Origin: Patescibacteria group bacterium
Lineage (GTDB): Bacteria > Patescibacteriota > Minisyncoccia > UBA6257 > GWB1-50-10
Length of the DNA: 64,000 nucleotides
NCBI GenBank assembly: GCA_040757555.1
Contig: JBFLWN010000006.1
Coordinates: forward strand, 5,748-69,747
Direction of reading: 5' to 3'
Shown here: one piece after another, positions 1 through 64,000 of the stretch
How the letters are laid out: each line of letters starts with the position of its first letter
Numbering within the stretch: the stretch's first letter is position 1
Notes under the pieces: generated by a model
What the model was told of the DNA's origin: nothing
The model's input: the letters and a program-made list of their open reading frames with translations, nothing else
Database searches by the model: none
Translations under genes and position numbers: made by a program

Positions 1-73
1 TACACGCACCCGAAGCGTGCGTACTACCGTCATACGCCAGCCCGAAATTCCTCTGTAAATCTAAGTCATAGAA

Positions 74-481
74 TTACAATAAATGATCTTGGTCTTTATT
101 GCGAGTTCCATACAATTCTTTTGATTTCTGACCAATCACAAAAACCGAAAGCACTGCGATATATACTGCCGTCACATCAGGAGTAACTCGATATTCACCT
201 TTTGTGATAAAAGAGGAAATAAAAAATGCCAACATGAGCAATGAAAATGTTACTACAAACATTTCCCCCCTTCTTTTTCCTGGGTGTTTATCGTGCCAGC
301 GATCAAACTCCTTGCTTCCCACAAATATTCCGAGCGATGCGATATAGACGGTTCCAAGAGGACCAATAACATATTCATATGGGGTCTCACCAAAAAAATT
401 GATTGCCGCGACAATGAAATATAAAATCCCCCAAAAGGAAGAGAAAAATCTCCAAAATTTTTTTTCCATTATTTCTTTCAT
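74..481 (-). CDS. hypothetical small integral membrane protein (3-4 predicted TM helices)
   Basis: 135-aa ORF with hydrophobic segments FWGILYFIVAAINFF, VIGPLGTVYIASLGIFVG and VVTFSLLMLAFFISSFI. Its stop is tightly coupled (1-nt gap) to the downstream cca gene on the same strand. Confidence 0.4.
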   Translation of the reverse strand: MKEIMEKKFWRFFSSFWGILYFIVAAINFFGETPYEYVIGPLGTVYIASLGIFVGSKEFDRWHDKHPGKRRGEMFVVTFSLLMLAFFISSFITKGEYRVTPDVTAVYIAVLSVFVIGQKSKELYGTRNKDQDHLL

Positions 482-482
482 C

Positions 483-1964
483 TTATTTCACAAAATAACG
501 TTTTTTCATATCGTTTTCAACCCCCTCTTCAATCAAGTCTTTCTTTTTTCGCCCTTCATCGGCAAGTTTTTTTAATTCGAGTGGAGAAAGCGCGCCAAAT
601 TCTCTCACTTTTTCTTCAAGATATTCTTTATTATTTTTTGACGGATCATCAAGCACCTCCTCAAGAAGCACAAATAAAATATCTCCCACGCGCGGCCCAG
701 CGGGAATATTTAATAACCGCATTATTTCATCTCCTTTCACGGCGAGCATTTTCGGATGTACCGGATCGTGACGCACCTTATCAATCATAAAAAGAAGGTG
801 GCGAAGTTTGTACGGAAACGCCTTTGGCACTTTTGAACCAACACGATCAGCTTCGCGCACGTTCAATATATCATCGATGTTTTCAACCCCAACACGCGCG
901 ATAAATCTTCGTACTCCCGCCTCACTTACCTCTCCCACGTTGTAATAGAACATGTGGTAACGAATGAGGTGACGAACTCTCTGTACCACATCACGTGGAA
1001 ACCTCAACCGATCAAGGGCGTCTTTTGCAATCCGCGCACCAACCATTTCATGGTTATAGAACGTTGCATTCTCCCCGGTTCCGTTTTTTGTCCGTGGTTT
1101 TCCCACATCGTGCAATAGGGCCGCCAAGCGCACTTCAAATGAATAATTTTTCTCTGTTGCGTATTCGAGTGCGCGCACATTATGTTCAAACACGGTATAT
1201 ACATGATGTTTATTTTGCGTACACCCAACTCCCTCCAAAAGTTCAGGAATGATGTATTCCAATAAGCCAAGTTCTTGGAGAGTAAATGCTCCTTCGGCTG
1301 AACGCGAGGTCATAATAAGCTTCTGAAATTCATCGCGAATCCGTTCCTCAGCAATATGTTTCAAAAGTACAATATTTTTCTTTATTGCTTTTTGCGTTTC
1401 TTTTTCTATTTCGAATCCGAGTTGTGCCGAAAATCGTACCGCGCGCAACATACGAAGCGCATCTTCTTGAAATCGTTTTTCGGCATCCCCCACTGTGCGG
1501 ATAATTTTATTCTTCAAATCTTTTTGTCCGCTATACGGATCAACAATATCATTTTTGAGATTTGAAATTTTATTTTTTAGATTTATTGCCATCGCATTCA
1601 CCGTGAAGTCTCTTCGCGATAAATCCTCTTCAATTGTTTTTGCAAATTTCACTTCATCCGGATGACGTTTATCCGAATATGTTCCCTCAATGCGAAACGT
1701 GGTGATTTCCACCACTTTAAGTGTCGGATCTTCGGATCGTGTTTTTACCCCCACCGTCCCAAACTCATTTTCATAGACACTTTCGGGAAATAGCTTTTGT
1801 ATTTTTTCCGGATGAGCATCTGTGGTGATGTCCCAATCTTTCGGTTTTTCCCCAATCAAAAGATCACGCACACACCCCCCTACGAGATATGCATCGTATC
1901 CACCCTTCACAAGTATTTCACCAATATTCTCTATTTCCTTTGGTACTGAAAATTCTTTCATCAC
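483..1964 (-). CDS. cca: CCA-adding tRNA nucleotidyltransferase (polyA-polymerase head plus HD domain)
   Basis: N-terminus GGYDAYLVGGCVRDLL...KDWDITT is the class II nucleotidyltransferase (PolA head) motif. The C-terminal half has the HD-domain motif LLHDVGK. Length is 493 aa. Confidence 0.85.
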   Translation of the reverse strand: MMKEFSVPKEIENIGEILVKGGYDAYLVGGCVRDLLIGEKPKDWDITTDAHPEKIQKLFPESVYENEFGTVGVKTRSEDPTLKVVEITTFRIEGTYSDKRHPDEVKFAKTIEEDLSRRDFTVNAMAINLKNKISNLKNDIVDPYSGQKDLKNKIIRTVGDAEKRFQEDALRMLRAVRFSAQLGFEIEKETQKAIKKNIVLLKHIAEERIRDEFQKLIMTSRSAEGAFTLQELGLLEYIIPELLEGVGCTQNKHHVYTVFEHNVRALEYATEKNYSFEVRLAALLHDVGKPRTKNGTGENATFYNHEMVGARIAKDALDRLRFPRDVVQRVRHLIRYHMFYYNVGEVSEAGVRRFIARVGVENIDDILNVREADRVGSKVPKAFPYKLRHLLFMIDKVRHDPVHPKMLAVKGDEIMRLLNIPAGPRVGDILFVLLEEVLDDPSKNNKEYLEEKVREFGALSPLELKKLADEGRKKKDLIEEGVENDMKKRYFVK

Positions 1965-2058
1965 CTATTCATTCTACGGCAATCTTCCTAAAATTGACAA
2001 ATAAATTAAAAGAATTTACGTTATAGGAAGTAAAAAATTAACAATCAAAGGAAGAGAC

Positions 2059-2442
2059 ATGAAAAGAAAAATCAGTAGTGGGTTGTACGAAACAGGAAGT
2101 CATTATCTTACCAATCTTTGTGAACTCATCCGTGATTATCGTAACGGAAAAGAAATAGAAGACTCGTTAAAATATGTAGAAAAATATAGAGAAGCACTGC
2201 GCAAGTTTAAAAAAGAGCTTATTTTAAAAGATCCTGAAATGAATTTTCTTGTATTATGTGCGGATGAATTTATTGCACTCACCACAAAACAGGGTAATAA
2301 AAGACTAATTTTCAAAGATTATGATACGTTTAAAAAAGCGGATCAGAAAAACCCAAATCCAATGTGGCGATATATACAGGAGTATACATTCAAAGTAAAA
2401 AGTAATTACGACTTTAAACCACACATTGCATGGATGGCGTAA
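2059..2442 (+). CDS. hypothetical protein
   Basis: 127-aa ORF with no recognisable motif. A GC hairpin plus T-tract terminator (ccggctccacatgaacgccggttttt, ~2466-2492) follows it. Confidence 0.35.
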   Translation: MKRKISSGLYETGSHYLTNLCELIRDYRNGKEIEDSLKYVEKYREALRKFKKELILKDPEMNFLVLCADEFIALTTKQGNKRLIFKDYDTFKKADQKNPNPMWRYIQEYTFKVKSNYDFKPHIAWMA

Positions 2443-2538
2443 TAGAATTTAATTTAAAAACATACCGGCTCCACATGAACGCCGGTTTTTGTTTGTCATT
2501 TGATAATTAAGCACAAATCACATTAGAATGAATGTGTG

Positions 2539-2613
2539 GCGCCCGTGGTGAAACGGATATCACGACGGTCTTCGAAACCGTTATTGGGGGTTCGAATCCC
2601 TCCGGGCGCACCA
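2539..2613 (+). tRNA. tRNA-Arg (anticodon TCG), CCA encoded
   Basis: Hand-folded cloverleaf. Acceptor GCGCCCG/CGGGCGC; D-stem GTGA/TCAC; anticodon stem ACGGT/ACCGT with loop CTTCGAA (U33, anticodon TCG, A37); T-arm GGGGG-TTCGAAT-CCCTC; discriminator A then CCA. Confidence 0.8.
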
Positions 2614-2620
2614 TAAAAAT

Positions 2621-3490
2621 ATGGAAGGAATTTTATTCGCGGTTGGGGCATTATTATCTTGGACATTTGGTGATTTTTTAATACAACGAACAGTAAGAAA
2701 AGTGGGAAGTTGGAAAGCACTTATGTTTATTGGTATTACCGCACTTTTTTTATTGTTTCCGTTTGTATATAAAGAAATCCCATTGCTTTTTAGTTCAATA
2801 AAACATCTCGCAATACTAACACTTGGAAGTGTTGTGATGTTTGCGGCAGCACTCTTTGATTTTGAAGCACTAAAAAGAGGAAAATTTTGCATTATAGAAC
2901 CCCTCTATGGAATTGAGGTGCCAATCTCAATTGGGTTGAGTATAGGACTATGGGGAGAAAGTCTTTCAACGCTACAAATGATTCTCATTGGTATTCTTTT
3001 TTTGGGAATCGTACTTGCGGTTACCACACATCATACCCATCTCCATTATCACAAACGTATATTTGAGCGTGGAGTTGTTCTCGCGCTCATAGGAGCGGTG
3101 GGTATGGGGCTTGGAAATTTTCTCGTCGGAGTCTCGAGTCAAACAACATCCCCCCTCCTTTCAATTTGGTTTATTCATGGGTTCTTAAGTATTTTGTGTC
3201 TATCTTATCTTCTCATGAGGAAACAACTTAAAGGAACTGTGAGAGAAATAAAAAATAATTTTGGTATTATTGCGGGACAAAGTATCCTCGATAATGTGGC
3301 GTGGATATGTTTTGCGTTTGCGACAACCATGATCCCAATATCAATCGCAACAGGAATCACAGAAAGCTACATTGCACTTGGGGCATTACTTGGGGTATTT
3401 ATTAATAAAGAAAAAATACGCTGGCATCAATATGTTGGTGTCGCGATCACGTGTATTGCGGTTGTATTTCTTGCAACAATAAGCGAGTAA
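2621..3490 (+). CDS. EamA/DMT-family (drug/metabolite transporter) membrane protein
   Basis: 289 aa with ~10 TM segments in a duplicated 5+5 arrangement typical of EamA-domain transporters. It starts 8 nt after tRNA-Arg. A terminator hairpin ccgctctacggcgg plus T-tract lies at ~3541-3565. Confidence 0.65.
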   Translation: MEGILFAVGALLSWTFGDFLIQRTVRKVGSWKALMFIGITALFLLFPFVYKEIPLLFSSIKHLAILTLGSVVMFAAALFDFEALKRGKFCIIEPLYGIEVPISIGLSIGLWGESLSTLQMILIGILFLGIVLAVTTHHTHLHYHKRIFERGVVLALIGAVGMGLGNFLVGVSSQTTSPLLSIWFIHGFLSILCLSYLLMRKQLKGTVREIKNNFGIIAGQSILDNVAWICFAFATTMIPISIATGITESYIALGALLGVFINKEKIRWHQYVGVAITCIAVVFLATISE

Positions 3491-3565
3491 ATGTTTGTTC
3501 TTTAATTTGAAATTAGAAATTCTAAATTGAAAATTCAAAACCGCTCTACGGCGGTTTTGTTGTTG

Positions 3566-3638
3566 TGCCCCCAGTAGGATTCGAACCTACGACCATTTGC
3601 TTAAGAGGCAACTGCTCTACCAACTGAGCTATAGGGGC
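3566..3638 (-). tRNA. tRNA-Lys (anticodon CTT)
   Basis: Read on the minus strand. Acceptor GCCCCTA/TGGGGGC (one G-U pair); D-arm GCTC-AGTTGGTA-GAGC; anticodon loop CTCTTAA (anticodon CTT); T-arm GTAGG-TTCGAAT-CCTAC; discriminator A. CCA is not encoded. Confidence 0.8.
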
Positions 3639-3679
3639 CAGCAGAAATATAGTACTAATTCTGTCCTCTTTTTGCAATT

Positions 3680-4426
3680 TTATTTTGATTTTTTTGTAAA
3701 ATCCAACACTATATTCATTATTTTTACATTCAACTCAATCCTTTTGGAAAACAGTTGCGCTTCCGGTGTTTCGGTACACATTGAATAAGGGACGCCATCT
3801 CGAAACATCCTATCCTCAAATGATCCGTCTTGGTGGTTGGTGATGAGTCCACCACTTAAAAGAACTCCGTAAATATACTTTTCTGTTTCAATTGGAAAAT
3901 ATTTTTTCGCAGACACAATAATGTCGCGATAAATTTTTTCAGTTTTTTTCTCAAAGTTATAGAGATAGAATTTTTTAAATCCCTTATTCTCATGAAGTGC
4001 GTGAAAGAAAAAAATATTTTCATCTTTTATGGTGTTGTGAAGTATCTTGTTCTCTCCTAATAAAATTCTCCTGCAAAAACAATTATTTAGATCTAGATTC
4101 AAAAAGTTATGACGCACCCCCTTATCAAACCCATATGGATTCGTCACAGGAAATAAAACGATTTTTATATCTTTATATTTCTTTGGATTATAATGTTTTA
4201 TAAACTCGAGTATTGCCCATGGACCCGCGGGCTCTTCTCCGTGAATTCCGCCAGAAAAACACACAACTTTCTTTCCGTGTCCCAGGATAATTTTAAACAT
4301 TGGATACTCTTTCTTTTTTCCAACATCACCAATTTTCTGTAATTTTATTCCTCGTCCCCTACAAATTTTTCTCAGTTCCGAAATGTATTTCTTATACATA
4401 ATTAAATTAATAATAACAATCCGCAC
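3680..4426 (-). CDS. M14-family zinc carboxypeptidase / succinylglutamate desuccinylase-aspartoacylase (AstE/AspA) family protein
   Basis: Motif FSGGIHGEEPAG matches the HxxE zinc-binding signature of AstE/AspA-type M14 enzymes. The 248-aa size is consistent. Confidence 0.5.
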   Translation of the reverse strand: MRIVIINLIMYKKYISELRKICRGRGIKLQKIGDVGKKKEYPMFKIILGHGKKVVCFSGGIHGEEPAGPWAILEFIKHYNPKKYKDIKIVLFPVTNPYGFDKGVRHNFLNLDLNNCFCRRILLGENKILHNTIKDENIFFFHALHENKGFKKFYLYNFEKKTEKIYRDIIVSAKKYFPIETEKYIYGVLLSGGLITNHQDGSFEDRMFRDGVPYSMCTETPEAQLFSKRIELNVKIMNIVLDFTKKSK

Positions 4427-4439
4427 ATTGTGCGGATTG

Positions 4440-5072
4440 TTAATTTAAACTCCTGAATGGAAAACAATAATGCTGAATACCTCTTTCCCCTAATTGTATT
4501 TGGGAACATCGTATGTTTATATCAAACTCATTTTTTAACTCTAATTTTGAATTATAAACCTCAAATCCATATTTAAGATTAACCTGAAGTTCGTTTCCTT
4601 TTTCCTCTGCATTTATTTTAGATACATCTGTACCATACAATAAACCCGTTTCCCCATTAGCCGGAACGAGGGTCGGAAGATTTGGGACGTCGTTTTTCGG
4701 TGTAAACATTGTAGTTGATGCCTGATCTTTAATATAAATATTTTTTATATACCCAGCGTCTTTTCCTGTATTTTTAAAGCGCATCACTAAAATCGCCTCC
4801 CCTGGCATAATATTAACGGCATTGGTTTGTAATTTTTCCCCATCTTTCCAACTCGTCCTTTTAATCGGGGTTCCATTTTTATCTATGAGTTCTAATTCAA
4901 TATCGCTAAGAGATATATTTGGCCCAATATCTATTGCTTTTAATTCTTTCGTTTCTAATACCTGTAAATATGTCATAACCGCTAAAATAATCGTTGCTAG
5001 CGCCATAATAGGAGTAGAAGCTTCTTTTATTTTATTAAATATTGTATTCTTTTCTTCCATGTGAATGTACAC
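4440..5072 (-). CDS. hypothetical membrane-anchored protein (N-terminal TM, extracytoplasmic beta-rich domain)
   Basis: 210 aa with a single N-terminal hydrophobic helix (IMALATIILAVMTYL) and no catalytic motif. Hairpin aatccgcacattgtgcggatt (4418-4440) lies right after its stop. Confidence 0.35.
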   Translation of the reverse strand: MYIHMEEKNTIFNKIKEASTPIMALATIILAVMTYLQVLETKELKAIDIGPNISLSDIELELIDKNGTPIKRTSWKDGEKLQTNAVNIMPGEAILVMRFKNTGKDAGYIKNIYIKDQASTTMFTPKNDVPNLPTLVPANGETGLLYGTDVSKINAEEKGNELQVNLKYGFEVYNSKLELKNEFDINIRCSQIQLGERGIQHYCFPFRSLN

Positions 5073-7265
5073 ATCATAGTAGAAAAATCATCAAAAATCG
5101 AGTATAATATGGCGGAAAATATGTCTCATATCGAATTATCATCCCCCCTCTCTTTGATTCATGGTATTGGACCACGATTTGTCCAAAAACTAAATAAACT
5201 GCACATCGAAACGGTAAAAGATTTATTGTGGCACTTCCCAACGCGATATGAAGACTTTTCGAATATCACAAAAATTTCCGATCTTATTCCTCGCGAAGAG
5301 TGCACTATTCAGGCACTCGTGAAAAAAATAAATGTGCGTCGTGCATGGCACAAGCGCATGTTTATTATTGAAGCAAAACTCGAAGACGAAACAGGAGAAA
5401 TACGCGCAGTGTGGTTCAATCAAACCTACATCAAAAATATTCTTCAACCCGGGAAAACAGCAAATTTTTCCGGAAAAGTAAGTGAATCGCGTGAGGGAGA
5501 GTTATATTTTTCGAATCCCGGATATGAGGTAATAACGTTTCAAGAAAAAGAAACAAAACACACGGGGCGCATTGTGCCGATTTATCCGGAAACAAAAGGA
5601 CTCACCTCAAAAGGTATCCGTTATCTCATCCAACCGCTATTAAAAGTAATTGAAAAACCAAAAGAATCACTTCCACAAAAAATCGTAAAACAATATAATC
5701 TCCTCCCCCTTTCCGAGGCACTCCATATTATTCACTTCCCCGAAACACTCGACGATGCAATGGAAGCCCGCAGACGATTTAATTTTGAAGAATTATTTCT
5801 CCTTCAACTTCATCTCCTTGGTGAACGTGCAAGACTCACAAAAGAAAAAGCACCCGCGCTCGATATCGATGTTTCGATGATAAAAGCATTTTTGGAAACA
5901 CTTCCTTTTGAACTCACCGCATCACAAAAACAAACGCTTTGGGAAATCGTACAGGATTTAAATAAACCCACCCCAATGAATCGCCTCCTCCAGGGAGATG
6001 TGGGTTCGGGAAAAACAATCATCGCAGCGCTTGCGGCAATATGCACCGCACACAAAGGATATCAAACCGCACTTATGGCACCAACCGAAATACTCGCACG
6101 ACAGCACTATCAGACCATCATTAAATTCTTTCCTGATCATGAGGAGGGCGTTGCACTCCTTACCGGGAGTGAATCAAAGTTGTCATATGGACACGGGCTT
6201 GAAACCGATTTGAAAAAACCATCACTCATAAAAGAGATTGAAAGTGGAAAAATACATATAGTGATTGGCACCCATGCACTTATCGCAACCTCAAAGACAA
6301 AAAAAGAAAGAAAGATCACATTTCCCTCGCTTGGTCTTGTTATTGTTGATGAGCAACACCGATTTGGTGTGCGTCAGCGCGCTGAACTTACCAAGCGAAA
6401 AGAATATATCCCCCATTTCTTAAGTATGTCTGCAACTCCGATTCCACGAACACTTTCACTCACCCTTTTTAGCGACCTTGACCTCTCACTTATCACCGAG
6501 CTTCCGAAAAACAGGAAAGTAATTATTACGAGTGCGGTGCCGCCCGAAGAACGCACAAAATCATATGCGTTTATTCGAAGTGAAATAAAAAAAGGAAGGC
6601 AAGCATTTGTAGTGTGCCCAAGAATCCAACCCACAACCGACGAGGGTGGGCTTTCATTGAAAGAGCTCCAAATGCTTCAGGTAAAATCGGTAACGGAGGA
6701 ATATGAAAAGCTTTCAAAAAAAATATTTCCGGATTTACGCGTTGCCATGCTCCACGGAAAAATGTCGGGAGAAGAAAAAGCGAAAATAATGAATTCGTTT
6801 ATAAAAAATGAAACAAATATTCTTATTTCAACGTCCGTGATTGAGGTGGGTGTCGATGTGCCAAATGCCTCCATTATGATGATCGAGGGGTCGGAACGAT
6901 TTGGTCTTGCGCAACTCTATCAATTTAAAGGACGCGTCGGACGCGGAGAACATCAATCATATTGTTTTCTATTTACCGACTCGTCTTCTGAAGAAGTAAA
7001 AAAACGCCTCACCTCAATTGTCGAAGCAAAAAATGGACTTGAGCTCGCCGAAAAAGATTTGAAGTTCCGTGGCCCTGGAGAATTTTTGGGAGAAGGACAA
7101 ACAGGGATGCCCGACCTTGCAATGAAGGCACTGCAAAATCCACAACTCATGAAAGATGCGCGAAAGTCAGCGGAAGAGATTATAAAAAAAGATCCAGAAC
7201 TTTCTCTATATCCGGATTTAAAAAGTGCGGTAAAAATATTTACCTCACAAATACACAGAGAATAA
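5061..7265 (+). CDS. recG: ATP-dependent DNA helicase RecG (likely true start near 5109, MAENMSH...)
   Basis: Wedge/OB N-terminal region; Walker A GDVGSGKT; DEQHRFGV (DExH) motif; helicase C-terminal motifs (QFKGRVGRG). 734 aa. Confidence 0.9.
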   Translation: MNVHIIVEKSSKIEYNMAENMSHIELSSPLSLIHGIGPRFVQKLNKLHIETVKDLLWHFPTRYEDFSNITKISDLIPREECTIQALVKKINVRRAWHKRMFIIEAKLEDETGEIRAVWFNQTYIKNILQPGKTANFSGKVSESREGELYFSNPGYEVITFQEKETKHTGRIVPIYPETKGLTSKGIRYLIQPLLKVIEKPKESLPQKIVKQYNLLPLSEALHIIHFPETLDDAMEARRRFNFEELFLLQLHLLGERARLTKEKAPALDIDVSMIKAFLETLPFELTASQKQTLWEIVQDLNKPTPMNRLLQGDVGSGKTIIAALAAICTAHKGYQTALMAPTEILARQHYQTIIKFFPDHEEGVALLTGSESKLSYGHGLETDLKKPSLIKEIESGKIHIVIGTHALIATSKTKKERKITFPSLGLVIVDEQHRFGVRQRAELTKRKEYIPHFLSMSATPIPRTLSLTLFSDLDLSLITELPKNRKVIITSAVPPEERTKSYAFIRSEIKKGRQAFVVCPRIQPTTDEGGLSLKELQMLQVKSVTEEYEKLSKKIFPDLRVAMLHGKMSGEEKAKIMNSFIKNETNILISTSVIEVGVDVPNASIMMIEGSERFGLAQLYQFKGRVGRGEHQSYCFLFTDSSSEEVKKRLTSIVEAKNGLELAEKDLKFRGPGEFLGEGQTGMPDLAMKALQNPQLMKDARKSAEEIIKKDPELSLYPDLKSAVKIFTSQIHRE

Positions 7266-7314
7266 TAAACCCTTTATTTTTTAATAGAATACCGTACACT
7301 AATAACTGAATCAA

Positions 7315-7385
7315 CGGGCTGTCGTATACCGGTAGTACGCTTGCTTTGGGAGCAAGTAGACTGGGTTCAATTCCCAGCAGCCCGA
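7315..7385 (+). tRNA. tRNA-Pro (anticodon TGG)
   Basis: Acceptor CGGGCTG/CAGCCCG; D-arm GTAT-ACCGGTA-GTAC; anticodon stem CTTGC/GCAAG with loop TTTGGGA (anticodon TGG); T-arm CTGGG-TTCAATT-CCCAG; discriminator A. No CCA. Confidence 0.8.
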
Positions 7386-7392
7386 CAAAAAA

Positions 7393-8472
7393 ATGATCTT
7401 TATATTCAAAGATAATCCAGAGCGGATAAAGAATATAGAATTAAAAGAAAGTAAATTTAAACAGAAACTTCACTCGCATGTTCCTGATTTTTGTTTTGGT
7501 ACAAAATACCTAAAAAGAAAAAAAAGGGGGGAGGATCCGCTTGAATTTTTAAAAAGATATTCACGCCATTGGTTTTCCAATCTTGGGCGACATATCACGG
7601 CGCCGCTCGAAAAAGTAAAAATAGAGTGGAAAAGAAAATATATGATTTTCCCCTCGGTGATGAATGAGAAAGAGAGGGTGTTTTGTAAATACTCAATACA
7701 AAAAAGTGGCCCAGGAAAAAAAGTCGCACTTATTACGGTCATGCACTGGAACGGTATTCCGAAAGAATATGACGCACTCATTTCATTCGTGAGGAATCGA
7801 CTCTTGCCGTTAAGCACATTCTTGTTTATCCCCTCAAATCGCAAGGCCTCGTGGGGAATTAAAAAATCAATGGACTATGAAAGTGTGGGTCCAGATATTG
7901 GACATATGGTTTCGCGTTTCCAAAAAAATGTTTTCGACATACAACGTCTTGCGTGGATTTTAAAAAACGAACTTGGGTTTGATGAGGTGGGAATATTTTC
8001 TTTCAGTATGGGGACGTGTTATTCGTCTGTTGCGACAATGGGAAATCCATCGCTCTTTGATTTTGCGATTTTTCATCTTCTCGCGGATGATTTTCATAAA
8101 GCACTTATGAGCGGGGTTGGCACAACAAGAATAGCTGAAAAAATAAAGGGAAATGTGAAAGAAGAAGACCTCCATGAAATTTTAAAAATACTTTCCCCTG
8201 GAGCGTATGAGAAAAAACTAAAAAATCTCCCAAAACACACACGAATTGTCCAGGCAAAATATGATCACGTATTTTGTCCCGAAAACGTTACTACAATAAA
8301 CAAAAAAATACGGGCAGTTCGCCACGATATCGAAGTAGATATGGAACCATTGGGACACAACTGTCTTAATTCATTCCCATTGGGACTCAAGGTGCTCTAT
8401 AACGACATAAAATTCATTTATAAATACACTGGGATGAAAAAACATCCATTTCGCAAATTTTTCATCTCCTAA
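7393..8472 (+). CDS. alpha/beta-hydrolase-fold protein (putative esterase/lipase-like), function unknown
   Basis: Nucleophile-elbow-like FSFSMGT (small-x-Ser-x-small), followed in order by candidate acid (KYDHVF) and His (EPLGHNC) residues. The Ser-Asp-His order matches alpha/beta hydrolases. 359 aa. Confidence 0.4.
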   Translation: MIFIFKDNPERIKNIELKESKFKQKLHSHVPDFCFGTKYLKRKKRGEDPLEFLKRYSRHWFSNLGRHITAPLEKVKIEWKRKYMIFPSVMNEKERVFCKYSIQKSGPGKKVALITVMHWNGIPKEYDALISFVRNRLLPLSTFLFIPSNRKASWGIKKSMDYESVGPDIGHMVSRFQKNVFDIQRLAWILKNELGFDEVGIFSFSMGTCYSSVATMGNPSLFDFAIFHLLADDFHKALMSGVGTTRIAEKIKGNVKEEDLHEILKILSPGAYEKKLKNLPKHTRIVQAKYDHVFCPENVTTINKKIRAVRHDIEVDMEPLGHNCLNSFPLGLKVLYNDIKFIYKYTGMKKHPFRKFFIS

Positions 8473-8934
8473 TTATTTCTCAGGGGGTAGTCCGTTTGTC
8501 GCAAGTGAACGGTTGGAATATCGATCATCGTCCGTCACCTCAACCGCATTATTCGCCCATTCCGGCAACACGAATTGTTTTGCGTCTTCCTCATCTATAA
8601 ATTCACACTCAAGAATCATAAGTGGTGCAAGTGATCCTTTGTATATATCAAATTCAATTGAGTGATTATGATACGGAATTATATATCGATCCTTTTCTAA
8701 TTTTTTCTTCTCTATCCCCGACCATATCTTCTGAAATACCCACTCGGGAATTTCAACTTCCCATTCTTTTCTCACGAGCCCCCGACCTTCTTTTACTGTC
8801 ATAAAATATTTCTCCCCCTTTCTCCGTACACGAATTTTTTTTCCATACCCCTGTGCAATATGGAAAATTTCCTTTCCAAGAAGTATTTCTTCGGGAATTG
8901 GAGAAGTAATTTTAAATCTTCTTTCTATTTCCAT
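8473..8934 (-). CDS. CYTH-domain protein (CyaB/thiamine-triphosphatase-like triphosphate tunnel enzyme)
   Basis: N-terminus MEIERRFKI resembles the CYTH family N-terminal ExExK-type motif (MEIERKFLV in family members), and the 153-aa size fits. Assignment is by motif memory only. Confidence 0.45.
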   Translation of the reverse strand: MEIERRFKITSPIPEEILLGKEIFHIAQGYGKKIRVRRKGEKYFMTVKEGRGLVRKEWEVEIPEWVFQKIWSGIEKKKLEKDRYIIPYHNHSIEFDIYKGSLAPLMILECEFIDEEDAKQFVLPEWANNAVEVTDDDRYSNRSLATNGLPPEK

Positions 8935-8977
8935 ATGTATACATTATATATAAAAATCCCCCGATGTGTGTCGGGGG

Positions 8978-9586
8978 TTATAATGATTCATCAAACATCC
9001 TCATCTTCTCCAAAAACTGTCTATTTAAACCATTAATGATCGCGGTTTTTTCATTCACCGCACTTATACTCGACCGAACAATATTCTGATTCTGAATTGT
9101 GTTATCTAAAATAAGTGTCGTAAGATCACCCAAAAAATTATTTAATACTTGCGTATAAGAAATAAATTCACTCACCAAAGAAAGCTCCACCGCGACCGCC
9201 TCATAGGCAGTCCTCTGTTCCCCCGGAGAACGAATTTCTGAAAGTGATTCGGCGAGTGTCTTCAGATTTTGTGAAAGTTCAAATGCCTTTCCATATGCCG
9301 CCTCATTTGATGCGCGAGCGCTTTGGATGAGTGCCAGTGCTTCTTCATTTTTTCCTTTTATCTCCAATACATTAATTTTTGCTACCTTTTCATTTGTCTC
9401 ATTAGTAAGGCGAACAATATCTTCACTCACGAGTGACGCACTTTTGCGAGCTTCAATAAAACGCTCGGGTATTCCCCGTGAAGCGCGTAGCGAGGTAATA
9501 TAAATGATTCCCAACACAATAATAATAGCCCCGACGGAAACCCCGATTACCTGGATAAGCCTTTTTTGGTGATCCTCAAGCTTCAT
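8978..9586 (-). CDS. hypothetical membrane-anchored coiled-coil protein
   Basis: 202 aa with an N-terminal TM helix (VIGVSVGAIIIVLGIIYITSL) and the rest predicted helical. Hairpin tcccccgatgtgtgtcggggg (8953-8976) downstream of its stop acts as a terminator. Confidence 0.35.
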   Translation of the reverse strand: MKLEDHQKRLIQVIGVSVGAIIIVLGIIYITSLRASRGIPERFIEARKSASLVSEDIVRLTNETNEKVAKINVLEIKGKNEEALALIQSARASNEAAYGKAFELSQNLKTLAESLSEIRSPGEQRTAYEAVAVELSLVSEFISYTQVLNNFLGDLTTLILDNTIQNQNIVRSSISAVNEKTAIINGLNRQFLEKMRMFDESL

Positions 9587-9676
9587 ACGTGAAATACATC
9601 ATATCATAGGGTTTTGGGGTGCGCTACCCTCATATACTTGCGTGACATTCATTTTTTGTGCAAAATTGTAGGAGTG

Positions 9677-9750
9677 GCGGGATTCGTATAGTGGTTGTAC
9701 GTCACCCTTCCAAGGTGAAGGCACGGGTTCGATTCCCGTATTCCGCTCCA
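9677..9750 (+). tRNA. tRNA-Gly (anticodon TCC), CCA encoded
   Basis: Acceptor GCGGGAT/ATTCCGC; anticodon stem TCACC/GGTGA with loop CTTCCAA (anticodon TCC); T-arm ACGGG-TTCGATT-CCCGT; discriminator T then CCA. Confidence 0.85.
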
Positions 9751-9805
9751 GATTTGTAACGTTACAGTATTCTAGAAACAAAAGGGCTCGTCACTCGTTA
9801 TAGGT

Positions 9806-10369
9806 ATGAAGGAGGAAATAACGCTCGTTCAAAGAGCACAATCGGGGGAATCTGAGGCGTTTGGGGTACTCTATGATACCTACCTTCCAAAAATATATCG
9901 TTTTATACTTTTGAAAGTCACAAAAAAAACGGATGCCGAGGATATTACCCATCAGGTGTTTTTGAGTGCCTGGCAAAACATAAAATCATATCGTTTTCAG
10001 GGAAATCCTTTTTCGAGTTGGCTTTACAAAATTGCACATAACGCTGTCATTGATTTCTACCGAACACAAAAACCAATTGTAGATATCGAGCTTGTCTCGG
10101 AAGATTCACTTGCTCACCTTCCAAATCTTGAACATGAATTAGATCGCGGAATGGAATTAATAAAAGTCCGACACGCACTTACAAAACTAAAACCGGATGA
10201 GCAAAGCATACTTATCATGAAGTTCGTTGATGAATTATCGAATAAAGAAATTGCTGAAGCACTTCACAAAACAGAAGGAGCAATACGCGTTATACAACAT
10301 AGAGCACTTAAACAAATAAAGAACATACTTAATGAGTCAACACATACACAAACAATTAGAACAGCTTAG
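9806..10369 (+). CDS. RNA polymerase sigma-70 factor, ECF subfamily
   Basis: 187 aa. Region 2 (FGVLYDTYLPKIYRFIL...DAEDITHQVFLSAW) and region 4 helix-turn-helix (LSNKEIAEALHKTEGAIRVIQHRALKQI) are typical of ECF sigma factors. Confidence 0.85.
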   Translation: MKEEITLVQRAQSGESEAFGVLYDTYLPKIYRFILLKVTKKTDAEDITHQVFLSAWQNIKSYRFQGNPFSSWLYKIAHNAVIDFYRTQKPIVDIELVSEDSLAHLPNLEHELDRGMELIKVRHALTKLKPDEQSILIMKFVDELSNKEIAEALHKTEGAIRVIQHRALKQIKNILNESTHTQTIRTA

Positions 10370-10799
10370 ACAAATTTCCCCCGACCCGCGTTTTGCGGCA
10401 CGGGCCCGTTTGTCTGTTTTGTCACAAAAACAAAATATCTCACATATAGAGATGTTTGTTTCTTTTGTACAAAAACCGATGGTGGTTGGATCATTTGCCT
10501 TTGCCCTCGCACTTTTTGTTCTTATTTCGGTCCTCTCCCCTACGGTCTCTGTTTCCTCATTAAAAGATACCAATACACTAAACCAGGAGATAAGCGATCT
10601 CTCGATTAATATTCATCTTAAGGAGTTGTCTTATCAACAAAATGCGGATTCCATGATTATGGCAGCAATCACAGAGATAAAAGATACTAAAGTAAGTCAT
10701 TTGAACCAAAAAACATTAAACTCGGAGTCACAGAATTTAAATATCGAAAATAACAACACCGAAGACATTAATAAACTTTTAGATACAGTAATTTTTTAA
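10332..10799 (+). CDS. putative anti-sigma factor / membrane protein (overlaps sigma gene 3' end)
   Basis: Overlaps the ECF sigma stop by ~38 nt (translational coupling), has a single TM helix (MVVGSFAFALALFVLISVL) and an extracytoplasmic tail. This is the classic sigma/anti-sigma arrangement. Confidence 0.4.
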   Translation: MSQHIHKQLEQLRQISPDPRFAARARLSVLSQKQNISHIEMFVSFVQKPMVVGSFAFALALFVLISVLSPTVSVSSLKDTNTLNQEISDLSINIHLKELSYQQNADSMIMAAITEIKDTKVSHLNQKTLNSESQNLNIENNNTEDINKLLDTVIF

Positions 10800-10803
10800 T
10801 ACC

Positions 10804-11670
10804 ATGCGTGCCATTTCATCTTTTATAATTTTTTCATTCTTATTCGGAGTATGTGTATATGCGCCGGTAAATGCGCAATCCGACACAACAAAAAAGGCGC
10901 TTGAAAGCGTAAAAGAAAGCGTCACCACACTTATCAATGCAAAAGATGAGGAAAATCCAAACGACATTGCATTCCGTATCGAAACATTCAAAAAAGTTAT
11001 TGATTTTTCAATCGCTGAAGCAAAAGATTTAAAAATAAAACTTTTTGGTATTGATACAAAAAAAGTAGGAACATCGACGGTTGCGTGGAAAAACGGAGTG
11101 ATGAAAGATATCGATGAGGCCCTGGAATATTACGACTCAGAAAAGAATTTCATAAAAGAAGGAGAAGCCTCCCTAACTCTTATTGAGGTGAAAACAAGAG
11201 CTGAATCGTTCAAAGAGTGGCGAGAGAGTAAATATGCCCCCACCGCAGATGAAATCAATACCTATTTTCTTATCGAGCAACAAAAACAAGCACTTGAAAC
11301 AACAAAAAAGAGAACTGAAAAAATCCACCTCGACATTGAAAAATTGAAAAAAGCGAAAATAAAGACAAGTGGTTTAGAAAAATTATTTTCAAAAGTAGAT
11401 CCTATGATAAAGGATGCGGAGGAATTGAATAACAGGGCGGATCTCCTCTTTTATAAAACAAAAATTTTGCCACAACCCCCCAAAGAGGAAGTAATAAATG
11501 AAACAACTACAAATGAAATAATAAACACTACAACCTCAACGGTAGTCAGTGAGATTGAAAAAAATCCCGAATTATCAATAAAAGACTTAGTAAAAGAATC
11601 TTTTGCTAAAGTGAAAAACATATACCAGATATTCATTGATATGAGCGGCTTGGTGAGGAAGCTACTCTAA
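10804..11670 (+). CDS. hypothetical secreted protein (signal peptide, coiled-coil rich)
   Basis: N-terminal signal peptide MRAISSFIIFSFLFGVCVYAPVNAQS. 288 aa, Lys/Glu-rich. Third gene of the ECF sigma operon. Terminator tcccccgacatatatcggggga plus T-tract at 11677-11706. Confidence 0.4.
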   Translation: MRAISSFIIFSFLFGVCVYAPVNAQSDTTKKALESVKESVTTLINAKDEENPNDIAFRIETFKKVIDFSIAEAKDLKIKLFGIDTKKVGTSTVAWKNGVMKDIDEALEYYDSEKNFIKEGEASLTLIEVKTRAESFKEWRESKYAPTADEINTYFLIEQQKQALETTKKRTEKIHLDIEKLKKAKIKTSGLEKLFSKVDPMIKDAEELNNRADLLFYKTKILPQPPKEEVINETTTNEIINTTTSTVVSEIEKNPELSIKDLVKESFAKVKNIYQIFIDMSGLVRKLL

Positions 11671-11726
11671 ATAAAAAATCCCCCGACATATATCGGGGGA
11701 TTTTTTATTACTCAATTTTTCTACTA

Positions 11727-12002
11727 CTATAATACCGCTTCTTTTAAAACCTTTCCCGCTCGAAATTTCGGCTTTGTAGAAGCCTTGATCTGAATCTTTT
11801 CTCCAGTTTTTGGATTTACTCCCATGCGAGCTGCTCTTTTTGCAACTCTGAAAGTTCCAAACCCAGTGATCCCCACCTCTTCTCCGCGACTTAGTGTTTT
11901 TACAATAGTATCAAACATCGTATCTACCACAAGTTGCGCTTGTTTTTTTGTTTCGATTCCTGCGGCTTTCATAACCGCATCAACAAGTCCGTCTTTTTTC
12001 AT
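11727..12002 (-). CDS. hup: DNA-binding protein HU
   Basis: 91 aa with the HU/IHF signature (GFGTFRVAKRAARMGVNPKTGEKIQI, beta-arm with RNP-like motif). Confidence 0.9.
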   Translation of the reverse strand: MKKDGLVDAVMKAAGIETKKQAQLVVDTMFDTIVKTLSRGEEVGITGFGTFRVAKRAARMGVNPKTGEKIQIKASTKPKFRAGKVLKEAVL

Positions 12003-12148
12003 AAATTTATATTTAGGTACCTGATATAAAGGCGTGTTTTGTGTAAAATCGACCTTTTAAACTGTGTGTATAGTATACCAAATTTACCAGGTTTCTCCTA
12101 TGTTTTTTACCCACACTCTATACACAGCAAACTTTTCTATTTTTACCC

Positions 12149-13669
12149 CTATTTTGCGTATTCCACTGCTTTTACCTCGCGGATTACCACCACTTTTACC
12201 TCCCCAGGGTACTGTACTTCCGATTGAATTTTTGCTGCCACTTGTTTTGCGAGTTGTAACGCTCCGAAATCGTCAATTTTTTCCGGAGTCACAAACACCC
12301 GCACCTCTCTTCCCGCCGATACCGCATATGCTTGGTTAATTCCTTCAAAACTTTTTACCACGCGTTCAATATCCTCAAGTCTCTTTAGATACTTTTCCAG
12401 CGTATCGCGTCGCGCACCAGGACGGGCAGCTGAAATAATATCAGCGGTCGCCACCAAGTGTGCTTCTGGAGATGAATATGGATACTCATCGTGATGGGAT
12501 TCCATCGCTTTAATCACGTCTTCATGAATTCCATATTTTTTGAGAAGTTTCCTTCCAATATCAACATGACTTCCCTCTACCTCATGATCGATCGCCTTCC
12601 CAATATCATGAAGAAGTGCCGCTTTCTTTGTGATATCAACCTTAAGATGAAGTTCAGAGGCCATCATCCCTGCGATATGCGTCATTTCAATTGAATGATT
12701 TAACACATTTTGCCCATAACTTGTTCGATAATTCAGCCGTCCAAGTAAATAAACAATCTCCTTTGGAAGATCAAGGATACCAACCTCAAACGCGGCTTCC
12801 TCTCCAACCTTCTTTATATGATCCTCGAGTTCGAGTCGTGCTTCTTCAACCTTTTCTTCAATTTTTGCGGGTTGTATTCTCCCATCTTTAATTAATTTTT
12901 CAAGCGCTATTTTCGCAAGCTCTCTCCGTAAGGGATCAAATGACGAAATAAGTATACTTTCTGGAGTTTCATCAACAATAAGCTCAACTCCCGTGAGGCG
13001 CTCAAACGTACGAATATTTCTCCCCTCACGACCAATTACCTTTCCCTTGATATCTTCGTTGGGAAGGTTTACAACACTCGTGGTCACATCTCCGATACAA
13101 TTTCGCGCGTATCGTTGAATTACCGAGGTAATGATTTCAGTGCTTTTTGCTTCAATTTCATTTTTCTTTTCACGCTCGAGAGTAACAATTTTTTCGGCAA
13201 GTTCTTTATGTGAATCGCGTTCAATGTCTTTCATAATTTGATTTCGGGCATCTTCTTTCGACATCTCTGCGACTCGCTCAAGTTCTTCCACTGCTTTTTC
13301 GCGACTCAATTTTATTTCGTTTTCAATATTTTTTAATCGCTCAAGCTCTTCCCTCTTTTTTGCGGTAAGGCTTTCCGACTCAGCGTGCTGGCGCTCAAGG
13401 AGCGCCTCTTTCTTTAAGAGATGATCTTCAAGTTTTCGAAGATCTTGTTTTCGCTCACGTTCCTCTTTTTGTGCGTCTGCAATAATAGCCGCTGCTTTTT
13501 CGTTTGCGGCTAAAACGGTCTTTTTGGCTTCTGATTCTGCAGTTTCAAGATGCTCTTGTGCTTTAGACTCTAATGAACCTCTCTTGCGGAGAGCTATCCA
13601 AATGCGTGCAAAGTAACCAAGAACAATTCCTAAAACAAAACCAGCCGCCAACAGGATGTTGGGGTTCAT
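12149..13669 (-). CDS. rny: ribonuclease Y
   Basis: N-terminal TM helix; long coiled-coil; KH domain (GREGRNIRTFERLTGVELIVDE); HD domain (LLHDIGK...H...D). 506 aa. Confidence 0.9.
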   Translation of the reverse strand: MNPNILLAAGFVLGIVLGYFARIWIALRKRGSLESKAQEHLETAESEAKKTVLAANEKAAAIIADAQKEERERKQDLRKLEDHLLKKEALLERQHAESESLTAKKREELERLKNIENEIKLSREKAVEELERVAEMSKEDARNQIMKDIERDSHKELAEKIVTLEREKKNEIEAKSTEIITSVIQRYARNCIGDVTTSVVNLPNEDIKGKVIGREGRNIRTFERLTGVELIVDETPESILISSFDPLRRELAKIALEKLIKDGRIQPAKIEEKVEEARLELEDHIKKVGEEAAFEVGILDLPKEIVYLLGRLNYRTSYGQNVLNHSIEMTHIAGMMASELHLKVDITKKAALLHDIGKAIDHEVEGSHVDIGRKLLKKYGIHEDVIKAMESHHDEYPYSSPEAHLVATADIISAARPGARRDTLEKYLKRLEDIERVVKSFEGINQAYAVSAGREVRVFVTPEKIDDFGALQLAKQVAAKIQSEVQYPGEVKVVVIREVKAVEYAK

Positions 13670-13771
13670 AATATGAAGTAATTGAAAGTTTTATATACAT
13701 CGACGTTTTCTCTTTCACTATTCATTTTATATCTCCTTCATCATTTATGTCAAAAGACGTACAATAGATAT

Positions 13772-15322
13772 ATGAAGCGTACCTACACACTTGTGATACT
13801 CGACGGATGGGGATTTGGAAAAGTGGATGACTCAAATCCCATACACCAGGCCCAATTAAAAACATTCAAATTCATTGAAGATAATTTTCCGTATGGTGCA
13901 CTCCAGGCATCCGGTATTTCAATCGGAATGCCGTGGGACGAAGAAGGAAATAGTGAAATCGGACACCTTACCATTGGAGCGGGACGGGTATTTTATCAAC
14001 ACTATCCAAAAATTACACTTGCAATTGAAAACGGATCTTTCTTTGAAAACAAAACATTAAAAAATTCTTTTGCTCACACAAAAAAGAATAATAGTGCCCT
14101 TCATCTTATTGGTCTCGTCGGAGAAGGGGTTGTTCATTCGGCATTTACCCACCTTGTTGCACTTCTTGATATGGCAAAAAGAGAGGGGTGTGCGCAGGTA
14201 TATATACACGTAATGAGTGACGGAAGAGATGGTGCTCCCCAACTCATTGTTTCGTATATAGAAAAACTGAGAGAGGAAATAAAAAAATATGGCGTGGGAA
14301 CCATCGCTACGCTTATCGGGAGATATTATGGTATGGATAGAGACAGGCACTGGGATCGAACAAAAAAAGCATATGATATGTTGGTATATCCAGAACATAC
14401 TCGAATTACTGATATAAAAACTGCGACGGAAGAAATATATGCAAAAAAACTTAACGATGAATATATCGAGCCAACCATCATAAATGAGATTCACCCCATA
14501 GAAGACGGCGACTCGGTGCTTTTTTTCAATTTTAGGGAAGACCGCATGAGACAAATTGTTGAGCCATTTGTAAATCCGGAATTTTCAACATTCCAAACAA
14601 AAAAATTCCAAAATCTTCTTCTTACCACAATGACGGAATATCGAAATGATTTTTCTATTCCTGTGGTATTTGAAAGGGAGGAAATTATAGATCCGCTCGG
14701 AAAAGTTATTTCCGATTCGGAACGAGTGCAATTGCGTATCGCGGAAACAGAAAAATATGCCCACATCACTTACTTTTTTAATGGGCTCCAGGAAAAACCA
14801 TATTCAAATGAATATCGTGTGCTCATCCCCTCAAAAAATGTAGCGCATCACGAAGAACATCCCGAAATGATGGCAAGCGCAATCACCGATCGGGTGATTA
14901 TTGCACTTAATGAAGGGGGGTTTGATTTTATACTCGTAAATTATGCAAATCCGGATATTATTGCACACACAGGAGATTTTGAGGCTACAGTAAAAGCTGT
15001 TCGTGTTATTGATGCAGAAATAGAACGACTCATGAATGCCACACTCGCCCAAAATCACGTTCTTATTATTACTTCGGATCATGGAAACGCAGAGACACTT
15101 ATCAGCACACAAACAGGACAACCCGAGACAAAACACGATGCAAATCCGGTCCCCTTCTATCTCATAGGAAGAGAATTCCAAAAACAAAACACATCTCCAA
15201 AGCCGTCTCGACCACCAGTGATAGGTCTTCTTTCTGATGTTGCCCCCACCATTCTCGCACTTATGGGAATAAAAAAACCAAAAGAAATGACAGGACAAAG
15301 TCTCCTCGAACAATTAATATAA
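13772..15322 (+). CDS. gpmI: 2,3-bisphosphoglycerate-independent phosphoglycerate mutase (ORF track starts at TTG 13682; ATG 13772 MKRTYTLVILDGWG is the likely start)
   Basis: N-terminus MKRTYTLVILDGWG is the iPGM hallmark. Metal/phosphoserine motifs present (SDGRDG..., ITSDHGN). ~516 aa. Confidence 0.9.
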   Translation: MKRTYTLVILDGWGFGKVDDSNPIHQAQLKTFKFIEDNFPYGALQASGISIGMPWDEEGNSEIGHLTIGAGRVFYQHYPKITLAIENGSFFENKTLKNSFAHTKKNNSALHLIGLVGEGVVHSAFTHLVALLDMAKREGCAQVYIHVMSDGRDGAPQLIVSYIEKLREEIKKYGVGTIATLIGRYYGMDRDRHWDRTKKAYDMLVYPEHTRITDIKTATEEIYAKKLNDEYIEPTIINEIHPIEDGDSVLFFNFREDRMRQIVEPFVNPEFSTFQTKKFQNLLLTTMTEYRNDFSIPVVFEREEIIDPLGKVISDSERVQLRIAETEKYAHITYFFNGLQEKPYSNEYRVLIPSKNVAHHEEHPEMMASAITDRVIIALNEGGFDFILVNYANPDIIAHTGDFEATVKAVRVIDAEIERLMNATLAQNHVLIITSDHGNAETLISTQTGQPETKHDANPVPFYLIGREFQKQNTSPKPSRPPVIGLLSDVAPTILALMGIKKPKEMTGQSLLEQLI

Positions 15323-15340
15323 AATATATATAATAAATAT

Positions 15341-15709
15341 ATGAAACTTGTTTGGAAACTTATCTTCTCGATATTCTCGAACTCAATTGCGCTCTATGCG
15401 GCGGCATATTTTATTACCGGATTCAATTTTTCTGGAGGGTTTGTGGAACTTATTATCGCCGGAGCCATTCTTTCTGTTATTAACACATTTATTCGTCCGG
15501 TGTTAAAACTTATTCTCGGTCCACTTATTGTGCTCACTCTCGGGTTGTTCATTATTGTAGTGAATGCGGGAACATTGTTTATTCTTGACATATTTAGTCA
15601 GCCACTTACAATACAGGGGTATATTCCACTCCTCTACGCATCTTTGCTTGTTGGATTTGTGAATTTTATCATTTCAACAAGCGGAAAATTTCTATATAAA
15701 GAGGAATGA
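15341..15709 (+). CDS. YvlD/DUF360 ('phage holin 4_2' family) small membrane protein
   Basis: Strong resemblance to the Bacillus YvlD family: ...INTFIRPVLKLILGPLIVLTLGLFIIVVNAGTLF.... 122 aa with 3-4 TM helices. Confidence 0.65.
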   Translation: MKLVWKLIFSIFSNSIALYAAAYFITGFNFSGGFVELIIAGAILSVINTFIRPVLKLILGPLIVLTLGLFIIVVNAGTLFILDIFSQPLTIQGYIPLLYASLLVGFVNFIISTSGKFLYKEE

Positions 15710-15933
15710 ATAAAATCATGTTAAACATTGCCGAAGTAATAATTTCAATCATTCTCATTGTGCTCATTCTTCTCCAAGAACGATCAAGTGGGCTCTCCGG
15801 GGCGCTTGGCGGAGGTGGAGCGGGTGCATCATATCAAACGCGCCGAGGATTAGAAAAAGGAATTTTTTGGGCAACCGTAGTGTGTGGCATTATTTTTGTG
15901 GCCCTCGCGGTTCTTAAACTTGTTATAATTTAG
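15706..15933 (+). CDS. secG: preprotein translocase subunit SecG
   Basis: 75 aa with two TM helices separated by a Gly-rich loop (LLQERSSGLSGALGGGGAGASY), the SecG pattern. Overlaps the upstream stop by 4 nt. Confidence 0.75.
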   Translation: MNKIMLNIAEVIISIILIVLILLQERSSGLSGALGGGGAGASYQTRRGLEKGIFWATVVCGIIFVALAVLKLVII

Positions 15934-15998
15934 TGGAGGAGATTCTTTTAGCGTCTTATCTTTCCCGCCTATCAAATTCTGATTCTTAAGTTATCCCA

Positions 15999-17603
15999 AT
16001 GACTTTTTTAAAAAACGTATTTGCATCACTTACAAAAAATGAGTTTAAGACACTCATGTGTTTTGCTGTTATTTTTCTTATCGCGGGCATTGCACTTACT
16101 GCGATTACCATAAGCGAAAACAGCACCCTCGTCCCCGTCCAAGGAGGAATGTATAGGGAAGGGATTGTTGGACAACCAATTGCGGTAAATCCTGTTATTT
16201 CAGGAAATCCGACAGATCAAGACATAAGCGCACTTATTTACCCAAAAATTTCTGACATCATTGATACATACACCTCGGAGGATAATGGACGCGTGTTCAT
16301 TCTGAATCTAAAAGAAGGACTCGTGTGGGACGACACAAAACCCCTATCGAGTGATGATATAGTCTTCACCATCCAAACCGCGCAAGAACTTGGAAATCAA
16401 TCTCCCATTTCAAATACAGTGAAAGGAGTAGTGGCTGAACGCATGAGCGAGTTGCAGGTCCGACTCGCGCTCCCGGTTCCTTATTCTTTTTTTGATGAGA
16501 CACTAAAAAAAATTCTCATTATTCCGAAGCATGTTTTTGGAAGCATTCCTGCACAAAACATCAAACTCTCCTCATATAATCTCGAGCCAGTGGGAAGTGG
16601 GCCATATCGTTTTAAAACATTTTCACAAAGAAAAGACGGATTCATTACCGAATATCAACTGATAAAAAATGAGACGTATTATGGAACACAACCATTTATC
16701 CAAAAATTTGTCTTCCGATTTTATGAGAATGAAGAAAATTTACTCAAAGCATTTCGTTTGAGAGAAATTGATGGGTTTGGAAGTGTCGGAGTTATAGAAA
16801 CAAAAACGATGACTTCCCAGCAAACAAAAATAACAAGTATTCCGATGTCCCGTTACTATGCCCTCTTTTTTAACCTTGGTACTAATGAGATGTTAAAAAA
16901 TGACTCAGTGCGAAAAGCGCTTTCGTTGTCGATAGACAAAAATCAAATACTCTCCGCAGTATTCCCCGATAGTTCCGCGGAAATAATACGTGGTCCCCTT
17001 TTGAAGCGCGAATCGTCATCACAAAATATCGAAGATGCGGAAGCAATTCTCAAAAAAGCAAAAATAAGTGCAATAAATTTATCTCTCACTGTTCCCAAAA
17101 TAGATTTTCTTGAAAAAACAGCGGAAGAAATAAAAAAACAATGGATGAATTTGGAAGAAGTGGAAAATATTACCATACGCACTGTAGAACCAAAAGATAT
17201 TGTCGAGAAAGTGGTAAAAACAAATGAATACGAAATACTCCTTTTTGGAAATATTCTTGAAAATAAAAAAGATCTCTTTCCGTTTTGGCATTCATCTGAA
17301 CGAATGTATCCAGGATTAAATCTTTCGTTCTATAAAAACACAAAACTCGACCTTCTTATCGAAACTATCCGACAAACAAAAGATGCCACAAAACAACAAG
17401 TATTATTGAAAACCGCAGAAGATGAAATATTGGGCGACGATCCTGCTGTATTCCTTTATACAATCCCCTATACCTATATCCACACCTCAGAACTCGGAGG
17501 GGTGGTGTATGAAGAAAATCCAGATCTTTCTCTCTCAAATCCACGTGATCGTTTTCTTAATGTTGAAAAATGGTATGTAACGAAGGCTCGTGTATTAGAA
17601 TAA
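15999..17603 (+). CDS. ABC transporter substrate-binding protein, family 5 (oligopeptide/nickel-type SBP), N-terminally membrane-anchored
   Basis: 534 aa with an N-terminal TM anchor and size and composition typical of cluster C (family 5) SBPs. No precise motif recalled. No ABC permease or ATPase genes are adjacent. Confidence 0.5.
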   Translation: MTFLKNVFASLTKNEFKTLMCFAVIFLIAGIALTAITISENSTLVPVQGGMYREGIVGQPIAVNPVISGNPTDQDISALIYPKISDIIDTYTSEDNGRVFILNLKEGLVWDDTKPLSSDDIVFTIQTAQELGNQSPISNTVKGVVAERMSELQVRLALPVPYSFFDETLKKILIIPKHVFGSIPAQNIKLSSYNLEPVGSGPYRFKTFSQRKDGFITEYQLIKNETYYGTQPFIQKFVFRFYENEENLLKAFRLREIDGFGSVGVIETKTMTSQQTKITSIPMSRYYALFFNLGTNEMLKNDSVRKALSLSIDKNQILSAVFPDSSAEIIRGPLLKRESSSQNIEDAEAILKKAKISAINLSLTVPKIDFLEKTAEEIKKQWMNLEEVENITIRTVEPKDIVEKVVKTNEYEILLFGNILENKKDLFPFWHSSERMYPGLNLSFYKNTKLDLLIETIRQTKDATKQQVLLKTAEDEILGDDPAVFLYTIPYTYIHTSELGGVVYEENPDLSLSNPRDRFLNVEKWYVTKARVLE

Positions 17604-17608
17604 AAACT

Positions 17609-18520
17609 ATGACGTGTCACATTGCAAACGAAGGAAAAATAAAAGGGAAGAAATTTGATGCGGTGGTGGTTGTCGGGATGGGAGGATCTGGTCTCACTGG
17701 AGACATACTGAAGTTTATAAAAGACGATATTGGATTGTCCGTTCCTGTGTTTGTTTCAAAAGACTATACACTTCCAAAAACCGAAGCAAAAAAGCCATTA
17801 TTCATTTTTTCTTCGTTTTCGGGAAATACACACGAAACAATAACCGCACTTCGTGAGGCATTAAAGCAAAAAAAGGATGTTGCGGTAGTAACGTCCGGAG
17901 GGGTCGAAAAAATTATTGCGGAAAAACACAGCCTCCCACTCGGCGTGTTTGAAACACAAAACTTGACACCACGCGAAGGTCTCATATATAATCTAAGTAC
18001 TATCATCACTCTCCTTTCTTTCTGTTTCCCCATTAGAGAAATCGATATGTCCCCGAAAAGAATCGGGTCGACGAAATATAGTAATGATATCGTAAAAAAA
18101 ATTGGAACACGCATTCCACTTATTTACACCGATAATTCCACTTCTTCGCTTGGACTTCTGTGGAAAATATTTTTTAACGAAAGTGCAAAAATTCCAGCAT
18201 TTTCAAATACGATCCCTGAGGTTGCACACAACGAAATTGAAGGAATAACCCACACAACAAAACTCTTCATTCCCCTATTTTTGACTTCAAAGAAAACAAC
18301 AAAAGAAAATAAAACAAAAATACAGGCACTTGTTGGATTTTTTAAAAAGAAAAACATATCCCCAATACTTGTGAAACTCGATGGGACAAAAAATAAAGAT
18401 ATATTTATAAACGCATTTGCGCACATTACACTTCTTACAAATGAAATTGCGAAGAGCAAAAAAATCTCTCCGCAACACACTCCATCTATTGATCTCTTCA
18501 AAAAGGAGTTTGAAAAATAG
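17609..18520 (+). CDS. SIS-domain bifunctional phosphoglucose/phosphomannose isomerase-like protein
   Basis: DAVVVVGMGGSGLTGDIL and the downstream SFSGNTHET are SIS-domain sugar-phosphate isomerase signatures of the archaeal-type PGI/PMI family. The ATG at 17609 avoids overlap with the upstream gene. Confidence 0.55.
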   Translation: MTCHIANEGKIKGKKFDAVVVVGMGGSGLTGDILKFIKDDIGLSVPVFVSKDYTLPKTEAKKPLFIFSSFSGNTHETITALREALKQKKDVAVVTSGGVEKIIAEKHSLPLGVFETQNLTPREGLIYNLSTIITLLSFCFPIREIDMSPKRIGSTKYSNDIVKKIGTRIPLIYTDNSTSSLGLLWKIFFNESAKIPAFSNTIPEVAHNEIEGITHTTKLFIPLFLTSKKTTKENKTKIQALVGFFKKKNISPILVKLDGTKNKDIFINAFAHITLLTNEIAKSKKISPQHTPSIDLFKKEFEK

Positions 18521-18554
18521 TGATACGTAGTTTTCGAAACAACACAACAACAGC

Positions 18555-18637
18555 GCCGGGATGGTGGAATTGGTAGACACGCTAGCTTCAGGAGCTAGTA
18601 CCGAAAGGTAATGAGGGTTCGAGTCCCTCTCCCGGCA
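18555..18637 (+). tRNA. tRNA-Leu (anticodon CAG), long variable arm
   Basis: Acceptor GCCGGGA/TCCCGGC; anticodon stem CTAGC/GCTAG with loop TTCAGGA (anticodon CAG); long variable arm TACC-GAAA-GGTA; T-arm GAGGG-TTCGAGT-CCCTC; discriminator A. Confidence 0.85.
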
Positions 18638-18689
18638 CAAAGGTAAATAATTTATATAGAGGCGTATTTATCTAAAAACATATTTATAT

Positions 18690-20426
18690 ATGATAAAAAA
18701 CACAAAAAAAGTGGTGCGGAGAGCTCCCATGAAAGATCATGGGGACCACTCATCGAAAGACTCTCTTCGCTTCATTCCACTTGGTGGACTTGAAGAAATC
18801 GGTCGAAACATGATGTTACTCGAATACAAGGACGAGATTCTTGTTATCGATGCGGGATTACAATTTCCTGAGGAAGAAACTCCGGGAATTGATTACATCA
18901 TCCCAAACACTGCGTATCTTGAAGAGCGCAAACAAAACATAAAAGGTCTTGTGATCACTCATGGACACTATGATCACATCGGTGCCATTCCTCATGTGAT
19001 GGAAAAGTTGGGAAATCCAATGATTTATACCACGCGTCTTTCAAAAGAAATTATAATGAAGCGACAGGAGGAATTTAAAAATTCTCCGAAACCGATGTTC
19101 GACATCGTGACAGGAGGAGAAACAAAACAAATATCGAAGAATTTTGCGATCACGTTTTTCAATGTGGTACACAATATTCCCGATGGTATCGGAATGATTA
19201 TTCGTACTCCAGTGGGAAATATTGTCCACCCAGGAGAATTTAAATTTGACTATAACGCAAACGGAAAACCAATAGGACTTGATACGTGGGAAATGGTCGG
19301 CAAGGAAGGTATTCACACCCTCATGCTTGATTCAACCGGAGCAGAAACCCCTGGGTTTTCTCTCTCGGAACGCGTAGTGGAACAAGAACTTGAAAAAATA
19401 TTCAAAGGAGCTCACGGACGCATCCTTATCGGAACATTCGCTTCCCTTCTTGATCGTCTCACCGAAATCGTAAAAATTGCGGATAGACTCGGACGACACG
19501 TAGCAATCAGTGGGCGCTCAATGAAAACAAATTTTGAAATCGCCCAACGGCTCGGATATGCAAAAGTACGAAGTGGAACAATTATTCCGCTCGAAGATAT
19601 AAAAAATTATCGAGATGATAAATTACTCATTCTTTGCACGGGAGCACAAGGAGAACCGAACGGAAGTTTTATGCGCATTGCGAACGGAGAGCATAAGCAG
19701 ATAAAAATCAAAAAGGACGACACAGTAGTACTTTCCTCCTCTGTGGTCCCCGGAAACGAACGGAGTGTACAAACACTGAAAGACAATCTATCTCGTCAGG
19801 GTGCGCTTATTTACCACTATAAAATGCTCGATATCCACTCATCGGGACACGCGCCACAGGAAGAATTGAAGGCGGTGATGCGCCTTGTGAAACCGAAGTT
19901 TTTCCTTCCTATCCATGGGTATTACTTCATGCGATGGCGAAACGCAAAACTCGCACAAGAGGAATTAAAGATGAAACCGGAAAATACAATTCTTGCGGAT
20001 AACGGCGTAGTCATAGAGATGCTTCGCGACAGCGTGCGCGTGACGAGCGAACAAGTTCCCGCATATTACGTTATGGTGGACGGACTCGGAGTTGGTGATG
20101 TAGGAGAAGTAGTGCTTCGCGATCGAAGAACGCTCGCACAAGAAGGGATGGTAGTGATTATCACCACGCTTAGTAAAGACAATGGAAGAGTGTTAAAAAA
20201 TCCTGACATTATTTCCCGCGGATTTATTTATCTCAAAGAAAATCAGGAACTCTTGGAAGATATCCGAAGAAAAATTCGTGGCATTATCGGACGCATTCCA
20301 GAACAAAAAAATCAGGGACTTGATGCGGATTATGTAAAAACATTAATTCGCGATCAAATCGGCCAATTCCTGTATACAAAAACACAGCGAAGACCAATGA
20401 TTTTGCCGGTAATTATCGAGATATAG
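18690..20426 (+). CDS. rnj: ribonuclease J (metallo-beta-lactamase/beta-CASP RNase)
   Basis: HGHYDHIG motif (MBL motif 2), beta-CASP region, C-terminal domain. 578 aa is typical of RNase J. Confidence 0.9.
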   Translation: MIKNTKKVVRRAPMKDHGDHSSKDSLRFIPLGGLEEIGRNMMLLEYKDEILVIDAGLQFPEEETPGIDYIIPNTAYLEERKQNIKGLVITHGHYDHIGAIPHVMEKLGNPMIYTTRLSKEIIMKRQEEFKNSPKPMFDIVTGGETKQISKNFAITFFNVVHNIPDGIGMIIRTPVGNIVHPGEFKFDYNANGKPIGLDTWEMVGKEGIHTLMLDSTGAETPGFSLSERVVEQELEKIFKGAHGRILIGTFASLLDRLTEIVKIADRLGRHVAISGRSMKTNFEIAQRLGYAKVRSGTIIPLEDIKNYRDDKLLILCTGAQGEPNGSFMRIANGEHKQIKIKKDDTVVLSSSVVPGNERSVQTLKDNLSRQGALIYHYKMLDIHSSGHAPQEELKAVMRLVKPKFFLPIHGYYFMRWRNAKLAQEELKMKPENTILADNGVVIEMLRDSVRVTSEQVPAYYVMVDGLGVGDVGEVVLRDRRTLAQEGMVVIITTLSKDNGRVLKNPDIISRGFIYLKENQELLEDIRRKIRGIIGRIPEQKNQGLDADYVKTLIRDQIGQFLYTKTQRRPMILPVIIEI

Positions 20427-20487
20427 GAAATAGGGTTTAGGGTATAGTGATTAGAAAAACCTGCTTAAATAGCGGGTTTTTGATATG

Positions 20488-20517
20488 TTGACAGAATAGT
20501 GTACGGTGTGCTATAAT
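20488..20517 (+). promoter_or_regulatory. sigma-70-like promoter (TTGACA - 18 nt - TATAAT) upstream of small ORF 20560
   Basis: Perfect -35 TTGACA (20488-20493) and perfect -10 TATAAT (20512-20517) with an 18-nt spacer. A putative rnj terminator hairpin (cctgcttaaatagcggg plus T-tract) precedes it. Confidence 0.55.
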
Positions 20518-20559
20518 AAAGAAAGTAATAAACAATTTTACAATAATAAATAGGAAAGA

Positions 20560-20835
20560 TTGGAAATGAAACCATTAAATTTTCTTACGTCTTTTGCTAC
20601 CGCGTTGTTTTTATCAACATCTTTGATACCGGGAATTTACTCTCAATCAACGACACAATTCATGATGTCCTTGCTACTCGTGCTCGGACTCATTGCGTTT
20701 AAAAAAACAATGTCCCCCACCTTTGTTGATTTCAACAGTAAGGGGGCGGGATACGCATTTGGAATATTTGCCGGAGTTTTCTCCTTTGCAATGGGAGAAA
20801 TATTCTATTATTCGTATTTTCTCCCGGCAAACTAA
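20560..20835 (+). CDS. hypothetical small membrane protein
   Basis: 91 aa, two hydrophobic helices, preceded by a consensus promoter. A strong terminator gcccctcttcggaggggtgcttctttttt (20850-20880) follows. Confidence 0.4.
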   Translation: MEMKPLNFLTSFATALFLSTSLIPGIYSQSTTQFMMSLLLVLGLIAFKKTMSPTFVDFNSKGAGYAFGIFAGVFSFAMGEIFYYSYFLPAN

Positions 20836-20954
20836 AACATTTCAACGCCCCTCTTCGGAGGGGTGCTTCTTTTTTAAAATCACACTTCTATTTGACAACG
20901 ATGCGAGCTGGATGAGATACTACGATTAGTTCTAAAACAACTTTAGGGTGAAAA

Positions 20955-21245
20955 ATGGAAAAAATACAAAAAGGAATCGTCGCAAGTATATTGCTGTTTT
21001 TCTTAATAATCGGTTCTCATCTCCTTTTTGAGATACAATTTTCTATAGGCTTTCCGGTAATAATTCTCCTTGCTTCAGGAGTAAGCTCGACAGTGATACA
21101 ATGGAGAGAAGGAAAACCTCTTGTTGAACAGCGAGATTTTGAAGTAATAGTGTTTATAATAAGCAATATTATTCTTCTTTGTGTATCGATGTTCGTGATT
21201 TTTTATATCTTTGGGTATCCCCTATTTCCTCCGCAAAAATATTAA
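20955..21245 (+). CDS. hypothetical small membrane protein
   Basis: 96 aa with three hydrophobic segments. Terminator cccgccaaactgcgggttttttg at 21246-21270. Confidence 0.35.
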   Translation: MEKIQKGIVASILLFFLIIGSHLLFEIQFSIGFPVIILLASGVSSTVIQWREGKPLVEQRDFEVIVFIISNIILLCVSMFVIFYIFGYPLFPPQKY

Positions 21246-21312
21246 CCCGCCAAACTGCGGGTTTTTTGTTTGAACTTTTTACTTTTTACCACTAACTTGA
21301 TAAACTGATTTT

Positions 21313-22296
21313 ATGAATCCAATTCTTGTTTCCGGCATACAACCCACAGGAAAACTTCACATAGGAAACTACCTCGGTGCGCTCAAGAATTTTGTGGAAC
21401 TTCAAAATTCTGGAACATACGAATGTTTTTTCTTTGTCGCAGATCTCCACTCACTCACCGAAAATTTCGATCCAAAAGAAAAAAGAGTACAAATCAATGA
21501 TGTTATTCTCTCATTTCTCGCCGCAGGACTCGATCTAAAGAGATCAACCATATTTGTACAATCAGAAATATCCGAACACTCGGAACTTGCATGGATTTTG
21601 AGCACCATTACTCCAATGGGAGAATTGTCGCGCATGACACAGTTTAAAGACAAGTCTGAATCAGCAACACAAAATATAAACGTTGGGTTATTTAGCTATC
21701 CAACGCTCATGGCATCGGATATCATCCTCTATGACGCAAAATTTGTGCCCGTAGGAAACGACCAGGACCAACACTTGGAATTAGCGCGTACGCTCGCAAG
21801 AAAATTCAATTCAAAATTTGGGAAAACATTCATAGAGCCCCAAGCACTTCATACTGAAATCCCCCGCCTTATGAGCTTGGATGATCCGGAAAAGAAAATG
21901 TCCAAATCTCGCCCCGAAGGATGTCTCTTTTTGGACGATGAACCGGAAGTAATTCGCAAAAAAATAAAACGTGCGGTTACCGATTCGGGAAGTGAGATAA
22001 AATTCGACGAAAAAGAAAAACCCGCAATTTCAAATCTCCTCCTTATTTATTCGGCGTTTAGCGGAAAAACAATAAAACAAATTGAAAAACTATATATTGG
22101 GAAGGGATATGGAGAATTTAAATTGGATCTCGCTGAGGTGGTGATTGAAGGACTCGCTCCATTCCAAAAGAAAAAAACAGAACTGAAGAAAAAACTTCCT
22201 CAAATATTGAAAGATATCGAAAGGGGAAATAAAAAAACAAAAACAGTCGCATCTAAAAAGATGTTGGAAATAAAGAAAAAAGTCGGATTAATATAA
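21313..22296 (+). CDS. trpS: tryptophanyl-tRNA synthetase
   Basis: Class I HIGH-type motif (TGKLHIGNYLGAL) and KMSKS. The 327-aa size and N-terminal sequence are typical of TrpRS. Confidence 0.9.
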   Translation: MNPILVSGIQPTGKLHIGNYLGALKNFVELQNSGTYECFFFVADLHSLTENFDPKEKRVQINDVILSFLAAGLDLKRSTIFVQSEISEHSELAWILSTITPMGELSRMTQFKDKSESATQNINVGLFSYPTLMASDIILYDAKFVPVGNDQDQHLELARTLARKFNSKFGKTFIEPQALHTEIPRLMSLDDPEKKMSKSRPEGCLFLDDEPEVIRKKIKRAVTDSGSEIKFDEKEKPAISNLLLIYSAFSGKTIKQIEKLYIGKGYGEFKLDLAEVVIEGLAPFQKKKTELKKKLPQILKDIERGNKKTKTVASKKMLEIKKKVGLI

Positions 22297-22303
22297 GACT
22301 ACC

Positions 22304-22462
22304 ATGACCAATAAATACGAATTCCCGGGAACAGAAGAAGAGGAAGAAAAATTAGAGGGAGTTATTGTGGATGAAAAAGGAAGTGTAGAAACTCAAGAGG
22401 GATGGAATGAAGAATTAAAAAGAAGAAAAGAAGATCCTAATTGGTGGAGAGAAGAAAAATAA
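22304..22462 (+). CDS. small acidic hypothetical protein (52 aa, below ORF-track cutoff)
   Basis: ATG at 22304, stop TAA 22460-22462, translation MTNKYEFPGTEEEEEKLEGVIVDEKGSVETQEGWNEELKRRKEDPNWWREEK. It is coupled to trpS 7 nt downstream and followed by bidirectional terminator cagccccgaggggctg plus T-tract (22470-22490). Confidence 0.25.
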   Translation: MTNKYEFPGTEEEEEKLEGVIVDEKGSVETQEGWNEELKRRKEDPNWWREEK

Positions 22463-22488
22463 ATAAAAACAGCCCCGAGGGGCTGTTT

Positions 22489-25400
22489 TTATTTATTTTT
22501 CTTTATCGCAACTTTCATCGGCCACTCATCTATTTTGGTATCTATCTCCGCATGCAATATTTTTGGTTTCGAGAAAAGAATATTTTTCGCGTTTACTAAT
22601 TTCTTAAATTCAGTGTTCCATTTTGTTATCACAAACTTCAACTCCTCTGATGTTTCAATATATAACTCAATTACATCCTTTGGTTGTAATTTTGCGTCCT
22701 GACGTAAATCCTGAACAATCCTCGTAAGTTCGCGTAGCCACCCCTCTTCTTTTAATTCGTGGGTAATTACCGTATCGAGCACCATGTGGTCGTTTGTCTT
22801 CTCGGAAAAAATCACCTCTTTCACATTTATTTCATCTTTCAAAATATCAAGATACGCGTGTTTTCCTTTTAATAGCGATGTTTTTGAGTTGAGAGTAACC
22901 GAGGTAAGTGGTTGGCGCACCTTAATTCCTAACTCCGCACGTTTCGCAAGTGCGAGACTCGCCACAGCACGTACTTCATCCATACATGCAAATAAATCTT
23001 TATCAATAAACTTCTTTTGTGCTGTTGGCCACTCATCCAAGTGCACGGAAAGTTTTTTTCCGATAAGTGACTGATAGAGCGCCTCCGTAAAAAATGGGGT
23101 AAGCGGTGCCATAAGTTTACTTATTTCGAGAAGGACAAATCCAAGTACGCGTGTGGCGATTTCATAATCTTTCTTATTCTCGGGTTTTTGGAATCGCTTT
23201 CGTGAGCGTCGGATATACCACCTCGAAAGATCATCAACAAACGATTCGATTGCCTTTCCTGCGCTTCCGATATCATATGTTTCAAACCCCACTGTCGCCT
23301 TCTCGGTTGTTTCTGCAAATCTCCCCAATATCCACTTGTCGAGAAGCGGAAGGGACGCGGGAAGTGTTTTGTTTTTTACTTTTGCCCCATAAAGGTCGAA
23401 AAACACAAATGAATTATAGAGAAGTGAAAAAAGCTGGCGGGAAACCTTTCCGAGTTCCATTTCGTCAAAACGCTTTGATTCCCCCGGAGGATTTGTAGTA
23501 TAAAAATACCATCGTGCCGCATCGATACCATATTTTTTTATCATGTCCCACGGATCGACGATATTTCCTTTTGATTTGGACATTTTCTGCCCGTTCTTAT
23601 CGAGAATAAGCCCCGAAGAAATAACATTTTTAAACGGCGTCCCCTTTCCGGTAAGCACCCCAATTGCAAGAAGTGTATAAAACCATCCACGTGTTTGATC
23701 AATTCCTTCGGAGATATAATCCGCAGGGTAGGCAAGTTTATTTTTTTTATCGAATGGATAATGTGATTGTGCAAATGGCATTGCACCCGAATCAAACCAT
23801 ACATCAACTACTTCGGGTATTCGTTTCATAACTCCCTTGCATTTTTTACAAGGAAACTTAAATTCGTCGATAAATGGACGATGCAAGTCGAGTGATCCGG
23901 TCGCATCCCGCGGAACGTTTTTCATCATTCCCTTCTCGAATCCGGCATTTCTTATATAATCAAATCCTCTTTTTTCCTTTTCAATTAATTGATCTTCTGT
24001 GGACCATCCGCTGATAATGGAGTGGAGCATGTAGACGGGCCCATCGTGCGTCACCACAAGGATTGTTTTGTTTTTATATTTCTTTTCTGTCTCAATAAGA
24101 AATTCAAATAAACGTTTTCGCAAATCCGTATGATTTTCCCCATTCGGCATTCGTTTTGTGAATTTCTCTAAACGTGAACTATAATACGGCTGAAACGACT
24201 CATATTTTTTTCCATTGAAATCCCCAAAGTTGAATTCCCGAAGTCGCGCATCAAAGATGACCTTATCCTTAAATCCGACAATTTCCTTTACGGTCTCGGC
24301 GGTTTGTTTTGTTCGTGTTATATCCGAAGCAAAAATCATGTCTATTTTTTCTTTCTTCAGTATGCGCGCAGTTTTTTCCACCTGCGTTCTTCCCAAAAGT
24401 GTAAGTGGCAACTTCACCGGTTCGGGCCAACAATTCAACAAATGTTTTGTGTTATTCTCTGCCTGCCCATGACGCATAAAAATATACCGATTTGTCCCCC
24501 CTCCCAACGCCTCCTTAAACTCATCAACGCTCCCCACCACTCTCCGTGCCTCACATGAATCACACTCCCAGATTGGAAGTGGGGTGCCCCAATACCGTTC
24601 ACGAGATATTGCCCAATCTTTTACCTCACGAATCCATTCACCAAACCTTCCCTCTTTTAGATGACTGGGAACCCAATTTATTTTTTTGTTTTCAGTAATA
24701 AGTTTTTCCCTCAATGCACTCATCCCAATAAACCACGAACTGCGCGCATAATAGAGGAGCGCGGAATTGCAACGCCAGCAAAATGGATATTCGTGCTTAT
24801 ATTTTTCGGTTCGCAAGAAAAAATTCTTCTTTCTCAATGATTCAAATATTTTTTCATCTGTGTTTGGATTTTTTGCGGGCAATCCGGAAAATTCCTCAAT
24901 TTCTTCCACAAATCTTCCTTGTTCGTTCACTGTGTGGTATTCGGGTAGTCCAATTTTTTTCCCAAGCACATAATCATCCTCTCCATACATAACTGCAGTG
25001 TGCACCACACCAGTTCCGTCTGTTGTGGTAACAAAATCCGCAGCATATACTTTATAAGCTTTTTCTTTAGGGTCTATTTTTTTGATCGCGGGTATTTTGA
25101 ATAACGGCTCATACAAAAGCCCCACAAGATCTTTTCCTTTTATTTTTTCGATTTCGGTATATCCAATTTCGAGAATCGACAATCGCGGGGTTGCGAGAAT
25201 ATACGTTTCGGATATTTTTCCCTCTTTTATCGCCACAATCGAATAATCGACGTGTGGAGCGATTGCAAGCGCAATGTTTCCAGGAAGCGTCCATGGCGTG
25301 GTCGTCCAAGAAAGAATATAGGTATGTGGTCCCACTATTCTTTTTCCGATTTTCTGTTTTTCTTTTAATTTGAATTTCAAGTACACAGAGTTTTCCTCAA

Positions 25401-25995
25401 CCTCACGATACCCAAGTGCCAATTCGTGCGATGAGAGTCCAGTGCCACACCGAGGACACCACGGAACTACTTTGTGTCCACGGTATAATAATTTTTTTTC
25501 TGCAGTTGATTTAAAAATCCACCACAGTGTTTCTATATATGAGTTTTGATACGGAATATATGGGTCTTTGAGATCAAGCCAAAACCCCATTCGTTTGGTA
25601 AGCCTTTCCCACTCATCCTTATATTTCCACACCGATTCTTTGCATTTTTGGTTGAATTCGGCAATCCCAAATTTTTCAATCTCTTTTTTTGAGGAAAGGC
25701 CAAGTTGTTTTTCAACCTCAAGCTCAACGGGTAACCCATGCACATCCCACCCCCCTTTTCGCGGAACTACATATCCACGCATGGTTTTATATCGCAACAC
25801 CACATCCTTAAATGAGCGCGAAAGAACATGATGAATTCCCGGTTTTCCATTTGCTGTTGGGGGACCTTCATAAAAAACAAATTTTTTCCCCTTGTTTTTT
25901 GTAAGCGAGCGCTTAAAAATATCGTGTGCGTCCCAAAAATCAAGGACTTTTTCTTCGACGTCAGGAAGTGAAAATTTATCTAATCGTTTAAGCAT
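22489..25995 (-). CDS. ileS: isoleucyl-tRNA synthetase, type 2 (eukaryote/archaeal-like), with an inserted histidine-phosphatase-superfamily domain (ORF track extends to 26049; MLKRLDK at 25995 is the likely start)
   Basis: HIGH-region PPTANGKPGIHHVLS; CP1 editing domain; zinc knuckle WCPRCGT / CDSCEA; KMSKS. The DLHRPFIDE...CKKCKG...VDVWFDSGAMPFAQ block matches type 2 IleRS. An extra ~180 aa containing RHGQAENN ... VVTHDG sits between the zinc knuckle and DLHRP. Confidence 0.9.
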   Translation of the reverse strand: MLKRLDKFSLPDVEEKVLDFWDAHDIFKRSLTKNKGKKFVFYEGPPTANGKPGIHHVLSRSFKDVVLRYKTMRGYVVPRKGGWDVHGLPVELEVEKQLGLSSKKEIEKFGIAEFNQKCKESVWKYKDEWERLTKRMGFWLDLKDPYIPYQNSYIETLWWIFKSTAEKKLLYRGHKVVPWCPRCGTGLSSHELALGYREVEENSVYLKFKLKEKQKIGKRIVGPHTYILSWTTTPWTLPGNIALAIAPHVDYSIVAIKEGKISETYILATPRLSILEIGYTEIEKIKGKDLVGLLYEPLFKIPAIKKIDPKEKAYKVYAADFVTTTDGTGVVHTAVMYGEDDYVLGKKIGLPEYHTVNEQGRFVEEIEEFSGLPAKNPNTDEKIFESLRKKNFFLRTEKYKHEYPFCWRCNSALLYYARSSWFIGMSALREKLITENKKINWVPSHLKEGRFGEWIREVKDWAISRERYWGTPLPIWECDSCEARRVVGSVDEFKEALGGGTNRYIFMRHGQAENNTKHLLNCWPEPVKLPLTLLGRTQVEKTARILKKEKIDMIFASDITRTKQTAETVKEIVGFKDKVIFDARLREFNFGDFNGKKYESFQPYYSSRLEKFTKRMPNGENHTDLRKRLFEFLIETEKKYKNKTILVVTHDGPVYMLHSIISGWSTEDQLIEKEKRGFDYIRNAGFEKGMMKNVPRDATGSLDLHRPFIDEFKFPCKKCKGVMKRIPEVVDVWFDSGAMPFAQSHYPFDKKNKLAYPADYISEGIDQTRGWFYTLLAIGVLTGKGTPFKNVISSGLILDKNGQKMSKSKGNIVDPWDMIKKYGIDAARWYFYTTNPPGESKRFDEMELGKVSRQLFSLLYNSFVFFDLYGAKVKNKTLPASLPLLDKWILGRFAETTEKATVGFETYDIGSAGKAIESFVDDLSRWYIRRSRKRFQKPENKKDYEIATRVLGFVLLEISKLMAPLTPFFTEALYQSLIGKKLSVHLDEWPTAQKKFIDKDLFACMDEVRAVASLALAKRAELGIKVRQPLTSVTLNSKTSLLKGKHAYLDILKDEINVKEVIFSEKTNDHMVLDTVITHELKEEGWLRELTRIVQDLRQDAKLQPKDVIELYIETSEELKFVITKWNTEFKKLVNAKNILFSKPKILHAEIDTKIDEWPMKVAIKKNK

Positions 25996-26063
25996 AATTA
26001 TCAATTTTAGACGAAAAGAAGGCTTTTTACAAAAGCCTTCATTCCACACATTCCCCCCTGAGA

Positions 26064-27671
26064 TTACATGCTTTCGGGAATATTTATTCCTATTACTCTG
26101 AAAAGGTTTTCGAAAACAATTTTCGTTGCTTCGATAAGAAAAATCCTTGCTTGAAATATTTCTTCTTTTTCCCCTATTACGTGTTCTTTTTCGTAAAAAT
26201 TATGAAATGCTCGTGCAAGTTCGGTTGCATATCGCGTAAGTCGATGCACCTCAAAGTCGCTCACGCACATATCAATGATTTCGGGAAATTGTATTAATTT
26301 TCTTATCAAAAACAAGTCTTCGTTTGTGTGTAAATAACTAAGATCAATAGTGGGGTCGAGAACAAAAGTCCCTGCTTTTTCCCCAATACTTCGTGCCCGA
26401 ACATACGCATACTGCACATAATACACGGGGTTCTGCATTGATTTTTGTTTTACCGCCTCCAAATCAAAATCAATGTGGGTGGTAGGGGCGCTTGAAAGAA
26501 GTGAAAACACCACATTATCCCTTCCCACCTCATCAAGGAGTTCTTCCGTGGTGACGTATGTTCCTGCACGTTTTGACATTTTTATCACCTCATTCCCTCG
26601 TTTTACGCGTACAAATTGGTACAACAATACCTTAAATTTTTCTGAATCATATCCAAACAACTTGGTAAGTGCTTGTAATTTCGGAACGTGACCATGGTGA
26701 TTGCTTCCAAATACATCAATCACAAAATCATATCCCGATTCGAATTTCTCTTTGTGATAAGCAATATCAGAGGCAAAATATGTCGGCCTTCCATTACTCT
26801 TCACAATTACCGCCTCTCTATCCTCTAAAAACTCATCTTTCGGCGAAAACCACAGCGCTCCCTCATTCTCTTTTGTTGCCCCTTTCTTTTTTGTGATATC
26901 AATTGCCTCTTGGGTTTTTCCGGAAGAAATTAATTCGCTTTCTTTTCGAATAAGATCAAAAAGAATTCCCATTCGTTTCAAAACGCCCATATTATTTTCA
27001 AAAATATAATCGAGTCCAAATTCCGTAAGCCTCGCAACGGTAATATTTTCTTTATTTTCAAACTTCTTGAGTGCCGCGGTTACCACTTCTTCAAGATACT
27101 CCCCTTGATATCCCCCCTCGGGAAATGTAGCATCCTTTCCAAGTTTTTTTTCATACCAATACCATAACGTCTCTCCCAGTTTATCGATTTGTCCCCCCAC
27201 ATCATTATGGAGATATTCACGAAGTACTTCATACCCGCTTTCTTCGTACACGCGAGCCAAACTTTCGCCATACGGACCACCACGAGCATTTCCGATGTGG
27301 ATAGGACCGGTCGGATTTGCCGAGACATATTCAATTCTTATTTTTTTTCCACTCCCCTTTTTGTTCTGTCCATATGCACCTTTTTTTTCAAGAATATTTT
27401 TTAATTCTCCACGGAGTACGTCTTTGGAAATCCAGAAATTAATGAATCCTCCCGCTGCAATTTCGATTTTTTCAAACAATGTATTTTTTTGAAGTATTTC
27501 AATAATTTCTTTTGCAACAATAGATGGTAATTTTTTTTCTTTTTTCGCTAGAGCAAACGCGACACTCGTCGAATAGTGCCCAAATTTTCCATCTTCCTGA
27601 AACTCAATATCAAAGTGAATGTCTTCAGGAACTATGTTTTTTACTAATTTTAATATCTCCTCTTTTATCAT
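26064..27671 (-). CDS. argS: arginyl-tRNA synthetase
   Basis: Class I motif PTGPIHIGNARGG (HIGH); DALR anticodon-binding C-terminal region. 535 aa. Co-directional with ileS 15 nt downstream. Confidence 0.9.
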   Translation of the reverse strand: MIKEEILKLVKNIVPEDIHFDIEFQEDGKFGHYSTSVAFALAKKEKKLPSIVAKEIIEILQKNTLFEKIEIAAGGFINFWISKDVLRGELKNILEKKGAYGQNKKGSGKKIRIEYVSANPTGPIHIGNARGGPYGESLARVYEESGYEVLREYLHNDVGGQIDKLGETLWYWYEKKLGKDATFPEGGYQGEYLEEVVTAALKKFENKENITVARLTEFGLDYIFENNMGVLKRMGILFDLIRKESELISSGKTQEAIDITKKKGATKENEGALWFSPKDEFLEDREAVIVKSNGRPTYFASDIAYHKEKFESGYDFVIDVFGSNHHGHVPKLQALTKLFGYDSEKFKVLLYQFVRVKRGNEVIKMSKRAGTYVTTEELLDEVGRDNVVFSLLSSAPTTHIDFDLEAVKQKSMQNPVYYVQYAYVRARSIGEKAGTFVLDPTIDLSYLHTNEDLFLIRKLIQFPEIIDMCVSDFEVHRLTRYATELARAFHNFYEKEHVIGEKEEIFQARIFLIEATKIVFENLFRVIGINIPESM

Positions 27672-27753
27672 TTCCGTATCTTAACTTTACAATAAAAAAC
27701 TTCTTCGGCAAATCTTTATATTCCTAGGGTTTGTGTTACCGTAAACATATCCA

Positions 27754-28191
27754 ATGACAATATTTTCATTAAATAAGCGGGCGGGATTTGATTACGAAAT
27801 ACTCGAAACATTCGAGGCGGGCATTGAATTAAAAGGATTTGAGGTGAAATCAATTGCAAGTGGACGCGTAAGCACTGTTGGAAGTTACGCAATTGTAAGA
27901 GGTAATGAAGTATGGGTGGTAAATCTCGACATTCCCCCTTATCAACCACAAAATACACCGGAAGGATATGATCCAAAACGAACACGCAAACTTTTGCTTC
28001 ATAAAAAAGAAATTGAGCATCTCATTGGACGCACAAAAGAAAAAGGATTGACTATTGTGCCAATAAAGATGTATAATAAGAACTCAAAAATAAAAATTGA
28101 GTTGGGCCTCGGACGAAGTAAGAAAAAATATGATAAGCGCGAAGTGATCAAAAAAAGAGAAACCGAGCGCGAAATAAGGAGATTAAGTTGA
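27754..28191 (+). CDS. smpB: SsrA-binding protein SmpB
   Basis: 145 aa. N-terminus NKRAGFDYEILETFEAGIELKGFEVKSI and the C-terminal basic tail are classic SmpB. Confidence 0.9.
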   Translation: MTIFSLNKRAGFDYEILETFEAGIELKGFEVKSIASGRVSTVGSYAIVRGNEVWVVNLDIPPYQPQNTPEGYDPKRTRKLLLHKKEIEHLIGRTKEKGLTIVPIKMYNKNSKIKIELGLGRSKKKYDKREVIKKRETEREIRRLS

Positions 28192-28217
28192 GAGCAGTAG
28201 ATTGAAAAATTAATTAT

Positions 28218-28536
28218 GGGGGTGCACGTATCGACAGAGATTATATGTATACATAGCAGGTCGAGCTGAATATCTCGAAAACTGTTCAACAAATTATAAC
28301 TGCCAATTTTAACGCAGTCCCCGCGCTCGCTTACGCGTAGTACGGCATCGGCCCTTCAGGTCTCATAGAGGATCACCGGTGTTATAATGAGAACCGCTCA
28401 GAGTATGGATCTACTTCGCTCCATCCTGAGTTAAATAACGCAAAGTACCATTGTTCTGAACTTTTAGTTCAAAAACTAAGCTTGTAGAATATGTATAGAT
28501 AAATTTTTGGAAGAGGGTTCAATCTCTCCACCTCCA
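28218..28536 (+). ncRNA. ssrA: tmRNA (ssrA), ~319 nt, standard non-permuted form
   Basis: Immediately downstream of smpB. 5' end GGGGGTG...ATCGACAG (tmRNA 5' consensus-like). 3' tRNA-like end with T-arm GAGGG-TTCAAT-CTCTC and acceptor CACCTCC pairing to GGGGGTG with G3-U70 (alanine identity); discriminator A. Internal tag reading frame GCC AAT TTT AAC GCA GTC CCC GCG CTC GCT TAC GCG TAG (28302-28340). Terminator aaccccttagtggggttttt follows. Confidence 0.7.
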
Positions 28537-28549
28537 CAAATAAAACCCC

Positions 28550-28768
28550 TTAGTGGGGTTTTTGTTTTTTAACTTCTACAACAAGCGTAAATATAGAACC
28601 ACAACGACCACATTCATATCTTGTTTCTGGATAGTGAAAAACAACTGGCTTTCCACAGCACGTACGAGATTTATATGGAACTAGTTTCCCCATCAAAAGG
28701 TCTATAATTCTTTCCACTGTGGAGTGTAATTCTCTTCTTATCTCTCTAAACTTATCGTTTTTCTCCAT
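28550..28768 (-). CDS. small zinc-ribbon-like protein (4 Cys), hypothetical
   Basis: 72 aa with two Cys pairs (RTCCGKP ... ECGRCG). Its stop lies inside the bidirectional terminator hairpin shared with tmRNA. Confidence 0.35.
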   Translation of the reverse strand: MEKNDKFREIRRELHSTVERIIDLLMGKLVPYKSRTCCGKPVVFHYPETRYECGRCGSIFTLVVEVKKQKPH

Positions 28769-28880
28769 TTTCCTTCCCTACTTTATTTTTGTACTAATAA
28801 AAAAATAAAACAAAACATATATTATGTCAATTACTCATAATTTATTTAAAAAAAATCCGCTGTTTTGGCGGATTTTATTT

Positions 28881-29177
28881 TTAACCACATTTTCCACAGT
28901 GTTGACCAACTCCTTCAACATAATTTTCCCGAAGATCAACGTTTGTGCCATATGTATGTTCTGTTTCGTTTCCACACACTACACAAAGCTCAATCTCGCG
29001 ACCGGTAACTTTTGGCCCATTGTTTTCAACAGAATAATTTATTCTTTCTTCAATGCATTTTTTACAGGCATATACCACCGTACAAGGCGGAACAAGGTTT
29101 TTATCATGACGCACCTCAGAAGGAACTTTTCCACAATCCATACATAGTGTAACCCCAAGAATATTTTTAGGTTCCAT
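28881..29177 (-). CDS. Cys-rich multi-zinc-ribbon hypothetical protein
   Basis: 98 aa with four CxxC pairs (CMDCG, CKKC, CVVCG, CGKCG), suggesting two zinc-ribbon or rubredoxin-like knuckles. Terminator atccgctgttttggcggat at 28853-28880. Confidence 0.4.
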   Translation of the reverse strand: MEPKNILGVTLCMDCGKVPSEVRHDKNLVPPCTVVYACKKCIEERINYSVENNGPKVTGREIELCVVCGNETEHTYGTNVDLRENYVEGVGQHCGKCG

Positions 29178-29280
29178 TTCTACCTCCTTCCTCTTTTTAA
29201 TAAATAAGCTGAGATTATAATATTCCCAACAATCTATAGTGTCAAAAACAAAACCCCAAGTTTTTGGGGTTTAAAATACT

Positions 29281-29724
29281 TTAATCGAGGATAAAACACT
29301 CGGCTCCATCTCGAATTTCAAATCGTTCGAGTGTCGCGCGTATTTCCGCTGTTTCTTCTTTTGAAAATAATCGATGTGCAGGATGTTTAATTGGCATTAT
29401 AACAACTCCCCCACCAATCGAAATAACTGCACTATGTGCGTTTTTTCCACGCGCAAGAATAATATCGGGGCGTACTGTATCAATCCTTTTTTGAATATGG
29501 GAAATAATTGGCGGGAGATTTGAAGACGATGTTTTCCCTATGGTCGGATTTGCGTTTGTAAAATAAATCTTGAATTTCTTGGGAGGAATAATTTCCCCGA
29601 AAAGACGTTTTCCGCTAAATGATGTTTTAAATTTCTTTTTCCAAATACCGGGGTTCCATTTTTCAAATCCTTCTTTGGCCCATGGGTTTTGAAGCACTAC
29701 GAGAAGCCTGTAAATTCTTTCCAT
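29281..29724 (-). CDS. hypothetical protein, possibly a divergent uracil-DNA-glycosylase-superfamily fold
   Basis: 147 aa. C-terminal ...ILARGKNAHSAV...IMPIKHPAHRLF resembles UDG motif B (HPS/HPA followed by R/F). An N-terminal LQNPW could correspond to motif A. Weak, memory-based. Terminator aaaccccaagtttttggggttt at 29245-29268. Confidence 0.3.
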   Translation of the reverse strand: MERIYRLLVVLQNPWAKEGFEKWNPGIWKKKFKTSFSGKRLFGEIIPPKKFKIYFTNANPTIGKTSSSNLPPIISHIQKRIDTVRPDIILARGKNAHSAVISIGGGVVIMPIKHPAHRLFSKEETAEIRATLERFEIRDGAECFILD

Positions 29725-29882
29725 ATCTCCACCTTATTGTTTCAAAAAACTATCAAAAGATTATCCCTTTCTCATTGTTTTGTAAATAAACAAAACACAC
29801 TTGATTTTTGGTGTATTATTGACCTTCTTCCGCTCTTCCTTTATAAACAAAGTAGTACTGAAACAAATAGGAGTGAGAGAAT

Positions 29883-30428
29883 ATGAATCAGTTTTCGAAC
29901 ACCCCGTCACAAAACACGCGTATATTCACCATACCGAATATCATTACATGTATTGGTATTCTTTTTGCCGTGGGAACCGGATATTGTGTGTTTACAAAAC
30001 AATACCTATTGGGATTTGTGTTTTTTATTATTAGTGCAATTTCGGATTTTTTCGACGGATTCACTGCGCGACACATTGAAAAGAAAAGGCCCGGATATGG
30101 AACTTCGCGGGTCGGGGAAATACTTGATCCAATACGAGACAAACTTCTCATCCTTGCGGTGGTGTTCATAAATCTGAAAATCGGGGTTCTTATTATTATT
30201 GCAGAGTTGGTTTCAATTCTCGCATCATATTTTGCCCGTGAAGCCGCTGGTCACCACGTCATCACAAAAACAAGTAAGTTTGTTACCACCGTGCAATTTA
30301 TACTTGCTCCCATATTTTTTTTAACACAAGAAGAATTTCTGTTTTTTCTATTCCTTATATTCTCCTGTCTTCGAGGAATAAGTTATCTTTTTGAATTTGA
30401 AAAACATAAAAGAAAATCCCCTCAATAA
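29883..30428 (+). CDS. pgsA: CDP-alcohol phosphatidyltransferase (PgsA-like phosphatidylglycerophosphate synthase family)
   Basis: Signature D-x2-D-G-x2-A-R-x8-G-x3-D-x3-D, read as DFFDGFTARHIEKKRPGYGTSRVGEILDPIRD. 181 aa with multiple TM helices. Confidence 0.7.
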   Translation: MNQFSNTPSQNTRIFTIPNIITCIGILFAVGTGYCVFTKQYLLGFVFFIISAISDFFDGFTARHIEKKRPGYGTSRVGEILDPIRDKLLILAVVFINLKIGVLIIIAELVSILASYFAREAAGHHVITKTSKFVTTVQFILAPIFFLTQEEFLFFLFLIFSCLRGISYLFEFEKHKRKSPQ

Positions 30429-30445
30429 GGGGATTTTTACTATTT

Positions 30446-30976
30446 TTAATTCTGAAATAATGAAAGAAGATATTTTGTTGCTTGATAACTGAGTCTTGTG
30501 GAATAACGCCCAAGAAATTCATTTATCACCTGATTCGGGTGCCGAGTTTTAAACTTTTCTTCCGAAAATTTTGGATTAATCTTTTTTACAATTTTCGAAG
30601 TAATAGGAATAGAAAAATGTACTAATTTTGATTTTTTTAGATCTGCAACAAGTACGGGATTTTTGGGATCGCTTCCGCTTTTCTCTTTAATAAAGAAATA
30701 TCCTATTAAATACTGTCTTCCCCTCCAAAGTGTCCGAAAAAAAAGATAGTCCCCAGGACGTATTACTCTCCTTAATCCTTGGTGACAAACACTGTAGGTC
30801 CCATTCTTAAAGTCTGGATCTTTTTTGATGTAATAATTAACCCCCTCTTTCTTTTTGGCCAATGAGCCGAGAAACGGATCATTTGTTCTTTTCCCATTTG
30901 CACTTATCCTCATAATTCCTCTCTCAAACGTGCTTTTATTTTGATCAGAAAAACATGGGGTGATAATACCAACCAT
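30446..30976 (-). CDS. hypothetical protein
   Basis: 176-aa ORF, basic, with no motif I can assign. Confidence 0.3.
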   Translation of the reverse strand: MVGIITPCFSDQNKSTFERGIMRISANGKRTNDPFLGSLAKKKEGVNYYIKKDPDFKNGTYSVCHQGLRRVIRPGDYLFFRTLWRGRQYLIGYFFIKEKSGSDPKNPVLVADLKKSKLVHFSIPITSKIVKKINPKFSEEKFKTRHPNQVINEFLGRYSTRLSYQATKYLLSLFQN

Positions 30977-31061
30977 AATTATCTCCTTTTTGTTGTAAAA
31001 AACTATCTATAGCCTATCCCCATCTCTTTTCTTTTGCAATTCTCGGTGATATGATGACTCC

Positions 31062-31562
31062 ATAGAACAACGAATAAACAATCAAATAACCGCTCCGGAA
31101 CTCCGTGTAATCGGTGAAAATGGGGAGAATCTCGACATCATGAAGCGCGATGATGCACTTGCGCTTGCATATGGGAAAAATCTCGATCTTATCGAAATTG
31201 CCCCAACCGCAAAACCCCCGGTAGCACGCATTATGGATTTTGATAAGTTTCGATATCAAAAAGAGAAAGAATTAAAAAAACAAAAACAATCGCAAAAAAA
31301 TTCCGAATTAAAGCAAATTCGTATTACCCCACGTGCAGCACTAAATGACCTCCAGATAAAGGCGGCAAAAACAGATGAGTTTTTAAAAGCGGGACATAAA
31401 GTAGAAATTAATCTCTTCCTAAAAGGGAGAGAGAAAGCAAATAAAGAGTGGGCATTGAAAAAACTTCGTGAATTCCTCACCCTTATTAAGGAACCACATC
31501 AAAACACAACAGAACCAAAACAAGGAGGAAGGGGGTTTAATATGCAGATAACGAAGAAATAG
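31062..31562 (+). CDS. infC: translation initiation factor IF-3; the reading frame is open from 31050 and the protein must start at a non-AUG codon (ATA/ATT) upstream of the ATG listed at 31140
   Basis: ORF-track product (from 31140) is the IF-3 C-terminal domain. The in-frame upstream extension encodes ...IEQRINNQITAPELRVIGENGENLDI, the conserved IF-3 N-terminal domain (I.APEVRLIDENGEQLG). Candidate starts are ATA 31062/31074/31086. infC classically uses AUU/AUA for autoregulation. Confidence 0.8.
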   Translation: MEQRINNQITAPELRVIGENGENLDIMKRDDALALAYGKNLDLIEIAPTAKPPVARIMDFDKFRYQKEKELKKQKQSQKNSELKQIRITPRAALNDLQIKAAKTDEFLKAGHKVEINLFLKGREKANKEWALKKLREFLTLIKEPHQNTTEPKQGGRGFNMQITKK

Positions 31563-31630
31563 TTCCACATCTGTTTCTTAAAAACCATAAAACCACATAC
31601 GTGGTTTTATGCTGAAAAATGAGTGTGGGG

Positions 31631-31659
31631 TTGCAATAATTTCAAAAAAAGCGTAGAAT
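31631..31659 (+). promoter_or_regulatory. sigma-70-like promoter TTGCAA - 17 nt - TAGAAT upstream of rpmI, preceded by hairpin aaaccacatacgtggtttt (31589-31610) after infC
   Basis: -35 TTGCAA 31631-31636, -10 TAGAAT 31654-31659, 17-nt spacer. The upstream GC hairpin plus T-tract is consistent with the known internal terminator/attenuator architecture of infC-rpmI-rplT operons. Confidence 0.45.
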
Positions 31660-31678
31660 TTCTCTCACGTAAGCCTAT

Positions 31679-31849
31679 ATGAAAAAAAGTATTACACAAC
31701 GGATAAAAATTACCCGAACGGGAAAAATAAAGCGCCGAGCGACTACGCTTGGGCACTCTCGGAGTAATAAAAGCAGCACCCAATATCGGAGGAAAAAAAG
31801 AAGTCGTGATCTTTCCATGGCAGTGAAAAAAATTATCATGTACGTATGA
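31679..31849 (+). CDS. rpmI: 50S ribosomal protein L35 (56 aa, below ORF-track cutoff)
   Basis: Translation MKKSITQRIKITRTGKIKRRATTLGHSRSNKSSTQYRRKKRSRDLSMAVKKIIMYV matches L35 (basic, KxTGTGKxKRR...). Stop TGA overlaps the rplT ATG (ATGA). Confidence 0.85.
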   Translation: MKKSITQRIKITRTGKIKRRATTLGHSRSNKSSTQYRRKKRSRDLSMAVKKIIMYV

Positions 31850-32193
31850 CACGCGTAAAACGAGGGACAATCGCTCATAAAAAACGAGAACGATTACTCA
31901 AAAAAACAAAAGGATATCGATGGGGAAGAAAAAGTAAGGAACGTGCGGCAAAAGATGCACTACTTCACGGGCTCTCACGATCATTCAAGGGAAGAAAAGA
32001 AAAAAAGAGAGAATATCGATCATTATGGCAGACACAAATAAATGCCGCGACACGAATAAACGGAACAAAATACAGTACGTTTATGAATAACCTCAAGAAA
32101 AAGAATATACTGATAGACCGAAAAATACTCGCCCAAATCGCAAAAGAATATCCAGAGGTATTTAAAAAAATTGTAGAAGAATCACTAAAATAA
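31846..32193 (+). CDS. rplT: 50S ribosomal protein L20
   Basis: MTRVKRGTIAHKKRERLLKKTKGYRWGR... is the canonical L20 N-terminus. 115 aa. Bidirectional terminator ctaccccgatgtacaccggggtag plus T-tract at 32199-32232. Confidence 0.9.
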   Translation: MTRVKRGTIAHKKRERLLKKTKGYRWGRKSKERAAKDALLHGLSRSFKGRKEKKREYRSLWQTQINAATRINGTKYSTFMNNLKKKNILIDRKILAQIAKEYPEVFKKIVEESLK

Positions 32194-32225
32194 AAAACTA
32201 CCCCGATGTACACCGGGGTAGTTTT

Positions 32226-32762
32226 TTATTGTTCATTTTTTATATGTATATTTTTGGGCCGCGAACTATCTCCCCCTCGCTCACGCACAGTAGTGCTCTT
32301 TTTTTGTTGGTCTATATGGCGATGCGATAATCCCTTTTTTCGGACAATAAGATCGTGGGCATTCTTCAAATTCTTTTTTAGGTTCGGATGGATAAGCATA
32401 CGAAGAGCGTCCCGATAGAGAAACCATCCATATCCCTGTTGTTCTGGATCGGGAGGAAGACGAACGGTTACTTTATCTGTTTCGGCGAGATAATAACTTA
32501 CTGTTTTAAAAACTTTTTCTTTGTCTTTAATAAAGGTAAACCTATCTTGAACCCTGAACCAGTCAATAAAAAGAAGGTCTTTTTTTCCTATTCCCGTTTC
32601 TTCATACACCTCACGCAACGCGGCGGGGAAATTTTTTTCTCCTTCATTTAATTTTCCTTTTGGAAAATTCCAATATCTTCCGCGATGATATAAAAGTAAA
32701 AATTTCGGGCCCTCGCTCGTCATGCGATAAATAATCATTCCTGCACTTATTTCTTTTGTCAT
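32226..32762 (-). CDS. NUDIX hydrolase
   Basis: Nudix box GKLNEGEKNFPAALREVYEETGI (Gx5Ex7REVxEETGI). 178 aa. Confidence 0.75.
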   Translation of the reverse strand: MTKEISAGMIIYRMTSEGPKFLLLYHRGRYWNFPKGKLNEGEKNFPAALREVYEETGIGKKDLLFIDWFRVQDRFTFIKDKEKVFKTVSYYLAETDKVTVRLPPDPEQQGYGWFLYRDALRMLIHPNLKKNLKNAHDLIVRKKGLSHRHIDQQKKSTTVRERGGDSSRPKNIHIKNEQ

Positions 32763-32773
32763 ATATAAATAAT

Positions 32774-33442
32774 TTATCTTCCGAGATTTATGGGGGTGTG
32801 ATCACGAAACGTCTCTGTTTTTTCTGAAGTTGTTTTTGGAAGAATAAGGTGAGGCACATAAAAAAGAATAAATGCTCCCGCAAATGATAGTATTCCTACA
32901 AGAACAAATATCGCTTGAAACCCAAAAACCCCACCAATTACTCCCCCCAGAAGAGCAGTGATTCCGTGTGCAAATCCAATGGTAGTACTGCTGAGCGACC
33001 AATTAAATGCTGCGTGAGTCTTATCAACGTGTCGGGAAAATATTGCAGACCACGAAGGGACATAAAGACCCATGGCAATCGCATGTATAAATTGAACCAC
33101 ATAAAGCCCCACAACGGTATGTATTGTTAAAAACATCATGGCTGAAAAACCAGCAAGTACCAATCCAAACACAAGTGTATAGAAATCATCTTTTTCGCCC
33201 TCACGCTTATCTATGAGAATAGCAACAGGAATTTGGATAAACGACTTTACAATCCAATAAATTGCCGACGTCATCCCAACAGTAATGAGTGTTGCCCCAA
33301 CAACATCTTCAAGAATAAAAATCGAAAAAATCGGGCCAATGAGTCCCCACCCCCCCAAAAATATCAGATCGGAAACAACAAAATATTTTACTACTTTATT
33401 TATTTTAAGATCTCCAAAATCGACATGAAAATGTGTGTGCAT
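32774..33442 (-). CDS. 6-TM MFS-like half-size membrane protein
   Basis: 222 aa with six hydrophobic helices resembling one six-helix bundle of a major-facilitator transporter. No partner half is adjacent (upstream is the Clp ATPase). Confidence 0.4.
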   Translation of the reverse strand: MHTHFHVDFGDLKINKVVKYFVVSDLIFLGGWGLIGPIFSIFILEDVVGATLITVGMTSAIYWIVKSFIQIPVAILIDKREGEKDDFYTLVFGLVLAGFSAMMFLTIHTVVGLYVVQFIHAIAMGLYVPSWSAIFSRHVDKTHAAFNWSLSSTTIGFAHGITALLGGVIGGVFGFQAIFVLVGILSFAGAFILFYVPHLILPKTTSEKTETFRDHTPINLGR

Positions 33443-33454
33443 ATATTTTATATA

Positions 33455-36034
33455 TTACTCTTTAATGTGGAATACAAAATCAGATCCTTCATACACCAAC
33501 AAAATAGTGTTCCCTCTTCCGACTTCTTTTTTTAATATTTTTTCTGCGAGTACCCCGCGAATTTTTTCGGAAATCACTTGTCGAAGAGGACGAGCACCAA
33601 ATACTGGGCTGTATCCAAGCTCCCCAATTTTTTGTATTGCACTTTCTTCTACATGAAGCGTGATTCCGTGGACCTCACGGAGAAGTTCGGCCACTTCATG
33701 TACCAACAATCCCGCGACTTGCTCTATTTCTTCCCTGTTAAGATTCCTAAACACAACAACGTCAGAAAATCTGTTGATGAGCTCCGGTTTAAAATAGTCG
33801 GTAAGCTTCTTCTTTAGTTGCTCCCCAATTTCTTCAATTGTTTTTCCCCCCTCCACCTCCTCTTTTATAAACTGTGAGTGTGCGTTTGATGTCGCGATAA
33901 TAATAGTATTCTCAAAATTTACCGTTCTTCCTAATCCATCACTCAATCTTCCATCGTCAAAAACCTGAAGAAAGATATTTAATACATCAGGATGTGCTTT
34001 TTCAAACTCATCCAACAAAATAAGGCTGTATGGTTCCTGCATCACCCCATCAGTAAGTGCCCCACTTTTTGTTCCGTCGGGAGTTCCGATAAGCCTAAAA
34101 ATACTCTGTTTATCTTGGTATTCTGACATATCAAACCGTTGCATTAAGTCTTTTGATCCAAATTGTATTTTTGCAAGTATCTTTGCAAGCTCCGTCTTTC
34201 CAACCCCAGTTGGACCAACAAATAAAAACGTTGCGATTGGCCCCCCCTGGCGCGAAAGTCCGCTCCGATATTCGCGAAGCGCTTGCGCAACATTACGCAC
34301 CGCAACCTTTTGATTTATTAATTTTTTGTGAATTATCTCTTCCAAATTAAGAAGTTGTTCCGCCTCCAGCCCAGATGCTTTTTGTATTGGGATCTTGCTT
34401 TGTTTTTCTGCAATATCAATCACAAAATCTTGGGTGAGAACTTTTTCTTTCAAGTGCTCCGCTTGTACAATTGCCTCTTTTAAAAGATCTGACGCACTTC
34501 CCGGAAGGAGTTTATTTCTAAAATACCTATGCGCCAACTCGACGGACTTTCTAATTGCTTTAAACGTGATAAAAACCTTAAAATCGTTTTCAAGAAAAAT
34601 ACTACGATATACCAGGAAGCGTGTAGCTTCTTCTTCAGAAATTTCATCAATCTGAACTACATCAAATTGATTTAAAAAGTCTGTACGGGGTTCTATATAT
34701 GATTTAAACTCTCTCGGATAGGTATCTCCAATAACAGGAATTTCTTGGTTTTCAATTATTGGCAACAAAAGATCTATCACGTTAATCGCTTGAGTTGTGG
34801 TGGTTCGAAAAAGATCATGGATGTTTGGAATAAAAAGCACAATATTCCCTGCGCTTACTATATCTTGAACCATTTTTTGCATTCGATCAGTGAGTTGTTC
34901 TTGTGTTGCACCGGAAATGAGTTTTGAGATGTCGAGTGAAATAAGTCTTTTATCAAACAACACCTTAGGAACATTATCTTTCACCATTTGGAGCGCCAAG
35001 TGTGCAACAATAGTTGATTTTCCTGACCCTGGATCGCCTACCAACAAGACGTTTGGTTTTCCGGGGCGAGAAATAACACGAAGAATTTCTTCATATTCTT
35101 GATCGTGACCAATAAGAAACCCAATCTTTTCTCTGCGCACCATTTCGGTAAGATCGCTTCCATATTGATCCAAAAATGGTGTTGGCCGCGACGTCCAAGC
35201 TCGGTTTATCACCCTCTTTCGTATTGCTTTTGACTCATATACAAGACCACCTAAAAATGAAGGGAGACTCTTAATCCCCGAAAGAAAGCGAGTGTATCTT
35301 CCGAAAATAATCGCCTCTGCAACATCACCAGGAAGAATATTAAAAAGATTTAATGTTTTTTGTATGGGCGAATATCCACTTGATATGATTGCGGCAAACA
35401 CATTCCTGGGTTCTATATATTTTTCATGAACTGCACATGCGTTGTTATATGCCCCTTCCGCAATTGAGGAAACTATCTCATATAATTCCTCTTTTTTTCT
35501 TTTTGTTGTCGAATCAAGGTGTTGAGAAATCTTTTCTGCAAACTCCGCGTGACGAATATCAAGCCGAGTGAGAACTTTCTGTATGTCTCTTCTCTTTATG
35601 AGTTCCAAAAGCATAACACGATAAGGATCTTCTCCCGTCATAAATGAACGGCGAAACCCATAACCAAGTATTCTGTATGTGGGGGTGGTACACGCGAGTG
35701 CGATGTTTTGATCTTTTTTTTCTTTTATTTCTAGAATTGTTTTCTCACCCTTTCGCGCATGAAGAAGTCTGTCAAAAAGAAATATTCCAAGAAGAAGAGA
35801 AAACCAACGAAGCGATTCGATGTCAGAAAAAAACAAAAGCACACAAACAGACACAGAAAATATGTAGGCCGAATAAGTCACAAAACGCACGGTAGTTTCT
35901 CCAATACCAGATAAAAATAATCGCTGTTCTTTAAAATAAATATTCATATGATTATGAGGTGAGTGTTTTATATAAGAGAAATAGTGGAATAAGAAACCAC
36001 AAAACATAGAGAAGAACAGCACCAATAAATACAC
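33455..36034 (-). CDS. ClpB/ClpC-like double-AAA+ chaperone ATPase with an N-terminal hydrophobic (transmembrane) extension; probable start at Met30 (35947), just after the stop of upstream ORF 35952..36296
   Basis: AAA1 Walker A VLLVGDPGSGKST; AAA2 Walker A FLFVGPTGVGKTELAKILA; sensor-2 GARPLRQVISEKI; short inter-AAA linker (no long ClpB M-domain); no IGF/LGF ClpP loop seen. A Clp_N-like repeat (IEPRNVFAAII) lies between the TM region and AAA1. The first ~100 aa contain 2-3 hydrophobic helices. Confidence 0.75.
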   Translation of the reverse strand: MYLLVLFFSMFCGFLFHYFSYIKHSPHNHMNIYFKEQRLFLSGIGETTVRFVTYSAYIFSVSVCVLLFFSDIESLRWFSLLLGIFLFDRLLHARKGEKTILEIKEKKDQNIALACTTPTYRILGYGFRRSFMTGEDPYRVMLLELIKRRDIQKVLTRLDIRHAEFAEKISQHLDSTTKRKKEELYEIVSSIAEGAYNNACAVHEKYIEPRNVFAAIISSGYSPIQKTLNLFNILPGDVAEAIIFGRYTRFLSGIKSLPSFLGGLVYESKAIRKRVINRAWTSRPTPFLDQYGSDLTEMVRREKIGFLIGHDQEYEEILRVISRPGKPNVLLVGDPGSGKSTIVAHLALQMVKDNVPKVLFDKRLISLDISKLISGATQEQLTDRMQKMVQDIVSAGNIVLFIPNIHDLFRTTTTQAINVIDLLLPIIENQEIPVIGDTYPREFKSYIEPRTDFLNQFDVVQIDEISEEEATRFLVYRSIFLENDFKVFITFKAIRKSVELAHRYFRNKLLPGSASDLLKEAIVQAEHLKEKVLTQDFVIDIAEKQSKIPIQKASGLEAEQLLNLEEIIHKKLINQKVAVRNVAQALREYRSGLSRQGGPIATFLFVGPTGVGKTELAKILAKIQFGSKDLMQRFDMSEYQDKQSIFRLIGTPDGTKSGALTDGVMQEPYSLILLDEFEKAHPDVLNIFLQVFDDGRLSDGLGRTVNFENTIIIATSNAHSQFIKEEVEGGKTIEEIGEQLKKKLTDYFKPELINRFSDVVVFRNLNREEIEQVAGLLVHEVAELLREVHGITLHVEESAIQKIGELGYSPVFGARPLRQVISEKIRGVLAEKILKKEVGRGNTILLVYEGSDFVFHIKE

Positions 36035-36296
36035 ATATATAAATTGCGGTTGTTATCACAAGACGGACAATACGAAATAAAAACCCAAACACATATCCAA
36101 TAAAGGAATAATCACCATAAAGAGGTTTAAAAAGATTTTTTGCAGTAATTTTCCACGCAAAAACCCTATCCATTGACTCAAATCGATTAATGACAAAATT
36201 AAGATACATTCGAATGCTTTTCACATACCAATGTCTTAAAAATTCAAATATTCTATAAAAAAACCTTTCTATGAGATAGACTGCGGTAAAATTCAT
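35952..36296 (-). CDS. hypothetical membrane protein (overlaps the Clp ORF 5' region in another frame)
   Basis: 114 aa with a C-terminal hydrophobic region (YSFIGYVFGFLFRIVRLVITTAIYICVFIGAVLLYVLWFLIPLFLLY). Its stop at 35952 abuts the likely Met30 start of the Clp ATPase. Confidence 0.3.
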   Translation of the reverse strand: MNFTAVYLIERFFYRIFEFLRHWYVKSIRMYLNFVINRFESMDRVFAWKITAKNLFKPLYGDYSFIGYVFGFLFRIVRLVITTAIYICVFIGAVLLYVLWFLIPLFLLYKTLTS

Positions 36297-36352
36297 AATA
36301 ACTCAACTTATATTTAATTATACTCAACAAAATAGGAAAGCGCACTTTTGCC

Positions 36353-36976
36353 CTACAAAAGCTTTTCTTGATCCCCTGAATTCATAGTTTCTTCGTGGCT
36401 CGGTTCTTTTTGTATTAACGTATTATATTTTTTTATCACTAACGGAAGTTTATAAAAACTCTCCGTCAATTTTTTTAGCATTTCCGTTGAGCGCAATCCT
36501 GCGGCGGGATGAAGAAGTGGGACAAGAAGTTTTCCGTTTCCAATTCTGAATATTTTCCCCTGATCTCGAGTTATTTTTGCGGTAGGAATAAAATAATTCA
36601 TTGAAAAACGCCCAAGTGTTGCAATAATTTTCGGACTAATAATTTCTATTTGTCTTGTGAGGTATGGCCTATATGCCTCAATTTCTTCGGGAAGCGGGTC
36701 CCTATTCATTGGGGGGCGACGTTTCACAATATTTGTAATATATACATCCTCGCGTTTCCACCCAACCGCCTCGGTAAGTTTATCAAGTAATTTTCCTGAT
36801 CGCCCAACAAATGGGCGTTTTAGTTCGTCTTCTTTTTTCCCGGGCGCTTCTCCAATAAACAATATGTCGCAGTTAATATTTCCCTCACCAAATACGAGGT
36901 TTGATTCTCGAAGCGGGAGAGATGCGTCTTCTATCAATTCTTTTTCAAGTTTCTTTAATAACTCTTCTTTAGACAT
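36353..36976 (-). CDS. uracil-DNA glycosylase, family 4
   Basis: Family-4 UDG motif A GEAPGKKEDELKRPFVGRSGKLL (GEAPG...PFVG.SG). 207 aa. Coupled to murB (14-nt gap). Confidence 0.8.
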   Translation of the reverse strand: MSKEELLKKLEKELIEDASLPLRESNLVFGEGNINCDILFIGEAPGKKEDELKRPFVGRSGKLLDKLTEAVGWKREDVYITNIVKRRPPMNRDPLPEEIEAYRPYLTRQIEIISPKIIATLGRFSMNYFIPTAKITRDQGKIFRIGNGKLLVPLLHPAAGLRSTEMLKKLTESFYKLPLVIKKYNTLIQKEPSHEETMNSGDQEKLL

Positions 36977-36990
36977 GGTTCAATTATAAA

Positions 36991-37911
36991 TCAAAAACGA
37001 ATTATTTCCTCTTCTAAATTGATTTTAAATCTTGTTTTTACCATTTTTTTAAGAAGGGTCGTAATGTTGTTTACATCTTCTGCTGTTGCGTTCCCTATAT
37101 TGATAAAAAGATTCCCGTGATAATCCGCAACTTTTATTCCTCCTACACACATTCCCTTCGCCCCAATAGATTCAAGAAGGTATCCGGCCGGAATTTTTCC
37201 TTCAATAATTTTTGAAGTGTCAATTTTTTTTATTGTATTTTTGGAAATGTTTTTTGCTAAAACGTTTTTGAAAAAACTTCCGGGACATTTTAGTGTGGGG
37301 GGGTATTTTTTGTTTCGTATCAGTCTTATATTTTTTGAGACGTCACGCGCGGTGTTTTTTTTGTTTCTTTTGAGAATAATTTTTACCCTCAAAATAATCA
37401 GATTTTTTCTCTTAAAAAGACTTTCCCGATATCCAAATTTACACATATTCCGACTCATCCAAAATATCTTTTTTCCGTCAAATATCTGAACCATATGTAC
37501 TACTTCGGAAATAGAGTGTCCATATGCCCCCGCATTTCCGTATACCGCACCCCCAATTGTTCCGGGAATCGCGGTGAGTGACTCAAGTCCACTATATCCA
37601 TCGCGAAGTGATTTTTTTACAACCGAATCAAGCAACACCCCGGAATCAACAATATATTTGTTTCTATCCCGTACTATTTTTCCCCCACGGACACAAACTA
37701 ACAATTCTTTGAAATTATTTCTTTCAAAAAATATATTACTGCCCCCAGCAAAGATTTTCATGGAAAATTTTTTCCCTTTTGCCCACAAGGCCGCGGATAC
37801 AACATCTTCAGGTTTTTTTGCCAAAAAAAATAACTCGGCATTTCCCCCAATGCCAAATGTTGAATATTTTTTAAGCAAAATATTTTTTTGAATCTTTATA
37901 TTATCTTCCAT
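36991..37911 (-). CDS. murB: UDP-N-acetylenolpyruvoylglucosamine reductase MurB (ORF track extends to 37995 across the tRNA; ATG at 37911 MEDNIKIQ is the real start)
   Basis: FAD-binding N-terminus YSTFGIGGNAELFFLAKKPEDVVSAALWAKGKKFSMKIFAGGSNIFF and the MurB C-terminal domain. The upstream in-frame extension overlaps a folded tRNA, so the start is set at the internal Met. Confidence 0.85.
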   Translation of the reverse strand: MEDNIKIQKNILLKKYSTFGIGGNAELFFLAKKPEDVVSAALWAKGKKFSMKIFAGGSNIFFERNNFKELLVCVRGGKIVRDRNKYIVDSGVLLDSVVKKSLRDGYSGLESLTAIPGTIGGAVYGNAGAYGHSISEVVHMVQIFDGKKIFWMSRNMCKFGYRESLFKRKNLIILRVKIILKRNKKNTARDVSKNIRLIRNKKYPPTLKCPGSFFKNVLAKNISKNTIKKIDTSKIIEGKIPAGYLLESIGAKGMCVGGIKVADYHGNLFINIGNATAEDVNNITTLLKKMVKTRFKINLEEEIIRF

Positions 37912-37985
37912 GGTGCCCTCGAGAGGAGTTGAACCTCTATTTCCAGCTTCGGAGGCCAGCGTTCTATCCATTAAACTACGAGGAC
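37911..37985 (-). tRNA. tRNA-Arg (anticodon CCG), CCA encoded; sandwiched between the Wzy-like gene stop and the murB start
   Basis: Minus-strand read GTCCTCG-TA-GTT..AAC-G-CTGGC-CTCCGAA-GCTGG-AAAT-AGAGG-TTCAACT-CCTCT-CGAGGGC-A-CCA. Acceptor 7 bp with one U-G; T-arm perfect; anticodon loop CTCCGAA (U33, CCG, A37). The anticodon stem has two G-U pairs. Confidence 0.7.
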
Positions 37986-39373
37986 GACCCCTCACTTACT
38001 CCCATCATTATTCCCAAAACCAACCAAAGCATCAACCTCCCCGACTCAAGTGTCCAAAGAAAGTGATCAAACAACCCAAACACAAGAAGGTTGGAAAAGA
38101 GAATAACACCAAACCAAAAATATTCCGGTGGAGACCTCAAAAAAATAAAAAATCTCCTACCTAAAGAAATGGGGAGGGCGACAAAACCAATAGACAAAAA
38201 AGAAAGGAGGCCACATATTCCAAGTTCAGACGCGATAAGAAGATAAAGATTGTGGATTGGTTGCCAATCAATGGAATTATGAATTTTATATTTTCCGTAT
38301 AAATTATTTTCCTTTGAAAAAAAGATTTGATTCCCAACTCCAACGCCACGTGGTTCTTGTAACACAATATCTCGCCCAATGTTGTTATAGAGCACCCGAT
38401 AGTTTACCGATGGTTCGTTTCGAGAAAGTGTCGCTCTGGGGAAAATTGCCCACCCAAGTGAAAGAAAAAGAAGCATAAACAGTGCACACACAATAAAAAA
38501 GAGATGGAGCGTCTGTTTTCGTGTGTGTTCATACAAAAAACCAACACACAATGAAATAACAATTCCAAATAAAGAAACAATCCATCCCGAACGAGAAAAT
38601 GTAAGTACAATACCAACAAGGATTATAAATAAGGAAATAGAGATAATTGTTCGGAAAAATAATCGCTTTTTTAGAAAATCTTTAAAAGATGATATGGTCG
38701 TCTGTTTTCTATTTATCCATAAAAAGAGGCACGAAATAAGCCCCACCACAAGAAATCCGGCAAGTATGTTTGCATGAGCCATCGTACCATATGCACGAAG
38801 AAGGGGTACCCCAAACACGGGAAAGCGAGCGACATTGGTGGAAAATTCATTAATAATCGATTCCCCTAAAAACCACACCCCAACACTTTTTTGTAAGAAA
38901 AACTGAAAAAATCCAACAAAAGCCTGAAATACGGCAGCGGAGACAAACACATAGACAACGGGGGTGATAGAAAAAATATTTTTCTTTATCAAAAAAAACA
39001 AAAAAATACCTTGAAATATAGTATAGAGAAGACGGAGAAAAAAATATGCGCTTATAAAAATGTGAGAAGAAAAAAGAAGGGAGAGGAGAGAAAAAAAAGA
39101 AAATATGGAGAGAAAAACGAATATCTTTTTTTTCTCTTTACAGAAGGAGGAAAACTCCTGAAACATATTCTTAAAATTTCCAAAAAACGCGGTATATATG
39201 AAGAAAAACGAAAGGAGAAATAGTATGTCACTCAAAAAGACAAACACCGCGTCAAACTCGCTTGTTCCCCCAGTAAAAGAATAGATAAATTTTTTTGTTC
39301 CAAGGGGTATTGAAAAGAGAAACAAAAAAAATACAATACGTGAAATATTTTTATTCTGTAGAATGTTTGTCAT
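37976..39373 (-). CDS. O-antigen ligase/polymerase-like (Wzy_C domain) polytopic membrane protein
   Basis: 465 aa, ~10-12 TM helices, with the Wzy_C-type motif ILTFSRSGWIVSLFGI in a periplasmic loop region. The last three codons overlap the 5' end of tRNA-Arg(CCG). Confidence 0.5.
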   Translation of the reverse strand: MTNILQNKNISRIVFFLFLFSIPLGTKKFIYSFTGGTSEFDAVFVFLSDILFLLSFFFIYTAFFGNFKNMFQEFSSFCKEKKKIFVFLSIFSFFSLLSLLFSSHIFISAYFFLRLLYTIFQGIFLFFLIKKNIFSITPVVYVFVSAAVFQAFVGFFQFFLQKSVGVWFLGESIINEFSTNVARFPVFGVPLLRAYGTMAHANILAGFLVVGLISCLFLWINRKQTTISSFKDFLKKRLFFRTIISISLFIILVGIVLTFSRSGWIVSLFGIVISLCVGFLYEHTRKQTLHLFFIVCALFMLLFLSLGWAIFPRATLSRNEPSVNYRVLYNNIGRDIVLQEPRGVGVGNQIFFSKENNLYGKYKIHNSIDWQPIHNLYLLIASELGICGLLSFLSIGFVALPISLGRRFFIFLRSPPEYFWFGVILFSNLLVFGLFDHFLWTLESGRLMLWLVLGIMMGVSEGSSS

Positions 39374-39378
39374 TGTCT

Positions 39379-40503
39379 TTAAAGACCAAACACAATATTC
39401 AAAACCTCATATATAATAGCAATAAAAAATACTATATAGAGAGTGCCAGCAATTTTTCTGAACTTATGGAGAGGAAATGCGCGTTGCCACATACGAGTAA
39501 CAAAAATTCCCTCAAACGCAATAAAAATACCCCCCACAAGACCAAGTACTAAAAGAAAATCCTTAAATCCAAACGCATAAAGGACAAGAGGGAGAAAGAG
39601 GGAGGTACCCGCGCCAATCCATTTGGGCCACCGAGCGTCAAGTGTAAGAATGTCTTTTATGTTTATCCCAATAACAAAATATGAATCCCACAAAGCGATA
39701 AGTCCCAATATTCCAAGAAGTGCCGAAATAAGGGGCGAAAGAAATGTAAGCCCACTAAAGGTGTCTGGAGAAATAGCCCCCCCAAGTCGAAACACACTCA
39801 AAACAAAAAAGAGATAGATAACTGCGGGGACAATAGTTCCCCACACAAGCGACTTTTTGATTGAAAAAGGGTTTCCTTCTTCTTTTGATTTTCTATATTC
39901 CTCAACAACCTTAGAAACGGCGGGACGACCGGAAAAAGAGAAAAGTAGTGGACCAAAAGGAAGAAGGAGTAGTTTCCAATCGACGTTTGAAGGAAAAAGA
40001 GAAAAATTGGAGTTATTTGTTGTTAGGCCTCCAATAAAGAAAATGAAGATTACGACCACAATAATAGAGAGGGTACTCAATACTTCAATAACGCCAAGCC
40101 AATTAAGACGAATAAACATAAAAATGGAACTACATGCCCAAAACAATAAGACTGGGATGGTTCCTTTTATCCCGAATCCAAAATCCAAAAATGTTTCCGC
40201 AAGTATAAGATATACCACAAGAGCAAAGAGTAATTCACCAATAACAAAAAATGAAGCGAGGTGCGATGTTTTTTTCGAAAGATGTTTTCGTGCAAGCGCA
40301 AAAAAATCATGTGGTTCGTTCTCTTTTAAGAGAAGTTCTGAGTACATAAAATAGAAGGCGATATACACCACACTGAATAATATGAGATAAAGAATGCCGG
40401 GAATAATCCCAACACGATAGAAAAGATATGGGAGTGAAAAAATGCCGGCACCGATAATTGTACCGGCAAGTAACCCCACCGAAAGAACCGCTGATTTATT
40501 CAT
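39379..40503 (-). CDS. amino acid permease-like transporter (APC/AAAP-like, ~11 TM)
   Basis: 374 aa. N-terminal AGTIIGAGIFSLPY resembles the G-x-G-I/V-F-x-LP motif of amino acid/auxin permease and aromatic amino acid transporter families. Confidence 0.5.
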   Translation of the reverse strand: MNKSAVLSVGLLAGTIIGAGIFSLPYLFYRVGIIPGILYLILFSVVYIAFYFMYSELLLKENEPHDFFALARKHLSKKTSHLASFFVIGELLFALVVYLILAETFLDFGFGIKGTIPVLLFWACSSIFMFIRLNWLGVIEVLSTLSIIVVVIFIFFIGGLTTNNSNFSLFPSNVDWKLLLLPFGPLLFSFSGRPAVSKVVEEYRKSKEEGNPFSIKKSLVWGTIVPAVIYLFFVLSVFRLGGAISPDTFSGLTFLSPLISALLGILGLIALWDSYFVIGINIKDILTLDARWPKWIGAGTSLFLPLVLYAFGFKDFLLVLGLVGGIFIAFEGIFVTRMWQRAFPLHKFRKIAGTLYIVFFIAIIYEVLNIVFGL

Positions 40504-40512
40504 ATGTGTGAG

Positions 40513-40779
40513 TTACTCTTCTAAAAATACTTCGTCGCCTTCCCGCACCTTGTCGCCTACTTTAATTCCGACTTCCTGACCCTTCTTTGCACTCTCAATG
40601 CCCTTATGATCATACTGCATTGATTTTATTTTTTCGGAAAAATCTGTCGTCGCCCCCTTAAATTGAATTTTCTCACCAACTTTTACTGGTTTGTTAAATT
40701 TCACTATCGCCACATCGATCGCTCCAAAAAAATGAGTTACGGTTCCGATTGGTTTTTTCGCGGCAATTTTTTTTGGCAT
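40513..40779 (-). CDS. hypothetical small protein, beta-barrel (EF-Tu domain-2-like) pattern
   Basis: 88 aa with a G..V..G.V......V..GD.V periodicity reminiscent of translation-factor beta-barrel domain 2. Weak. Confidence 0.3.
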   Translation of the reverse strand: MPKKIAAKKPIGTVTHFFGAIDVAIVKFNKPVKVGEKIQFKGATTDFSEKIKSMQYDHKGIESAKKGQEVGIKVGDKVREGDEVFLEE

Positions 40780-40786
40780 ATATTAT

Positions 40787-41410
40787 TTAAAGTATTCGGC
40801 CTTTTGTTCCATTCTTTTTTTCTTCTTCCTCTATTTCTTCAAGAACTTTATCAAGGAGTGTACTTGGATCCTCTGAATATACCACCCTTCCAGGACCACG
40901 ATGTGCATTTTCTACAATTCCCCGTAAATTATCAGCCATACCACCCGTTCCTTCGAGAACTCCTATTGGTTTTTTATCTTCAAACGCAATAGTAAATTCA
41001 TTCAGTGTTCCTATTCTTCCACAAATAGTAATCACTGCGTCGGACGAACGAATAAGGAGTAGGTTTCTTCCCGCATAATTGAACCCAGTATAAATAATGA
41101 GATCGTGATAGTCGGTGGGAAGTTGGTACGTCTTTATGTGTGCAATTTTTGATGCTGCCGGAGAAAGTCCGATCACAATTCCCCCCTCTGATTTTGCTCC
41201 TTTTGCGGCCCAATATGGCGTCCCTGTGGTTGCGCCCGTCACAAGTACCAATCCTCTTTTTGCGATTTCTCTCCCTAGTGCCTCAGCTTTTTCTTGTGTT
41301 CCTTCTGCACAACACCCTGTTTCTGCCGCTCCTGAAATACAAATTTTATATTTAAGATGGAAGCTATTGTTGTTTTTTTTGTTTTCAAAATTTATTTTTT
41401 TTCGTGGCAT
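40787..41410 (-). CDS. LOG/TIGR00725-family Rossmann-fold protein (SLOG/'lysine decarboxylase-like')
   Basis: ICISGAAE...VLVTGATTG...DLIIYTGFNYAGRNLLLIRSSDAVITICGRIGTLNEF pattern matches the YgdH/LOG/TIGR00725 family (GGxGT(M/L)xE). Confidence 0.6.
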   Translation of the reverse strand: MPRKKINFENKKNNNSFHLKYKICISGAAETGCCAEGTQEKAEALGREIAKRGLVLVTGATTGTPYWAAKGAKSEGGIVIGLSPAASKIAHIKTYQLPTDYHDLIIYTGFNYAGRNLLLIRSSDAVITICGRIGTLNEFTIAFEDKKPIGVLEGTGGMADNLRGIVENAHRGPGRVVYSEDPSTLLDKVLEEIEEEEKKNGTKGRIL

Positions 41411-41429
41411 AAATATTTATTTGTTTCAA

Positions 41430-42788
41430 TTATAACATCACTGACTCCTGAAAAGAAGGAATTTCTACCTCGCATCCAATTTTGTTCTTTATTTCTTCAG
41501 AAAGCGCCTCTGATTCATTTTCCTCTCCTTGTACAATAAATATTTTTTTCACCGAGTCTTTCATGTGCGATGCCCATTGCAAAAGCTGTACTTGATCTGC
41601 GTGGGCAGAATATCCACTAATTGACTCCACGTGGGCACGTACATGAATTTTTTCTCCGGATATTATCACCGAAGGATTTTTTTCTATAATAGCTCTTCCA
41701 AGTGATCCCCTTGCTTGGAATCCAACAAACAAAATGGTGTTGTTTTGGTCTTCAAGATATTGTTTTTCGTGAAACAACACCCTCCCCCCTTGAGACATTC
41801 CTGCTCCCGCAATAATAATTTTCGGTGGGGGGGTTTTTGAAATATTTTTTGATTCCTCTTGTGTAAGGGTAAAACGAAGCCCAGGAAAATCAAAAATATT
41901 ATCCCCGCTATTCATATGACTAATTGCTTCATTGTTAAAATACATTGGATCGCTGATATATTTTTCGTACACGGCAGTAAGTTTAATAGCAAGTGGGCTA
42001 TCAACGAACATTGGTATGTTTGGTATTTTTTTGTGTTCAACAAGTTCATTTAATTCAAAGAGCATTTCCTGTGTTCGTTCAAGCGCAAACGCGGGAATAA
42101 GAAGCACCCCCTTTTTTTGTATTGTTTCATGAATAATATTCTCAAGCTCGTTTTTTCTCTCATTGAGTTTTTCGTGAATTCGTCCTCCGTATGTCGACTC
42201 AATAAGTACATAATCTACGGACACCCGTATTGGTTCCCCTTCTTTTAAAAATGGTTTATATATATTTCCCAAATCCCCAGAAAACACCACCACCTTTCCC
42301 TCCACACGAACCACAATAGAACTCGAACCCAATACGTGCCCCGCATCATAAAATTCAATTTCAAACGGACCTATGTTGAACTTTTCGTGATATGAATGCT
42401 TTTGCCACAACCCCATTGTTTTTATGATGTCTCCTACCACGTATATTGGCGGAAGTTCTCGTTCACTCGCCTCCAAAGAGAGAATGTGTTCCGCGTCCAT
42501 AAGAAGCGCGTCCGCCATATCCCTTGTGGGGGGCGTGGAATAGATGTGACCAAAAAATCCCTGTTTTACGAGTTGTGGAATCCTTCCAATGTGGTCAATG
42601 TGCGCGTGGGTCACACACACCGCATCAATCTCTTTCGGGTTATATGGAAACGGCTCAAAGTTTATATCTTCGGAATAATTTGATCCCTGATGTAATCCAC
42701 AATCAATCAATATTTTTGTTCCGCCAGATTCAAGTAAATAGTTTGCACCGGTTACCGCCCGTGCCCCCCCATAAAATGTAAGTTTCAT
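41430..42788 (-). CDS. MBL-fold metallo-hydrolase with beta-CASP domain (CPSF/RNase-J-like RNA-metabolising beta-lactamase)
   Basis: MKLTFYGGARAVTGANYLLE...ILIDCG...VCVTHAHIDHIG (HxHxDH) plus downstream beta-CASP motifs. 452 aa, shorter than bona fide RNase J. A second RNase-J-family protein in this window. Confidence 0.7.
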   Translation of the reverse strand: MKLTFYGGARAVTGANYLLESGGTKILIDCGLHQGSNYSEDINFEPFPYNPKEIDAVCVTHAHIDHIGRIPQLVKQGFFGHIYSTPPTRDMADALLMDAEHILSLEASERELPPIYVVGDIIKTMGLWQKHSYHEKFNIGPFEIEFYDAGHVLGSSSIVVRVEGKVVVFSGDLGNIYKPFLKEGEPIRVSVDYVLIESTYGGRIHEKLNERKNELENIIHETIQKKGVLLIPAFALERTQEMLFELNELVEHKKIPNIPMFVDSPLAIKLTAVYEKYISDPMYFNNEAISHMNSGDNIFDFPGLRFTLTQEESKNISKTPPPKIIIAGAGMSQGGRVLFHEKQYLEDQNNTILFVGFQARGSLGRAIIEKNPSVIISGEKIHVRAHVESISGYSAHADQVQLLQWASHMKDSVKKIFIVQGEENESEALSEEIKNKIGCEVEIPSFQESVML

Positions 42789-42794
42789 AAAAAT

Positions 42795-43385
42795 TTATTT
42801 CAGTTTCCCAATATTTTTTAATACACTCCGCAAACGATCTTCAAATGACGCGTCTTCGCGAAAAGATTTTTGCGTTGTTTGTATCGCTTGTTTTGCTTCT
42901 TTTTGTTGATATCCAAGACTTACCAGCGCTTCTTCTAATTCAATATTCACGTCCATTGATTTTGTAAGCGATGATGATGTATATAAATTGAGTTTGTTTT
43001 GGAGTTCAACAACAATCCTTTCCGCTGTTTTCTTTCCAATTCCGGACGCGCGTATTAAAAGATCGACGCGCTTCTCGAGAATCGCAGCAGTAATATTTTG
43101 CACCGAATCAACATCAAGCACATTTAATGCGGTGCGTGGCCCAACCCCAGGAACGGTGTTTAATAATTCAAAAAAAGAAAGAGATGGCTCGTCCAAAAAG
43201 GCAAATACATTAATTTGATTTTCAGATGAATGAAGAAAACAAAAAAAACGAACAGGGGTGCCCCCTATAGAAATTTTTTCGTGTGTGTGTTTGTTGGTGA
43301 ATAGTTTAAATCCGATTCCCATAACTTCGAGAACAAAGAAATTGGATTTTTTCTCCACAACTACTCCACTCAGGGTATATAACAT
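42795..43385 (-). CDS. ruvA: Holliday junction branch-migration protein RuvA
   Basis: OB-fold N-terminus (MLYTLSGVVVEK...FVLEVMGIGFKL); helix-hairpin-helix LLNTVPGVGPRTALNVL; C-terminal RuvB-interaction domain. 196 aa. Confidence 0.85.
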   Translation of the reverse strand: MLYTLSGVVVEKKSNFFVLEVMGIGFKLFTNKHTHEKISIGGTPVRFFCFLHSSENQINVFAFLDEPSLSFFELLNTVPGVGPRTALNVLDVDSVQNITAAILEKRVDLLIRASGIGKKTAERIVVELQNKLNLYTSSSLTKSMDVNIELEEALVSLGYQQKEAKQAIQTTQKSFREDASFEDRLRSVLKNIGKLK

Positions 43386-43452
43386 ATTATTTTCATTATA
43401 TCAGCGAAGGGAATATCCTGCACTCTCTCAGATTCAATTTTTCGCTCCCTGG

Positions 43453-43481
43453 TTGACCTTTTGCGGGGTTTGATTTAATAT
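43453..43481 (+). promoter_or_regulatory. sigma-70-like promoter TTGACC - 17 nt - TAATAT upstream of rpsT
   Basis: -35 TTGACC 43453-43458, -10 TAATAT 43476-43481, 10 nt upstream of the rpsT ATG (leaderless-like or short leader). Confidence 0.5.
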
Positions 43482-43490
43482 TCTACCGTT

Positions 43491-43748
43491 ATGCCAAAAA
43501 CAACATCTGCACAAAAGGCGCTCAGACAAAACGTCCGCCGAAATAAGAGGAATAATGAACGGAAATCCAACATAAAAATGGTGGTAAAAAAGTTCAAAAA
43601 ATTTATCGAAACAAACCAGATAAAAGAAGCTGAAGCGTATCTCCCTACGGTATATAAGACGCTGGATAAAACAGGAAAAAGCGGTCTTATAAAACACGGA
43701 AAAATAAATCGCATAAAATCACGACTTACAAAAAAGATAAAAAAATAA
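43491..43748 (+). CDS. rpsT: 30S ribosomal protein S20
   Basis: MPKTTSAQKALRQNVRRNKRN... is the canonical S20 N-terminus. 85 aa. Terminator aaccctcaagggtt plus T-tract at 43749-43772. Confidence 0.9.
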   Translation: MPKTTSAQKALRQNVRRNKRNNERKSNIKMVVKKFKKFIETNQIKEAEAYLPTVYKTLDKTGKSGLIKHGKINRIKSRLTKKIKK

Positions 43749-43758
43749 CCCTCAAGGG

Positions 43759-44571
43759 TTATTTTTTTATTGCGAATTCAAGAAGTGCTTCTTCGTATCC
43801 TATTTTTCCGCTTTTCACCAACACGTCATAATTGGCAAATAAAAACGTTTCTGATCCCCTTACCAATGCCGAGACGAGATTAAAAAGGTGTGCGGGGGCT
43901 TCATTTTGTAAAAACGCTTTTTCAAGCGAAGAAAGACGCGTGGAAATATTTTTTTCATACACAATTCCTCGAGCAAGAGAAAATAATTCTTCGTGAGTGT
44001 GCACTTTAATATATTCGGAGAGGTTGTTTTTTTGTATTGGCATTGGAAGCTCTAAAAGTGATAATTTTTCCAATTCGTGAATTATGTGCCAGGAGAGATT
44101 GTGTTCACGGGAAATAATAAACGAAGTAAAAAGGTGTGACGCGTCTTCCATAAAAGAAATGTGCAATTCTTCTGATCTCTTTTTTATGAAACTCTGAAGT
44201 GGTTTTCCTTCCAATTCACAAAATTCCATTTTTTGTACACCCTCGGAAAGAAGAAAACCAAAATTCTTTGTTGGCTCTTCTTCTTCGGAAAGAAACGTAA
44301 ATACTTTTTCTGTTTTCAGTTGGGATCGAAGTGTGTTTATCCACTCGGGTTCCTCAATGGTTGTTGCGTGTTTTATTATCGCAACCTTGGAGTCGACAAA
44401 CATAGATGGCTGAGTTAAAAAGTCCCTCACTTTTTTCCAATCATCTTCATCCTCTTGTATGTCGACTTCAAGTATATCTGCGTTTTTATATTTCTTTTTG
44501 TATGGGTCAACAAGACGGTTTAGTTTTTCTCTCCGTCGATAAGAATCTGAACCATATAAACAGAACAACAT
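43759..44571 (-). CDS. holA: DNA polymerase III delta subunit (HolA)-like
   Basis: 270 aa. N-terminus MLFCLYGSDSY resembles holA starts (xxLxYGxDxxL). Three-domain clamp-loader delta size with an inactive AAA+-like fold and no Walker A. Moderate, memory-based. Confidence 0.5.
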   Translation of the reverse strand: MLFCLYGSDSYRRREKLNRLVDPYKKKYKNADILEVDIQEDEDDWKKVRDFLTQPSMFVDSKVAIIKHATTIEEPEWINTLRSQLKTEKVFTFLSEEEEPTKNFGFLLSEGVQKMEFCELEGKPLQSFIKKRSEELHISFMEDASHLFTSFIISREHNLSWHIIHELEKLSLLELPMPIQKNNLSEYIKVHTHEELFSLARGIVYEKNISTRLSSLEKAFLQNEAPAHLFNLVSALVRGSETFLFANYDVLVKSGKIGYEEALLEFAIKK

Positions 44572-44652
44572 ATACCAACATTATAGGGAACTTGTGTGTT
44601 TTGAAAAGGCATTTCTTTGCTCAAAAAACAAAAAGAGGTAAAATAGATAATA

Positions 44653-46326
44653 ATGTTCCTCGCAAAAAAACTTCAAGAACAACTTCAAAAACAAAGAAAA
44701 ATTGCGGAGGAAAACGACGCAAAAAGGAGAGCAACACAACTCGGGATTCCCTATCTCGATCTTATTGGTTCGAAAACCCCAATTGAATTAAAGGCGCTTG
44801 GGGTAATAAAAGAAGAAGAAGCGAAAAAAGCACTTATTACTCCGTTTCAAATTGATCAAAAAAAACTCTTTGTTGCCGCATTTAACCCCGCGCTTCCCGA
44901 ATCAAAAACACTCATTGAGTCTTTAAAACAGAAATTTGAACTTCATATTGTGATCTCTTCAATGTTGTCGTTACACCATGGGTGGTCATATTACCAATAT
45001 GTGGGTGAGGTGAAAGAAATTTCGGGAAGTGTAGAAATCAACGAAGCACATATCAAGGAATTTCAATCAGAAATAAAAAGTCTTACTGATTTTTCCTCTG
45101 CACTAAAAAACTTCAAAAGCCCATATACCTCTCAAATTCTTGAGATTATTCTCGCGGGAGCAATGGCAATGAAAACATCAGATATTCATCTTGAACCAAG
45201 TGAAAACGAAAATTCACTCCGCCTTCGCGTCGATGGACTTCTCCATACTATTTTTTCAGAATTTACTCCTCTCGTATATAAATCGGTAGTTACACGCATA
45301 AAACTTCTCTCAAATTTAAAACTCAACATCCATAACGAAGCACAAGACGGACGATTCACCATACGACTAAGCGACCGCGACATCGAAGTTCGAACCTCGG
45401 TAATTCCTTCCGAATATGGCGAAACACTTGTACTCCGACTCCTTGATCCACTTTCCTTGAAAGCAAACCTGGAAGAATTAGGATGGCGCACTGACGATCT
45501 TGATATTATAAAAAAAGAAATTGATCGACCGAATGGACTTATTTTAAACACAGGACCCACCGGGTCTGGAAAAACTACCACACTCTATGCGTTTTTAAAA
45601 TATATTACCGATCCAGAAATAAAAATAATTACCATTGAAGACCCCATTGAATATCACCTCGAAGGAATTTCACAAACACAGGTTGATGCTGATGCAAATT
45701 ATACGTTCGCAAGCGGACTTCGTTCGATTTTACGTCAAGATCCCGACATTGTGCTCGTGGGAGAAATTAGAGACAAAGAGACCGCTGAAATTGCGATGAA
45801 TGCATCACTTACTGGACACTTAGTGTTTTCAACACTTCACACAAATGATGCGGTGGGCGCAATCCCCCGTCTTATCGATTTGGGTGCAAAAACACAAATT
45901 ATCGGACCTGCATTGAATCTCGTCATTGCGCAACGTCTCGTTCGTGTGCTTTGTCCAGAATGTAGAGTGCCCATCGCGATAAATGACGAACAAAAAGAAA
46001 AAATAAAAAACTTCATAGAAAAACTTCCGGCGCGCGTGGATAAAAAAGAATATGAAACATACACAATCTATGGACCAAAAGGATGCCCCGCGTGTGCAGG
46101 AATCGGATATAAAGGACGTATTTCAATATTCGAACTTTTTGCAATCTCGGAAAAAATAGAAGAATTAATTTACAAAAACCCAACTGAGCTTGAGTTAAAA
46201 GAAATTGCACAAAAAGAAGGAATGGTAATGCTCCAAGAAGATGGGTTCTTAAAGGTATTAAAAGGAAAAACAAGCATCGCTGAGGTGGAACGTTTGGCGG
46301 GAAAAATTGAGTGGCTGGAGGGATAG
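44653..46326 (+). CDS. pilB: type IV pilus / type II secretion assembly ATPase (PilB/GspE family)
   Basis: GspE N-terminal domain; Walker A ILNTGPTGSGKTTTLYAFL; Asp box; Walker B/His box VGEIRDKETAEIAMNASLTGHLVFSTLHTNDA; tetracysteine motif CPECRVP...CPACAG. 557 aa. Terminator gaggcaccataaaaaattttgtggtgct follows. Confidence 0.85.
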   Translation: MFLAKKLQEQLQKQRKIAEENDAKRRATQLGIPYLDLIGSKTPIELKALGVIKEEEAKKALITPFQIDQKKLFVAAFNPALPESKTLIESLKQKFELHIVISSMLSLHHGWSYYQYVGEVKEISGSVEINEAHIKEFQSEIKSLTDFSSALKNFKSPYTSQILEIILAGAMAMKTSDIHLEPSENENSLRLRVDGLLHTIFSEFTPLVYKSVVTRIKLLSNLKLNIHNEAQDGRFTIRLSDRDIEVRTSVIPSEYGETLVLRLLDPLSLKANLEELGWRTDDLDIIKKEIDRPNGLILNTGPTGSGKTTTLYAFLKYITDPEIKIITIEDPIEYHLEGISQTQVDADANYTFASGLRSILRQDPDIVLVGEIRDKETAEIAMNASLTGHLVFSTLHTNDAVGAIPRLIDLGAKTQIIGPALNLVIAQRLVRVLCPECRVPIAINDEQKEKIKNFIEKLPARVDKKEYETYTIYGPKGCPACAGIGYKGRISIFELFAISEKIEELIYKNPTELELKEIAQKEGMVMLQEDGFLKVLKGKTSIAEVERLAGKIEWLEG

Positions 46327-46455
46327 GGATTAGATAATTAGACGGTTAAGGAGAAAAAAGAGGCACCATAAAAAATTTTGTGGTGCTAGTTTATTTGAAA
46401 ATATGAGATTAAAAACAGAGGGACTGGAAAATTATAAATTCCAGTCCCAAAATTA

Positions 46456-46935
46456 TTATTTACGAACCCCGAGAAAGTGTTCGTAGGTCCCCCAAATAGT
46501 ATCAAACCAAGCTGGGTCTAACATGCGCTCGCCGTTACTTGAATGGAGTACAGATATGAGGCGATTGTCATTAGAGCGGGACCAAGATTGTCCCAACGCA
46601 ACAACAATAGATTTTCCATCCCAACCCCTGGGAGCCCATTTTAATTGCTCTCGTGTGGTTGCGGGACGAAAACCCTTTTCGTTCATTCTCGCAATAACAG
46701 CATTCGAGTTCATATCTTTCCCAAAATAAAAATCCCTAGTCTCTTTTTCGGTTTCAACCAAATCTTCTGGTTGGATGGGAAAATTTACTTCGGTGATGCG
46801 TTCATTCACCGAGTCGAGCTCTAATGGGGTAATCATGTCAATGAGTCTCATAATTCCTCTCTTTTTAATTAAATTATTAAAAAATCCTGATAATAGCTCC
46901 GTGGGTAAAAAGCCGTTAGGCCGTGTGAAACACAT
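46456..46935 (-). CDS. hypothetical protein (likely starts at internal Met, ~46851)
   Basis: 159-aa ORF with no recognisable motif. Hairpin gggactggaaaattataaattccagtccc (46411-46440) downstream of its stop. Confidence 0.3.
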   Translation of the reverse strand: MCFTRPNGFLPTELLSGFFNNLIKKRGIMRLIDMITPLELDSVNERITEVNFPIQPEDLVETEKETRDFYFGKDMNSNAVIARMNEKGFRPATTREQLKWAPRGWDGKSIVVALGQSWSRSNDNRLISVLHSSNGERMLDPAWFDTIWGTYEHFLGVRK

Positions 46936-47053
46936 TTTCCGAAATTATATTTCAGAAAAAGACTGATTTTTCCGAGGAGTTACCGAGCCGGAGCAAGATA
47001 ATCCTAAAGTTTCTAGGAAGAAATCCGTTTACCCACAGGTCTATTATCAGGAT
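46884..47053. repeat. ~170-bp element bounded by a 26-nt imperfect terminal inverted repeat (atcctgataatagctccgtgggtaaa ... tttacccacaggtctattatcaggat); candidate MITE-like element or structured RNA
   Basis: Arm 1 is 46884-46909; arm 2 is 47028-47053, whose reverse complement is atcctgataatagacctgtgggtaaa (23/26 identical). ~118 nt are enclosed, inside a ~420-bp divergent non-coding spacer that is unusually long for this compact genome. Confidence 0.4.
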
Positions 47054-47273
47054 ACTGGTAGTATTCTATCATACCTGTGCTTATTTGTCAATAGCCCTTA
47101 TGGGGCGGCAGAAAATCAGCGTTTTTCGTGAAAAACAGCATTCGTATATCTCTTTTCTCTTTACTAGGGACTATCATACGGGTATCAAAATAAATGTCAA
47201 CCCTCTAAAATGTGAGGATTTTAAAGTAAAATAATACACTTTCGGACAAATCTGCGGTAATATTAAGTCATAT

Positions 47274-48281
47274 ATGTGCGCAAAAAAAGAAGAAAAAAAC
47301 AACAATAATGATCTTGGGTTTGATCTTGCGCTCCGCCCCGGAACATGGAATGAGTATGTGGGTCAGGAGAAAGCGAAAACAAATTTGCGCCTCATCATCG
47401 ACGCCGCAAAAAAGAGGGGGGAAAGTTGTGATCACCTTCTTTTTTACGGCCAAGCGGGTTTGGGAAAAACAACACTTGCATATCTAGTGGGAAAGGAAAT
47501 GGGAGTCCAGGTACGATCAACGACTGGGCCAGCACTCGAAAAAGCAGGAGATGTCGCTGCAATTTTAAGTAATATCGAGCCCCATGAAATTTTATTTATT
47601 GATGAAGCGCATCGTATCAATAAGCTTGTTGAAGAAATTTTATATCCGGCGCTTGAAAGTAGAAAACTTCATTTTATTGTTGGAAAGGGACCGTCGGCAC
47701 GAACGTTTTCACTTGATCTTCCCCCGTTCACTGTCGTTGCCGCAACTACACGGGTGAATGTGCTTTCAAACCCGCTTCGTTCACGTTTCGGCGCAACCAT
47801 TAAACTTGATTATTATCGAAATGAAGATATTGAAAAAATAATAAAACAGTCTGCGCATATTTTAAAAACAAATATTACTCCGACCGCGATTTCTATGCTT
47901 GCTCGCGCATCACGATTTACTCCACGCACCGCAAATAGACTATTAAAACGTGCACGCGACTATGCTGAGGTATACCACAACGGATCAATCGACGAACACG
48001 TGGTGGAAAAAACACTATCACTTCTTGAGGTGGATCCACTTGGGCTCGAACACACCGATAGAGAACTTTTAAAGACTATAATTAAGCGATTTAGTGGTGG
48101 CCCAGTGGGAGTAAAAGCGCTTGGGGCCGCACTTTCCGAGGAGGTTGGAACTATTGAAGATGTATATGAGCCATTTCTTATGAACCTTGGGTTTCTCGAG
48201 AGGACATCACTGGGACGCGTTGCAACAAAATCAGCATACGAATATCTCGGTATACCGTTCAAAAAAAACGAACTTGTTTAA
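47274..48281 (+). CDS. ruvB: Holliday junction DNA helicase RuvB
   Basis: LRPGTWNEYVGQEKAK...LLFYGQAGLGKTTLA (Walker A), sensor and arginine-finger regions, winged-helix C-terminus. 335 aa. Confidence 0.9.
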   Translation: MCAKKEEKNNNNDLGFDLALRPGTWNEYVGQEKAKTNLRLIIDAAKKRGESCDHLLFYGQAGLGKTTLAYLVGKEMGVQVRSTTGPALEKAGDVAAILSNIEPHEILFIDEAHRINKLVEEILYPALESRKLHFIVGKGPSARTFSLDLPPFTVVAATTRVNVLSNPLRSRFGATIKLDYYRNEDIEKIIKQSAHILKTNITPTAISMLARASRFTPRTANRLLKRARDYAEVYHNGSIDEHVVEKTLSLLEVDPLGLEHTDRELLKTIIKRFSGGPVGVKALGAALSEEVGTIEDVYEPFLMNLGFLERTSLGRVATKSAYEYLGIPFKKNELV

Positions 48282-48285
48282 AGAA

Positions 48286-48729
48286 ATGAGATTTTATTCC
48301 AACTCCCCTCTTCACACAAAAAAAATAGCACAAAAATTGGCAAAAGAAGTGCTTCTCTCCCCCCACAAAAAAACAGTGGTGGTGGGGCTTATAGGAGATT
48401 TAGGAAGTGGAAAAACAACGTTTGTGAAAAGTTTTGCGAAAGAATTTGGAATACGATCAAATATCACAAGCCCCACTTTTCTTATTCAAAAAAAACACAA
48501 AATTAAAAAGAGTGGGTTCGCGTCATTTCTCCACGTGGATGCCTACCGTATAAAAAAAATAAATGAATTATATACCATTGGATTTACAGACGAATTGTCA
48601 AATAATCAGAATGTTGTTGTTATTGAGTGGGCGGATATGATAAAAAAGATTCTTCCTAAAAAAATGATTTGGGTTTCGTTTGTGCATGGGAAAAACAAAA
48701 ACCAACGATATGTCAGTATTAAAAAATAA
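48286..48729 (+). CDS. tsaE: tRNA threonylcarbamoyladenosine (t6A) biosynthesis protein TsaE (YjeE)
   Basis: Walker A LIGDLGSGKTTFVKSFAKEFGI and ...SPTF...H.D.YR pattern of the TsaE P-loop family. ATG 48286 chosen over the upstream extension that overlaps ruvB. Confidence 0.75.
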   Translation: MRFYSNSPLHTKKIAQKLAKEVLLSPHKKTVVVGLIGDLGSGKTTFVKSFAKEFGIRSNITSPTFLIQKKHKIKKSGFASFLHVDAYRIKKINELYTIGFTDELSNNQNVVVIEWADMIKKILPKKMIWVSFVHGKNKNQRYVSIKK

Positions 48730-51109
48730 AAAAATTCTTCTTATTGATGCCCATTCGCTCATCCACCGATCGTTTCATGCGCTCCCCCCACTCACCGCAC
48801 CAGACGGAAAACCCACGGGTGCGTTATACGGAGTTTCGAGCACACTCCTTCGAGTGTTGAAAGAAAAATCTCCAGATTATGTTGTTGCGGCATTTGATCG
48901 CCCAGAACCAACATTTCGAAAGGAACAATACGCGGAATACAAAGCACATCGCCCAAAAGCACCCGATGAACTTATTTCTCAACTAAAGGAATCGCGCGAG
49001 CTTTTTAAAAAGTTTGGTATTTATATATCAGAAATTCCTGGATATGAGGGCGATGATATTATTGGGACGCTTTCTGAAAAATTCAGTAAAGAGGAGGGGG
49101 TGTTTATTACTATTCTGACTGGGGACCTCGATACCCTTCAATTAGTAAAAAACGGGAAGGTTGAGGTAGAAACATTCAAAAAAGGAATAAATGACGCCAT
49201 GATATATGACGAAAACGCGGTACGCGAACGCTTAGGGGTTATGGTAGAACACGTTCCGGACTACAAGGGACTTGTCGGAGACCAATCAGATAATATACCG
49301 GGAATCCCCGGGGTTGGACCAAAAACAGCCGCACAACTCATCTCAAAATACGGAACCATAGAACATATATATGCATCCATAAACACCCAAGACCCGTTGT
49401 TTAAAAAAATTGGCGAACATAAAAAAATAGCGCTTCTTTCAAAAAACCTCGCAACAATAAAAAGAGACGTGCCGATAGATGTTTCTCTCGAGGAGGCAAA
49501 GTACGAAAAATTAGATCTAAAAAAATTGGAAGAGTATTTTGATTATTTGGGATTTGAAAGTCTTATAAAAAGGCTTGGATTAAATAGGAGTGGTGGAGAA
49601 AAAAAAGATGAAAATACACAATATACAACACACAACAATGTTTTTGTTGTATATGATTGGAAAGAAAAAATAAAACTCAAAGAAAGTAACTTAATTTCTC
49701 CGGACAGCGTGTTTGATATAAAAATAGCCGCGTGGCTTCTCGATCCTGATAAAAACAAACTCTCGGTTGATGATATATCAAAAAGATTTCTAAAAACTAT
49801 TTCATCTAACGATGATTTGGGTGTGTTATATAAAACTCTGGAAGAATCTATAAAAAACAATAAACTCGAGAAAGTGTTTTATGGGATAGAAATGCCACTT
49901 ATTCCTATTCTCGCAAGAATGGAATCGACTGGAATTTTGTGTGACGACAACCTCCTTGTTCGCCTTGAGAAGAAAATAAAAGAAGAAACAAAGAAAACGG
50001 AAGAAAAAATAATTGAACTTGCCGGAGAGAAATTTAATATTTCTTCGCCGCGACAAGTTGGAGACATCCTTTTCACAAAACTTCACATAAAAGAAAATAA
50101 AAAACACAAAACAAAAACCGGAATGAATTCAACTGCGGAATCTGTTTTAGTTGAATTGAAAGACCAACACCCGATAATTGAGCACATCCTTGTTTATCGG
50201 GAAAATATGAAAATTCTCTCGACATACGTCTCTCCCCTCCTTGAATATGCGCGAGCGGACACGGATCATCGGATACACACTACGTATATACAAACAGGAA
50301 CGGCGACCGGAAGACTTTCTTCGGAAAAACCAAACCTACAAAACATTCCTCAAGAATCGAAGTGGTCAAAAGAGTTGCGTGAAGCATTTATTCCAAAAAA
50401 TGGGTTTTCCTTCCTATCATTCGATTATTCACAACTCGAACTGCGACTTCTTGCTCATATATCAAGGGATGAAAAATTACTCTCCGCGTTTCTTCACGGA
50501 AAAGATATCCACAATATTACTGCCGCCCAAATATTTAACATCGACGAGTCCGCGGTGACTCCTGAGTTGCGGAGAATCGCAAAAACACTGAATTTTGGGG
50601 TTGCATATGGAATGGGGCCACGGGCATTTTCCGCAACAAGTGGTATATCTATCGATGACGCGAAACGATTCATTAATGAATATTTTTCTGATTTTCCGAA
50701 AGTAAAAGAGTGGCAAGAAAAAATGAGGGTTGAGGCACAAACTGGCGGAACAATAAGAAACGAGACTGGTCGTATACGGGTGTTTCCTGGTGGAATAAAA
50801 AACAAAAAAATTATATCAGAAATGGAACGAGCGGCCATAAACATGCCTGTACAAAGCCTTGGGGCGGATATTATCAAACTTTCCATGGTCGCCGCACAGA
50901 AGTTTATTGATATACAGAAATATGCCGATTCGATGCGACTTATTCTCACCATACACGATGAATTGATATTCGAGGTGCGTGATGATATTCTGAAAAGTAT
51001 CATCGCTCCAGTAAAATACCTCATGGAGCACCCCCTCTCTCTTTTGGTACCGCTTACCGTAGAGGTAAAAATAGGAAAAGATTGGGGAAATATGAAAAAA
51101 TATGAATAA
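48710..51109 (+). CDS. polA: DNA polymerase I (5' nuclease domain plus family A polymerase domain)
   Basis: N-terminal 5'-3' exonuclease (ILLIDAHSLIHRSFHAL..., H3TH GIPGVGPKTA). Polymerase motif A (LLSFDYSQLELRLLAH), motif B (RRIAKTLNFGVAYGMG) and motif C (IHDELIFEV). ~800 aa. Confidence 0.9.
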   Translation: MSVLKNKKILLIDAHSLIHRSFHALPPLTAPDGKPTGALYGVSSTLLRVLKEKSPDYVVAAFDRPEPTFRKEQYAEYKAHRPKAPDELISQLKESRELFKKFGIYISEIPGYEGDDIIGTLSEKFSKEEGVFITILTGDLDTLQLVKNGKVEVETFKKGINDAMIYDENAVRERLGVMVEHVPDYKGLVGDQSDNIPGIPGVGPKTAAQLISKYGTIEHIYASINTQDPLFKKIGEHKKIALLSKNLATIKRDVPIDVSLEEAKYEKLDLKKLEEYFDYLGFESLIKRLGLNRSGGEKKDENTQYTTHNNVFVVYDWKEKIKLKESNLISPDSVFDIKIAAWLLDPDKNKLSVDDISKRFLKTISSNDDLGVLYKTLEESIKNNKLEKVFYGIEMPLIPILARMESTGILCDDNLLVRLEKKIKEETKKTEEKIIELAGEKFNISSPRQVGDILFTKLHIKENKKHKTKTGMNSTAESVLVELKDQHPIIEHILVYRENMKILSTYVSPLLEYARADTDHRIHTTYIQTGTATGRLSSEKPNLQNIPQESKWSKELREAFIPKNGFSFLSFDYSQLELRLLAHISRDEKLLSAFLHGKDIHNITAAQIFNIDESAVTPELRRIAKTLNFGVAYGMGPRAFSATSGISIDDAKRFINEYFSDFPKVKEWQEKMRVEAQTGGTIRNETGRIRVFPGGIKNKKIISEMERAAINMPVQSLGADIIKLSMVAAQKFIDIQKYADSMRLILTIHDELIFEVRDDILKSIIAPVKYLMEHPLSLLVPLTVEVKIGKDWGNMKKYE

Positions 51110-52271
51110 TATGTTTTCTTTTTTCTCAAAAACAAAAAAAACTCAAGATAATTTTCTTTGTCAAAGAAAATTATTGGCAATTGTAGAAAACTTAAGAGAT
51201 GGGCTTATTATGTATTCCCCACAATTTGAAATACTAGAATTCAATCCCGCGGCTGAAAATATTTTTTCTGTAAAAAAAGATGAGGTTTTGGGAATGGTTA
51301 TTGAACCAAAGTTAAATCAGATAGAAAAATTTAAATCACTCACTCAGGTGATTTACCCATCTCTTGCTTCGTCTGTCTCCCAACTTTCTGAAGCAAGTGT
51401 GTGGCCACAAATAATAGAGATCTCTATTGAGGAACAAAATAAAAATTTTTATACCGTCCTAAATAGAATTACCGACGAGAACGGAAAAATTATCTGTTTC
51501 TTGAAAATAGTGAAAGACGAAACACGAGAACAAGCAATATTACAAAGCAAAAACGAGTTTATCAATACCGCAGCTCATCAACTAAGAACCCCGCTCACCG
51601 CGCTTAATTGGGCACTTGAAAATATATTAAAATTTTCAGAAAACTCATCTCCGGAAATACACGACGTGGCAACCGAAGCGATAAAAGTATCAGAGCGAAC
51701 ACTTAAAATTACCAACGATCTTCTTGATGTTGCAAAAATAGAAGAAGGAAAATTTGGATACTCATTTAAGAATGTTGATATTGTTGTATTTGTGAATGGA
51801 ATTATAGATGCAGTAATCCCATTTGCCCACCAACATTCGACGCAAATTACATTTTCCCACCCAAACATAAACGAATTATATGTCGCTATGGACCCCGATC
51901 GATTGGGGCTTGCCCTCTTTAATCTCATTGATAACGCGGTAAAATACACCGTAGAACAGGGGGTTGTCTCAATACTGCTCGAAAAAAACGAAAACCTTAT
52001 AAAAATCTCAATACAAGACTCTGGAGTTGGTATTCCTGAAAACGAAAGGGAAAAGATATTCAAAAAATTCTATCGCGCGACAAATGCCGCCCAAGTTGAA
52101 CCAAATGGAAATGGATTGGGTCTTTTTATTACACAAAACATTATCAAAAGACATGGGGGAGATATTGGGTTCGAGTCGCGCGCTGGGCGTGGCACCACAT
52201 TTTGGTTTACCCTTCCAATAAAAAGCGTCTCTGTTGGTGATGAGTCGTCTGTGTTTAAAAATATTTCTTAG
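51102..52271 (+). CDS. sensor histidine kinase (PAS-like sensor, HisKA, HATPase_c); no cognate response regulator adjacent
   Basis: H-box AAHQLRTPLTALNWALE; N-box LIDNAVKYT; G-boxes IQDSGVGI and GNGLGLFITQNIIKRHGGDI. 389 aa, cytoplasmic (no TM). Confidence 0.8.
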   Translation: MNNMFSFFSKTKKTQDNFLCQRKLLAIVENLRDGLIMYSPQFEILEFNPAAENIFSVKKDEVLGMVIEPKLNQIEKFKSLTQVIYPSLASSVSQLSEASVWPQIIEISIEEQNKNFYTVLNRITDENGKIICFLKIVKDETREQAILQSKNEFINTAAHQLRTPLTALNWALENILKFSENSSPEIHDVATEAIKVSERTLKITNDLLDVAKIEEGKFGYSFKNVDIVVFVNGIIDAVIPFAHQHSTQITFSHPNINELYVAMDPDRLGLALFNLIDNAVKYTVEQGVVSILLEKNENLIKISIQDSGVGIPENEREKIFKKFYRATNAAQVEPNGNGLGLFITQNIIKRHGGDIGFESRAGRGTTFWFTLPIKSVSVGDESSVFKNIS

Positions 52272-52299
52272 TGTTTTTTTGTGGTGTCGGTTTTTTATT

Positions 52300-52776
52300 A
52301 TGATTATTTTAGGAATTGATCCAGGAACAAGTCGTGTGGGAATTGGTGTGATAAAAAAACACGGCAACTCTTTGATTCATGTAGAAAGCAGCCTTCTTCC
52401 TTTGCGGAAAATATATATAAACGAGGGAGAGCGTCTTTGTGTTTTAGAAAAGGAACTCAAAAAAGTTTTAAAAAGAAGAAAACCAGATCTTGTGGGAATC
52501 GAAAGTCTTTATTTTTCAAATAATCAAAAGACGGCGTTTTCGGTAAGTCAGGCGCGGGGGGTAATATTAAAAACAATTGCCGAAAATAAAATTCCATATA
52601 TAGAACTCGCTCCATCTGAAATAAAACTATCGATTGCGGGACATGGAAAGGCGCCTAAAGAACGTGTTGCACACATGGTGGGAATTCTTCTTCAGATAGA
52701 CACAAAAAAAATTATTGATGACATAACCGATGCGCTCGCAATTGCAATTGCTGCGTGTTATATAAAAAAGTATTGA
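52300..52776 (+). CDS. ruvC: crossover junction endodeoxyribonuclease RuvC
   Basis: MIILGIDPGTSRVGIGVI (RNase-H-fold N-terminus with catalytic Asp), later catalytic E/D/D (LVGIESLYF..., ITDALAIAIA). Internal ATG 52300 chosen. Confidence 0.85.
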   Translation: MIILGIDPGTSRVGIGVIKKHGNSLIHVESSLLPLRKIYINEGERLCVLEKELKKVLKRRKPDLVGIESLYFSNNQKTAFSVSQARGVILKTIAENKIPYIELAPSEIKLSIAGHGKAPKERVAHMVGILLQIDTKKIIDDITDALAIAIAACYIKKY

Positions 52777-52825
52777 AGTTACAAAATTTTTTGCTACTAT
52801 TTCCTATATGTGGGGTGGGGTGATA

Positions 52826-52854
52826 TTGACTTCTGCTTGTTGTCGCTCTATTAT
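52826..52854 (+). promoter_or_regulatory. sigma-70-like promoter TTGACT - 17 nt - TATTAT upstream of a small acidic ORF
   Basis: -35 TTGACT 52826-52831, -10 TATTAT 52849-52854, 17-nt spacer. Confidence 0.4.
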
Positions 52855-52925
52855 CCCTTTCGCATACGTTATACGCGCTTTAAAAGGTCGTTTAAGCGTG
52901 AATAAATTAAAAATTATTGAAGAAG

Positions 52926-53075
52926 ATGAAAAAAACGACAGACCCAGATGTCTTTGTGGAAGAAGACAAAGACGAGGACTCTGACTACCTTATAGCAGAC
53001 GAGGAGAAATATATAGAAAAAGAAGAGGAGGTAAAAGGTTTTCTTGAAGACGAAGAGGGGGAAGAGGCCTACTAA
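52926..53075 (+). CDS. small highly acidic hypothetical protein (49 aa, below ORF-track cutoff)
   Basis: MKKTTDPDVFVEEDKDEDSDYLIADEEKYIEKEEEVKGFLEDEEGEEAY. It has its own promoter and a strong terminator (catcccacccgccgaccagcgggtgggatg, 53093-53122). Confidence 0.25.
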   Translation: MKKTTDPDVFVEEDKDEDSDYLIADEEKYIEKEEEVKGFLEDEEGEEAY

Positions 53076-53161
53076 ATACGCAAATAAAACATCCCACCCG
53101 CCGACCAGCGGGTGGGATGTTGTTATGTGAATAAAAATTATAAAATTAAAGGACGTTCATT

Positions 53162-55645
53162 ATGATAAAAAAGAAGAAGGTAAAAAAAGGGGGGTTCACT
53201 AAAACATTTTGGTCTGTGTTTATATTTGGATCATTTGGAATTCTTGTTGTTGGTTCTGTATATATTGCAATTCTCATCCAAACACTTCCCTCTCCAGAAC
53301 AGTTTAATGTTCAGAGATCCAATCAATCAACAAAAATATACGACAAAAACGGTGAGGTGGTCCTCTATGAAATACATGGGGAAGAAAAGAGAACGGTTGT
53401 GCCGTTTGAAGAAATACCCGATGTGGTAAAAAAAGCAACACTTGCTGCCGAAAATGCAGATTTTTATAATCAACCAGCATTTGATTGGCGAGCGATTCTC
53501 CGGGCCCTTTATGCAAATATAAAAAAAGGTACAACTGCACAAGGGGGATCTACCATCACCCAACAACTCGCAAAAAACGTTTTCCTTAGTCCAGAAAAAA
53601 CAATAACAAGAAAGGTAAAGGAACTTATTCTTGCTCTTGAACTCGAATCAAAATATTCCAAAGATCAAATTCTTTATTTTTATCTCAATCAAATACCCTA
53701 TGGATCAAACGCATATGGGGTTGAGGCCGCAAGTCAAAGTTATTTTGGAAAATCTGTACGAAATATTTCTTTGGAGGAAGCTGCTGTTCTTGCGGGAATG
53801 TTGAAGGCCCCGAGTTATTTTTCTCCGTGGGGATCTCACACAAAAGACCTTCTTGATAGAAAAAATTATGTGTTGGACCGCATGGGAGAATTAAATTTTG
53901 TGGAAAAAGAGATTGTAGAGAAGGCAAAAAAGAAAGAGGTTGTGTTTACTCCCCCATCCCTCGGATCAATTAAGGCGCCCCACTTTTCCCTTATGGTAAA
54001 AGATTATCTCATAAATAAATATGGGGAAGAATTGGTCAATAATGGTGGATTAAAAGTTATTTCCACACTTGATTGGAAGATGCAGGAAATAGCCGAAAAA
54101 GCTGTTCTGGAGGGCTCTAAAAACAACGAAAACGTCTATGGTGCCAATAACGCCGCCCTCGTCGCAGAAGACCCAAAAACAGGCCAAATTTTAGCTTTGG
54201 TGGGTTCTAGAGATTACTTTGATATTAAAAACGAAGGAAATTTCAATGTTGCGGCTCAAGGAATGAGACAACCAGGATCAGCGCTTAAACCATTTATATA
54301 TCTCACCGCCTTTCATAAGGGCTACTCCCCAAAAACCGTTCTTTTTGACGTAAGCACAGAATTTGATTTGAGAGATTCTCCGGAAACAAGTTACCGTCCT
54401 CAAAACTTTGATGGGATGGATCATGGACCCGTAACACTCGAAAATGCACTTGCACAATCATTAAACATTCCCGCGGTAAAATTATTATATCTTGCGGGAG
54501 TAAATGACTCATTAAAAACTCTTCATGACTTTGGTATCAGCACCCTTAAAGAAACGTGGCGATATGGACTCTCGTTGGTTTTGGGTGGTGGGGAGGTAAA
54601 ATTAATTGATCTTGTAAACACTTATGGAACTCTTTCTCAGGAGGGTGTACGTCACGAACAATCTATTGTTTTAAAAATAGAAGACACTGAAGGAAATATT
54701 TTGGAAGACTACACCGACAATACAAAAAGAGTTTTCGACGACACCCAATCAATGAGGCTTGTTACACAAATTCTCTCATCACCGGAACTTCGTGCACCAA
54801 TTTTTGGAAACTCTCTTCCTTTTACAATATATGATGGATACGACGTGGCATTAAAAACAGGAACGTCCGGCGACCATCGTGATGCGTGGGTGGTTGGATA
54901 TACCCCATTCCTTGTTGTTGGTGCGTGGGCAGGAAACAATGACAATACCCCAATGATACGACAAGGGAGTAGTATTCTCGCTGCCGTTCCTATTTGGAAT
55001 TTGTTTTTACGTGATGTTATAAAAAAATACGAGCCAGAAAAATTTATAGAACCAGAACCAATTCCCTATACATCAAAACCAATGATCAATGGGGAATACA
55101 TGTGGAAACCAATAATTCAGGGGAAAACATATCCACAAATACACTCAATTCTTTATTATGTTGATAAAGAAAATCCCTTAGGTCCAAAACCAAAAAACAC
55201 CTCAATCGATCCGCAGTTTAAAAATTGGGAAGTTGGAGTGTTGAATTGGGCACGAACAAATATTCCGGATTTCCAGTTGTGGAACCAATCGATTGCGGGA
55301 GATATTTCGTTTTCATCAGACCAAGAAAACACAACCCAAAGTAATCTTGGGGGGGAGGTAAATGAAAAAACAACAATCACTGTTATTTCCCCGAAGAACG
55401 GTGAATTTGTTGTCTCTCCATTCATTATCCAAGCAAATATCCGAGCAGGAAAAAACAAAGAATTAAGACGAGTTGAATTATCAATAAACGATCGACTCAT
55501 AAACGGTTTTGATATAGAAGGGGTTTCATATAGATATCAATATTATTTCAATACAATACTTGATCCTCAGAATCTTTTTGAAATAAAAACAACCGACTCC
55601 TCCGGGTCGATTGTTAAAAATTCATTTATCGTCTATAAAAAATAG
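53162..55645 (+). CDS. class A penicillin-binding protein (PBP1A-type; glycosyltransferase GT51 plus transpeptidase) with a ~200-aa C-terminal extension
   Basis: N-terminal TM anchor; GT51 motifs (EDxxFYxHxG-like ENADFYNQPAFD, GGSTITQQLAKNVFL); transpeptidase SxxK (SALKP), SxN, KTG (KTGTS). 827 aa. Confidence 0.85.
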   Translation: MIKKKKVKKGGFTKTFWSVFIFGSFGILVVGSVYIAILIQTLPSPEQFNVQRSNQSTKIYDKNGEVVLYEIHGEEKRTVVPFEEIPDVVKKATLAAENADFYNQPAFDWRAILRALYANIKKGTTAQGGSTITQQLAKNVFLSPEKTITRKVKELILALELESKYSKDQILYFYLNQIPYGSNAYGVEAASQSYFGKSVRNISLEEAAVLAGMLKAPSYFSPWGSHTKDLLDRKNYVLDRMGELNFVEKEIVEKAKKKEVVFTPPSLGSIKAPHFSLMVKDYLINKYGEELVNNGGLKVISTLDWKMQEIAEKAVLEGSKNNENVYGANNAALVAEDPKTGQILALVGSRDYFDIKNEGNFNVAAQGMRQPGSALKPFIYLTAFHKGYSPKTVLFDVSTEFDLRDSPETSYRPQNFDGMDHGPVTLENALAQSLNIPAVKLLYLAGVNDSLKTLHDFGISTLKETWRYGLSLVLGGGEVKLIDLVNTYGTLSQEGVRHEQSIVLKIEDTEGNILEDYTDNTKRVFDDTQSMRLVTQILSSPELRAPIFGNSLPFTIYDGYDVALKTGTSGDHRDAWVVGYTPFLVVGAWAGNNDNTPMIRQGSSILAAVPIWNLFLRDVIKKYEPEKFIEPEPIPYTSKPMINGEYMWKPIIQGKTYPQIHSILYYVDKENPLGPKPKNTSIDPQFKNWEVGVLNWARTNIPDFQLWNQSIAGDISFSSDQENTTQSNLGGEVNEKTTITVISPKNGEFVVSPFIIQANIRAGKNKELRRVELSINDRLINGFDIEGVSYRYQYYFNTILDPQNLFEIKTTDSSGSIVKNSFIVYKK

Positions 55646-55646
55646 T

Positions 55647-56762
55647 TTAGTTTTTTATAGGCATCGCAACATAAATTAATGATGGATCGGTTTGATTTTT
55701 TATGATAACCGGCCTATCTGAAGTGGTTACTCCAATAATAAGCTCATCACTCTTGAAAATTTTAAATCCATCGGACAAATACTTCCAATTAAACACGAGT
55801 GTGAAACGCTCCCCCTTTAAATGAATTGGCACCTTACATCTATTTTCTCCAAGTGCATTATCTGAAGAAAATAACTCAATATATTTTTTGTTTTCTCCGA
55901 CAGTAAGTGTAATATCGTTTCCCCTTCCTGAAAACGAACTGGTAAGTCGTATTGCGTTCAAAAATTCCTGTCGTGGAATAATTGCTTCGGTATGTGTTTG
56001 TTTTGGGATAATTGGTTGATAGTCGGGAAAGTTTCCATCAATAAGACGGGATATTATCTCAGTGCTCTGCGTTTTAAATAATATTTGTGTTGGATCTATA
56101 AAAACAAAAACCTCACCTTCTTCCTGGTTATGAAGAATTTTTAAGATCTCTTCGGAGGTTTTTAGTGGAATAATACACTTCACTGGTTCTACAAATGTTG
56201 ATTTTATAAATCCCGCATCTACCCTCTTCTCTGCGAGACGAAAACTATCGGTTCCCGCACATACCATTCCATATTCTTCGACTCCTACAAAAACACCACT
56301 AATTTCGGGTCGTATTTCTGAATATTGCGTTGCGACAATAACACTCTCTATTGTTTCGACAAGTGTTTTTGAATTTATCTGTAAACTTTGGGTTTTATTA
56401 TGAATTGAGGGAATAATCGGAAATTCTTTTATTTCTTGTGTTTGTACAAAAGCTTCATAATTATCCGTCTCTATAAACAGCTTTTTTCCTTTTGATTCCA
56501 GTGTAATTCGTTCAGAGGTTATATTTTTAATAATAGTACTGAAAAGATGTAGTGGTATTGCAACTTCTCCGTTCTCTATTATTTTTCCTGAAGATATATA
56601 CGTAATTGCCAATTCCAGGTTTGTCGTCGTAAAAACAATCTTGTTGTCATCTGTTCGTATATATACACATTTTAAAATTGGAAGATTTGAATTTTCTCCA
56701 ATCGCCCGATCGACGACACTAAGTGCTTCCAAAAGTTTATTTCTTAAAACAACGAGTTTCAT
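55647..56762 (-). CDS. dnaN: DNA polymerase III beta sliding clamp
   Basis: MKLVVLRNKLLEALSVVDRAI...LPILKCVYI is a canonical DnaN N-terminus. 371 aa three-domain size. Immediately downstream of dnaA on the same strand. Confidence 0.85.
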   Translation of the reverse strand: MKLVVLRNKLLEALSVVDRAIGENSNLPILKCVYIRTDDNKIVFTTTNLELAITYISSGKIIENGEVAIPLHLFSTIIKNITSERITLESKGKKLFIETDNYEAFVQTQEIKEFPIIPSIHNKTQSLQINSKTLVETIESVIVATQYSEIRPEISGVFVGVEEYGMVCAGTDSFRLAEKRVDAGFIKSTFVEPVKCIIPLKTSEEILKILHNQEEGEVFVFIDPTQILFKTQSTEIISRLIDGNFPDYQPIIPKQTHTEAIIPRQEFLNAIRLTSSFSGRGNDITLTVGENKKYIELFSSDNALGENRCKVPIHLKGERFTLVFNWKYLSDGFKIFKSDELIIGVTTSDRPVIIKNQTDPSLIYVAMPIKN

Positions 56763-56977
56763 ATTATTATTATTATTATTAAATATTTTTTATAAGATAA
56801 GAATAGTAGTGATAATAAGGGGTGTGTATATGTGGATATCTTTGTTTTTTCATACTCCATATCGTTTTTTTATCCACAAATAAAAAGAAGAAAATTCTAA
56901 AAGGTTGATATCATTTTGTTTAGTTTTGGTTTTTATGCAAAATACTTCCACTTATACCTTTTTTATACACAGGTTTT
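56763..56977. promoter_or_regulatory. putative replication origin (oriC) in the dnaA-dnaN spacer: DnaA boxes plus AT-rich (ATT)7 unwinding-element candidate
   Basis: Perfect DnaA box TTATCCACA at 56870-56878; TGTGGATAT (one mismatch from the reverse box TGTGGATAA) at 56831-56839; TTATACACA (one mismatch) at 56963-56971; (ATT)7 tandem repeat at ~56763-56783. A 215-bp AT-rich non-coding region in the classic dnaA-dnaN context. Confidence 0.6.
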
Positions 56978-58360
56978 CTACGACTTATACAACCGTTCCT
57001 TTATAAGCATTATTTTTTGATTAAATTGCTGATTTTTATTTATTTCTTTTTCTATTTTTTCACACGCATGAATTGCAGTCGTATGATCCCTTTTTCCCAA
57101 CTTTTCCCCAATGTGGGGATACGAGAGTTTCAATATATCCCTCAAAAGATACATTGCAATTTGACGGGGTTCCACCACTTCTTTTTTTCTACTTCGATCA
57201 GTAAGTTCTGCCTGAGAAACCTCAAAAAAGTCCGCAACCGCCTTAATAATTTCTTGAACAGTGAGGTTTTTTGATGTGGTTTGGGTTGTTTCGTTTATGA
57301 TTTCATCGAGTTTTTTTCCATCAATTCCATCCTTGTGTTGAATATAAAACACCACCTTATTTAATACCCCCTCCAATTCCCTGATGTTTTTTTGTACTTT
57401 TGAGGCAATGTGTTCAAGCACCTTATCTTCAACAACAATTCCTTTTCTTTGTGTTTTTGTTTTTAAAATTGCCAAACGCATCTCATAATCCGGATAACTA
57501 ATATCAGCAATCATTCCCCCCTCAAATCTCGAGCGTAGGCGCTCTTCAAGTGTCGGAATTGCAGAGGGCGGTCTATCAGAAGAGATAATAATTTGTTTGT
57601 TGTTTTCATAAAGTGCATTGAATGTATGAAAAAATTCTTGTTCGGTTGCGGCTTTCCCACCAATAAACTGAATGTCGTCGATAATAAGGACATCCACGTC
57701 TCTATATTTCTTTTTCATATCATCAATTCTTTTATTTCGAATACCAGAAACAACATCATTCAAAAATTTTTCTGAAGTTACGTACAGCACCGCAATATTT
57801 TTTTGATATTGTTTTATAATTTCATTTCCCACCCCTTGAATAAGATGAGTTTTTCCGAGTCCAACACCCCCATACACGAAAAGAGGATTATATTTTTTCC
57901 CAATATCTTTTATTACTGCTTGCATCGCTGCGTATGCAAGTTCGTTTGATGAGCCAACAATAAACGAATCAAGTGTATATCGTGGATTTAAGTTTGTTTT
58001 AGGATCAATTTTAAGTTCAAGGGGAAGTTGAAAATTTGATTCATTTTTTTCTTCATTTACCCCCTTTTTTGTTTGTGTTGCAAAAGAATTCGTCCCGCTA
58101 TTTGTTGTTTGGTGGGATACAGAGTAATCAATGTTTTTTATTGAGGGATCAAAATTTCGAAGTGATCCGAGAATGATTTTGTGATAGCGGTTTTTTACCC
58201 ACTCTTTCGCAAAGTTGTTTGGAAGACTTACGAGCGCCACCCCATCTCGTTCATTCTTTCCAATAAGCTGACTTTGTTTTAACCACGTAAGAAAATTTGG
58301 TCGCGAAATTTGCAATTCTATTTCTCCCAACACAGCCCTCCAAAGTTCTTGTGATTCCAT
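56978..58360 (-). CDS. dnaA: chromosomal replication initiator protein DnaA
   Basis: N-terminus MESQELWRAVLGEIELQISRPNFLTWL; AAA+ Walker A NPLFVYGGVGLGKTHL; C-terminal DNA-binding domain (MYLLRDILKLSYPHIGEKLGKRDHTTAIHACEKI). 460 aa. Confidence 0.9.
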   Translation of the reverse strand: MESQELWRAVLGEIELQISRPNFLTWLKQSQLIGKNERDGVALVSLPNNFAKEWVKNRYHKIILGSLRNFDPSIKNIDYSVSHQTTNSGTNSFATQTKKGVNEEKNESNFQLPLELKIDPKTNLNPRYTLDSFIVGSSNELAYAAMQAVIKDIGKKYNPLFVYGGVGLGKTHLIQGVGNEIIKQYQKNIAVLYVTSEKFLNDVVSGIRNKRIDDMKKKYRDVDVLIIDDIQFIGGKAATEQEFFHTFNALYENNKQIIISSDRPPSAIPTLEERLRSRFEGGMIADISYPDYEMRLAILKTKTQRKGIVVEDKVLEHIASKVQKNIRELEGVLNKVVFYIQHKDGIDGKKLDEIINETTQTTSKNLTVQEIIKAVADFFEVSQAELTDRSRKKEVVEPRQIAMYLLRDILKLSYPHIGEKLGKRDHTTAIHACEKIEKEINKNQQFNQKIMLIKERLYKS

Positions 58361-58502
58361 GATCTTTATAATAGATACATTCTATAACGTTTCAATATTG
58401 ATTCATATTTTTTTTTGTGCTTTAATTGTTCATAAGGTGTGGAAAGAGGTTTTGTCGTAAATCACACAACCATATCGTCGCGACACATAAAGACAAAGAA
58501 TT

Positions 58503-58637
58503 ATGAGTAGGACATATCAACCAAAAAAGAAGAAAAGAGCCAGAACACACGGGTTTTTGAAGAGATCGAAGACCCCAGGGGGAAGAAATGTACTGAAAAG
58601 AAGGAGGGCCCGAGGAAGAAAGAAGCTTTCAGTATAG
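58503..58637 (+). CDS. rpmH: 50S ribosomal protein L34 (44 aa, below ORF-track cutoff)
   Basis: [44 protein letters not shown] is canonical L34. Divergent from dnaA, the typical arrangement. Confidence 0.9.
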
Positions 58638-58640
58638 ACA

Positions 58641-58886
58641 ATGAGTTTTTTTATTGTAAAAAAGAACAAGAGCGGGTCACAAAAAAAACCGCTCTTTATT
58701 GTTATCCGAGCGGCAGATATACAAACCGCAGTGAAAAGGAATGTGTTAAAGAGACAAATACGCACAATTGTCCAGAGAAATAAAAAAAACACAACATCCG
58801 GATATGATTACAAAATAATTGTAAAAAAAGGAGGAGACATGCTATCATTTGAACAAATTAAGAGAGAGATTGAACCATATTTGTAA
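58641..58886 (+). CDS. rnpA: ribonuclease P protein component, unusually short (81 aa)
   Basis: Position after rpmH and the RNR-like motif VKRNVLKRQIRTIV. Only ~30 residues precede the motif, versus ~60 in typical RnpA. Confidence 0.65.
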   Translation: MSFFIVKKNKSGSQKKPLFIVIRAADIQTAVKRNVLKRQIRTIVQRNKKNTTSGYDYKIIVKKGGDMLSFEQIKREIEPYL

Positions 58887-58900
58887 CTATTATTAATTTT

Positions 58901-59572
58901 ATGAGCGGAATTTTCCATACATACCTTTATTCTCCAATTTTGTGGGTTTTTATATTTATTTATGAGAACCTTGCATTTAAAGATATTGGGTTTTCAATTT
59001 TTATTCTCACCGTGCTCGTGCGTGTGGTGCTTTTTCCAATTTTTTATAAAAGCGCAAAGGACCAGTCGCTCATGCAAAGAATTCAGCCGAAGTTAAAAAA
59101 AATTCAGACCGATCACAAAGACAACAAAGAAGAACAAGCGCGGCAAATGATGAATTTGTACAAAGAAAACAAACTAAATCCTTTTTCTGGATTTCTTTTG
59201 TTACTCATACAACTTCCTGTTTTTATTGTGCTGTTTCAAATTTTTACCAGAGAACTTTCGACATCGGTGTTTGACAATCAACTATTTTTAGGCTTAATTA
59301 ACCTAGGAGAGAAGAGTATTATTATCGCGATTATTGCCGCTGGATTGCAATACTTACAAAGCAAATTACTTCTTCCCCCATCTTCAAAGGAAAACAAAGA
59401 TGAAGATACAATGGCGCGCGTTGGGAAAACGATGGTAGTGGTAGGGCCGGTACTTACGTTTTTTATATTAATGAATCTTCCATCGGCACTCGGATTTTAT
59501 TGGGTGATTTCATCACTTTTCTCTATCGCACAACAGGTTTATATTAATAAGAAAATACCAAAAGAATTGTAA
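58901..59572 (+). CDS. yidC: membrane protein insertase YidC (short Gram-positive/Oxa1-type)
   Basis: Five-TM core with conserved VRVVLFPIFYKSAK...NPFSGFLLLLIQLPVFIVLFQ, in rpmH-rnpA-yidC-jag synteny. 223 aa. Confidence 0.85.
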   Translation: MSGIFHTYLYSPILWVFIFIYENLAFKDIGFSIFILTVLVRVVLFPIFYKSAKDQSLMQRIQPKLKKIQTDHKDNKEEQARQMMNLYKENKLNPFSGFLLLLIQLPVFIVLFQIFTRELSTSVFDNQLFLGLINLGEKSIIIAIIAAGLQYLQSKLLLPPSSKENKDEDTMARVGKTMVVVGPVLTFFILMNLPSALGFYWVISSLFSIAQQVYINKKIPKEL

Positions 59573-59577
59573 TATAT

Positions 59578-60006
59578 ATGGACAACATACTTGAATCAAT
59601 AAAAATTATCGTGGAAAAAATGGGATTTCCCGGTGCGGAAATATCATTTGATCAGGAACACAGAAAAATGTCTTTAGTGATAGACGAAAAACTCATACAC
59701 GAAAACATCGGTATGTTTTTACCCGCACTCGACCATCTTTTTGGTCTCGTGTTTAGAAAACACGAACAAGCACCATTTGTGCTTGATGTGAACTATTATC
59801 GGAGGGAGAGAGAGCGGTTAATTGCCGAACTCGCACGAGCATCCGCAAAGAAAGCAATGGTAACAAAAACAGACATCGAGTTGCCTCCAATGAATGGATA
59901 TGAACGAAGGTTGGTACACATGGAAATCACCACCCACCCAGAATTAAGAACAGAAAGTGTTGGGGAAGGAAAAGAACGAAGGGTGGTAATAAAACACATT
60001 GAATAA
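59578..60006 (+). CDS. jag: Jag/KhpB RNA-binding protein (KH-like plus R3H domains)
   Basis: C-terminal R3H motif (ELPPMNGYERRLVHMEITTHPELRTESVGEG) and synteny after yidC. Terminator atcccgatatatatcgggat plus T-tract at 60011-60038, bidirectional. Confidence 0.75.
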   Translation: MDNILESIKIIVEKMGFPGAEISFDQEHRKMSLVIDEKLIHENIGMFLPALDHLFGLVFRKHEQAPFVLDVNYYRRERERLIAELARASAKKAMVTKTDIELPPMNGYERRLVHMEITTHPELRTESVGEGKERRVVIKHIE

Positions 60007-60038
60007 AAAATCCCGATATATATCGGGATTTTTTATTG

Positions 60039-61241
60039 TTAAATTTCTTTTGATATATCAATTCGATAGAGGGTGTTATCAAATCGGTTTTTGAAATATA
60101 TATAATTCTCAAAAAACATTACCCCCGTCGCATCGGTTTTATAGGTGATAGCGGCAGATGCGCTTAACACCCCAATTTCTTTTGTTGAAAGATTAAATTT
60201 CATAAGTGTGTCGGTGGTAAATATTTTTCTTTGTTGATATGAATCGAAAAAACCAATATAGTCATTTTGTTCTTGCGGAACAAAACAATAGGTAGTGCTC
60301 GCAAATAAATCACACTTATCGGGGATTGTGAAAAAATCCACATAGGTTGTTGTTTTTAGTGAGTTGGTGATAAAACCAAGTTGTTTTTTTGACGGGATAG
60401 AGAAAAATATATTCTTTTTGTCTTTTGAAAAACCGGGTGTCCCTCCCCGTTCCGTTTGGACAACAAGTGATAGACTTTGATCTTTCTGATTGAATTCCCA
60501 CACCCTTGAAGGATAAAAACTACTTGATCTTTCAGAAAATAATATTCTGTCAGTCGGCACAACCGAAAGGAAAACATCGTTTAAAACAAAATCTTTTAAC
60601 AGTGTTTTGTATGTTGGTTGAGCCTTTTCAATATTTATTTCCACCAAATCTTTTTTCCCCGAGTTTTTGACTATTCCAAAAAGTTTTTTTTCCGAACCCC
60701 CCCACACCACACTTACCAAATCAGAAGAGAGGGGTTTCCATGTTTTATCAACTACATTAAATATTCCGGTTTGAAGATTGTTTTTTTCCCCGAATGATGC
60801 AAGTATTTTTTCTCCTGTTTGATTCGGAAGAAGCGCATATATTGTTCCTACGGCTTGTGGCGATATTTTTTGATCATCTTCTGTTTTTGCGAGATAGACA
60901 TCTCCATCGGAATTGGTATAGAAAATCTCGTTTGTCTTTTTATTTACCCAAAAATATCCAATTTCTTGGTCTGATAATTTTTCAAGTATTGGAAGAGTGT
61001 CTCCTTGTATTTCAGATGGTGACCCCTCGGTGTTTTCACTGCCAGCGCCCTCGGGAACATCTCCGTTGTTTGTGTTTGTAACAATATTTTCACTACCACC
61101 CGGAAGAGTGTTTATTTTTGTGTTATCTATTGATACGTCTTCAATTGGTGTTCCAAAGACGACCTTCCAAGCAAAATACAATCCTGCAATACAAACAATT
61201 CCAATAAGGGTAAGAACAATTATTTTTTTTGTTTTACTCAT
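60039..61241 (-). CDS. hypothetical membrane-anchored extracytoplasmic protein (last gene of the minus-strand operon at window end)
   Basis: 400 aa, N-terminal TM anchor IIVLTLIGIVCIAGLYFAW, followed by a low-complexity linker (NTNNGDVPEGAGSENTEGSPSE) and a beta-rich domain. 3-nt gap to the upstream gene. Confidence 0.35.
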   Translation of the reverse strand: MSKTKKIIVLTLIGIVCIAGLYFAWKVVFGTPIEDVSIDNTKINTLPGGSENIVTNTNNGDVPEGAGSENTEGSPSEIQGDTLPILEKLSDQEIGYFWVNKKTNEIFYTNSDGDVYLAKTEDDQKISPQAVGTIYALLPNQTGEKILASFGEKNNLQTGIFNVVDKTWKPLSSDLVSVVWGGSEKKLFGIVKNSGKKDLVEINIEKAQPTYKTLLKDFVLNDVFLSVVPTDRILFSERSSSFYPSRVWEFNQKDQSLSLVVQTERGGTPGFSKDKKNIFFSIPSKKQLGFITNSLKTTTYVDFFTIPDKCDLFASTTYCFVPQEQNDYIGFFDSYQQRKIFTTDTLMKFNLSTKEIGVLSASAAITYKTDATGVMFFENYIYFKNRFDNTLYRIDISKEI

Positions 61242-61244
61242 AAA

Positions 61245-62486
61245 TTATTTAAAATTAACATGTATATGTTCTACTTGTTCGTAATAATTACCACAATCTT
61301 TTGCGTACGAGCGATTTTGATATGTGGTGCATATTTTTGATATATTCGAGTTGTTATTTTTCAAATAATTCAAAAGTTGTGTGTTTGTTGATAAATCAAC
61401 AACTGGTTTGTCAGCCCCATGTGTTGCGTGTCCATTCTCTGCCCCCCCCGTTATTGTAACGTCACACGCACACGATTTTTTTATATTTATCACCGCATCG
61501 ATTGTTGAAGCCGGAAGGAGTCCGACGTTTGTGCACTTAGGATTAAATGGATCTGCACAATTTCCAGAACTACTCACACGCACTCCATTCAAAGCAAGTT
61601 TTTCAACTGCTTTTTTTTCTGCGGCATCCATACCAGTGGTATATGAAGTTTTTGTGTACTTACAATTCCCATCAAATCGGTTAATGATACAACATGTTTG
61701 ATTATGGTCCTTGTCCCATCCCCACCCATCATCATTACACTCTGCTTCGCCCCCATTTTGCTCTATTGCGAGGCAACAACTTATCCCATCTATATTTGGG
61801 TCGCTGGATGCTGCTTTTCGGCACTCTTCTTTTGAATCTTTATAACAATATCCCCACTCTGTTTTTGTGACTGGCTTATCTTCTGTTGAATATTTACATT
61901 CGCCAATAATTTTGTCTTTCAAACAACAACTTTTTTTACTTGCGTTGTCATATCCCCATCCGTCGGTTTGACATCGCGCTTGCCCCCCATTTACATCAAC
62001 CGCGACACAACAACTATCTTTTTTTTGTTCATCCCACTCCCAGACCTTTTCTGTAAGGACTTGAGAATTGCTAATAAATTGTGGACCCTGTGGTTCTCGA
62101 ATTGCAATAAGTTGCGGGTTTATTGTATTTAAAATGACATATGCACCAAAAAGCAGACCAAGCCCCCAGAGCGCAGAAAAAATCATATCCTTCCCCTCAT
62201 TTTGTTTATCAGGACTTCCCCCGGAAACCGTATATAATATTCCTCCTGCCACCATCATTCCAACAGCCAATATTCCCGATATACCAATTGCGAATTGATA
62301 AAGTCTTCGGATGTAATTGGGAATACTTGCGGTTGTGTCAGCAGAAGCACAATCAGTGTATCCGAGAACTTGTGTGCCAAAACTGGTACAAGGGAATTTA
62401 TAATCTATTATTGCCGCGTGTACAGTGAAACTAAACAAAAAGAACAAAACAAGAAAAAAGACTATTTTTAAATTTGATTTTGCCAT
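61245..62486 (-). CDS. secreted/membrane protein: TrbC/VirB2-like two-helix pilin-type module fused to a Cys-rich internally repeated extracellular domain
   Basis: Signal peptide (IVFFLVLFFLFSFTVHA). Hydrophobic hairpin FAIGISGILAVGMMVAGGILYTVSGG-SPDKQNEGKD-MIFSALWGLGLLFGAYVILNTI with Gly-rich packing faces like VirB2/TrbC pilins. Then two tandem repeats SCCVAVDVNGGQARCQTDGWGYD / SCCLAIEQNGGEAECNDDGWGWD and further Cys pairs. 413 aa. Confidence 0.4.
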   Translation of the reverse strand: MAKSNLKIVFFLVLFFLFSFTVHAAIIDYKFPCTSFGTQVLGYTDCASADTTASIPNYIRRLYQFAIGISGILAVGMMVAGGILYTVSGGSPDKQNEGKDMIFSALWGLGLLFGAYVILNTINPQLIAIREPQGPQFISNSQVLTEKVWEWDEQKKDSCCVAVDVNGGQARCQTDGWGYDNASKKSCCLKDKIIGECKYSTEDKPVTKTEWGYCYKDSKEECRKAASSDPNIDGISCCLAIEQNGGEAECNDDGWGWDKDHNQTCCIINRFDGNCKYTKTSYTTGMDAAEKKAVEKLALNGVRVSSSGNCADPFNPKCTNVGLLPASTIDAVINIKKSCACDVTITGGAENGHATHGADKPVVDLSTNTQLLNYLKNNNSNISKICTTYQNRSYAKDCGNYYEQVEHIHVNFK

Positions 62487-62488
62487 AA

Positions 62489-63160
62489 TTATTGTATAAA
62501 AAGATTTATTTTTTCTTTCGCAGACTCGAGTCCATTTTTTACATTTTGAACAAACGCCTCAATCACCATATTTTTTTGATCCGGTGTTTTTGGGGAACCA
62601 ATATTTAGTGTAAGAAGGGTGTCGCGCGTCTCGTTTTGTTTTTCCCCATTAATTCGCCACAAAGAAGTGATTTCAGATGGAGAAGAGATATTGAAAAAAA
62701 ACGGAACAACCAAAAAAGTAACCCTTTCTCCCGAGGCAACAAGCCCTCTCGGATATTTATTTTCAATTGTTATTATTGGGTTAAAAACAGGAACAGAAAC
62801 AAGATTTTCATATTTATTTGTTTTTGTTTGGACAACAACACGCACAGAATGAGAACTCCTTCCGATTTTTGTTATAGGAAACGAGAACTCTTTTAATCCA
62901 ACACCCTTATTAGAAAACACACCATCGAGGAACCATGATATCTCAGCTTGAGAAATGTTTTGTATTTTTTTATTTATAAGAAGTTCCACAGAGACTGCGA
63001 TTATATTACCATTGGTTGGGAGTGGCTTTGCTTCAAAGTCTGCCGAAGTATAGTTGTCCGCGTGCCACGTGACGAGGAGGTTGTTTTCTGTTTGTCCAAA
63101 AACATTCGAGAAAACAAAAAAGAAGGAGAGGAATAAAACAAATAAAACTTTTACACTCAT
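62489..63160 (-). CDS. hypothetical secreted protein (signal peptide, beta-rich)
   Basis: Signal peptide MSVKVLFVLFLSFFFVFSNVFGQTE. 223 aa. 2-nt gap to the downstream gene, same operon. Confidence 0.35.
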   Translation of the reverse strand: MSVKVLFVLFLSFFFVFSNVFGQTENNLLVTWHADNYTSADFEAKPLPTNGNIIAVSVELLINKKIQNISQAEISWFLDGVFSNKGVGLKEFSFPITKIGRSSHSVRVVVQTKTNKYENLVSVPVFNPIITIENKYPRGLVASGERVTFLVVPFFFNISSPSEITSLWRINGEKQNETRDTLLTLNIGSPKTPDQKNMVIEAFVQNVKNGLESAKEKINLFIQ

Positions 63161-63182
63161 ATTTTCTATTATACAACAAAAA

Positions 63183-63614
63183 CTACTTTTTTATCGCTGA
63201 GCCAATTTTTCCACTCGCGACAGAGGCAATTTTTTGTGCTTTTGGGTTGTTTTCTATAAAAACAATAAGAAACCAAGCCGAAATTGCAAAAGGAAACATA
63301 CCTAGAATTGGAAATGAATTCATCATGTTTCCCCCAAGGCTTGATACCCACGTCCACACCCCACGAGCACCCTTCATAAAAATATAGAGTTGAAAAAACG
63401 CACCAACAGTAAGACTTATTGCACTTCCAATAAAAGAGGACACTTGCCCAAGAATGGGTATGGGGAACATAAGGTTTGCAAAAAAATCGATTAATTCTAC
63501 AAAAAAAAGAATGAGGGTTACTAGGATAAACTCTCCTGTTCCAAACATCTTTTTTCTTTCCCCGGTGTTTATCTCGGGTGTCTTTTTTTCTCCCCCTTTT
63601 ATTTCTTTTGGCAT
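63183..63614 (-). CDS. small polytopic membrane protein (3 TM), possible VirB3/VirB6-like accessory of the adjacent VirB4-like ATPase
   Basis: 143 aa with hydrophobic segments FILVTLILFFVELIDFFANLMFPIPIL, SSFIGSAISLTVGAFFQLYIF and FPILGMFPFAISAWFLIVFI. Starts 4 nt after the upstream ATPase-like gene. Confidence 0.35.
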   Translation of the reverse strand: MPKEIKGGEKKTPEINTGERKKMFGTGEFILVTLILFFVELIDFFANLMFPIPILGQVSSFIGSAISLTVGAFFQLYIFMKGARGVWTWVSSLGGNMMNSFPILGMFPFAISAWFLIVFIENNPKAQKIASVASGKIGSAIKK

Positions 63615-63617
63615 ATA

Positions 63618-64000
63618 TTACGACAACAATCCTTTTGTTTGTAGCACTTGTTCGGGGTTTGTAGTGATTATTTGGTCTTCAGTGTATGACGCAATGATTT
63701 TTATTGCTACATGTTTTAGTCCCGCAAAAAAGAGTCCTTCTCCTACCCCCGCCTCAAGAAGAAGTGATTGTTCGCCACTGGTTAAATCAAATGCTTGTGT
63801 TACCGCATCAATACTTGATGGAGACTGTTTTAAGAGTAGTTGTATTGAGGAATTAGTGACGATTGGTTTTCCATATTCTGATTTTAGGAAGTCCTCAACA
63901 TCTTGGGTTATGGTAGTAACCCCCAAATAATATTTCCTGGCGCGTTTTACCAACCCAAACAAAAATGACGCACTGTCTTTATATTTCATCATCCACCACG
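63618..64000 (-). CDS. C-terminal fragment of a VirB4/TrbE/TraC-like conjugative-type ATPase (gene continues beyond window end)
   Basis: C-terminal block ...YYLGVTTITQDVEDFL...PIVTNSSIQLLLKQSPSSIDAVTQAFDLTSGEQSLLLEAGVGEGLFF matches the VirB4 C-terminal pattern (ATQS...I.EN..TKIFLPN......LS..E..L) from memory. The ORF is open at the window edge, so 5' partial. Confidence 0.45.
   Translation of the reverse strand, partial: WWMMKYKDSASFLFGLVKRARKYYLGVTTITQDVEDFLKSEYGKPIVTNSSIQLLLKQSPSSIDAVTQAFDLTSGEQSLLLEAGVGEGLFFAGLKHVAIKIIASYTEDQIITTNPEQVLQTKGLLS

Follow-up and report, generated by a model that had tools for sequence, protein, structure and literature searches.

A histidine phosphatase domain nested in the type-2 isoleucyl-tRNA synthetase of Patescibacteria, or encoded beside it

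The isoleucyl-tRNA synthetase (IleRS) of a Patescibacteria group bacterium carries a branch-1 histidine phosphatase nested in its CP3 subdomain, and the insert is a genuine, folded domain of that family. Pairing of this phosphatase with IleRS, either in cis as a nested domain or in trans as a separate gene, characterizes Parcubacteria-type Patescibacteria as a clade. Below we describe the synthetase and its insert, compare the insert with characterized phosphatases, and weigh what the pairing may be for.

Results

The host gene encodes an intact type-2 IleRS

The stretch analyzed here (the window) comprises 64,000 nt of assembly GCA_040757555.1, contig JBFLWN010000006.1, forward-strand positions 5,748 to 69,747. 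The synthetase gene, its functional elements and its upstream neighbor are located as follows.

22489..25995, reverse strand: ileS, type-2 isoleucyl-tRNA synthetase with nested phosphatase, 1168 aa
25828..25839, reverse strand: class I signature motif in the non-canonical GXHH form (GIHH, residues 71-74), by motif search
24775..25449, reverse strand: CP1 editing domain, residues ~201-425, with WTTTPWT and GTGVVH, by 1ile alignment and motif search
24553..24564, reverse strand: CP3 zinc knuckle 1, CxxC (C496, C499)
23839..23850, reverse strand: CP3 zinc knuckle 2, CxxC (C734, C737)
23572..23586, reverse strand: KMSKS loop, residues 822-826
22903..23340, reverse strand: anticodon-binding domain (Anticodon_1, PF08264), residues 904-1049, by Pfam match
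26064..27671, reverse strand: argS, upstream neighbor of ileS, from the ORF list and the loci of relatives

The longest ileS ORF (22489..26049, reverse strand) opens with a GTG at 26049 and runs without interruption. The true start is placed at the ATG at 25995 (M19), which matches the 1168-aa length of the identical NCBI protein (P0001). We attribute the NCBI label of these proteins, merely "class I tRNA ligase family protein", to the nested phosphatase domain. The whole protein scores 882 bits against the TIGR00392 ileS model (cut-off 621), which identifies it as an isoleucyl-tRNA synthetase, and its full-length AF2 model (pLDDT 88.5) has Priestia megaterium IleRS2 as top PDB fold match (TM 0.82, target-normalised). 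Its type-2 character is evident from the best PDB matches, 1ile and P. megaterium IleRS2, with IleRS1 structures much weaker, and from its C-terminus, where DUF5915 (Pfam) provides the type-2 organization in place of the IleRS1 C-terminal zinc-binding domain. The GXHH variant of the class I signature motif has been reported in IleRS2 only (PMC10485003). In Thermus-type IleRS the zinc motif is located in CP3 (PMC7191050); here both CP3 knuckles, as well as the KMSKS loop, are invariant in an alignment of 70 homologs (A1). The CP1 editing motifs WTTTPWT and GTGVVH begin at residues 248 and 345, respectively.

A histidine phosphatase domain is inserted between the zinc knuckles of CP3

The elements of the insert are the following.

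23893..24510, reverse strand: inserted segment, residues 514-719, delimited by alignment breaks against Thermus IleRS, P. megaterium IleRS2 and insert-less Patescibacteria IleRS
23995..24483, reverse strand: His_Phos_1 (PF00300) match, residues 523-685, E 4.9e-31
24466..24474, reverse strand: RHG motif (R526, nucleophile H527, G528)
24421..24429, reverse strand: WPE motif (541-543), phosphatase-subfamily signature, from conservation in free and embedded copies
24313..24315, reverse strand: R579, second phosphate-binding Arg
24235..24237, reverse strand: E605, putative acid/base residue, E or D across the family
24046..24048, reverse strand: H668, second catalytic His (ILVVTHDG)
23896..23913, reverse strand: C-terminal linker PRDATG (713-718), specific to embedded forms and conserved in them

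Thermus IleRS (1ile) aligns in two blocks, its residues 2-478 and 488-821 corresponding to residues 20-513 and 720-1042 of the query (E 1e-242), so that ~206 query residues replace ~9 in Thermus. The two CxxC zinc knuckles of CP3 flank the insert. Across the 70 sequences of A1 it is 199-211 aa long; in a 70-sequence genome alignment the insert columns hold 181-216 residues in embedded forms versus 3-13 in insert-less ones. The initial annotation had proposed that a domain was inserted in frame into this type-2 IleRS, as opposed to a fusion or frameshift, leaving the KMSKS loop and anticodon-binding domain intact. All of this is borne out by the uninterrupted ORF and by the Thermus alignment, which resumes after the insert. 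The insertion is real, but its extent had been drawn too narrowly (23950-24495, ~180 residues, versus the actual 23893-24510, ~200 residues), and the normal loop, given as ~20 aa, is actually ~10 aa (~9 in Thermus, 3-13 in insert-less relatives).

A profile search agreed with the proposal of a histidine phosphatase domain bearing both catalytic His motifs: PF00300 matched with profile positions 2-164 of 194, at 108 bits for the whole protein and 113 for the insert alone (cut-off 21.7), with the catalytic Arg/His/His aligned and H527 and H668 conserved. The RHG-region codons (ttt atg cgt cat ggg cag) had been read correctly but placed one base off, at ~24462-24479 rather than 24480-24463 on the reverse strand. 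The fold of the insert is confident, with pLDDT ~90-97 within the full AF2 model and pLDDT 92.6 and pTM 0.90 for a domain-only model.

Conservation of the catalytic residues is complete. Across 52 embedded and 26 free genome copies, R526, H527, R579, E638 and H668 show 100% conservation; R526 and H527 are also invariant in A1. Position 605 is E in 46/52 and D in 6/52 embedded copies, and E in 18/26 and D in 8/26 free ones. The catalytic set is likewise complete in each copy of the multi-copy proteins and is conserved in ~100 diverged copies overall, and the only copy without the nucleophile His (P0280) lies within a degenerate IleRS paralog. In the WPE motif, W and P are found in 22/26 and 25/26 free copies and in 22/52 and 37/52 embedded copies, respectively. 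In the linker, 46 of 50 embedded forms have P713 and 47 of 50 have D or N at 715; free-standing proteins stop short of it. All four CP3 Cys are kept in 43/50 embedded and 19/20 free-state IleRS. Between close relatives the insert is conserved at 68-73%, on a par with the IleRS core at 64-70%. We conclude that the insert is almost certainly a catalytically active phosphatase, as predicted from its residues, within a fully functional type-2 IleRS.

The intact ORF and the uniform length of the insert rule out misassembly or a frameshift, as does its recurrence across >120 protein clusters and in 52 species genomes. His_Phos_1 is the only Pfam match in residues 514-719; no Hint/intein or homing endonuclease domain that would mark an intein or mobile insertion was detected there. 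No paralog of the phosphatase was found elsewhere within the window.

The insert resembles small-molecule phosphatases

A Foldseek search with the domain model returned GpgP (Rv2419c), PspA, HFP and PhoE at E 3e-14 to 5e-13; TM for these and for CobC was 0.70-0.76. The 50 structural matches listed are all small-molecule enzymes, with no protein phosphatase among them. Among curated equivalog models, the insert scored below the cut-off of every one. These include CobC alpha-ribazole phosphatase (TIGR03162, 87.3 vs cut-off 162.9) and phosphohistidine phosphatase SixA (TIGR00249, 27.5 vs cut-off 74.5), to which the first ~70 residues alone match. Identity as the cofactor-dependent mutase dPGM is rejected as well: TIGR01258 gave 31.3 vs a cut-off of 81.7, and the archaeal dPGM model NF038349 gave 86 vs 225. 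The dPGM models are 227-249 positions long; the insert is shorter, and its matches cover the first ~100 model positions only. The genome also has its own iPGM, and the earlier statement that the insert is not the housekeeping mutase therefore stands; the iPGM gene is confirmed in the window at 13682-15322, a longer span than the 13772-15322 first given. Searches of PADLOC-DB with the insert, two free-standing homologs and the whole IleRS gave no anti-phage defense match at E<=0.01.

The phosphatase accompanies ileS across related genomes

The same insertion is widespread in orthologs, as a survey of 80 species-representative genomes demonstrated. The phosphatase is embedded in ileS in 52 and is a separate gene directly upstream in 26; both forms never occurred in one locus. 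It is within or directly upstream of ileS in 78/79 scorable genome loci, and the best 120 homologs of the IleRS all bear the domain. Hundreds of related species keep the phosphatase inside ileS or as the gene directly before it. The phosphatase-bearing protein is the only visible IleRS across a whole radiation of ultrasmall, host-dependent bacteria.

A protein search with the insert alone gave only ~200-aa proteins, none embedded, though P0001 contains the query exactly. Since P0001 was missed, that list is treated as incomplete and the architecture census is taken from an exhaustive profile search. This search defined a phosphatase subfamily of 375 clusters (E<=1e-30), essentially confined to the ileS context; more distant His_Phos_1 relatives (~35% identity) are without linkage to ileS. 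The free-standing gene lies between argS and ileS, frequently overlapping ileS. The block smpB-argS-(phosphatase)-ileS-recO is syntenic across lineages, so adjacency by itself is no proof of a functional tie. In some relatives other genes lie between the free phosphatase and ileS, labeled from sequence as CYTH (Pfam-confirmed), NYN-like, Cas2/PaaX-like, PLP-type enzyme and hypotheticals. No consistent partner or functional clue was found among these intervening genes.

Further architectures were recovered. The phosphatase occupies three distinct IleRS insertion sites, at residues 514, ~766 and ~890, with KMSKS (822) between them, and some relatives carry tandem arrays of 2-4 copies that are mutually 24-54% identical. 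In 150 representatives we counted ~65 internal insertions, no N-terminal end-to-end IleRS fusion and one ArgRS fusion. In at least two lineages the phosphatase is fused to the C-terminus of the neighboring ArgRS; one of these (L090) has no ileS in its slot. The in-trans state, the additional sites, the tandem copies and the ArgRS fusions all go beyond the initial annotation, which described the insertion in a single gene. One free copy (L051) is not adjacent to ileS; together with the ArgRS fusions it means that the tie to IleRS is not absolute. Matches of ~915-980 aa that seemed to be IleRS without an editing domain proved to be N-terminally truncated gene calls, except P0280 and a second L078 gene, which truly lack CP1. 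At the protein level, sequences that begin with M and join the phosphatase to the IleRS C-terminal part are pieces of embedded forms and count neither as N-terminal fusions nor as proven split genes.

Neighbor-joining trees, one gene each, indicate that the embedded and free states have switched several times among lineages. In the IleRS tree the free-state sequences do not form a single clade (bootstrap 0.0), and clades mixing embedded and free forms are supported at 0.98-1.0. Lineages L058 and L061, for example, are sisters in both the IleRS tree (0.98) and the phosphatase tree (0.83). In an outgroup-rooted domain tree the free forms are nested in an embedded grade, and the C-linker is homologous in most embedded clades. 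These patterns hint that the embedded state may be the older one across much of the tree, a reading limited by the short internal branches and by junctions that differ in L061, L074 and L080.

Discussion

What the phosphatase may do

We favor, at a probability of about 0.5, an active small-molecule phosphomonoesterase of the PhoE/PspA/GpgP/CobC kind, nested in CP3 and cooperating with IleRS in cis or in trans. By analogy with the family, H527 would attack a phosphomonoester to form a phospho-histidine intermediate, with the phosphate held by R526, R579 and H668 and with E605 as acid/base. The same phosphatase subfamily would act in a two-state partnership, made inside IleRS or from the gene upstream, and would cooperate with the synthetase near its catalytic core, to which the insertion sites, judged from sequence position, may be close in space. 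The most likely job would be dephosphorylating a small nucleotide-type molecule that arises at the synthetic site or disturbs it. We infer both the functional coupling and the substrate class, the latter because the nearest folds are small-molecule phosphatases. None of the results points specifically to the targets suggested in the initial annotation, namely a phosphorylated tRNA end, Ap4A or ppGpp chemistry, or a phosphohistidine partner. It is conceivable, if unlikely, that the phosphatase is a second accessory site following the logic of CP1, a dedicated module acting on something bound at the IleRS core. Its candidate targets would be the 3' end of tRNA(Ile) bearing a phosphate or pyrophosphate, the KMSKS loop in phosphorylated form, and a phosphorylated nucleotide by-product or inhibitor.

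Several other explanations compete with a small-molecule phosphatase that cooperates with IleRS. The enzyme could be an independent housekeeping small-metabolite phosphatase of the argS-ileS operon, repeatedly welded to its neighbors and without a mechanistic link to aminoacylation; we regard this as less probable, yet as an alternative to be taken seriously. CP3 and the other insertion sites would then be mere insertion-tolerant loops, the rearrangements being local and the genomes tiny. Such a history is consistent with the synteny of the functionally unrelated smpB, argS, ileS and recO, with ArgRS fusions retained where ileS is gone from the slot, with the structural variation of CP3 among IleRS (PMC7191050), and with structural neighbors that are ordinary metabolic phosphatases; the free state implies, moreover, that covalent attachment is dispensable. 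It fits poorly with three internal sites and tandem arrays in an essential enzyme that nevertheless shows no simple N-terminal fusion, and with a 375-cluster subfamily kept essentially to the ileS context while relatives at ~35% identity are found in other places. The conserved embedded-specific linker also argues against it, as do domain-amplifying lineages that still keep copies in cis. A tRNA-directed phosphatase is improbable; it would repair synthetase-bound tRNA by taking off a 2'/3'-phosphate, or the last phosphate where the CCA end is pyrophosphorylated, and so make the 3' end chargeable. The weak match of the insert to NF005567 (RNase H/acid phosphatase; 72 bits vs cut-off 326) points that way, as that family provides a case of His_Phos_1 joined to a nucleic-acid enzyme. 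Yet no RNA-end-acting His_Phos_1 enzyme is among the structural matches listed, and a general tRNA-end problem would leave the preference for IleRS unexplained. Moreover, an HD-domain CCA-adding enzyme is already encoded in the window, and in E. coli this enzyme has end-healing phosphatase activities; RNase Y and RNase J, encoded there too, leave 3'-OH ends.

HipA-family toxin kinases inhibit GltX and TrpS by phosphorylation, and PGAM5 and Sts-1 are His_Phos_1 protein phosphatases. A built-in protein phosphatase that reverses inhibitory phosphorylation of IleRS, for example at the KMSKS loop serine, would account for a synthetase-specific partner and for insertion sites that flank KMSKS in sequence (514, ~766 and ~890 vs 822). 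We nonetheless judge it very unlikely: no kinase partner was seen at any locus, no defense or toxin-antitoxin model matches, the structural matches listed comprise only small-molecule enzymes, and an intramolecular reaction needs no arrays of up to four active copies. Least credible is a non-catalytic module, whether a structural brace for CP3 or a sensor of a phosphorylated metabolite that tunes IleRS. Loss of CP3 zinc ligands in 7/50 embedded lineages looks as if the domain had replaced the zinc clamp, but the full catalytic set is 100% conserved in ~100 diverged copies, free-standing ones included, and the sole loss of the nucleophile His sits in a degenerate paralog.

Significance

Synthetases are among the most conserved enzymes, and in bacteria extra catalytic domains beyond editing domains are rare. 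In the searchable literature we could not find IleRS described with a histidine phosphatase, in agreement with the initial annotation, and a 96,219-sequence IleRS domain survey makes no mention of the combination; a phosphatase nested in or paired with ileS is apparently undescribed before. If the two are coupled, the phosphatase would represent a new accessory synthetase function (repair, protection or by-product clearance) and offer a way into the unusual biology of translation in Patescibacteria. Should it act as an accessory site at the IleRS core, it would be a new repair or protection activity tied to aminoacylation in these bacteria. If the two are not coupled, the system would be an unusually clear natural experiment in which a neighbor gene becomes a nested domain and then separates again, and it would still show how much insertion the CP3 loop of IleRS tolerates.

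Comparison with known systems

The phosphatases nearest to the insert are PhoE (1H2E/1EBB), PspA phosphoserine phosphatase (4IJ5), the glucosyl-3-phosphoglycerate phosphatase Rv2419c (4PZ9), the riboflavin-pathway HFP (9MMH) and CobC. They share with it the fold, size (~190-210 aa), RHG...R...E...H catalytic core and short cap region. The insert is just 20-25% identical to them and has its own CWPE(K) motif following RHG. These enzymes are free-standing and found in metabolic contexts, whereas the insert subfamily is mostly ileS-inserted or ileS-adjacent. With dPGM (GpmA) the insert has the superfamily and catalytic residues in common.

Thermus IleRS (1ILE) and P. megaterium IleRS2 (8C8V) match the host protein in HUP core, CP1 motifs, zinc-binding CP3, KMSKS, anticodon-binding domain and type-2 C-terminus, and in the GXHH variant described for IleRS2; they are without the ~200-residue second enzyme nested in CP3, and no solved or described IleRS is known to have one. 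An extra catalytic domain is also present in proteins of NCBIfam NF040702 ([quoted passage not shown]), where it is a GNAT domain, and in NF005567 ("bifunctional RNase H/acid phosphatase") a His_Phos_1 domain is fused to a nucleic-acid enzyme, the host there being RNase H. We take the proteins of both families to be end-to-end fusions, not nested insertions. Like the insert, the CP1 editing domain of class Ia synthetases is hydrolytic and folds on its own within a loop of the Rossmann-fold catalytic domain; it is the established example of IleRS housing a second catalytic site. Whereas CP1 occurs universally, hydrolyzes aminoacyl esters and has an unrelated fold, the phosphatase is lineage-restricted and can be encoded separately.

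Host enzyme and boundaries of the insertion

The window ileS gene encodes a normal type-2 isoleucyl-tRNA synthetase (IleRS). Its product scored 882 bits against TIGR00392 (cut-off 621), Pfam searches identified tRNA-synt_1, Anticodon_1 and DUF5915 in addition to His_Phos_1, and the CP1 editing motifs are intact, as are, in keeping with the initial annotation, KMSKS (residues 822-826) and the anticodon domain. Residues are numbered from GTG 26049, as in that annotation; the true start is ATG at 25995 (M19), 18 codons downstream, which is invariant among homologs and begins an identical 1168-aa NCBI protein from a Patescibacteria MAG. In the full-protein AlphaFold2 model (pLDDT 88.5, pTM 0.80; TM 0.82 to Priestia megaterium IleRS2, normalised to target), residues 1-14 fall below pLDDT 50 and the insert blocks reach ~90-97.

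Features of the window (coordinates, strand, description)
22489-26049, minus: ileS, longest ORF, uninterrupted, GTG at 26049
25828-25839, minus: class I "HIGH" signature, GIHH (residues 71-74), swapped GXHH form
23893-24510, minus: inserted region
23995-24483, minus: His_Phos_1 (PF00300), residues 523-685, E = 4.9e-31
24480-24463, minus: RHG codons, read from the sequence
13682-15322: cofactor-independent phosphoglycerate mutase (PGM)
27754-28191, plus: smpB
28218-28537, plus: tmRNA gene, directly after smpB, tag peptide ANFNAVPALAYA

Alignment with Thermus IleRS (1ile) ended at query 513/Thermus 478 and restarted at query 720/Thermus 488, so that roughly 206 residues stand in for about nine; the P. 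megaterium IleRS2 alignment broke identically. Together with the PF00300 match and the uninterrupted ORF, this bears out the large phosphatase insertion claimed by the initial annotation, but its span of 23950-24495 was slightly too narrow, and its sizes of ~180 extra residues and a normal ~20 are replaced by ~206 and ~9. The insert, 199-211 aa long among 70 aligned homologs, is flanked by CxxC knuckles C496/C499 and C734/C737, with all four cysteines invariant in those homologs. Because the zinc motif of Thermus-type IleRS is part of the CP3 subdomain (Candida IleRS structure paper, PMC7191050), the phosphatase is a domain nested inside CP3.

Two host features were tabulated for the embedded state (phosphatase nested in ileS) and the free state (separate phosphatase gene) in the genome set. 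The GXHH form, linked in type-2 IleRS to mupirocin hyper-resistance (PMC10485003), occurs in 35/50 embedded-state and 10/20 free-state enzymes, the remainder being mostly HxGH. The four zinc-ligand cysteines are lost in 7/50 embedded-state enzymes (L056, L064, L069, L072 and three further loci) and kept in 19/20 of the free state; the inserted domain seems able to stand in for zinc as the clamp of CP3.

Identity and conservation of the phosphatase domain

Taken by itself, the guest domain looks like an ordinary small histidine phosphatase. Both catalytic motifs previously noted are present, RHG and ILVVTHDG (containing H668), and modelled alone the insert folded with pLDDT 92.6. The nearest solved structures (TM 0.70-0.76, identity 20-25%) are small-molecule phosphomonoesterases in every case: glucosyl-3-phosphoglycerate phosphatase Rv2419c, PspA phosphoserine phosphatase, 9MMH (a riboflavin-pathway histidine-family phosphatase), PhoE, TIGAR and CobC. 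Among the curated family models tested, no equivalog cut-off was reached (CobC, 87 vs 163; archaeal dPGM, 86 vs 225; pgm_1, 31 vs 82; SixA, 27.5 vs 74.5), and defence-system models gave no match for the phosphatase. The window has its own cofactor-independent PGM, as the initial annotation had recognized. The superfamily match, the scores below every equivalog cut-off and the separate PGM place the insert in the histidine-phosphatase superfamily, within no characterised family.

All 52 embedded and all 26 free copies from the genome set retain R526, H527, R579, E638 and H668 (100% conservation) and have either E or D at position 605. In sequences closely related to that of the window, conservation of the insert (68-73%) equals or exceeds that of the IleRS core (64-70%). 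This conservation argues that the catalytic machinery is under selection in embedded and free copies alike. The nucleophilic histidine is missing only in the copy of database protein P0280 (RAG instead of RHG).

Distribution of embedded and free states

PF00300 was carried by 120/120 best homologs of the full protein (53-100% identity; named Jorgensen-, Brennerbacteria, Paceibacterota, Minisyncoccia, Parcubacteria and others). Searches with the insert only retrieved free-standing Patescibacteria phosphatases of ~190 aa (39-47% identity) in which RHG is commonly followed by a CWPE(K) motif. Their genes sit between argS and an insert-less ileS, a smpB-argS-ileS neighbourhood shared with the window, of which smpB is part in most related loci; in L006 the phosphatase stop codon overlaps the ileS start. 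Remoter relatives (~35% identity) lie away from ileS.

A genome scan with the free-standing alignment (one genome per species, GTDB) confirmed at least 517 places, and the 80 best of these were evaluated. The domain was embedded in ileS at the CP3 site in 52 loci and free, on the same strand directly upstream of ileS, in 26 (eight with one or two unrelated genes between); one locus was cut by a contig end and one, L051, was an exception. No free copy lay within 7 kb of any of the 52 embedded loci. When 1.84 billion representatives were searched exhaustively with a profile, 375 clusters matched at E <= 1e-30. We conclude that the insert is a clade-wide feature having an alternative free state and that, L051 excepted, an intact histidine phosphatase accompanies ileS, either in cis or in trans.

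In L051 the phosphatase (398-973), the sole free member of the best 80 not adjoining ileS, is followed on the opposite strand by a ValRS-like class I synthetase (called from its N-terminus and from tblastn, in which it matched the IleRS probe at ~26%), together with other genes. The intervening genes of the eight free loci (L001/L011, 8570-9160/7570-8160; L013, L014, L027, L037, L043, L053, L058) read as CYTH triphosphatase-like, NYN-like, Cas2/PaaX-like, a PLP-type enzyme and hypotheticals, with Pfam confirmation only for CYTH; this spot seems to accept insertions. Organism labels are record titles, some doubtful: L089 ("Candidatus Pacearchaeota archaeon"), L031 ("Candidatus Humimicrobiaceae") and many "uncultured Candidatus Saccharibacteria" TPA bins show the argS-phosphatase-ileS order typical of Parcubacteria, and are probably mislabelled or contaminated bins, not transfers to archaea.

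Switching, repeated capture and amplification

In a single-gene neighbour-joining tree built from 923 columns of the IleRS core, with those of the insert left out and 200 bootstraps run, free-state enzymes were not monophyletic (support 0.0). Mixed clades joined L025 (free) with L046 (embedded; 1.0), L058 (free) with L061 (embedded; 0.98), L064 (embedded) with five free enzymes (0.985) and L074 (embedded) with two (0.98). L058 and L061 were also sisters in the neighbour-joining phosphatase tree (0.83), so this switch took place in situ. The C-terminal linker is homologous in most embedded clades (P713 in 46/50, D/N715 in 47/50), and free-standing proteins stop before it. Junctions in L061, L074 and L080 are different and shorter, which suggests re-insertion. 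Judged from these sequences, the state changed several times, and probably in each direction. In a long-branch clade of nine Staskawiczbacteria-like free-state IleRS (L014, L016, L019, L027, L032, L033, L037, L053, L054), EMHKS aligns with KMSKS, which puts Glu in place of the catalytic loop's first lysine; all others have KMSKS or a close variant.

Odd-length matches of the exhaustive search resolved further architectures.

Architectures with additional or relocated phosphatase domains
CP3 site, two copies in tandem: P0198, P0266, P0270
Tandem array of at least three to four copies: P0160
Second site, following the WFDSG block: P0209, P0248, plus a form that has no other site
Third site, immediately preceding the anticodon-binding domain: P0189, P0248
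ArgRS-phosphatase fusion loci: L090, 6001-8070; L091, 7001-9163; L092, 1349-3511

Copies within one protein share only 24-54% identity and all keep their catalytic residues, which marks them as old, functional domains and not products of misassembly. The best 150 representatives comprise 69 free single-domain proteins, 4 free di-domain proteins, about 65 embedded forms, complete or fragmentary, one C-terminal ArgRS fusion and no N-terminal end-to-end fusion to IleRS. The free tandem di-domain proteins (P0240, P0267, P0292, P0303; 382-413 aa) indicate that the domain duplicates outside IleRS too. C-terminal ArgRS fusions occur in at least two lineages, 49% identical (P0183, P0308, P0309); ileS begins 6 bp after the fusion in L091 and L092, and in L090 it is absent from its usual slot, with recO directly after the fusion. 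The phosphatase has thus been captured repeatedly and amplified, and a conserved linker accompanies its integration in CP3.

L078 carries two tandem ileS paralogs (3422-6964 and 6983-10012), each with a phosphatase insert; in the second (1009 aa) the CP1 editing domain is missing and the HIGH region is degenerate. P0280, a relative of this second protein, is likewise a degenerate paralog without CP1, in which both activities may be dead. Such genes could be pseudo-enzymes or intermediates in reshuffling two functions.

Proposed function

We favor, at a probability of about 0.5, an active phosphomonoesterase that works together with IleRS near its catalytic core. It would use the phospho-His527 mechanism of the histidine-phosphatase family, most likely on some small phosphorylated compound. 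That an unrelated housekeeping phosphatase in a conserved operon was simply welded to its neighbours is the main rival account, at a lower probability: the entire block is syntenic despite functionally unrelated genes, ArgRS fusions exist and CP3 is a plastic loop, yet three internal sites and tandem arrays have arisen without any simple fusion at the N-terminus, the subfamily is confined to the ileS context, and the linker specific to embedded forms is conserved.

Other readings rank below both. A tRNA-end phosphatase is improbable; the HD domain of the window CCA-adding enzyme (483-1964, minus strand; PolyA_pol, HD and tRNA_NucTran2_2) bears on such end repair, its E. coli counterpart having 2',3'-cyclic phosphodiesterase and phosphatase activities. 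A protein phosphatase reversing phosphorylation of the KMSKS loop is still less probable, and a non-catalytic brace or sensor very improbable.

Comparison with known systems

In line with the initial annotation, open-access full-text literature yielded no paper linking a histidine phosphatase with IleRS or any synthetase, and a 2026 preprint on domain architectures of 96,219 IleRS mentions neither a phosphatase nor CPR/Patescibacteria. The pairing is real and widespread, with no description found in that literature. Its nearest precedents are the CP1 editing domain, itself a nested hydrolytic domain, and the NCBIfam models for IleRS with a GNAT domain and for a bifunctional RNase H/acid phosphatase. 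Host and guest are each of a normal type; what is new is their combination and its dynamics.

Follow-up and report, generated by a model that had tools for sequence, protein, structure and literature searches.

Clp/Hsp100 proteins are textbook soluble threading machines, and their pore-loop tyrosines and the split into ClpB-type chaperones and ClpP partners are treated as defining. A locus in a Patescibacteria group bacterium (contig JBFLWN010000006.1) raises the question of how a Clp ATPase with a hydrophobic N-terminus fits this scheme. The window analysed, that is, the whole stretch of DNA, spans 64,000 nucleotides. Patescibacteria have a reduced and poorly understood proteostasis machinery. 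A literature search on their Clp proteins found nothing beyond TM7x transcriptomes, and a search for membrane-anchored or tyrosine-less bacterial Clp proteins found no description.

Extent and identity of the Clp gene

33455..35947, minus strand: Clp/Hsp100-derived ATPase gene, 830 aa plus stop (Pfam and NCBIfam matches, homologues, NCBI record)

The ORF 33455-36034 (minus strand) had been described from its sequence as a double-AAA+ Clp/Hsp100 protein, and Pfam bears this out with matches on the ORF to AAA (329-435), AAA_lid_9, AAA_2 (599-758) and ClpB_D2-small. The protein thus has the two tandem AAA+ modules and C-terminal D2-small domain of double-ring Clp/Hsp100 class I. The AF2 model (pLDDT 82.6) gave ClpC, ClpB and ClpA as top Foldseek matches (E-value 1e-42 to 1e-56). 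From its N-terminus, the protein consists of a conserved peptide, a hydrophobic helical hairpin, a divergent helical N-domain, D1 and D2.

The true start of the gene is ATG 35947, which is Met30 of the longest reading. The protein from this codon is identical to MEW6617437.1 (NCBI call, 830 aa). Its 120 homologues (54-91% identity, 96-100% coverage) are mostly about 830 aa long and begin M..YFKEPRL, some being called at 812-822 aa from starts slightly downstream. The longer start, GTG 36034, was rejected on the lengths and N-termini of these homologues and on the NCBI call. A third hydrophobic helix suggested for the N-terminus, MYLLVLFFSMFCGFLF (MYLLVLFF...), requires GTG 36034 and is the upstream gene read out of frame. 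The remainder of the hydrophobic extension is translated, as had been supposed, and is not 5' untranslated sequence, since homologues mostly begin ahead of the hairpin and the extension is found family-wide.

In databases the family is labelled 'ATP-dependent Clp protease ATP-binding subunit', a name that the sequence does not support. PADLOC returned generic AAA_2-type matches alone for the Clp protein (DolB, PDC-M37B), and these were not taken as evidence of a defence system.

The N-terminal hairpin and N-domain

35909..35947, minus strand: conserved N-terminal peptide MNIYFKEQRLFLS, family consensus YFKEPRLxLS (alignments); predicted cytoplasmic
35831..35908, minus strand: hydrophobic helix 1 of the hairpin, residues 14-39 (AF2 helix, pLDDT >90)
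35762..35818, minus strand: hydrophobic helix 2 of the hairpin, residues 44-62 (AF2 helix)
35276..35737, minus strand: divergent all-helical N-domain, residues 71-224 (AF2 helices, pLDDT ~85-92)

Residues of the hairpin are numbered from Met30 (ATG 35947). Of the two or three hydrophobic helices originally counted, two (14-39 and 44-62) lie where they had been placed, joined by a turn of four residues (FSDI); the third is the out-of-frame reading. Insertion energies were taken for the best 19-residue window (kcal/mol), from scale values rather than by a dedicated TM predictor. On this measure the median was -0.05 kcal/mol for helix 1, which fell below 0 in 55 of 106 sequences, and +3.8 kcal/mol for the weakly hydrophobic helix 2. 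The best window within residues 100-830 gave +8, compared with a median of about 0 for helix 1. Individual positions of helix 1 vary across the family while its hydrophobicity is retained in the alignment. Helix 2 terminates in a conserved LFLxDR motif, in which F56, L57, D59 and R60 are ≥90% conserved.

The mean number of lysines and arginines is 3.2 before the hairpin (first 21 residues), 0.7 in the turn and 4.6 after it, a distribution that fits a predicted in-in topology. The hairpin is hydrophobic in 121 close homologues, in 65 measurable species-locus genes and in 35 distant full-length members, and it was present in 77 Clp genes of other species genomes; as judged from these sequences, it is conserved and defines a protein family. 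The conserved extension and its charges speak for the membrane tethering predicted in the preliminary description, but helix 2 is weak, and for half of the sequences helix 1 is no more than borderline. Because helix 2 is only weakly hydrophobic, 'membrane-tethered' could stand for any of three arrangements: a true hairpin, a monotopic anchor, or attachment aided by the strong transmembrane helix of the partner protein described below.

A Clp_N-like repeat had also been read in this region. It is weakly supported: residues 1-249 have no Pfam match even at E ≤ 1, and PF02861 is precomputed for just 6 of the 120 homologues. The alignment of the NCBIfam ClpA model begins at model position 30. phmmer with the same 249 residues matched 156 cluster representatives among 1.84 billion, all at their N-termini, and no canonical Clp protein was among these matches. 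The N-domain (71-224) is possibly derived from Clp_N.

D1 is a degenerate ring

34448..35179, minus strand: D1 (AAA1), residues ~257-500 (aligned with HMMER against ClpB of T. thermophilus and ClpC of S. aureus)
35015-35038, minus strand: D1 Walker A GDPGSGKS, kept
34883-34915, minus strand: D1 pore loop SGATQEQLTDR, without tyrosine
34817-34837, minus strand: D1 Walker B LFIPNIH, in place of hhhhDE
34661-34678, minus strand: D1 arginine-finger site FLNQFD, in place of ALERRFQ

AAA1 had been called canonical, a description that does not survive alignment. The DE of Walker B is changed to PN, the arginine fingers RR are changed to NQ and the pore-loop tyrosine is deleted. These changes are family-wide: among 121 homologues the Walker B Asp position is P in 106 and the Glu position N in 92, while the second arginine-finger position is Q in 119. 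The same degeneration was seen in 77 species loci. Walker A was found by simple pattern search in 9 of 35 distant members. D1 is predicted to be catalytically dead, with only the nucleotide-binding loop kept. Thus the protein departs from class I in that D2 is intact and D1 is not.

D2 is intact except for its pore loop

33458..34330, minus strand: D2 (AAA2 plus D2-small), residues ~540-830 (Pfam, alignments)
34193-34216, minus strand: D2 Walker A GPTGVGKT
34052..34087, minus strand: D2 pore-1 loop GTPDGTKSGALT, aligned with a 4-residue gap, in place of canonical GAPPGYVGYEEGGQLT
33992-34018, minus strand: D2 Walker B LLDEFEKAH
33782..33892, minus strand: segment from sensor-1 (TSN) to Arg finger (FKPE), site of the ClpP-docking loop in ClpA, ClpC and ClpX

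The catalytic columns of D2, together with sensor-1 (TSN), the Arg finger (NRF) and sensor-2 (GARPLR), were invariant in 121 of 121 sequences, and D2 is predicted to be the only competent ATPase ring of the protein. AAA2 may accordingly be called canonical for its catalytic motifs, every one of which is kept, but not for its pore loop, where GYVG is replaced by PDG-x-[RK]-[TS]-G, a polar loop four residues shorter and without an aromatic. All 121 aligned homologues have the loop in this short, polar form, and no aromatic was among the five commonest residues at any of its columns. Pore segments were captured in 60 of the 77 species-locus genes, all of them nine residues long and without tyrosine, and the loop likewise lacked tyrosine in distant members wherever the pattern matched it. 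Threading by Clp/Hsp100 proteins depends on an aromatic pore-loop residue. The aromatic pore-1 loops, KYR in D1 and GYVG in D2, have both lost their tyrosine by deletion.

Two absences noted in the preliminary description are borne out. The ClpP-docking tripeptide [ILVM]-G-[FLIM] was found neither in TSNAHSQFIKEEVEGGKTIEEIGEQLKKKLTDYFKPE nor in the 29-aa segment between sensor-1 and Arg finger of 73 of 73 species genes; its alignment with ClpB (1qvr) is gap-free, while that with ClpC (6em8) requires insertions. The M-domain is missing too: the alignment to ClpB splits in two, leaving ClpB residues ~406-505 unmatched, and D1 passes into D2 in the AF2 model with no intervening coiled coil. With neither M-domain nor docking loop, the protein belongs, as suspected, to neither the ClpB disaggregase nor the ClpA/ClpC protease-partner subtype.

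A small membrane protein encoded upstream

35952..36296, minus strand: small membrane protein gene, 114 aa plus stop (conserved family, AF2, insertion energy)
35948..35951, minus strand: spacer TCAT between the small-gene stop and the Clp ATG, 4 bases, read from the sequence

The ORF of 114 aa had been noted to end where Met30 begins, and indeed its stop codon (35952-35954) lies four bases (TCAT) before ATG 35947. NCBI annotates the protein as just 85 aa, from an internal Met. Its N-terminal part (residues 1-78) is helical and basic (K+R 11 vs D+E 5), and the membrane helix proposed for its C-terminus is strongly hydrophobic, with a median insertion energy of -3.2 and values below 0 in 73 of 75 sequences. 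The AF2 model (pLDDT 91.6) has helices at 2-46, 48-53 and 65-113. There are 78 homologous protein clusters, of ~113-120 aa. The protein had no match in Pfam, NCBIfam, PHROG or PADLOC, and Foldseek of its model against PDB gave nothing below E = 4.9.

Gene order and distribution

32774..33442, minus strand: half-size MFS-type membrane protein gene, 222 aa, ~6 helices (Pfam MFS_1)

Relatives of the small protein were found in 169 GTDB species genomes. Searching other genomes for membrane-extended Clp ATPases, as had been advised, recovered hairpin-bearing Clp genes paired with the small gene across species loci. Of 80 loci examined, 77 had a Clp D2 downstream of the small gene and on its strand, and in 70 the hairpin region came directly after the small gene. 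Among 65 loci where the spacing of the two genes could be measured, 48 fell between -17 and +22 nt (commonest -4, +1 and +4); overall it ran from -17 to over +100 nt, with a whole gene intervening in two loci. The genes that flank the pair vary from locus to locus. The small ORF is thus a conserved gene in its own right, and of the two arrangements first considered it is the pair of coupled genes that applies. This conserved two-gene module belongs to Patescibacteria, mostly Paceibacteria lineages; its records are labelled Jorgensenbacteria, Wolfebacteria, Brennerbacteria and Paceibacterota. Adjacency in compact co-directional genomes is weaker evidence of physical interaction than it is elsewhere.

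The half-MFS gene starts 12 nt past the Clp stop. Its product (MEW6617436.1, 'MFS transporter' at NCBI) matches profile positions 6-173 of 347 of MFS_1. Among 80 species loci, 44 had the gene directly downstream of Clp and two others had it at another place in the locus; at some loci other genes, such as PolX, stand there instead. The half-MFS gene often joins the cluster as a third member, with a weaker link than that of the pair. Scans of 32000-37200 gave promoter-like sites no more often than expected by chance, and within the cluster no terminator was convincing.

No clpP was found in the 64-kb window. In 5 of 80 loci clpP lies 1.3-2 kb upstream on the same strand, with an unrelated dehydrogenase gene between it and the module, and in a Wolfebacteria-like subclade clpP is linked to the module on contigs of 241,547 and 382,930 bp. 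Because clpP is near the module in these 5 of 80 loci, the Clp protein may have a non-canonical link to ClpP.

Proposed mechanism and alternatives

With a little better than even confidence, the Clp protein is taken to be a ClpP-independent, membrane-tethered remodelling ATPase that is powered by one ring and works with a small membrane cofactor. It probably works unlike any studied Clp chaperone, because D1 appears dead and both the ClpP loop and the pore-loop tyrosines are missing. A Clp-type hexamer would sit on the cytoplasmic side of the membrane, and each hairpin would enter from the cytoplasm and return to it. With only ~10-20 residues linking hairpin and N-domain, the N-domain/D1 face should lie against the membrane. 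ATP hydrolysis in D2 alone would drive the conformational work, and the small protein would be a membrane-embedded cofactor acting as anchor, adaptor or regulator. Membrane-associated targets would be acted on without ClpP, by remodelling or disassembly, or through a weak grip of a non-canonical kind, and not by threading with tyrosine paddles as in ClpB, ClpA and ClpC. To judge from the alignments, canonical threading is hard to reconcile with the missing pore tyrosines, although their loss is no proof that translocation is absent. The half-MFS protein is a candidate partner or client of the pair.

Alternatively, the protein may be a conventional membrane-tethered unfoldase that threads proteins in or near the membrane through its pore in the manner of FtsH or Msp1, alone or feeding a protease, with the hairpin serving for localization only. 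An N-terminal anchor would set the substrate-entry face (N-domain/D1) against the membrane, D2 is fully competent, the overall fold is like that of ClpC, ClpB and ClpA, and clpP is close upstream in 5 of 80 loci and present on the module's 382,930-bp Wolfebacteria contig. However, neither pore-1 loop has an aromatic, the D2 loop being short and polar wherever it was scored, D1 appears incapable of ATP hydrolysis, the docking tripeptide occurs in 0 of 73 genes and the dehydrogenase gene parts clpP from the module. The FtsH-like logic first suggested for this protein is thus rather unlikely in its plain form, given that D1 appears dead and that the pore loops of both rings lack an aromatic residue. 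It is less probable still that the hairpin lies outside the membrane, buried in a soluble or peripheral protein as an element for oligomerization or partner binding, with membrane contact via the small partner only. The positive energy of helix 2, the conserved Asp-Arg pair inside it, the fact that helix 1 falls below 0 in just 55 of 106 sequences and the much stronger transmembrane helix of the partner would all suit such an element. Against it, residues of helix 1 vary freely yet stay hydrophobic, as for a lipid-facing helix, charges flank the hairpin instead of lying in its turn, and all 156 cluster representatives carry the hairpin at their very N-terminus. Even so, the complex would be located at the membrane.

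The loss of D1 motifs, and of D1 Walker A in many distant members, is also what might be seen in a decaying, functionless Clp paralogue of a reduced genome. This is very improbable given that none of the 121 sequences departs from the catalytic residues of D2, that the replacement pore loop PDG-x-[RK]-[TS]-G is itself conserved and that length and gene order are kept in at least 169 species genomes. The other arrangement raised at the outset, a single membrane-domain gene split into two ORFs by a frameshift or sequencing error, is refuted. The stop-to-start gap is four bases and both ORFs are hydrophobic at the junction, but lengths of ~114 aa and ~830 aa are kept separately across dozens of independent assemblies, each ORF having its own start and stop. 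Their spacing ranges from -17 to over +100 nt with an intervening gene in two loci, and fused full-length orthologues are absent among the 156 representatives.

If the proposed membrane-tethered, one-ring mechanism is true, it would correct the automatic annotation of the family, provide a lead on envelope or membrane-protein maintenance in Patescibacteria and offer a tractable model in bacteria for how AAA+ proteins act at membranes without threading. The family appears to break several Clp rules together, with an anchor, a dead D1, neither pore tyrosines, M-domain nor ClpP loop, and a membrane partner of its own.

Comparison with known systems

The best sequence match is ClpB/Hsp104 (T. thermophilus ClpB, PDB 1qvr; 388 bits), with which the Clp protein shares two AAA+ modules, D2-small, a sensor-1-to-Arg-finger segment of equal length and the lack of a ClpP loop. 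Unlike ClpB/Hsp104, it has no coiled-coil M-domain (~100 ClpB residues unmatched), which is the Hsp70-coupling element of those chaperones, and it has a seemingly dead D1, tyrosine-less pore loops and an N-terminal hydrophobic hairpin. It scored 479.5 bits against the cut-off of 1232.1 for the ClpB equivalog TIGR03346. ClpA is similar in total length and in its direct D1-D2 junction, and TIGR02639 (ClpA) aligns in one stretch, over residues 142-844 from GTG 36034 (113-815 from the true start), at 421.8 bits where the cut-off is 993.15. By structure, Foldseek ranks ClpC chains highest. In E. coli a small gene, clpS, lies immediately upstream of clpA, and the small gene here is likewise directly upstream of Clp. 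In contrast to ClpA, ClpC and ClpE, the Clp protein lacks the IGL/VGF/LGF docking loop, the half M-domain of ClpC and pore tyrosines, and has a D1 predicted to be dead; the upstream small protein is a membrane protein that matches neither ClpS nor MecA nor any other Pfam family.

ClpI of Actinomycetota, a class recognized through sequence analysis, is also a lineage-specific double-ring Clp protein with a variable N-domain and sub-classes without the ClpP motif (PMC10149685). It is reported to have intact ATPase modules, unfolding and translocation motifs and an M-domain of ClpC length, with no membrane anchor described (PMC10149685). Compared with ClpI as portrayed there, the Clp protein differs in its apparently dead D1, its lack of an M-domain and its hydrophobic N-terminal hairpin.

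In FtsH and Msp1/ATAD1, as proposed here, an N-terminal membrane anchor turns the entry face of the ring to the membrane, and a membrane role is presumed. FtsH itself carries a single AAA module, which belongs to another clade, together with a periplasmic domain that separates its two transmembrane helices, an aromatic pore loop and an M41 peptidase. In place of a single AAA domain and C-terminal M41 zinc peptidase, the Clp protein has two Clp-type AAA modules and no peptidase match in Pfam.

Torsin is a Clp/Hsp100-related, membrane-associated protein without aromatic pore loops that depends on a transmembrane cofactor (PMC5425593). Like Torsin with LAP1/LULL1, the Clp protein appears to have one working D2-type AAA+ module and non-aromatic pore loops, and by analogy only it shares an N-terminal hydrophobic membrane attachment and a membrane-spanning partner (PMC5425593). 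Torsin, an ATPase of the eukaryotic ER and nuclear envelope, has a single AAA+ domain without its own arginine finger, which the cofactor supplies, and resides in the ER lumen. The bacterial protein differs in keeping a presumably dead D1 and in its D2 Arg finger (PELINRF), invariant in 121 of 121 sequences, and its partner is a 114-aa helical protein, not a degenerate AAA+ fold as in Torsin cofactors. Non-threading AAA+ action at membranes is an open question for Torsins. A bolder and unlikely, though not negligible, reading is that the module is a bacterial counterpart of the Torsin principle, that is, a non-threading membrane Hsp100 derivative with a single active ring, a small membrane cofactor and possibly a half-MFS channel, which remodels or gates a membrane complex. 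If so, a membrane-anchored Clp protein without pore tyrosines and with a transmembrane cofactor would have evolved outside eukaryotes, and the module would represent a kind of AAA+ membrane machine not recognized before and confined to episymbiotic bacteria of ultra-small size. Taken as an analogy, the Clp protein resembles Torsin more than it does FtsH or ClpB.

A conserved gene pair

The Clp gene and its neighbours on the minus strand are delimited as follows.

33455-36034, minus strand: longest Clp ORF, beginning at GTG
33455-35947, minus strand: Clp gene, 830 aa, starting at Met30 counted from that GTG
35952-36296, minus strand: small partner gene, 114 aa
32774-33442, minus strand: half-MFS, 222 aa, matching the first half of MFS_1 (positions 6-173; profile length 347)

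Pfam domains AAA, AAA_lid_9, AAA_2 and ClpB_D2-small were matched in the longest ORF. It is also matched by the NCBIfam models for ClpB, ClpA, ClpK, ClpG and ClpV, each far under its own cut-off (479 against 1232 for ClpB and 422 against 993 for ClpA). A search with the Clp protein starting at Met30 gave 120 homologues (54 to 91% identity, coverage 96 to 100%), mostly of about 830 aa, a few being called at 812 to 822 aa from a later start. Full-length homologues start M..YFKEPRL and MEW6617437.1, an NCBI entry from a Patescibacteria MAG, is the exact 830-aa sequence; the gene is therefore 33455-35947. It follows that the third helix (MYLLVLFF...) suggested in the preliminary description is an artefact, lying upstream of Met30, where this frame runs across the sequence that encodes, in another frame, the hydrophobic C-terminal end of the 114-aa ORF.

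The small protein has 78 homologous clusters of approximately 113 to 120 aa, none of them annotated and every one from Patescibacteria. Its N-terminal part is strongly conserved in the family alignment (RFFYRIxEFLRHWYVKS ... LAWKIT.KNLFKPLY.DYS.IGY..GF.FR..RL). Relatives of the small gene were found in 169 genomes when each species was represented by a single genome, and the loci of 80 of these were examined. The Clp D2 (second AAA+ module) is encoded downstream on the same strand in 77/80 loci, with the region encoding its N-terminal hairpin directly after the small gene in 70. Spacing between the genes was -17 to +22 nt in 48 of the 65 loci where both could be delimited, most commonly -4, +1 or +4 nt. 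Gene order is MurB-UDG-pair in the window and close relatives and ClpP-dehydrogenase-pair in a distant subclade; since flanking genes vary, the pair is conserved beyond general gene order. The two ORFs had been proposed to be either one gene split by a frameshift or coupled genes. The frameshift can be discarded, as in many independent assemblies each gene has a length, start and stop of its own, and the recurrent downstream D2 and tight spacing support a coupled pair.

NCBI calls the small gene (AB1333_03420, P0127) at 85 aa, with an internal Met as its start. The 114-aa form is backed by orthologues, and its exact sequence was absent from the protein collection searched. In two of the numbered loci, L074 (5320-7533) and L062, a gene for a 737-aa TMEM260-like/TPR protein, putatively of the protein O-mannosyltransferase type, separates the two members of the pair. 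L078 is the sole full-length locus with the small gene and no Clp match within 5 kb downstream, and may represent a lineage in which the pair has separated. A perfect TATAAT (36317-36322, minus strand), 20 nt upstream of the small gene ATG and within the 56 nt that separate the small gene from the UDG gene, could be the promoter of the pair; it was unlisted by a consensus promoter scan because it has no -35 match.

Membrane segments of both proteins

Hydropathy analysis revealed the hydrophobic stretches reported near the Clp N-terminus. Every Clp homologue has the same layout of N-peptide, hydrophobic helix, short turn (FSD..) and second helix, and the hydrophobic extension is translated. In homologue alignments the N-peptide is conserved (YFKEPRLxLSxxGEFxVR), helix 1 varies in its residues while keeping its hydrophobicity, and helix 2 terminates in a conserved LFLxDR. 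AlphaFold2 (AF2), using a 106-sequence alignment, placed helix 1 at residues 14-39 and helix 2 at 44-62, both with pLDDT above 90.

Membrane insertion energies were estimated on the Hessa scale and are approximate. The best window of helix 1 had a median of about 0 kcal/mol (below 0 in 55/106 sequences); helix 2 was less hydrophobic (median +3.8) and the best window in the rest of the protein had a median of +8. Positive charges number 3.2 before the hairpin, 0.7 in the turn and 4.6 after it, a distribution that fits both hairpin ends being cytoplasmic, as is required for an ATPase.

When Clp residues 1-249 were compared by phmmer with 1.84 billion cluster representatives, there were only 156 matches, all aligning at their own N-termini and, where full-length, of 804 to 851 aa. 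Thus, the hairpin and N-domain are the hallmark of a narrow family, and ordinary Clp proteins escape a search with the N-domain because it has diverged too far. In a divergent subclade (L033, L051, L054, L055, L059, L074, L077, L080 and L081), the N-peptide is shorter and helix 2 is directly followed by an additional basic segment, LPRLSRR....

The AF2 model of the small protein is confident (pLDDT 91.6), with two long helices, and no PDB structure matched it. The C-terminal helix shows strong hydrophobicity (approximate Hessa median -3.2, below 0 in 73/75) and the first 78 residues are basic, pointing to a tail-anchored protein whose head is cytoplasmic.

The Clp protein has a degenerate D1 and an intact D2

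Motifs were aligned and compared residue by residue with those of T. thermophilus ClpB and S. aureus ClpC, and columns were counted over 121 sequences. D1, the first AAA+ module, retains Walker A (GxPGxGKS, Lys in 111/121). Its Walker B motif hhhhDE is replaced by LFIPNIH (Pro in 106/121, Asn in 92/121), the arginine fingers ALERRFQ by FL[ED]QF and the pore loop AGAKYRGEFE by A[ND]A[TP]PEVL, in which the tyrosine position is missing. Of the two modules initially described as canonical, only D2 deserves the term for its catalytic motifs: Walker A, Walker B, sensor-1, the Arg finger and sensor-2 are all invariant. In place of the D2 pore loop GAPPGYVGYEEGGQLT the family has G[TN]PDG[ES][RK][TS]G[AT]LT, which is four residues shorter and without an aromatic residue. 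These D1 and D2 features recur in 77 species-locus Clp genes, wherever motif patterns matched, and in 35 more distant full-length members. In this distant set, D1 Walker A was picked up by a simple pattern search in just 9 of the 35, and the D2 Walker motifs are intact in 33.

The overall fold agrees with ClpC, ClpB and ClpA which, together with the motif comparison, identifies the protein as a Clp/Hsp100 derivative. M-domain stretches of approximately 100 residues in ClpB and 40 in ClpC are unmatched here, and in the AF2 model D1 leads straight into D2. The segment from sensor-1 to the Arg finger aligns with ClpB without gaps and contains no hydrophobic-Gly-hydrophobic tripeptide. Both absences noted in the preliminary description, of the long ClpB M-domain and of the ClpP-docking loop, are therefore real and, as it concluded, the protein fits neither the disaggregases nor the protease partners cleanly, failing, as judged from its sequence, the defining tests of both types. 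The sequence gives no support to 'ATP-dependent Clp protease ATP-binding subunit', the name it carries in databases.

Genomic neighbourhood

The half-MFS gene starts 12 nt past the Clp stop. A homologue is directly 3' of the Clp gene in 44/80 loci, and two further loci have one at another position. As other loci carry different genes there, it is a frequent but not obligatory companion of the module.

No clpP was found within the 64-kb window. In five divergent loci (L036, L055, L062, L074 and L080) it shares the strand of the module and is 1.3 to 2 kb upstream of it, and a clpP was also assigned to the 382,930-bp Wolfebacteria contig that carries the module, so at least some carriers have ClpP. 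An unrelated gene intervenes between clpP and the module. Three of the five loci (L055, L074 and L080) fall in the LPRLSRR... subclade.

A tmRNA gene (28218-28539, plus strand; 104 bits) is present in the window, and smpB is a few kb from the module in related loci. Between the convergent L20 and NUDIX genes, a hairpin at 32189-32230 (17-bp stem, T-runs on both sides) is probably a bidirectional terminator closing the minus-strand gene string that contains the module. The longest MurB ORF (36991-37995, minus strand) has a tRNA gene (37914-37985, minus strand) inside its 5' end, indicating that this ORF is over-extended and that MurB starts downstream, probably at MEDNIKIQ.... At 22489-26049 (minus strand) a class I tRNA synthetase of 1186 aa, with Pfam matches to tRNA-synt_1, Anticodon_1 and DUF5915, contains a His_Phos_1 domain at 523-685; a histidine-phosphatase domain within such a synthetase is an unusual domain insertion.

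Proposed mechanism and comparison with known systems

From this anatomy we infer a Clp-type hexamer tethered to the membrane at its cytoplasmic face. The linker after the hairpin is short, so the N-domain/D1 face would be pressed to the bilayer. D2 would be the sole motor and the small protein a membrane cofactor, with no coupling to ClpP. As aromatic paddles are missing from both rings, the mode of action would be other than processive threading. The main rival is the tethered unfoldase resembling FtsH that was originally proposed, which is possible if the non-aromatic loops still grip substrate.

Full-text literature searching found no description of such a Clp protein. Its anatomy and that of its partner are well supported, and the function proposed for them is inferred. 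ClpI, which is reported to keep its motor and pore motifs, shows that the discovery of lineage-specific Clp classes continues (PMC10149685). The nearest functional precedent is Torsin, a Clp/Hsp100 relative without aromatic pore loops that a hydrophobic N-terminal domain keeps at the membrane and that needs transmembrane cofactors for its work (PMC5425593). However, the Clp protein has a D2 arginine finger and retains a dead D1 ring, and the likeness to Torsin is therefore one of analogy, not membership.

Follow-up and report, generated by a model that had tools for sequence, protein, structure and literature searches.

Genes and DnaA boxes around the dnaA-dnaN spacer

The window (the whole 64-kb stretch of DNA that was analysed) contains dnaA and dnaN on the minus strand and, divergent from dnaA, a cluster beginning with rpmH. 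The genes and the probable promoter of dnaA are located as follows:

55647-56762, minus strand: dnaN (DNA polymerase III beta clamp), 371 aa, whose ATG directly touches an AAT repeat
56978-58360, minus strand: dnaA, 460 aa, with domains I, III and IV all present
58368-58395, minus strand: probable dnaA promoter, TTGAAA-16 nt-TATTAT, scoring 10/12 in a promoter scan
58503-60006, plus strand: rpmH-rnpA-yidC-jag cluster (Pfam), divergent from dnaA

Pfam confirms the identities that an earlier note, made from the sequence alone, had assigned to dnaN, dnaA, rpmH, rnpA, yidC and the R3H/jag gene, and the divergence of the rpmH cluster was confirmed with them. The beta-clamp domains of dnaN are matched in full (3/3, with E-values of 3e-27 to 5e-17), and the dnaA product matches Bac_DnaA at 5e-65. 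The rpmH-dnaA-dnaN synteny with the rpmH-rnpA-yidC-jag cluster is kept in 79 of 80 relatives. As these relatives are Paceibacteria/'Jorgensenbacteria' MAGs, the assignment of the host to the CPR is right as well. Exact-sequence look-ups of DnaA and YidC gave no match, no Rfam family matched between 56600 and 58650 even at E ≤ 1, and a search for terminator-like hairpins around the locus found none. An 80-aa ORF with a TTG start (56641-56883, plus strand) runs across the spacer, antisense to the dnaN start, and is taken as spurious.

The probable promoter of dnaA has a TTGAAA/TTGCAA ... TATnAT pattern conserved upstream of the gene in most relatives, and the promoter block is nearly invariant between the window and three of them (L001-L003). 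Just 7 nt separate the −10 hexamer from the ATG, suggesting that the dnaA mRNA is leaderless.

The spacer between dnaA and dnaN (56763-56977) comprises 215 bp with a GC content of 22%, and its candidate DnaA boxes are:

56823-56831, minus strand: proximal box (nearest the unwinding element), ATATACACA, two mismatches, with a 1-nt overlap with the next box
56831-56839, minus strand: upstream box of the tandem pair, ATATCCACA, one mismatch, pointing to the trios (TGTGGATAT as the plus strand reads)
56870-56878, plus strand: perfect box, TTATCCACA, distal and in opposite orientation to the tandem pair
56933-56941, plus strand: weak box, TTATGCAAA, two mismatches
56963-56971, plus strand: box TTATACACA, one mismatch, 6 nt past the dnaA stop codon

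The spacer and three of these boxes (56870-56878, 56831-56839 and 56963-56971) had been quoted in the earlier note and were found on the sequence at exactly those positions. The box at 56870-56878 is the sole perfect DnaA box in the window and is 89% conserved among close relatives. The box at 56963-56971 is 87% conserved among them, and a reverse-oriented box recurs at this place in most relatives. The overlapping tandem boxes are likewise conserved across relatives. The function of the weak box at 56933-56941 is doubtful because its conservation is poor (62%).

Altogether, the 215 bp hold three boxes with at most one mismatch and five with at most two. In Markov simulations with the spacer's own composition, the chance of at least three boxes with at most one mismatch in 215 bp is P = 1.5e-4, and that of a perfect box in the spacer is P = 3.4e-3. 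Across the whole window, boxes with at most one mismatch number 32, against 19.7 ± 4.3 expected. It is clear that the clustering of DnaA boxes in the spacer is beyond chance.

A second cluster, consisting of three one-mismatch boxes at 28881-29135, was considered as an origin and rejected, since its boxes fall inside a coding gene. The boxes correspond to Cys-Gly-Lys codons (TGTGGAAAA) in a zinc-ribbon gene of 98 aa on the minus strand, which has four CxxC motifs and its own Shine-Dalgarno sequence.

A predicted unwinding module and its conservation

Between the tandem boxes and dnaN the spacer carries what is predicted to be a complete basal unwinding system (BUS) of the Bacillus type, read on the dnaA-sense (minus) strand. 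In addition to the two boxes, its elements are:

56819-56822: GC cluster of 4 bp, reading CCCC in dnaA sense, that separates the proximal box from the first trio
56798-56818, plus strand: putative DnaA-trio array of seven triplets, 5'-TAA GAA TAG TAG TGA TAA TAA-3'
56761-56795: A/T-only run of 35 nt, probably forming the AT-rich portion of the DNA unwinding element

Counted outward from the boxes, the trios on the plus strand are 3'-AAT AAT AGT GAT GAT AAG AAT-5', with the exact 3'-[G/A]AT-5' form in four of the first five and a central A in six of the seven. On the dnaA-sense strand the same run reads TTA TTA, TCA, CTA CTA TTC TTA, so that four of the first five are core CTA/TTA triplets; four consecutive NTN triplets begin 13 nt from the proximal box. 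The distance from the better box to the first trio is 12 bp (8 bp of the second box plus the 4 bp of CCCC), and the published BUS spacers between box and trio have a mode of 13 bp (PMC8287927). GC-rich motifs of 4-5 bp are known from B. subtilis and H. pylori (PMC8235120), and a C-rich spacer of 3-5 bp is found at the same position in most relatives. The A/T-only run is the longest in the 64 kb, and the least stable 50-bp duplex of the whole window, by nearest-neighbour free energy, starts at 56758. The earlier note had described the anatomy of the origin without a second box, which overlaps TGTGGATAT, and without the GGGG/CCCC cluster or the DnaA-trios, and it thereby overlooked the elements that are predicted to constitute the actual unwinding module.

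The BUS criteria (Richardson 2019, Pelliciari 2021) specify a box with at most two mismatches directed toward the trios, a second co-oriented box with at most four mismatches that is adjacent or overlapping, a box-trio spacer of at most 16 bp with a GC-rich motif of about 4 bp, and an uninterrupted run of three or more trios that have a central adenine. The site in the window has the box, the second box, the spacer and, under this looser published rule, the run of central-adenine trios. A stricter rule, by which at least three consecutive core trios must come right after the GC cluster, picks out many relatives but not the site in the window, as its third triplet (TCA) is without the central T/A. 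We therefore used a threshold of at least three, or four, of five trios, identical for the site and for all controls. The direction from box to trio was inferred from later papers of the DnaA-trio group and from the E. coli R1/DUE sequence. A composite box-plus-trio score, devised after inspection of the data and applied to the controls under the same thresholds, reaches 23 at 56839 (minus strand), compared to 17 for the runner-up in the 128 kb of both strands and a maximum of 19 in 60 simulated windows.

To describe the distribution of this architecture we searched the dnaA-dnaN spacers of relatives for a box with at most two mismatches followed, after 0-16 nt, by at least three of five CTA/TTA trios. 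Of 76 species representatives, 65 have it in dnaA-sense orientation; the controls gave 0/76 on the antisense strand, 1/79 in rpmH-dnaA spacers and about 0.6/76 in shuffled spacers. An unbiased motif search in the relatives' spacers returned the same elements as its top 7-mers, namely trios (CTACTAC, 38-fold) and box cores (TATCCAC, 26-fold), with 7-mers of the CTACTAC type being 30-54 times enriched. The longest trio arrays among the relatives extend up to (CTA)7(TTA)5. Among the six closest sequences, identity is 92% in the tandem boxes, against 60% in the remaining spacer; it amounts to 87-92% for the boxes, 80% for the trios and 78% for the AT core, compared to a further baseline of 49-74% at third codon positions.

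The predicted layout fits the published BUS definition (PMC8287927) and resembles most closely the incC region of B. subtilis, whose spacer of 189 bp has boxes 6/7 overlapping each other, then a GC motif of 4 bp, a run of six trios and an AT-rich region (PMC8235120). Both are found between dnaA and dnaN and are of similar size (215 bp here), and in both, two co-oriented overlapping boxes stand beside the unwinding element (PMC8235120, PMC6669920), followed by a 4-bp GC cluster, about six or seven 3'-[G/A]AT-5' trios opposite the dnaA-sense strand and then an AT-rich tract, with distal boxes in either orientation. The differences are that the window has about five boxes downstream of dnaA instead of seven and three upstream instead of 13, that the better box of the pair (ATATCCACA) falls short of the full consensus, that the trio run is broken at the third triplet, and that a polymorphic (AAT)n, touching the dnaN ATG, closes the AT-rich tract.

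The DnaA protein itself is about 55% identical to that of B. subtilis and aligns with the B. subtilis DnaA of the BUS cryo-EM entry 8BTG at E = 4e-110. This alignment shows that Asn187 and Lys222 are kept, as are the finger Arg264 and the DHTT motif that reads the boxes; Ile190 is replaced by Val, as in E. coli and Aquifex. Given the roles described for the box- and trio-reading residues (PMC10721633), DnaA here retains the residues predicted to contact single-stranded DNA and the trios, to mediate oligomerisation and to read the boxes.

Clostridioides difficile shares the rpmH/dnaA/dnaN context, with boxes just upstream of GC-preceded CTA/TTA trios and then the unwinding element. The trio string of its oriC2 between dnaA and dnaN, 5'-CACCTACTACTATTACTACTATGA-3' (PMC7561715), nearly matches strings of the relatives, such as CCCCTTACTACTATTACT in L032 and L060. 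It differs in having 5-9 boxes downstream and 9-19 upstream and in its experimental P1 mapping, whereas the site described here is known from its sequence. The oriC1/oriC2 of H. pylori similarly has two DnaA-box subregions split by dnaA (PMC8235120, PMC3479198), with an unwinding element downstream of the gene, where fused tandem boxes are accompanied by a GC-rich motif, by YTR trios and by an AT-rich region. Its boxes, however, are topology-sensitive and of divergent consensus, and both looping and the need for the two halves have been demonstrated in H. pylori.

Skew polarity, the rpmH-dnaA spacer and competing explanations

The raw cumulative GC skew over the window, which is lowest near 46 kb and at the right end, follows gene orientation and is uninformative, and for this reason we used instead a gene-wise GC3 model with an orientation term. 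The corrected GC3 skew flips sign near dnaA, from −0.106 in genes to the left to +0.10 in those to the right (p = 5e-4; 5 of 2000 permutations), a switch that rests on eight right-hand genes since the window extends just 7 kb beyond the site on that side. The model places its best change-point at 58,432, in the rpmH-dnaA spacer, with 56,870 among the top five; the preference between these two positions rests on the dnaA gene alone (residual −0.16, with a between-gene SD of 0.14). The pooled top-strand skew of flanking genes in the relatives (left −0.127, right +0.087) is suggestive but confounded, because those genes are largely orthologous and nearly all point to the origin.

On the other side of dnaA, the spacer toward rpmH contains a further arrangement of box-like sequences:

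58416-58446, minus strand: three head-to-tail DnaA-box-like 9-mers, CTTTCCACA cc TTATGAACA at TAAAGCACA, with 11-bp phasing

This array points to dnaA from upstream of the −35 hexamer and is followed by an A8 tract. Its summed mismatch of 7 is matched by one other site in the window, at 56963, and an array with a summed mismatch of at most 7 is present in 50 of 80 relatives, compared to 0 of 2400 shuffled spacers. The box-like TGTGGAAAG that the earlier note had placed in this spacer at about 58437 is indeed there, 1 nt off, at 58438-58446. The description of the origin as bipartite stands only to the extent that box clusters (the three-box array and that of the dnaA-dnaN spacer) lie on both sides of dnaA. 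The upstream array could be a part of the initiation machinery or equally an operator of the dnaA promoter, since about 20 nt lie between its end and the −35 hexamer.

It is also important to ask whether initiation and unwinding might instead occur in the rpmH-dnaA spacer, leaving the dnaA-dnaN boxes as a merely auxiliary or regulatory DnaA-binding region. The position of the best GC3 change-point (58,432) and the conserved three-box array, helically phased at 11 bp and followed by the A8 tract, would agree with such an arrangement. That spacer, however, has no trios (BUS detection of 1/79 sense and 0/79 antisense) and is not among the least stable segments, its array sits right upstream of the conserved −35/−10 pair as expected of a dnaA autoregulatory operator, and the preference for 58,432 over 56,870 depends on the single gene dnaA. 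We consider initiation on that side of dnaA very unlikely.

Many bacteria use DnaA as a transcription factor, promoter-like sequences are flanked by the boxes and the window is part of a genome, all of which would accommodate boxes that are purely transcriptional operators for dnaN and dnaA, with the true origin elsewhere on the chromosome. This explanation fails to account for the orientation-specific box-GC-trio layout in 65 of 76 species, and it leaves over the extreme A/T tract and the GC3-skew polarity switch; we regard it as highly improbable, while operator and origin functions could be present in the boxes side by side. The 22% GC of the spacer, the AT-rich box consensus and the cluster at 28881-29135, which proved coincidental, might similarly favor a chance cluster of box-like words in AT-rich intergenic DNA. 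The composition-matched simulation (P = 1.5e-4) speaks against this, and the conservation of the elements across 76 species, in which the flanking spacer sequence does not share, effectively refutes it and leaves it a negligible probability.

We conclude with good confidence that the locus is the oriC of a Paceibacteria (CPR) genome, with its unwinding module in the dnaA-dnaN spacer. The earlier note's placement of the origin within the window is supported in that the genes, the non-random boxes, the orientation-specific conservation and the A/T run agree, along with a GC3 switch that rests on eight right-hand genes. From B. subtilis, H. pylori and C. difficile we infer DnaA binding, filament formation, unwinding and helicase loading at this oriC. 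Domain IV of DnaA-ATP would dock on the two co-oriented overlapping boxes (56839-56823), probably aided by two further boxes, the distal perfect one (56870-78) and that at 56963-71, and the three-box array upstream of dnaA may contribute by looping. The AAA+ domains would then oligomerise from the box anchor across CCCC onto the plus-strand trios (56818-56798), and the oligomer would capture and stretch this trio-bearing strand. Melting would spread to the 35-nt A/T-only tract (56795-56761), the presumed place of helicase loading.

The AAT microsatellite and implications for Paceibacteria

The origin is of the ordinary DnaA-dependent kind, and its oddity is a microsatellite that is polymorphic between strains:

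56762-56781: trinucleotide microsatellite (AAT)6 in dnaN sense (Tandem Repeats Finder), ending in the dnaN ATG

Tandem Repeats Finder reports a period of 3 and 6.7 copies over 20 nt with a 100% match, the sole such repeat in the window. The tract had been given as (ATT)7 of 21 nt, which is corrected here to six full units. Its proposal as an unwinding element holds insofar as it lies within the A/T run, but it forms only the lineage-specific distal end of that run and not the core element. The expectation of a slippage hotspot was well founded. In the strain L161, which is 98.1% identical over 5 kb, the repeat is (AAT)4 instead of (AAT)6 and the rest of the spacer is the same except for one SNP. 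In relatives with a DnaA 93-96% identical to that of the window, there are four copies (L081), three (L001) or two plus an interruption (L082). The repeat changes length by slippage, in whole-unit steps between close strains. It is like the simple sequence repeat (SSR) loci subject to slipped-strand mispairing in that the trinucleotide repeat is perfect and its copy number varies among near-identical strains; those loci lie in coding regions or promoter spacers, whereas the (AAT)n lies in non-coding origin/leader DNA and is not known to switch a phenotype. We also considered the repeat, which is 82% complementary to the trio block, as a mirror-image trio array for a filament on the other strand, and dropped this idea because there is no box at the required position inside dnaN. 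Under the mechanism proposed above, (AAT)6 would form both the outer end of the easily melted tract and the untranslated leader of dnaN, growing and shrinking by slippage.

In most relatives the last trio abuts or overlaps the dnaN ATG, and the AT-rich zone corresponds to the first ~12 codons of dnaN (18% GC vs. 41% for the whole gene). A speculative reading, to which we assign a rather low probability, is that the unwinding element of Paceibacteria is fused with the start of dnaN, and that the lineage of the window has split the two by an A/T insert whose strain-variable (AAT)n tunes melting and/or dnaN expression. If this were true, the DnaA filament formed at initiation would directly occlude or open the start of dnaN translation and transcription, and the repeat length would set replication initiation in a heritable and reversible way, in an organism that has few regulators.

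These findings do not overturn the current understanding of origins. They narrow the origin in the genome of an uncultivated CPR bacterium to about 100 bp, which helps in orienting the genome, in checking assemblies and in estimating growth rates from coverage ratios. The relatives further provide a natural series of trio arrays and of distances between the unwinding element and dnaN, including a strain-polymorphic microsatellite, that could serve in tests of how trio number and AT-tract length affect unwinding. The predicted Bacillus-type module of DnaA-boxes and DnaA-trios is extended to the Patescibacteria, in the same orientation in at least 65 species of Paceibacteria, and this supports the view of an unwinding mechanism that is ancestral among bacteria.

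The dnaA-dnaN spacer and its predicted unwinding module

The spacer between dnaA and dnaN (56763-56977) is 215 bp long with a GC content of 22% and is flanked by two minus-strand ORFs. The earlier note had proposed it as the probable chromosomal origin, and the motif positions quoted there agree with the sequence, although the upstream box, for which the note gave only an approximate position, begins 1 nt later.

Features of the proposed origin region
55647-56762, minus strand: dnaN (Pfam)
56978-58360, minus strand: dnaA (Pfam)
Far side of dnaA, divergent: rpmH, rnpA, a short yidC and an R3H/jag gene (Pfam)
56870-78: DnaA box TTATCCACA, perfect match
56831-39: DnaA box TGTGGATAT
56963-71: DnaA box TTATACACA
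56839-56823, minus strand: two co-oriented DnaA boxes with a 1-base overlap
56822-56819, minus strand: 4-bp GC cluster (CCCC)
56818-56798, minus strand: seven DnaA-trio triplets (plus-strand complement 3'-AAT AAT AGT GAT GAT AAG AAT-5')
56795-56761: 35-nt tract without G or C
58438-46: box-like TGTGGAAAG in the rpmH-dnaA spacer
58446-58416, minus strand: three-box array CTTTCCACA cc TTATGAACA at TAAAGCACA
58395-58368: predicted dnaA promoter TTGAAA-16-TATTAT, conserved, about 20 nt downstream of the three-box array

The perfect box at 56870-78 is the only one within the 64-kb window, and the spacer holds 3 of the window's 32 boxes with at most 1 mismatch (a total above the 19.7 ± 4.3 of dinucleotide shuffles of the whole window); at least three boxes arise with P = 1.5e-4 in Markov sequences of the spacer's own composition. 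The box at 56963 also begins a weak 11-bp-phased run of box-like 9-mers that continues into the 3' end of dnaA (56952-56993, plus strand), with a summed mismatch of 7 that is reached at no other window site besides the upstream array; given the coding constraint, this run may be due to chance. A further box cluster at 28881-29135 was rejected as an origin, as it is a coding coincidence: a small zinc-ribbon gene encodes Cys-Gly-Lys with codons that produce three DnaA-box look-alikes. The gene (28881-29177, minus strand) lies directly downstream of the tmRNA gene (28218-28539) and encodes a 98-aa zinc-ribbon-like protein with four CxxC motifs, a strong Shine-Dalgarno sequence and no Pfam match.

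The basal unwinding system (BUS), as defined in B. subtilis, starts with a DnaA box and continues with a spacer of no more than 16 bp, in which a second box and a GC-rich motif of roughly 4 bp are located; three or more DnaA-trios follow, with the consensus 3'-GAT-5' and A in the middle (PMC8287927, PMC6669920). On the minus strand, the third of the dnaA-dnaN spacer nearest to dnaN has the sequence 5'-ATATCCAC/ATATACACA-CCCC-TTA TTA TCA CTA CTA TTC TTA-TCTTATAAAAAATATTT(AAT)6-ATG(dnaN). A composite score, which combines tandem-box mismatches with the CTA/TTA trios found beyond a spacer of 1-7 nt, reaches 23 at 56839 (minus strand), compared with 17 at the next best window site on either strand and a maximum of 19 in 60 simulated 64-kb sequences. 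Of all A/T-only runs in the window, the one at 56761-56795 is the longest, and across the 64 kb duplex stability is lowest in the 50-bp segment that begins at 56758. The (ATT)n tract (56764-56780) and the trio block (56802-56818) form an imperfect inverted repeat of 17 nt, 82% complementary and 21 nt apart, which could permit single-strand or cruciform folding or may merely reflect two AT-rich triplet repeats.

The predicted layout is that of the B. subtilis BUS, and details match as well: incC there is a dnaA-dnaN spacer of 189 bp that contains a GC motif of 4 bp, six trios and an AT-rich region, and B. subtilis boxes 6 and 7 overlap as the window's tandem pair does (PMC8235120). The window's DnaA can be aligned end to end with the B. 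subtilis protein in 8BTG, a cryo-EM entry of the BUS (E = 4e-110). It keeps Asn187, which contacts the trio central adenine, Lys222, Arg264 (the arginine finger) and, in domain IV, the box-reading DHTT motif (residue roles from PMC10721633 and PMC8287927). At position 190 the Ile of the B. subtilis protein is replaced by Val, the residue that E. coli and Aquifex also have.

Conservation and variation among relatives

A DnaA-based scan of GTDB species representatives gave 80 loci, and because every one of them comes from Paceibacteria, 'Jorgensenbacteria' or Patescibacteria MAGs, the assignment of this genome to the CPR is confirmed. The jag-yidC-rnpA-rpmH <> dnaA-dnaN synteny is kept in 79/80. 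Taking as a BUS a box with at most 2 mismatches followed within 0-16 nt by at least 3 of 5 core trios, we detected it in the dnaA-sense orientation in 65 of 76 usable dnaA-dnaN spacers, compared with 0/76 on the opposite strand, 1/79 in rpmH-dnaA spacers (sense) and a mean of 0.6/76 in shuffled spacers. An assumption-free 7-mer enrichment likewise has trios (38-fold for CTACTAC) and box cores (26-fold for TATCCAC) as its top words. In the six closest sequences, whose DnaA is 83-96% identical, identity is 87-92% in the boxes, 80% in the trios and 78% in the AT core, with 60% in the remaining spacer and 49-74% at third codon positions of dnaA and dnaN, a clear phylogenetic footprint. The trio string of C. 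difficile oriC2, CACCTACTACTATTACTACTATGA (PMC7561715), is nearly the one carried by relatives of the window.

In 45 spacers with a clear tandem-box/trio module (the window and 44 relatives), the boxes lie a median of 21 nt from the dnaN ATG, and in 31 of them (from L004-L080, e.g., L074, L031 and L066) the fifth trio, the last one, runs into or directly adjoins the start codon of dnaN (CTACT-ATG). The first 36 nt of dnaN in those 31 have 17.7% GC vs. 41% for the whole gene, while the dnaA start shows no such dip (41% vs. 42.5%). Since the trio sits at the ATG and these first 36 nt are so low in GC, most of the clade seems to have its AT-rich melting zone within the coding part of dnaN; the low GC at the 5' coding end could also reflect constraints on translation initiation. 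The window's lineage, unlike most of the clade, has a 41-nt non-coding A/T insert. At its other end dnaN (minus strand) converges with a class A penicillin-binding protein gene (53162-55645, plus strand), and a single nucleotide separates the stop codons (55645-55647), therefore leaving no space for terminators.

The tract described earlier as (ATT)7 in fact has six full units (6.7 copies over 20 nt, 56762-56781). As for its being a likely slippage hotspot, copy number does vary, from (AAT)6 in the window to (AAT)4 in the strain L161 (from the Logan assembly of SRR21427519, with 98.1% identity over 5 kb and the same DnaN), 4 units in L081 (DnaA 96% identical), 3 in L001 (DnaA 93% identical) and 2 plus an interruption in L082 (DnaA 96% identical). 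Beyond the repeat, the L161 spacer (L161:1769-2023 vs. window 56740-57000) differs by one base, which changes trio 1 from TTA to CTA, both forms being allowed. By this comparison the tract is lineage-specific and unstable, so the slippage-hotspot proposal holds. Its proposed role as the unwinding element needs qualifying, because it makes up just the outer end of the A/T run and is missing in most relatives. Perfect trinucleotide repeats of at least 4 units occur in 12/141 dnaA-dnaN spacers vs. 0/142 rpmH-dnaA spacers, and most of them are the trio arrays themselves, which can be microsatellite-like: (CTA)7(TTA)5 in L046, (CTA)6 in L033 and (CTA)5 in L045.

The rpmH-dnaA spacer and replication polarity

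On the other side of dnaA, the box-like word of the earlier note, GTGTGGAAA, opens a head-to-tail series of three box-like 9-mers with exact 11-bp phasing. The array has the clade consensus TTATCnACA nn TnATnCACA AT TAAAnCACA, and a summed mismatch of at most 7 is found in 50/80 relatives vs. 0/2400 shuffles. The last ~85 nt before dnaA (58361-58446) are almost invariant in the four closest genomes and more conserved than synonymous sites. Because the TATTAT -10 hexamer ends 7 nt ahead of the dnaA ATG and no Shine-Dalgarno sequence is found ahead of dnaA (58361-58446, minus strand), a leaderless dnaA mRNA is suggested. DnaA-box clusters thus lie on both sides of dnaA as in bipartite origins, so that part of the bipartite reading stands, but the upstream cluster is without trios and without an extreme AT tract, and its placement resembles that of an autoregulatory operator.

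GC skew had been named as a check on the origin. Within the window the raw skew tracks mixed gene orientation and is uninformative, but a skew corrected for orientation changes sign in the dnaA region. Modeling each gene's top-strand GC3 skew as c × orientation + r × side gives c = 0.074 and r = 0.106 for the 51 genes left of the site, and the orientation-corrected residual is +0.100 right of dnaA (8 genes) vs. −0.106 on the left (Mann-Whitney p = 5e-4). A change-point scan over all gene boundaries is best at 58,432 with 56,870 in the top five, and 5/2000 gene-order permutations give an equally large improvement. The sign change is that expected at an origin, with only 7 kb of right-hand sequence, and GC3 skew cannot separate the two spacers flanking dnaA.

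The genes that border the origin cluster face the origin, head-on to replication, in almost every relative, with 135/137 on the left and 81/84 on the right (flanks of the related loci L001-L080; window 60039-63160). Four to nine kb from the origin (47274-52776), ruvB, polA (DNA polymerase I), a histidine kinase gene and ruvC form a same-strand block, all oriented toward it. A T4SS pilin-like gene lies on the jag side (61245-62486), matching the type IV secretion genes near dnaA reported in Patescibacteria (PMC12102498).

Standing of the proposed origin

The locus resembles, and at the level of sequence qualifies as, a DnaA-dependent oriC whose BUS is of the type described in B. subtilis, C. 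difficile and H. pylori. Published work on Patescibacteria treats the dnaA neighborhood as a putative origin and does not dissect it (PMC12102498); a limited literature search found no paper dissecting a CPR origin. The finding is solid, if unsurprising, and of use for genome orientation. Of modest interest are the microsatellite in the predicted unwinding region, which is polymorphic between strains, and the trios that in relatives are fused to the start of dnaN.
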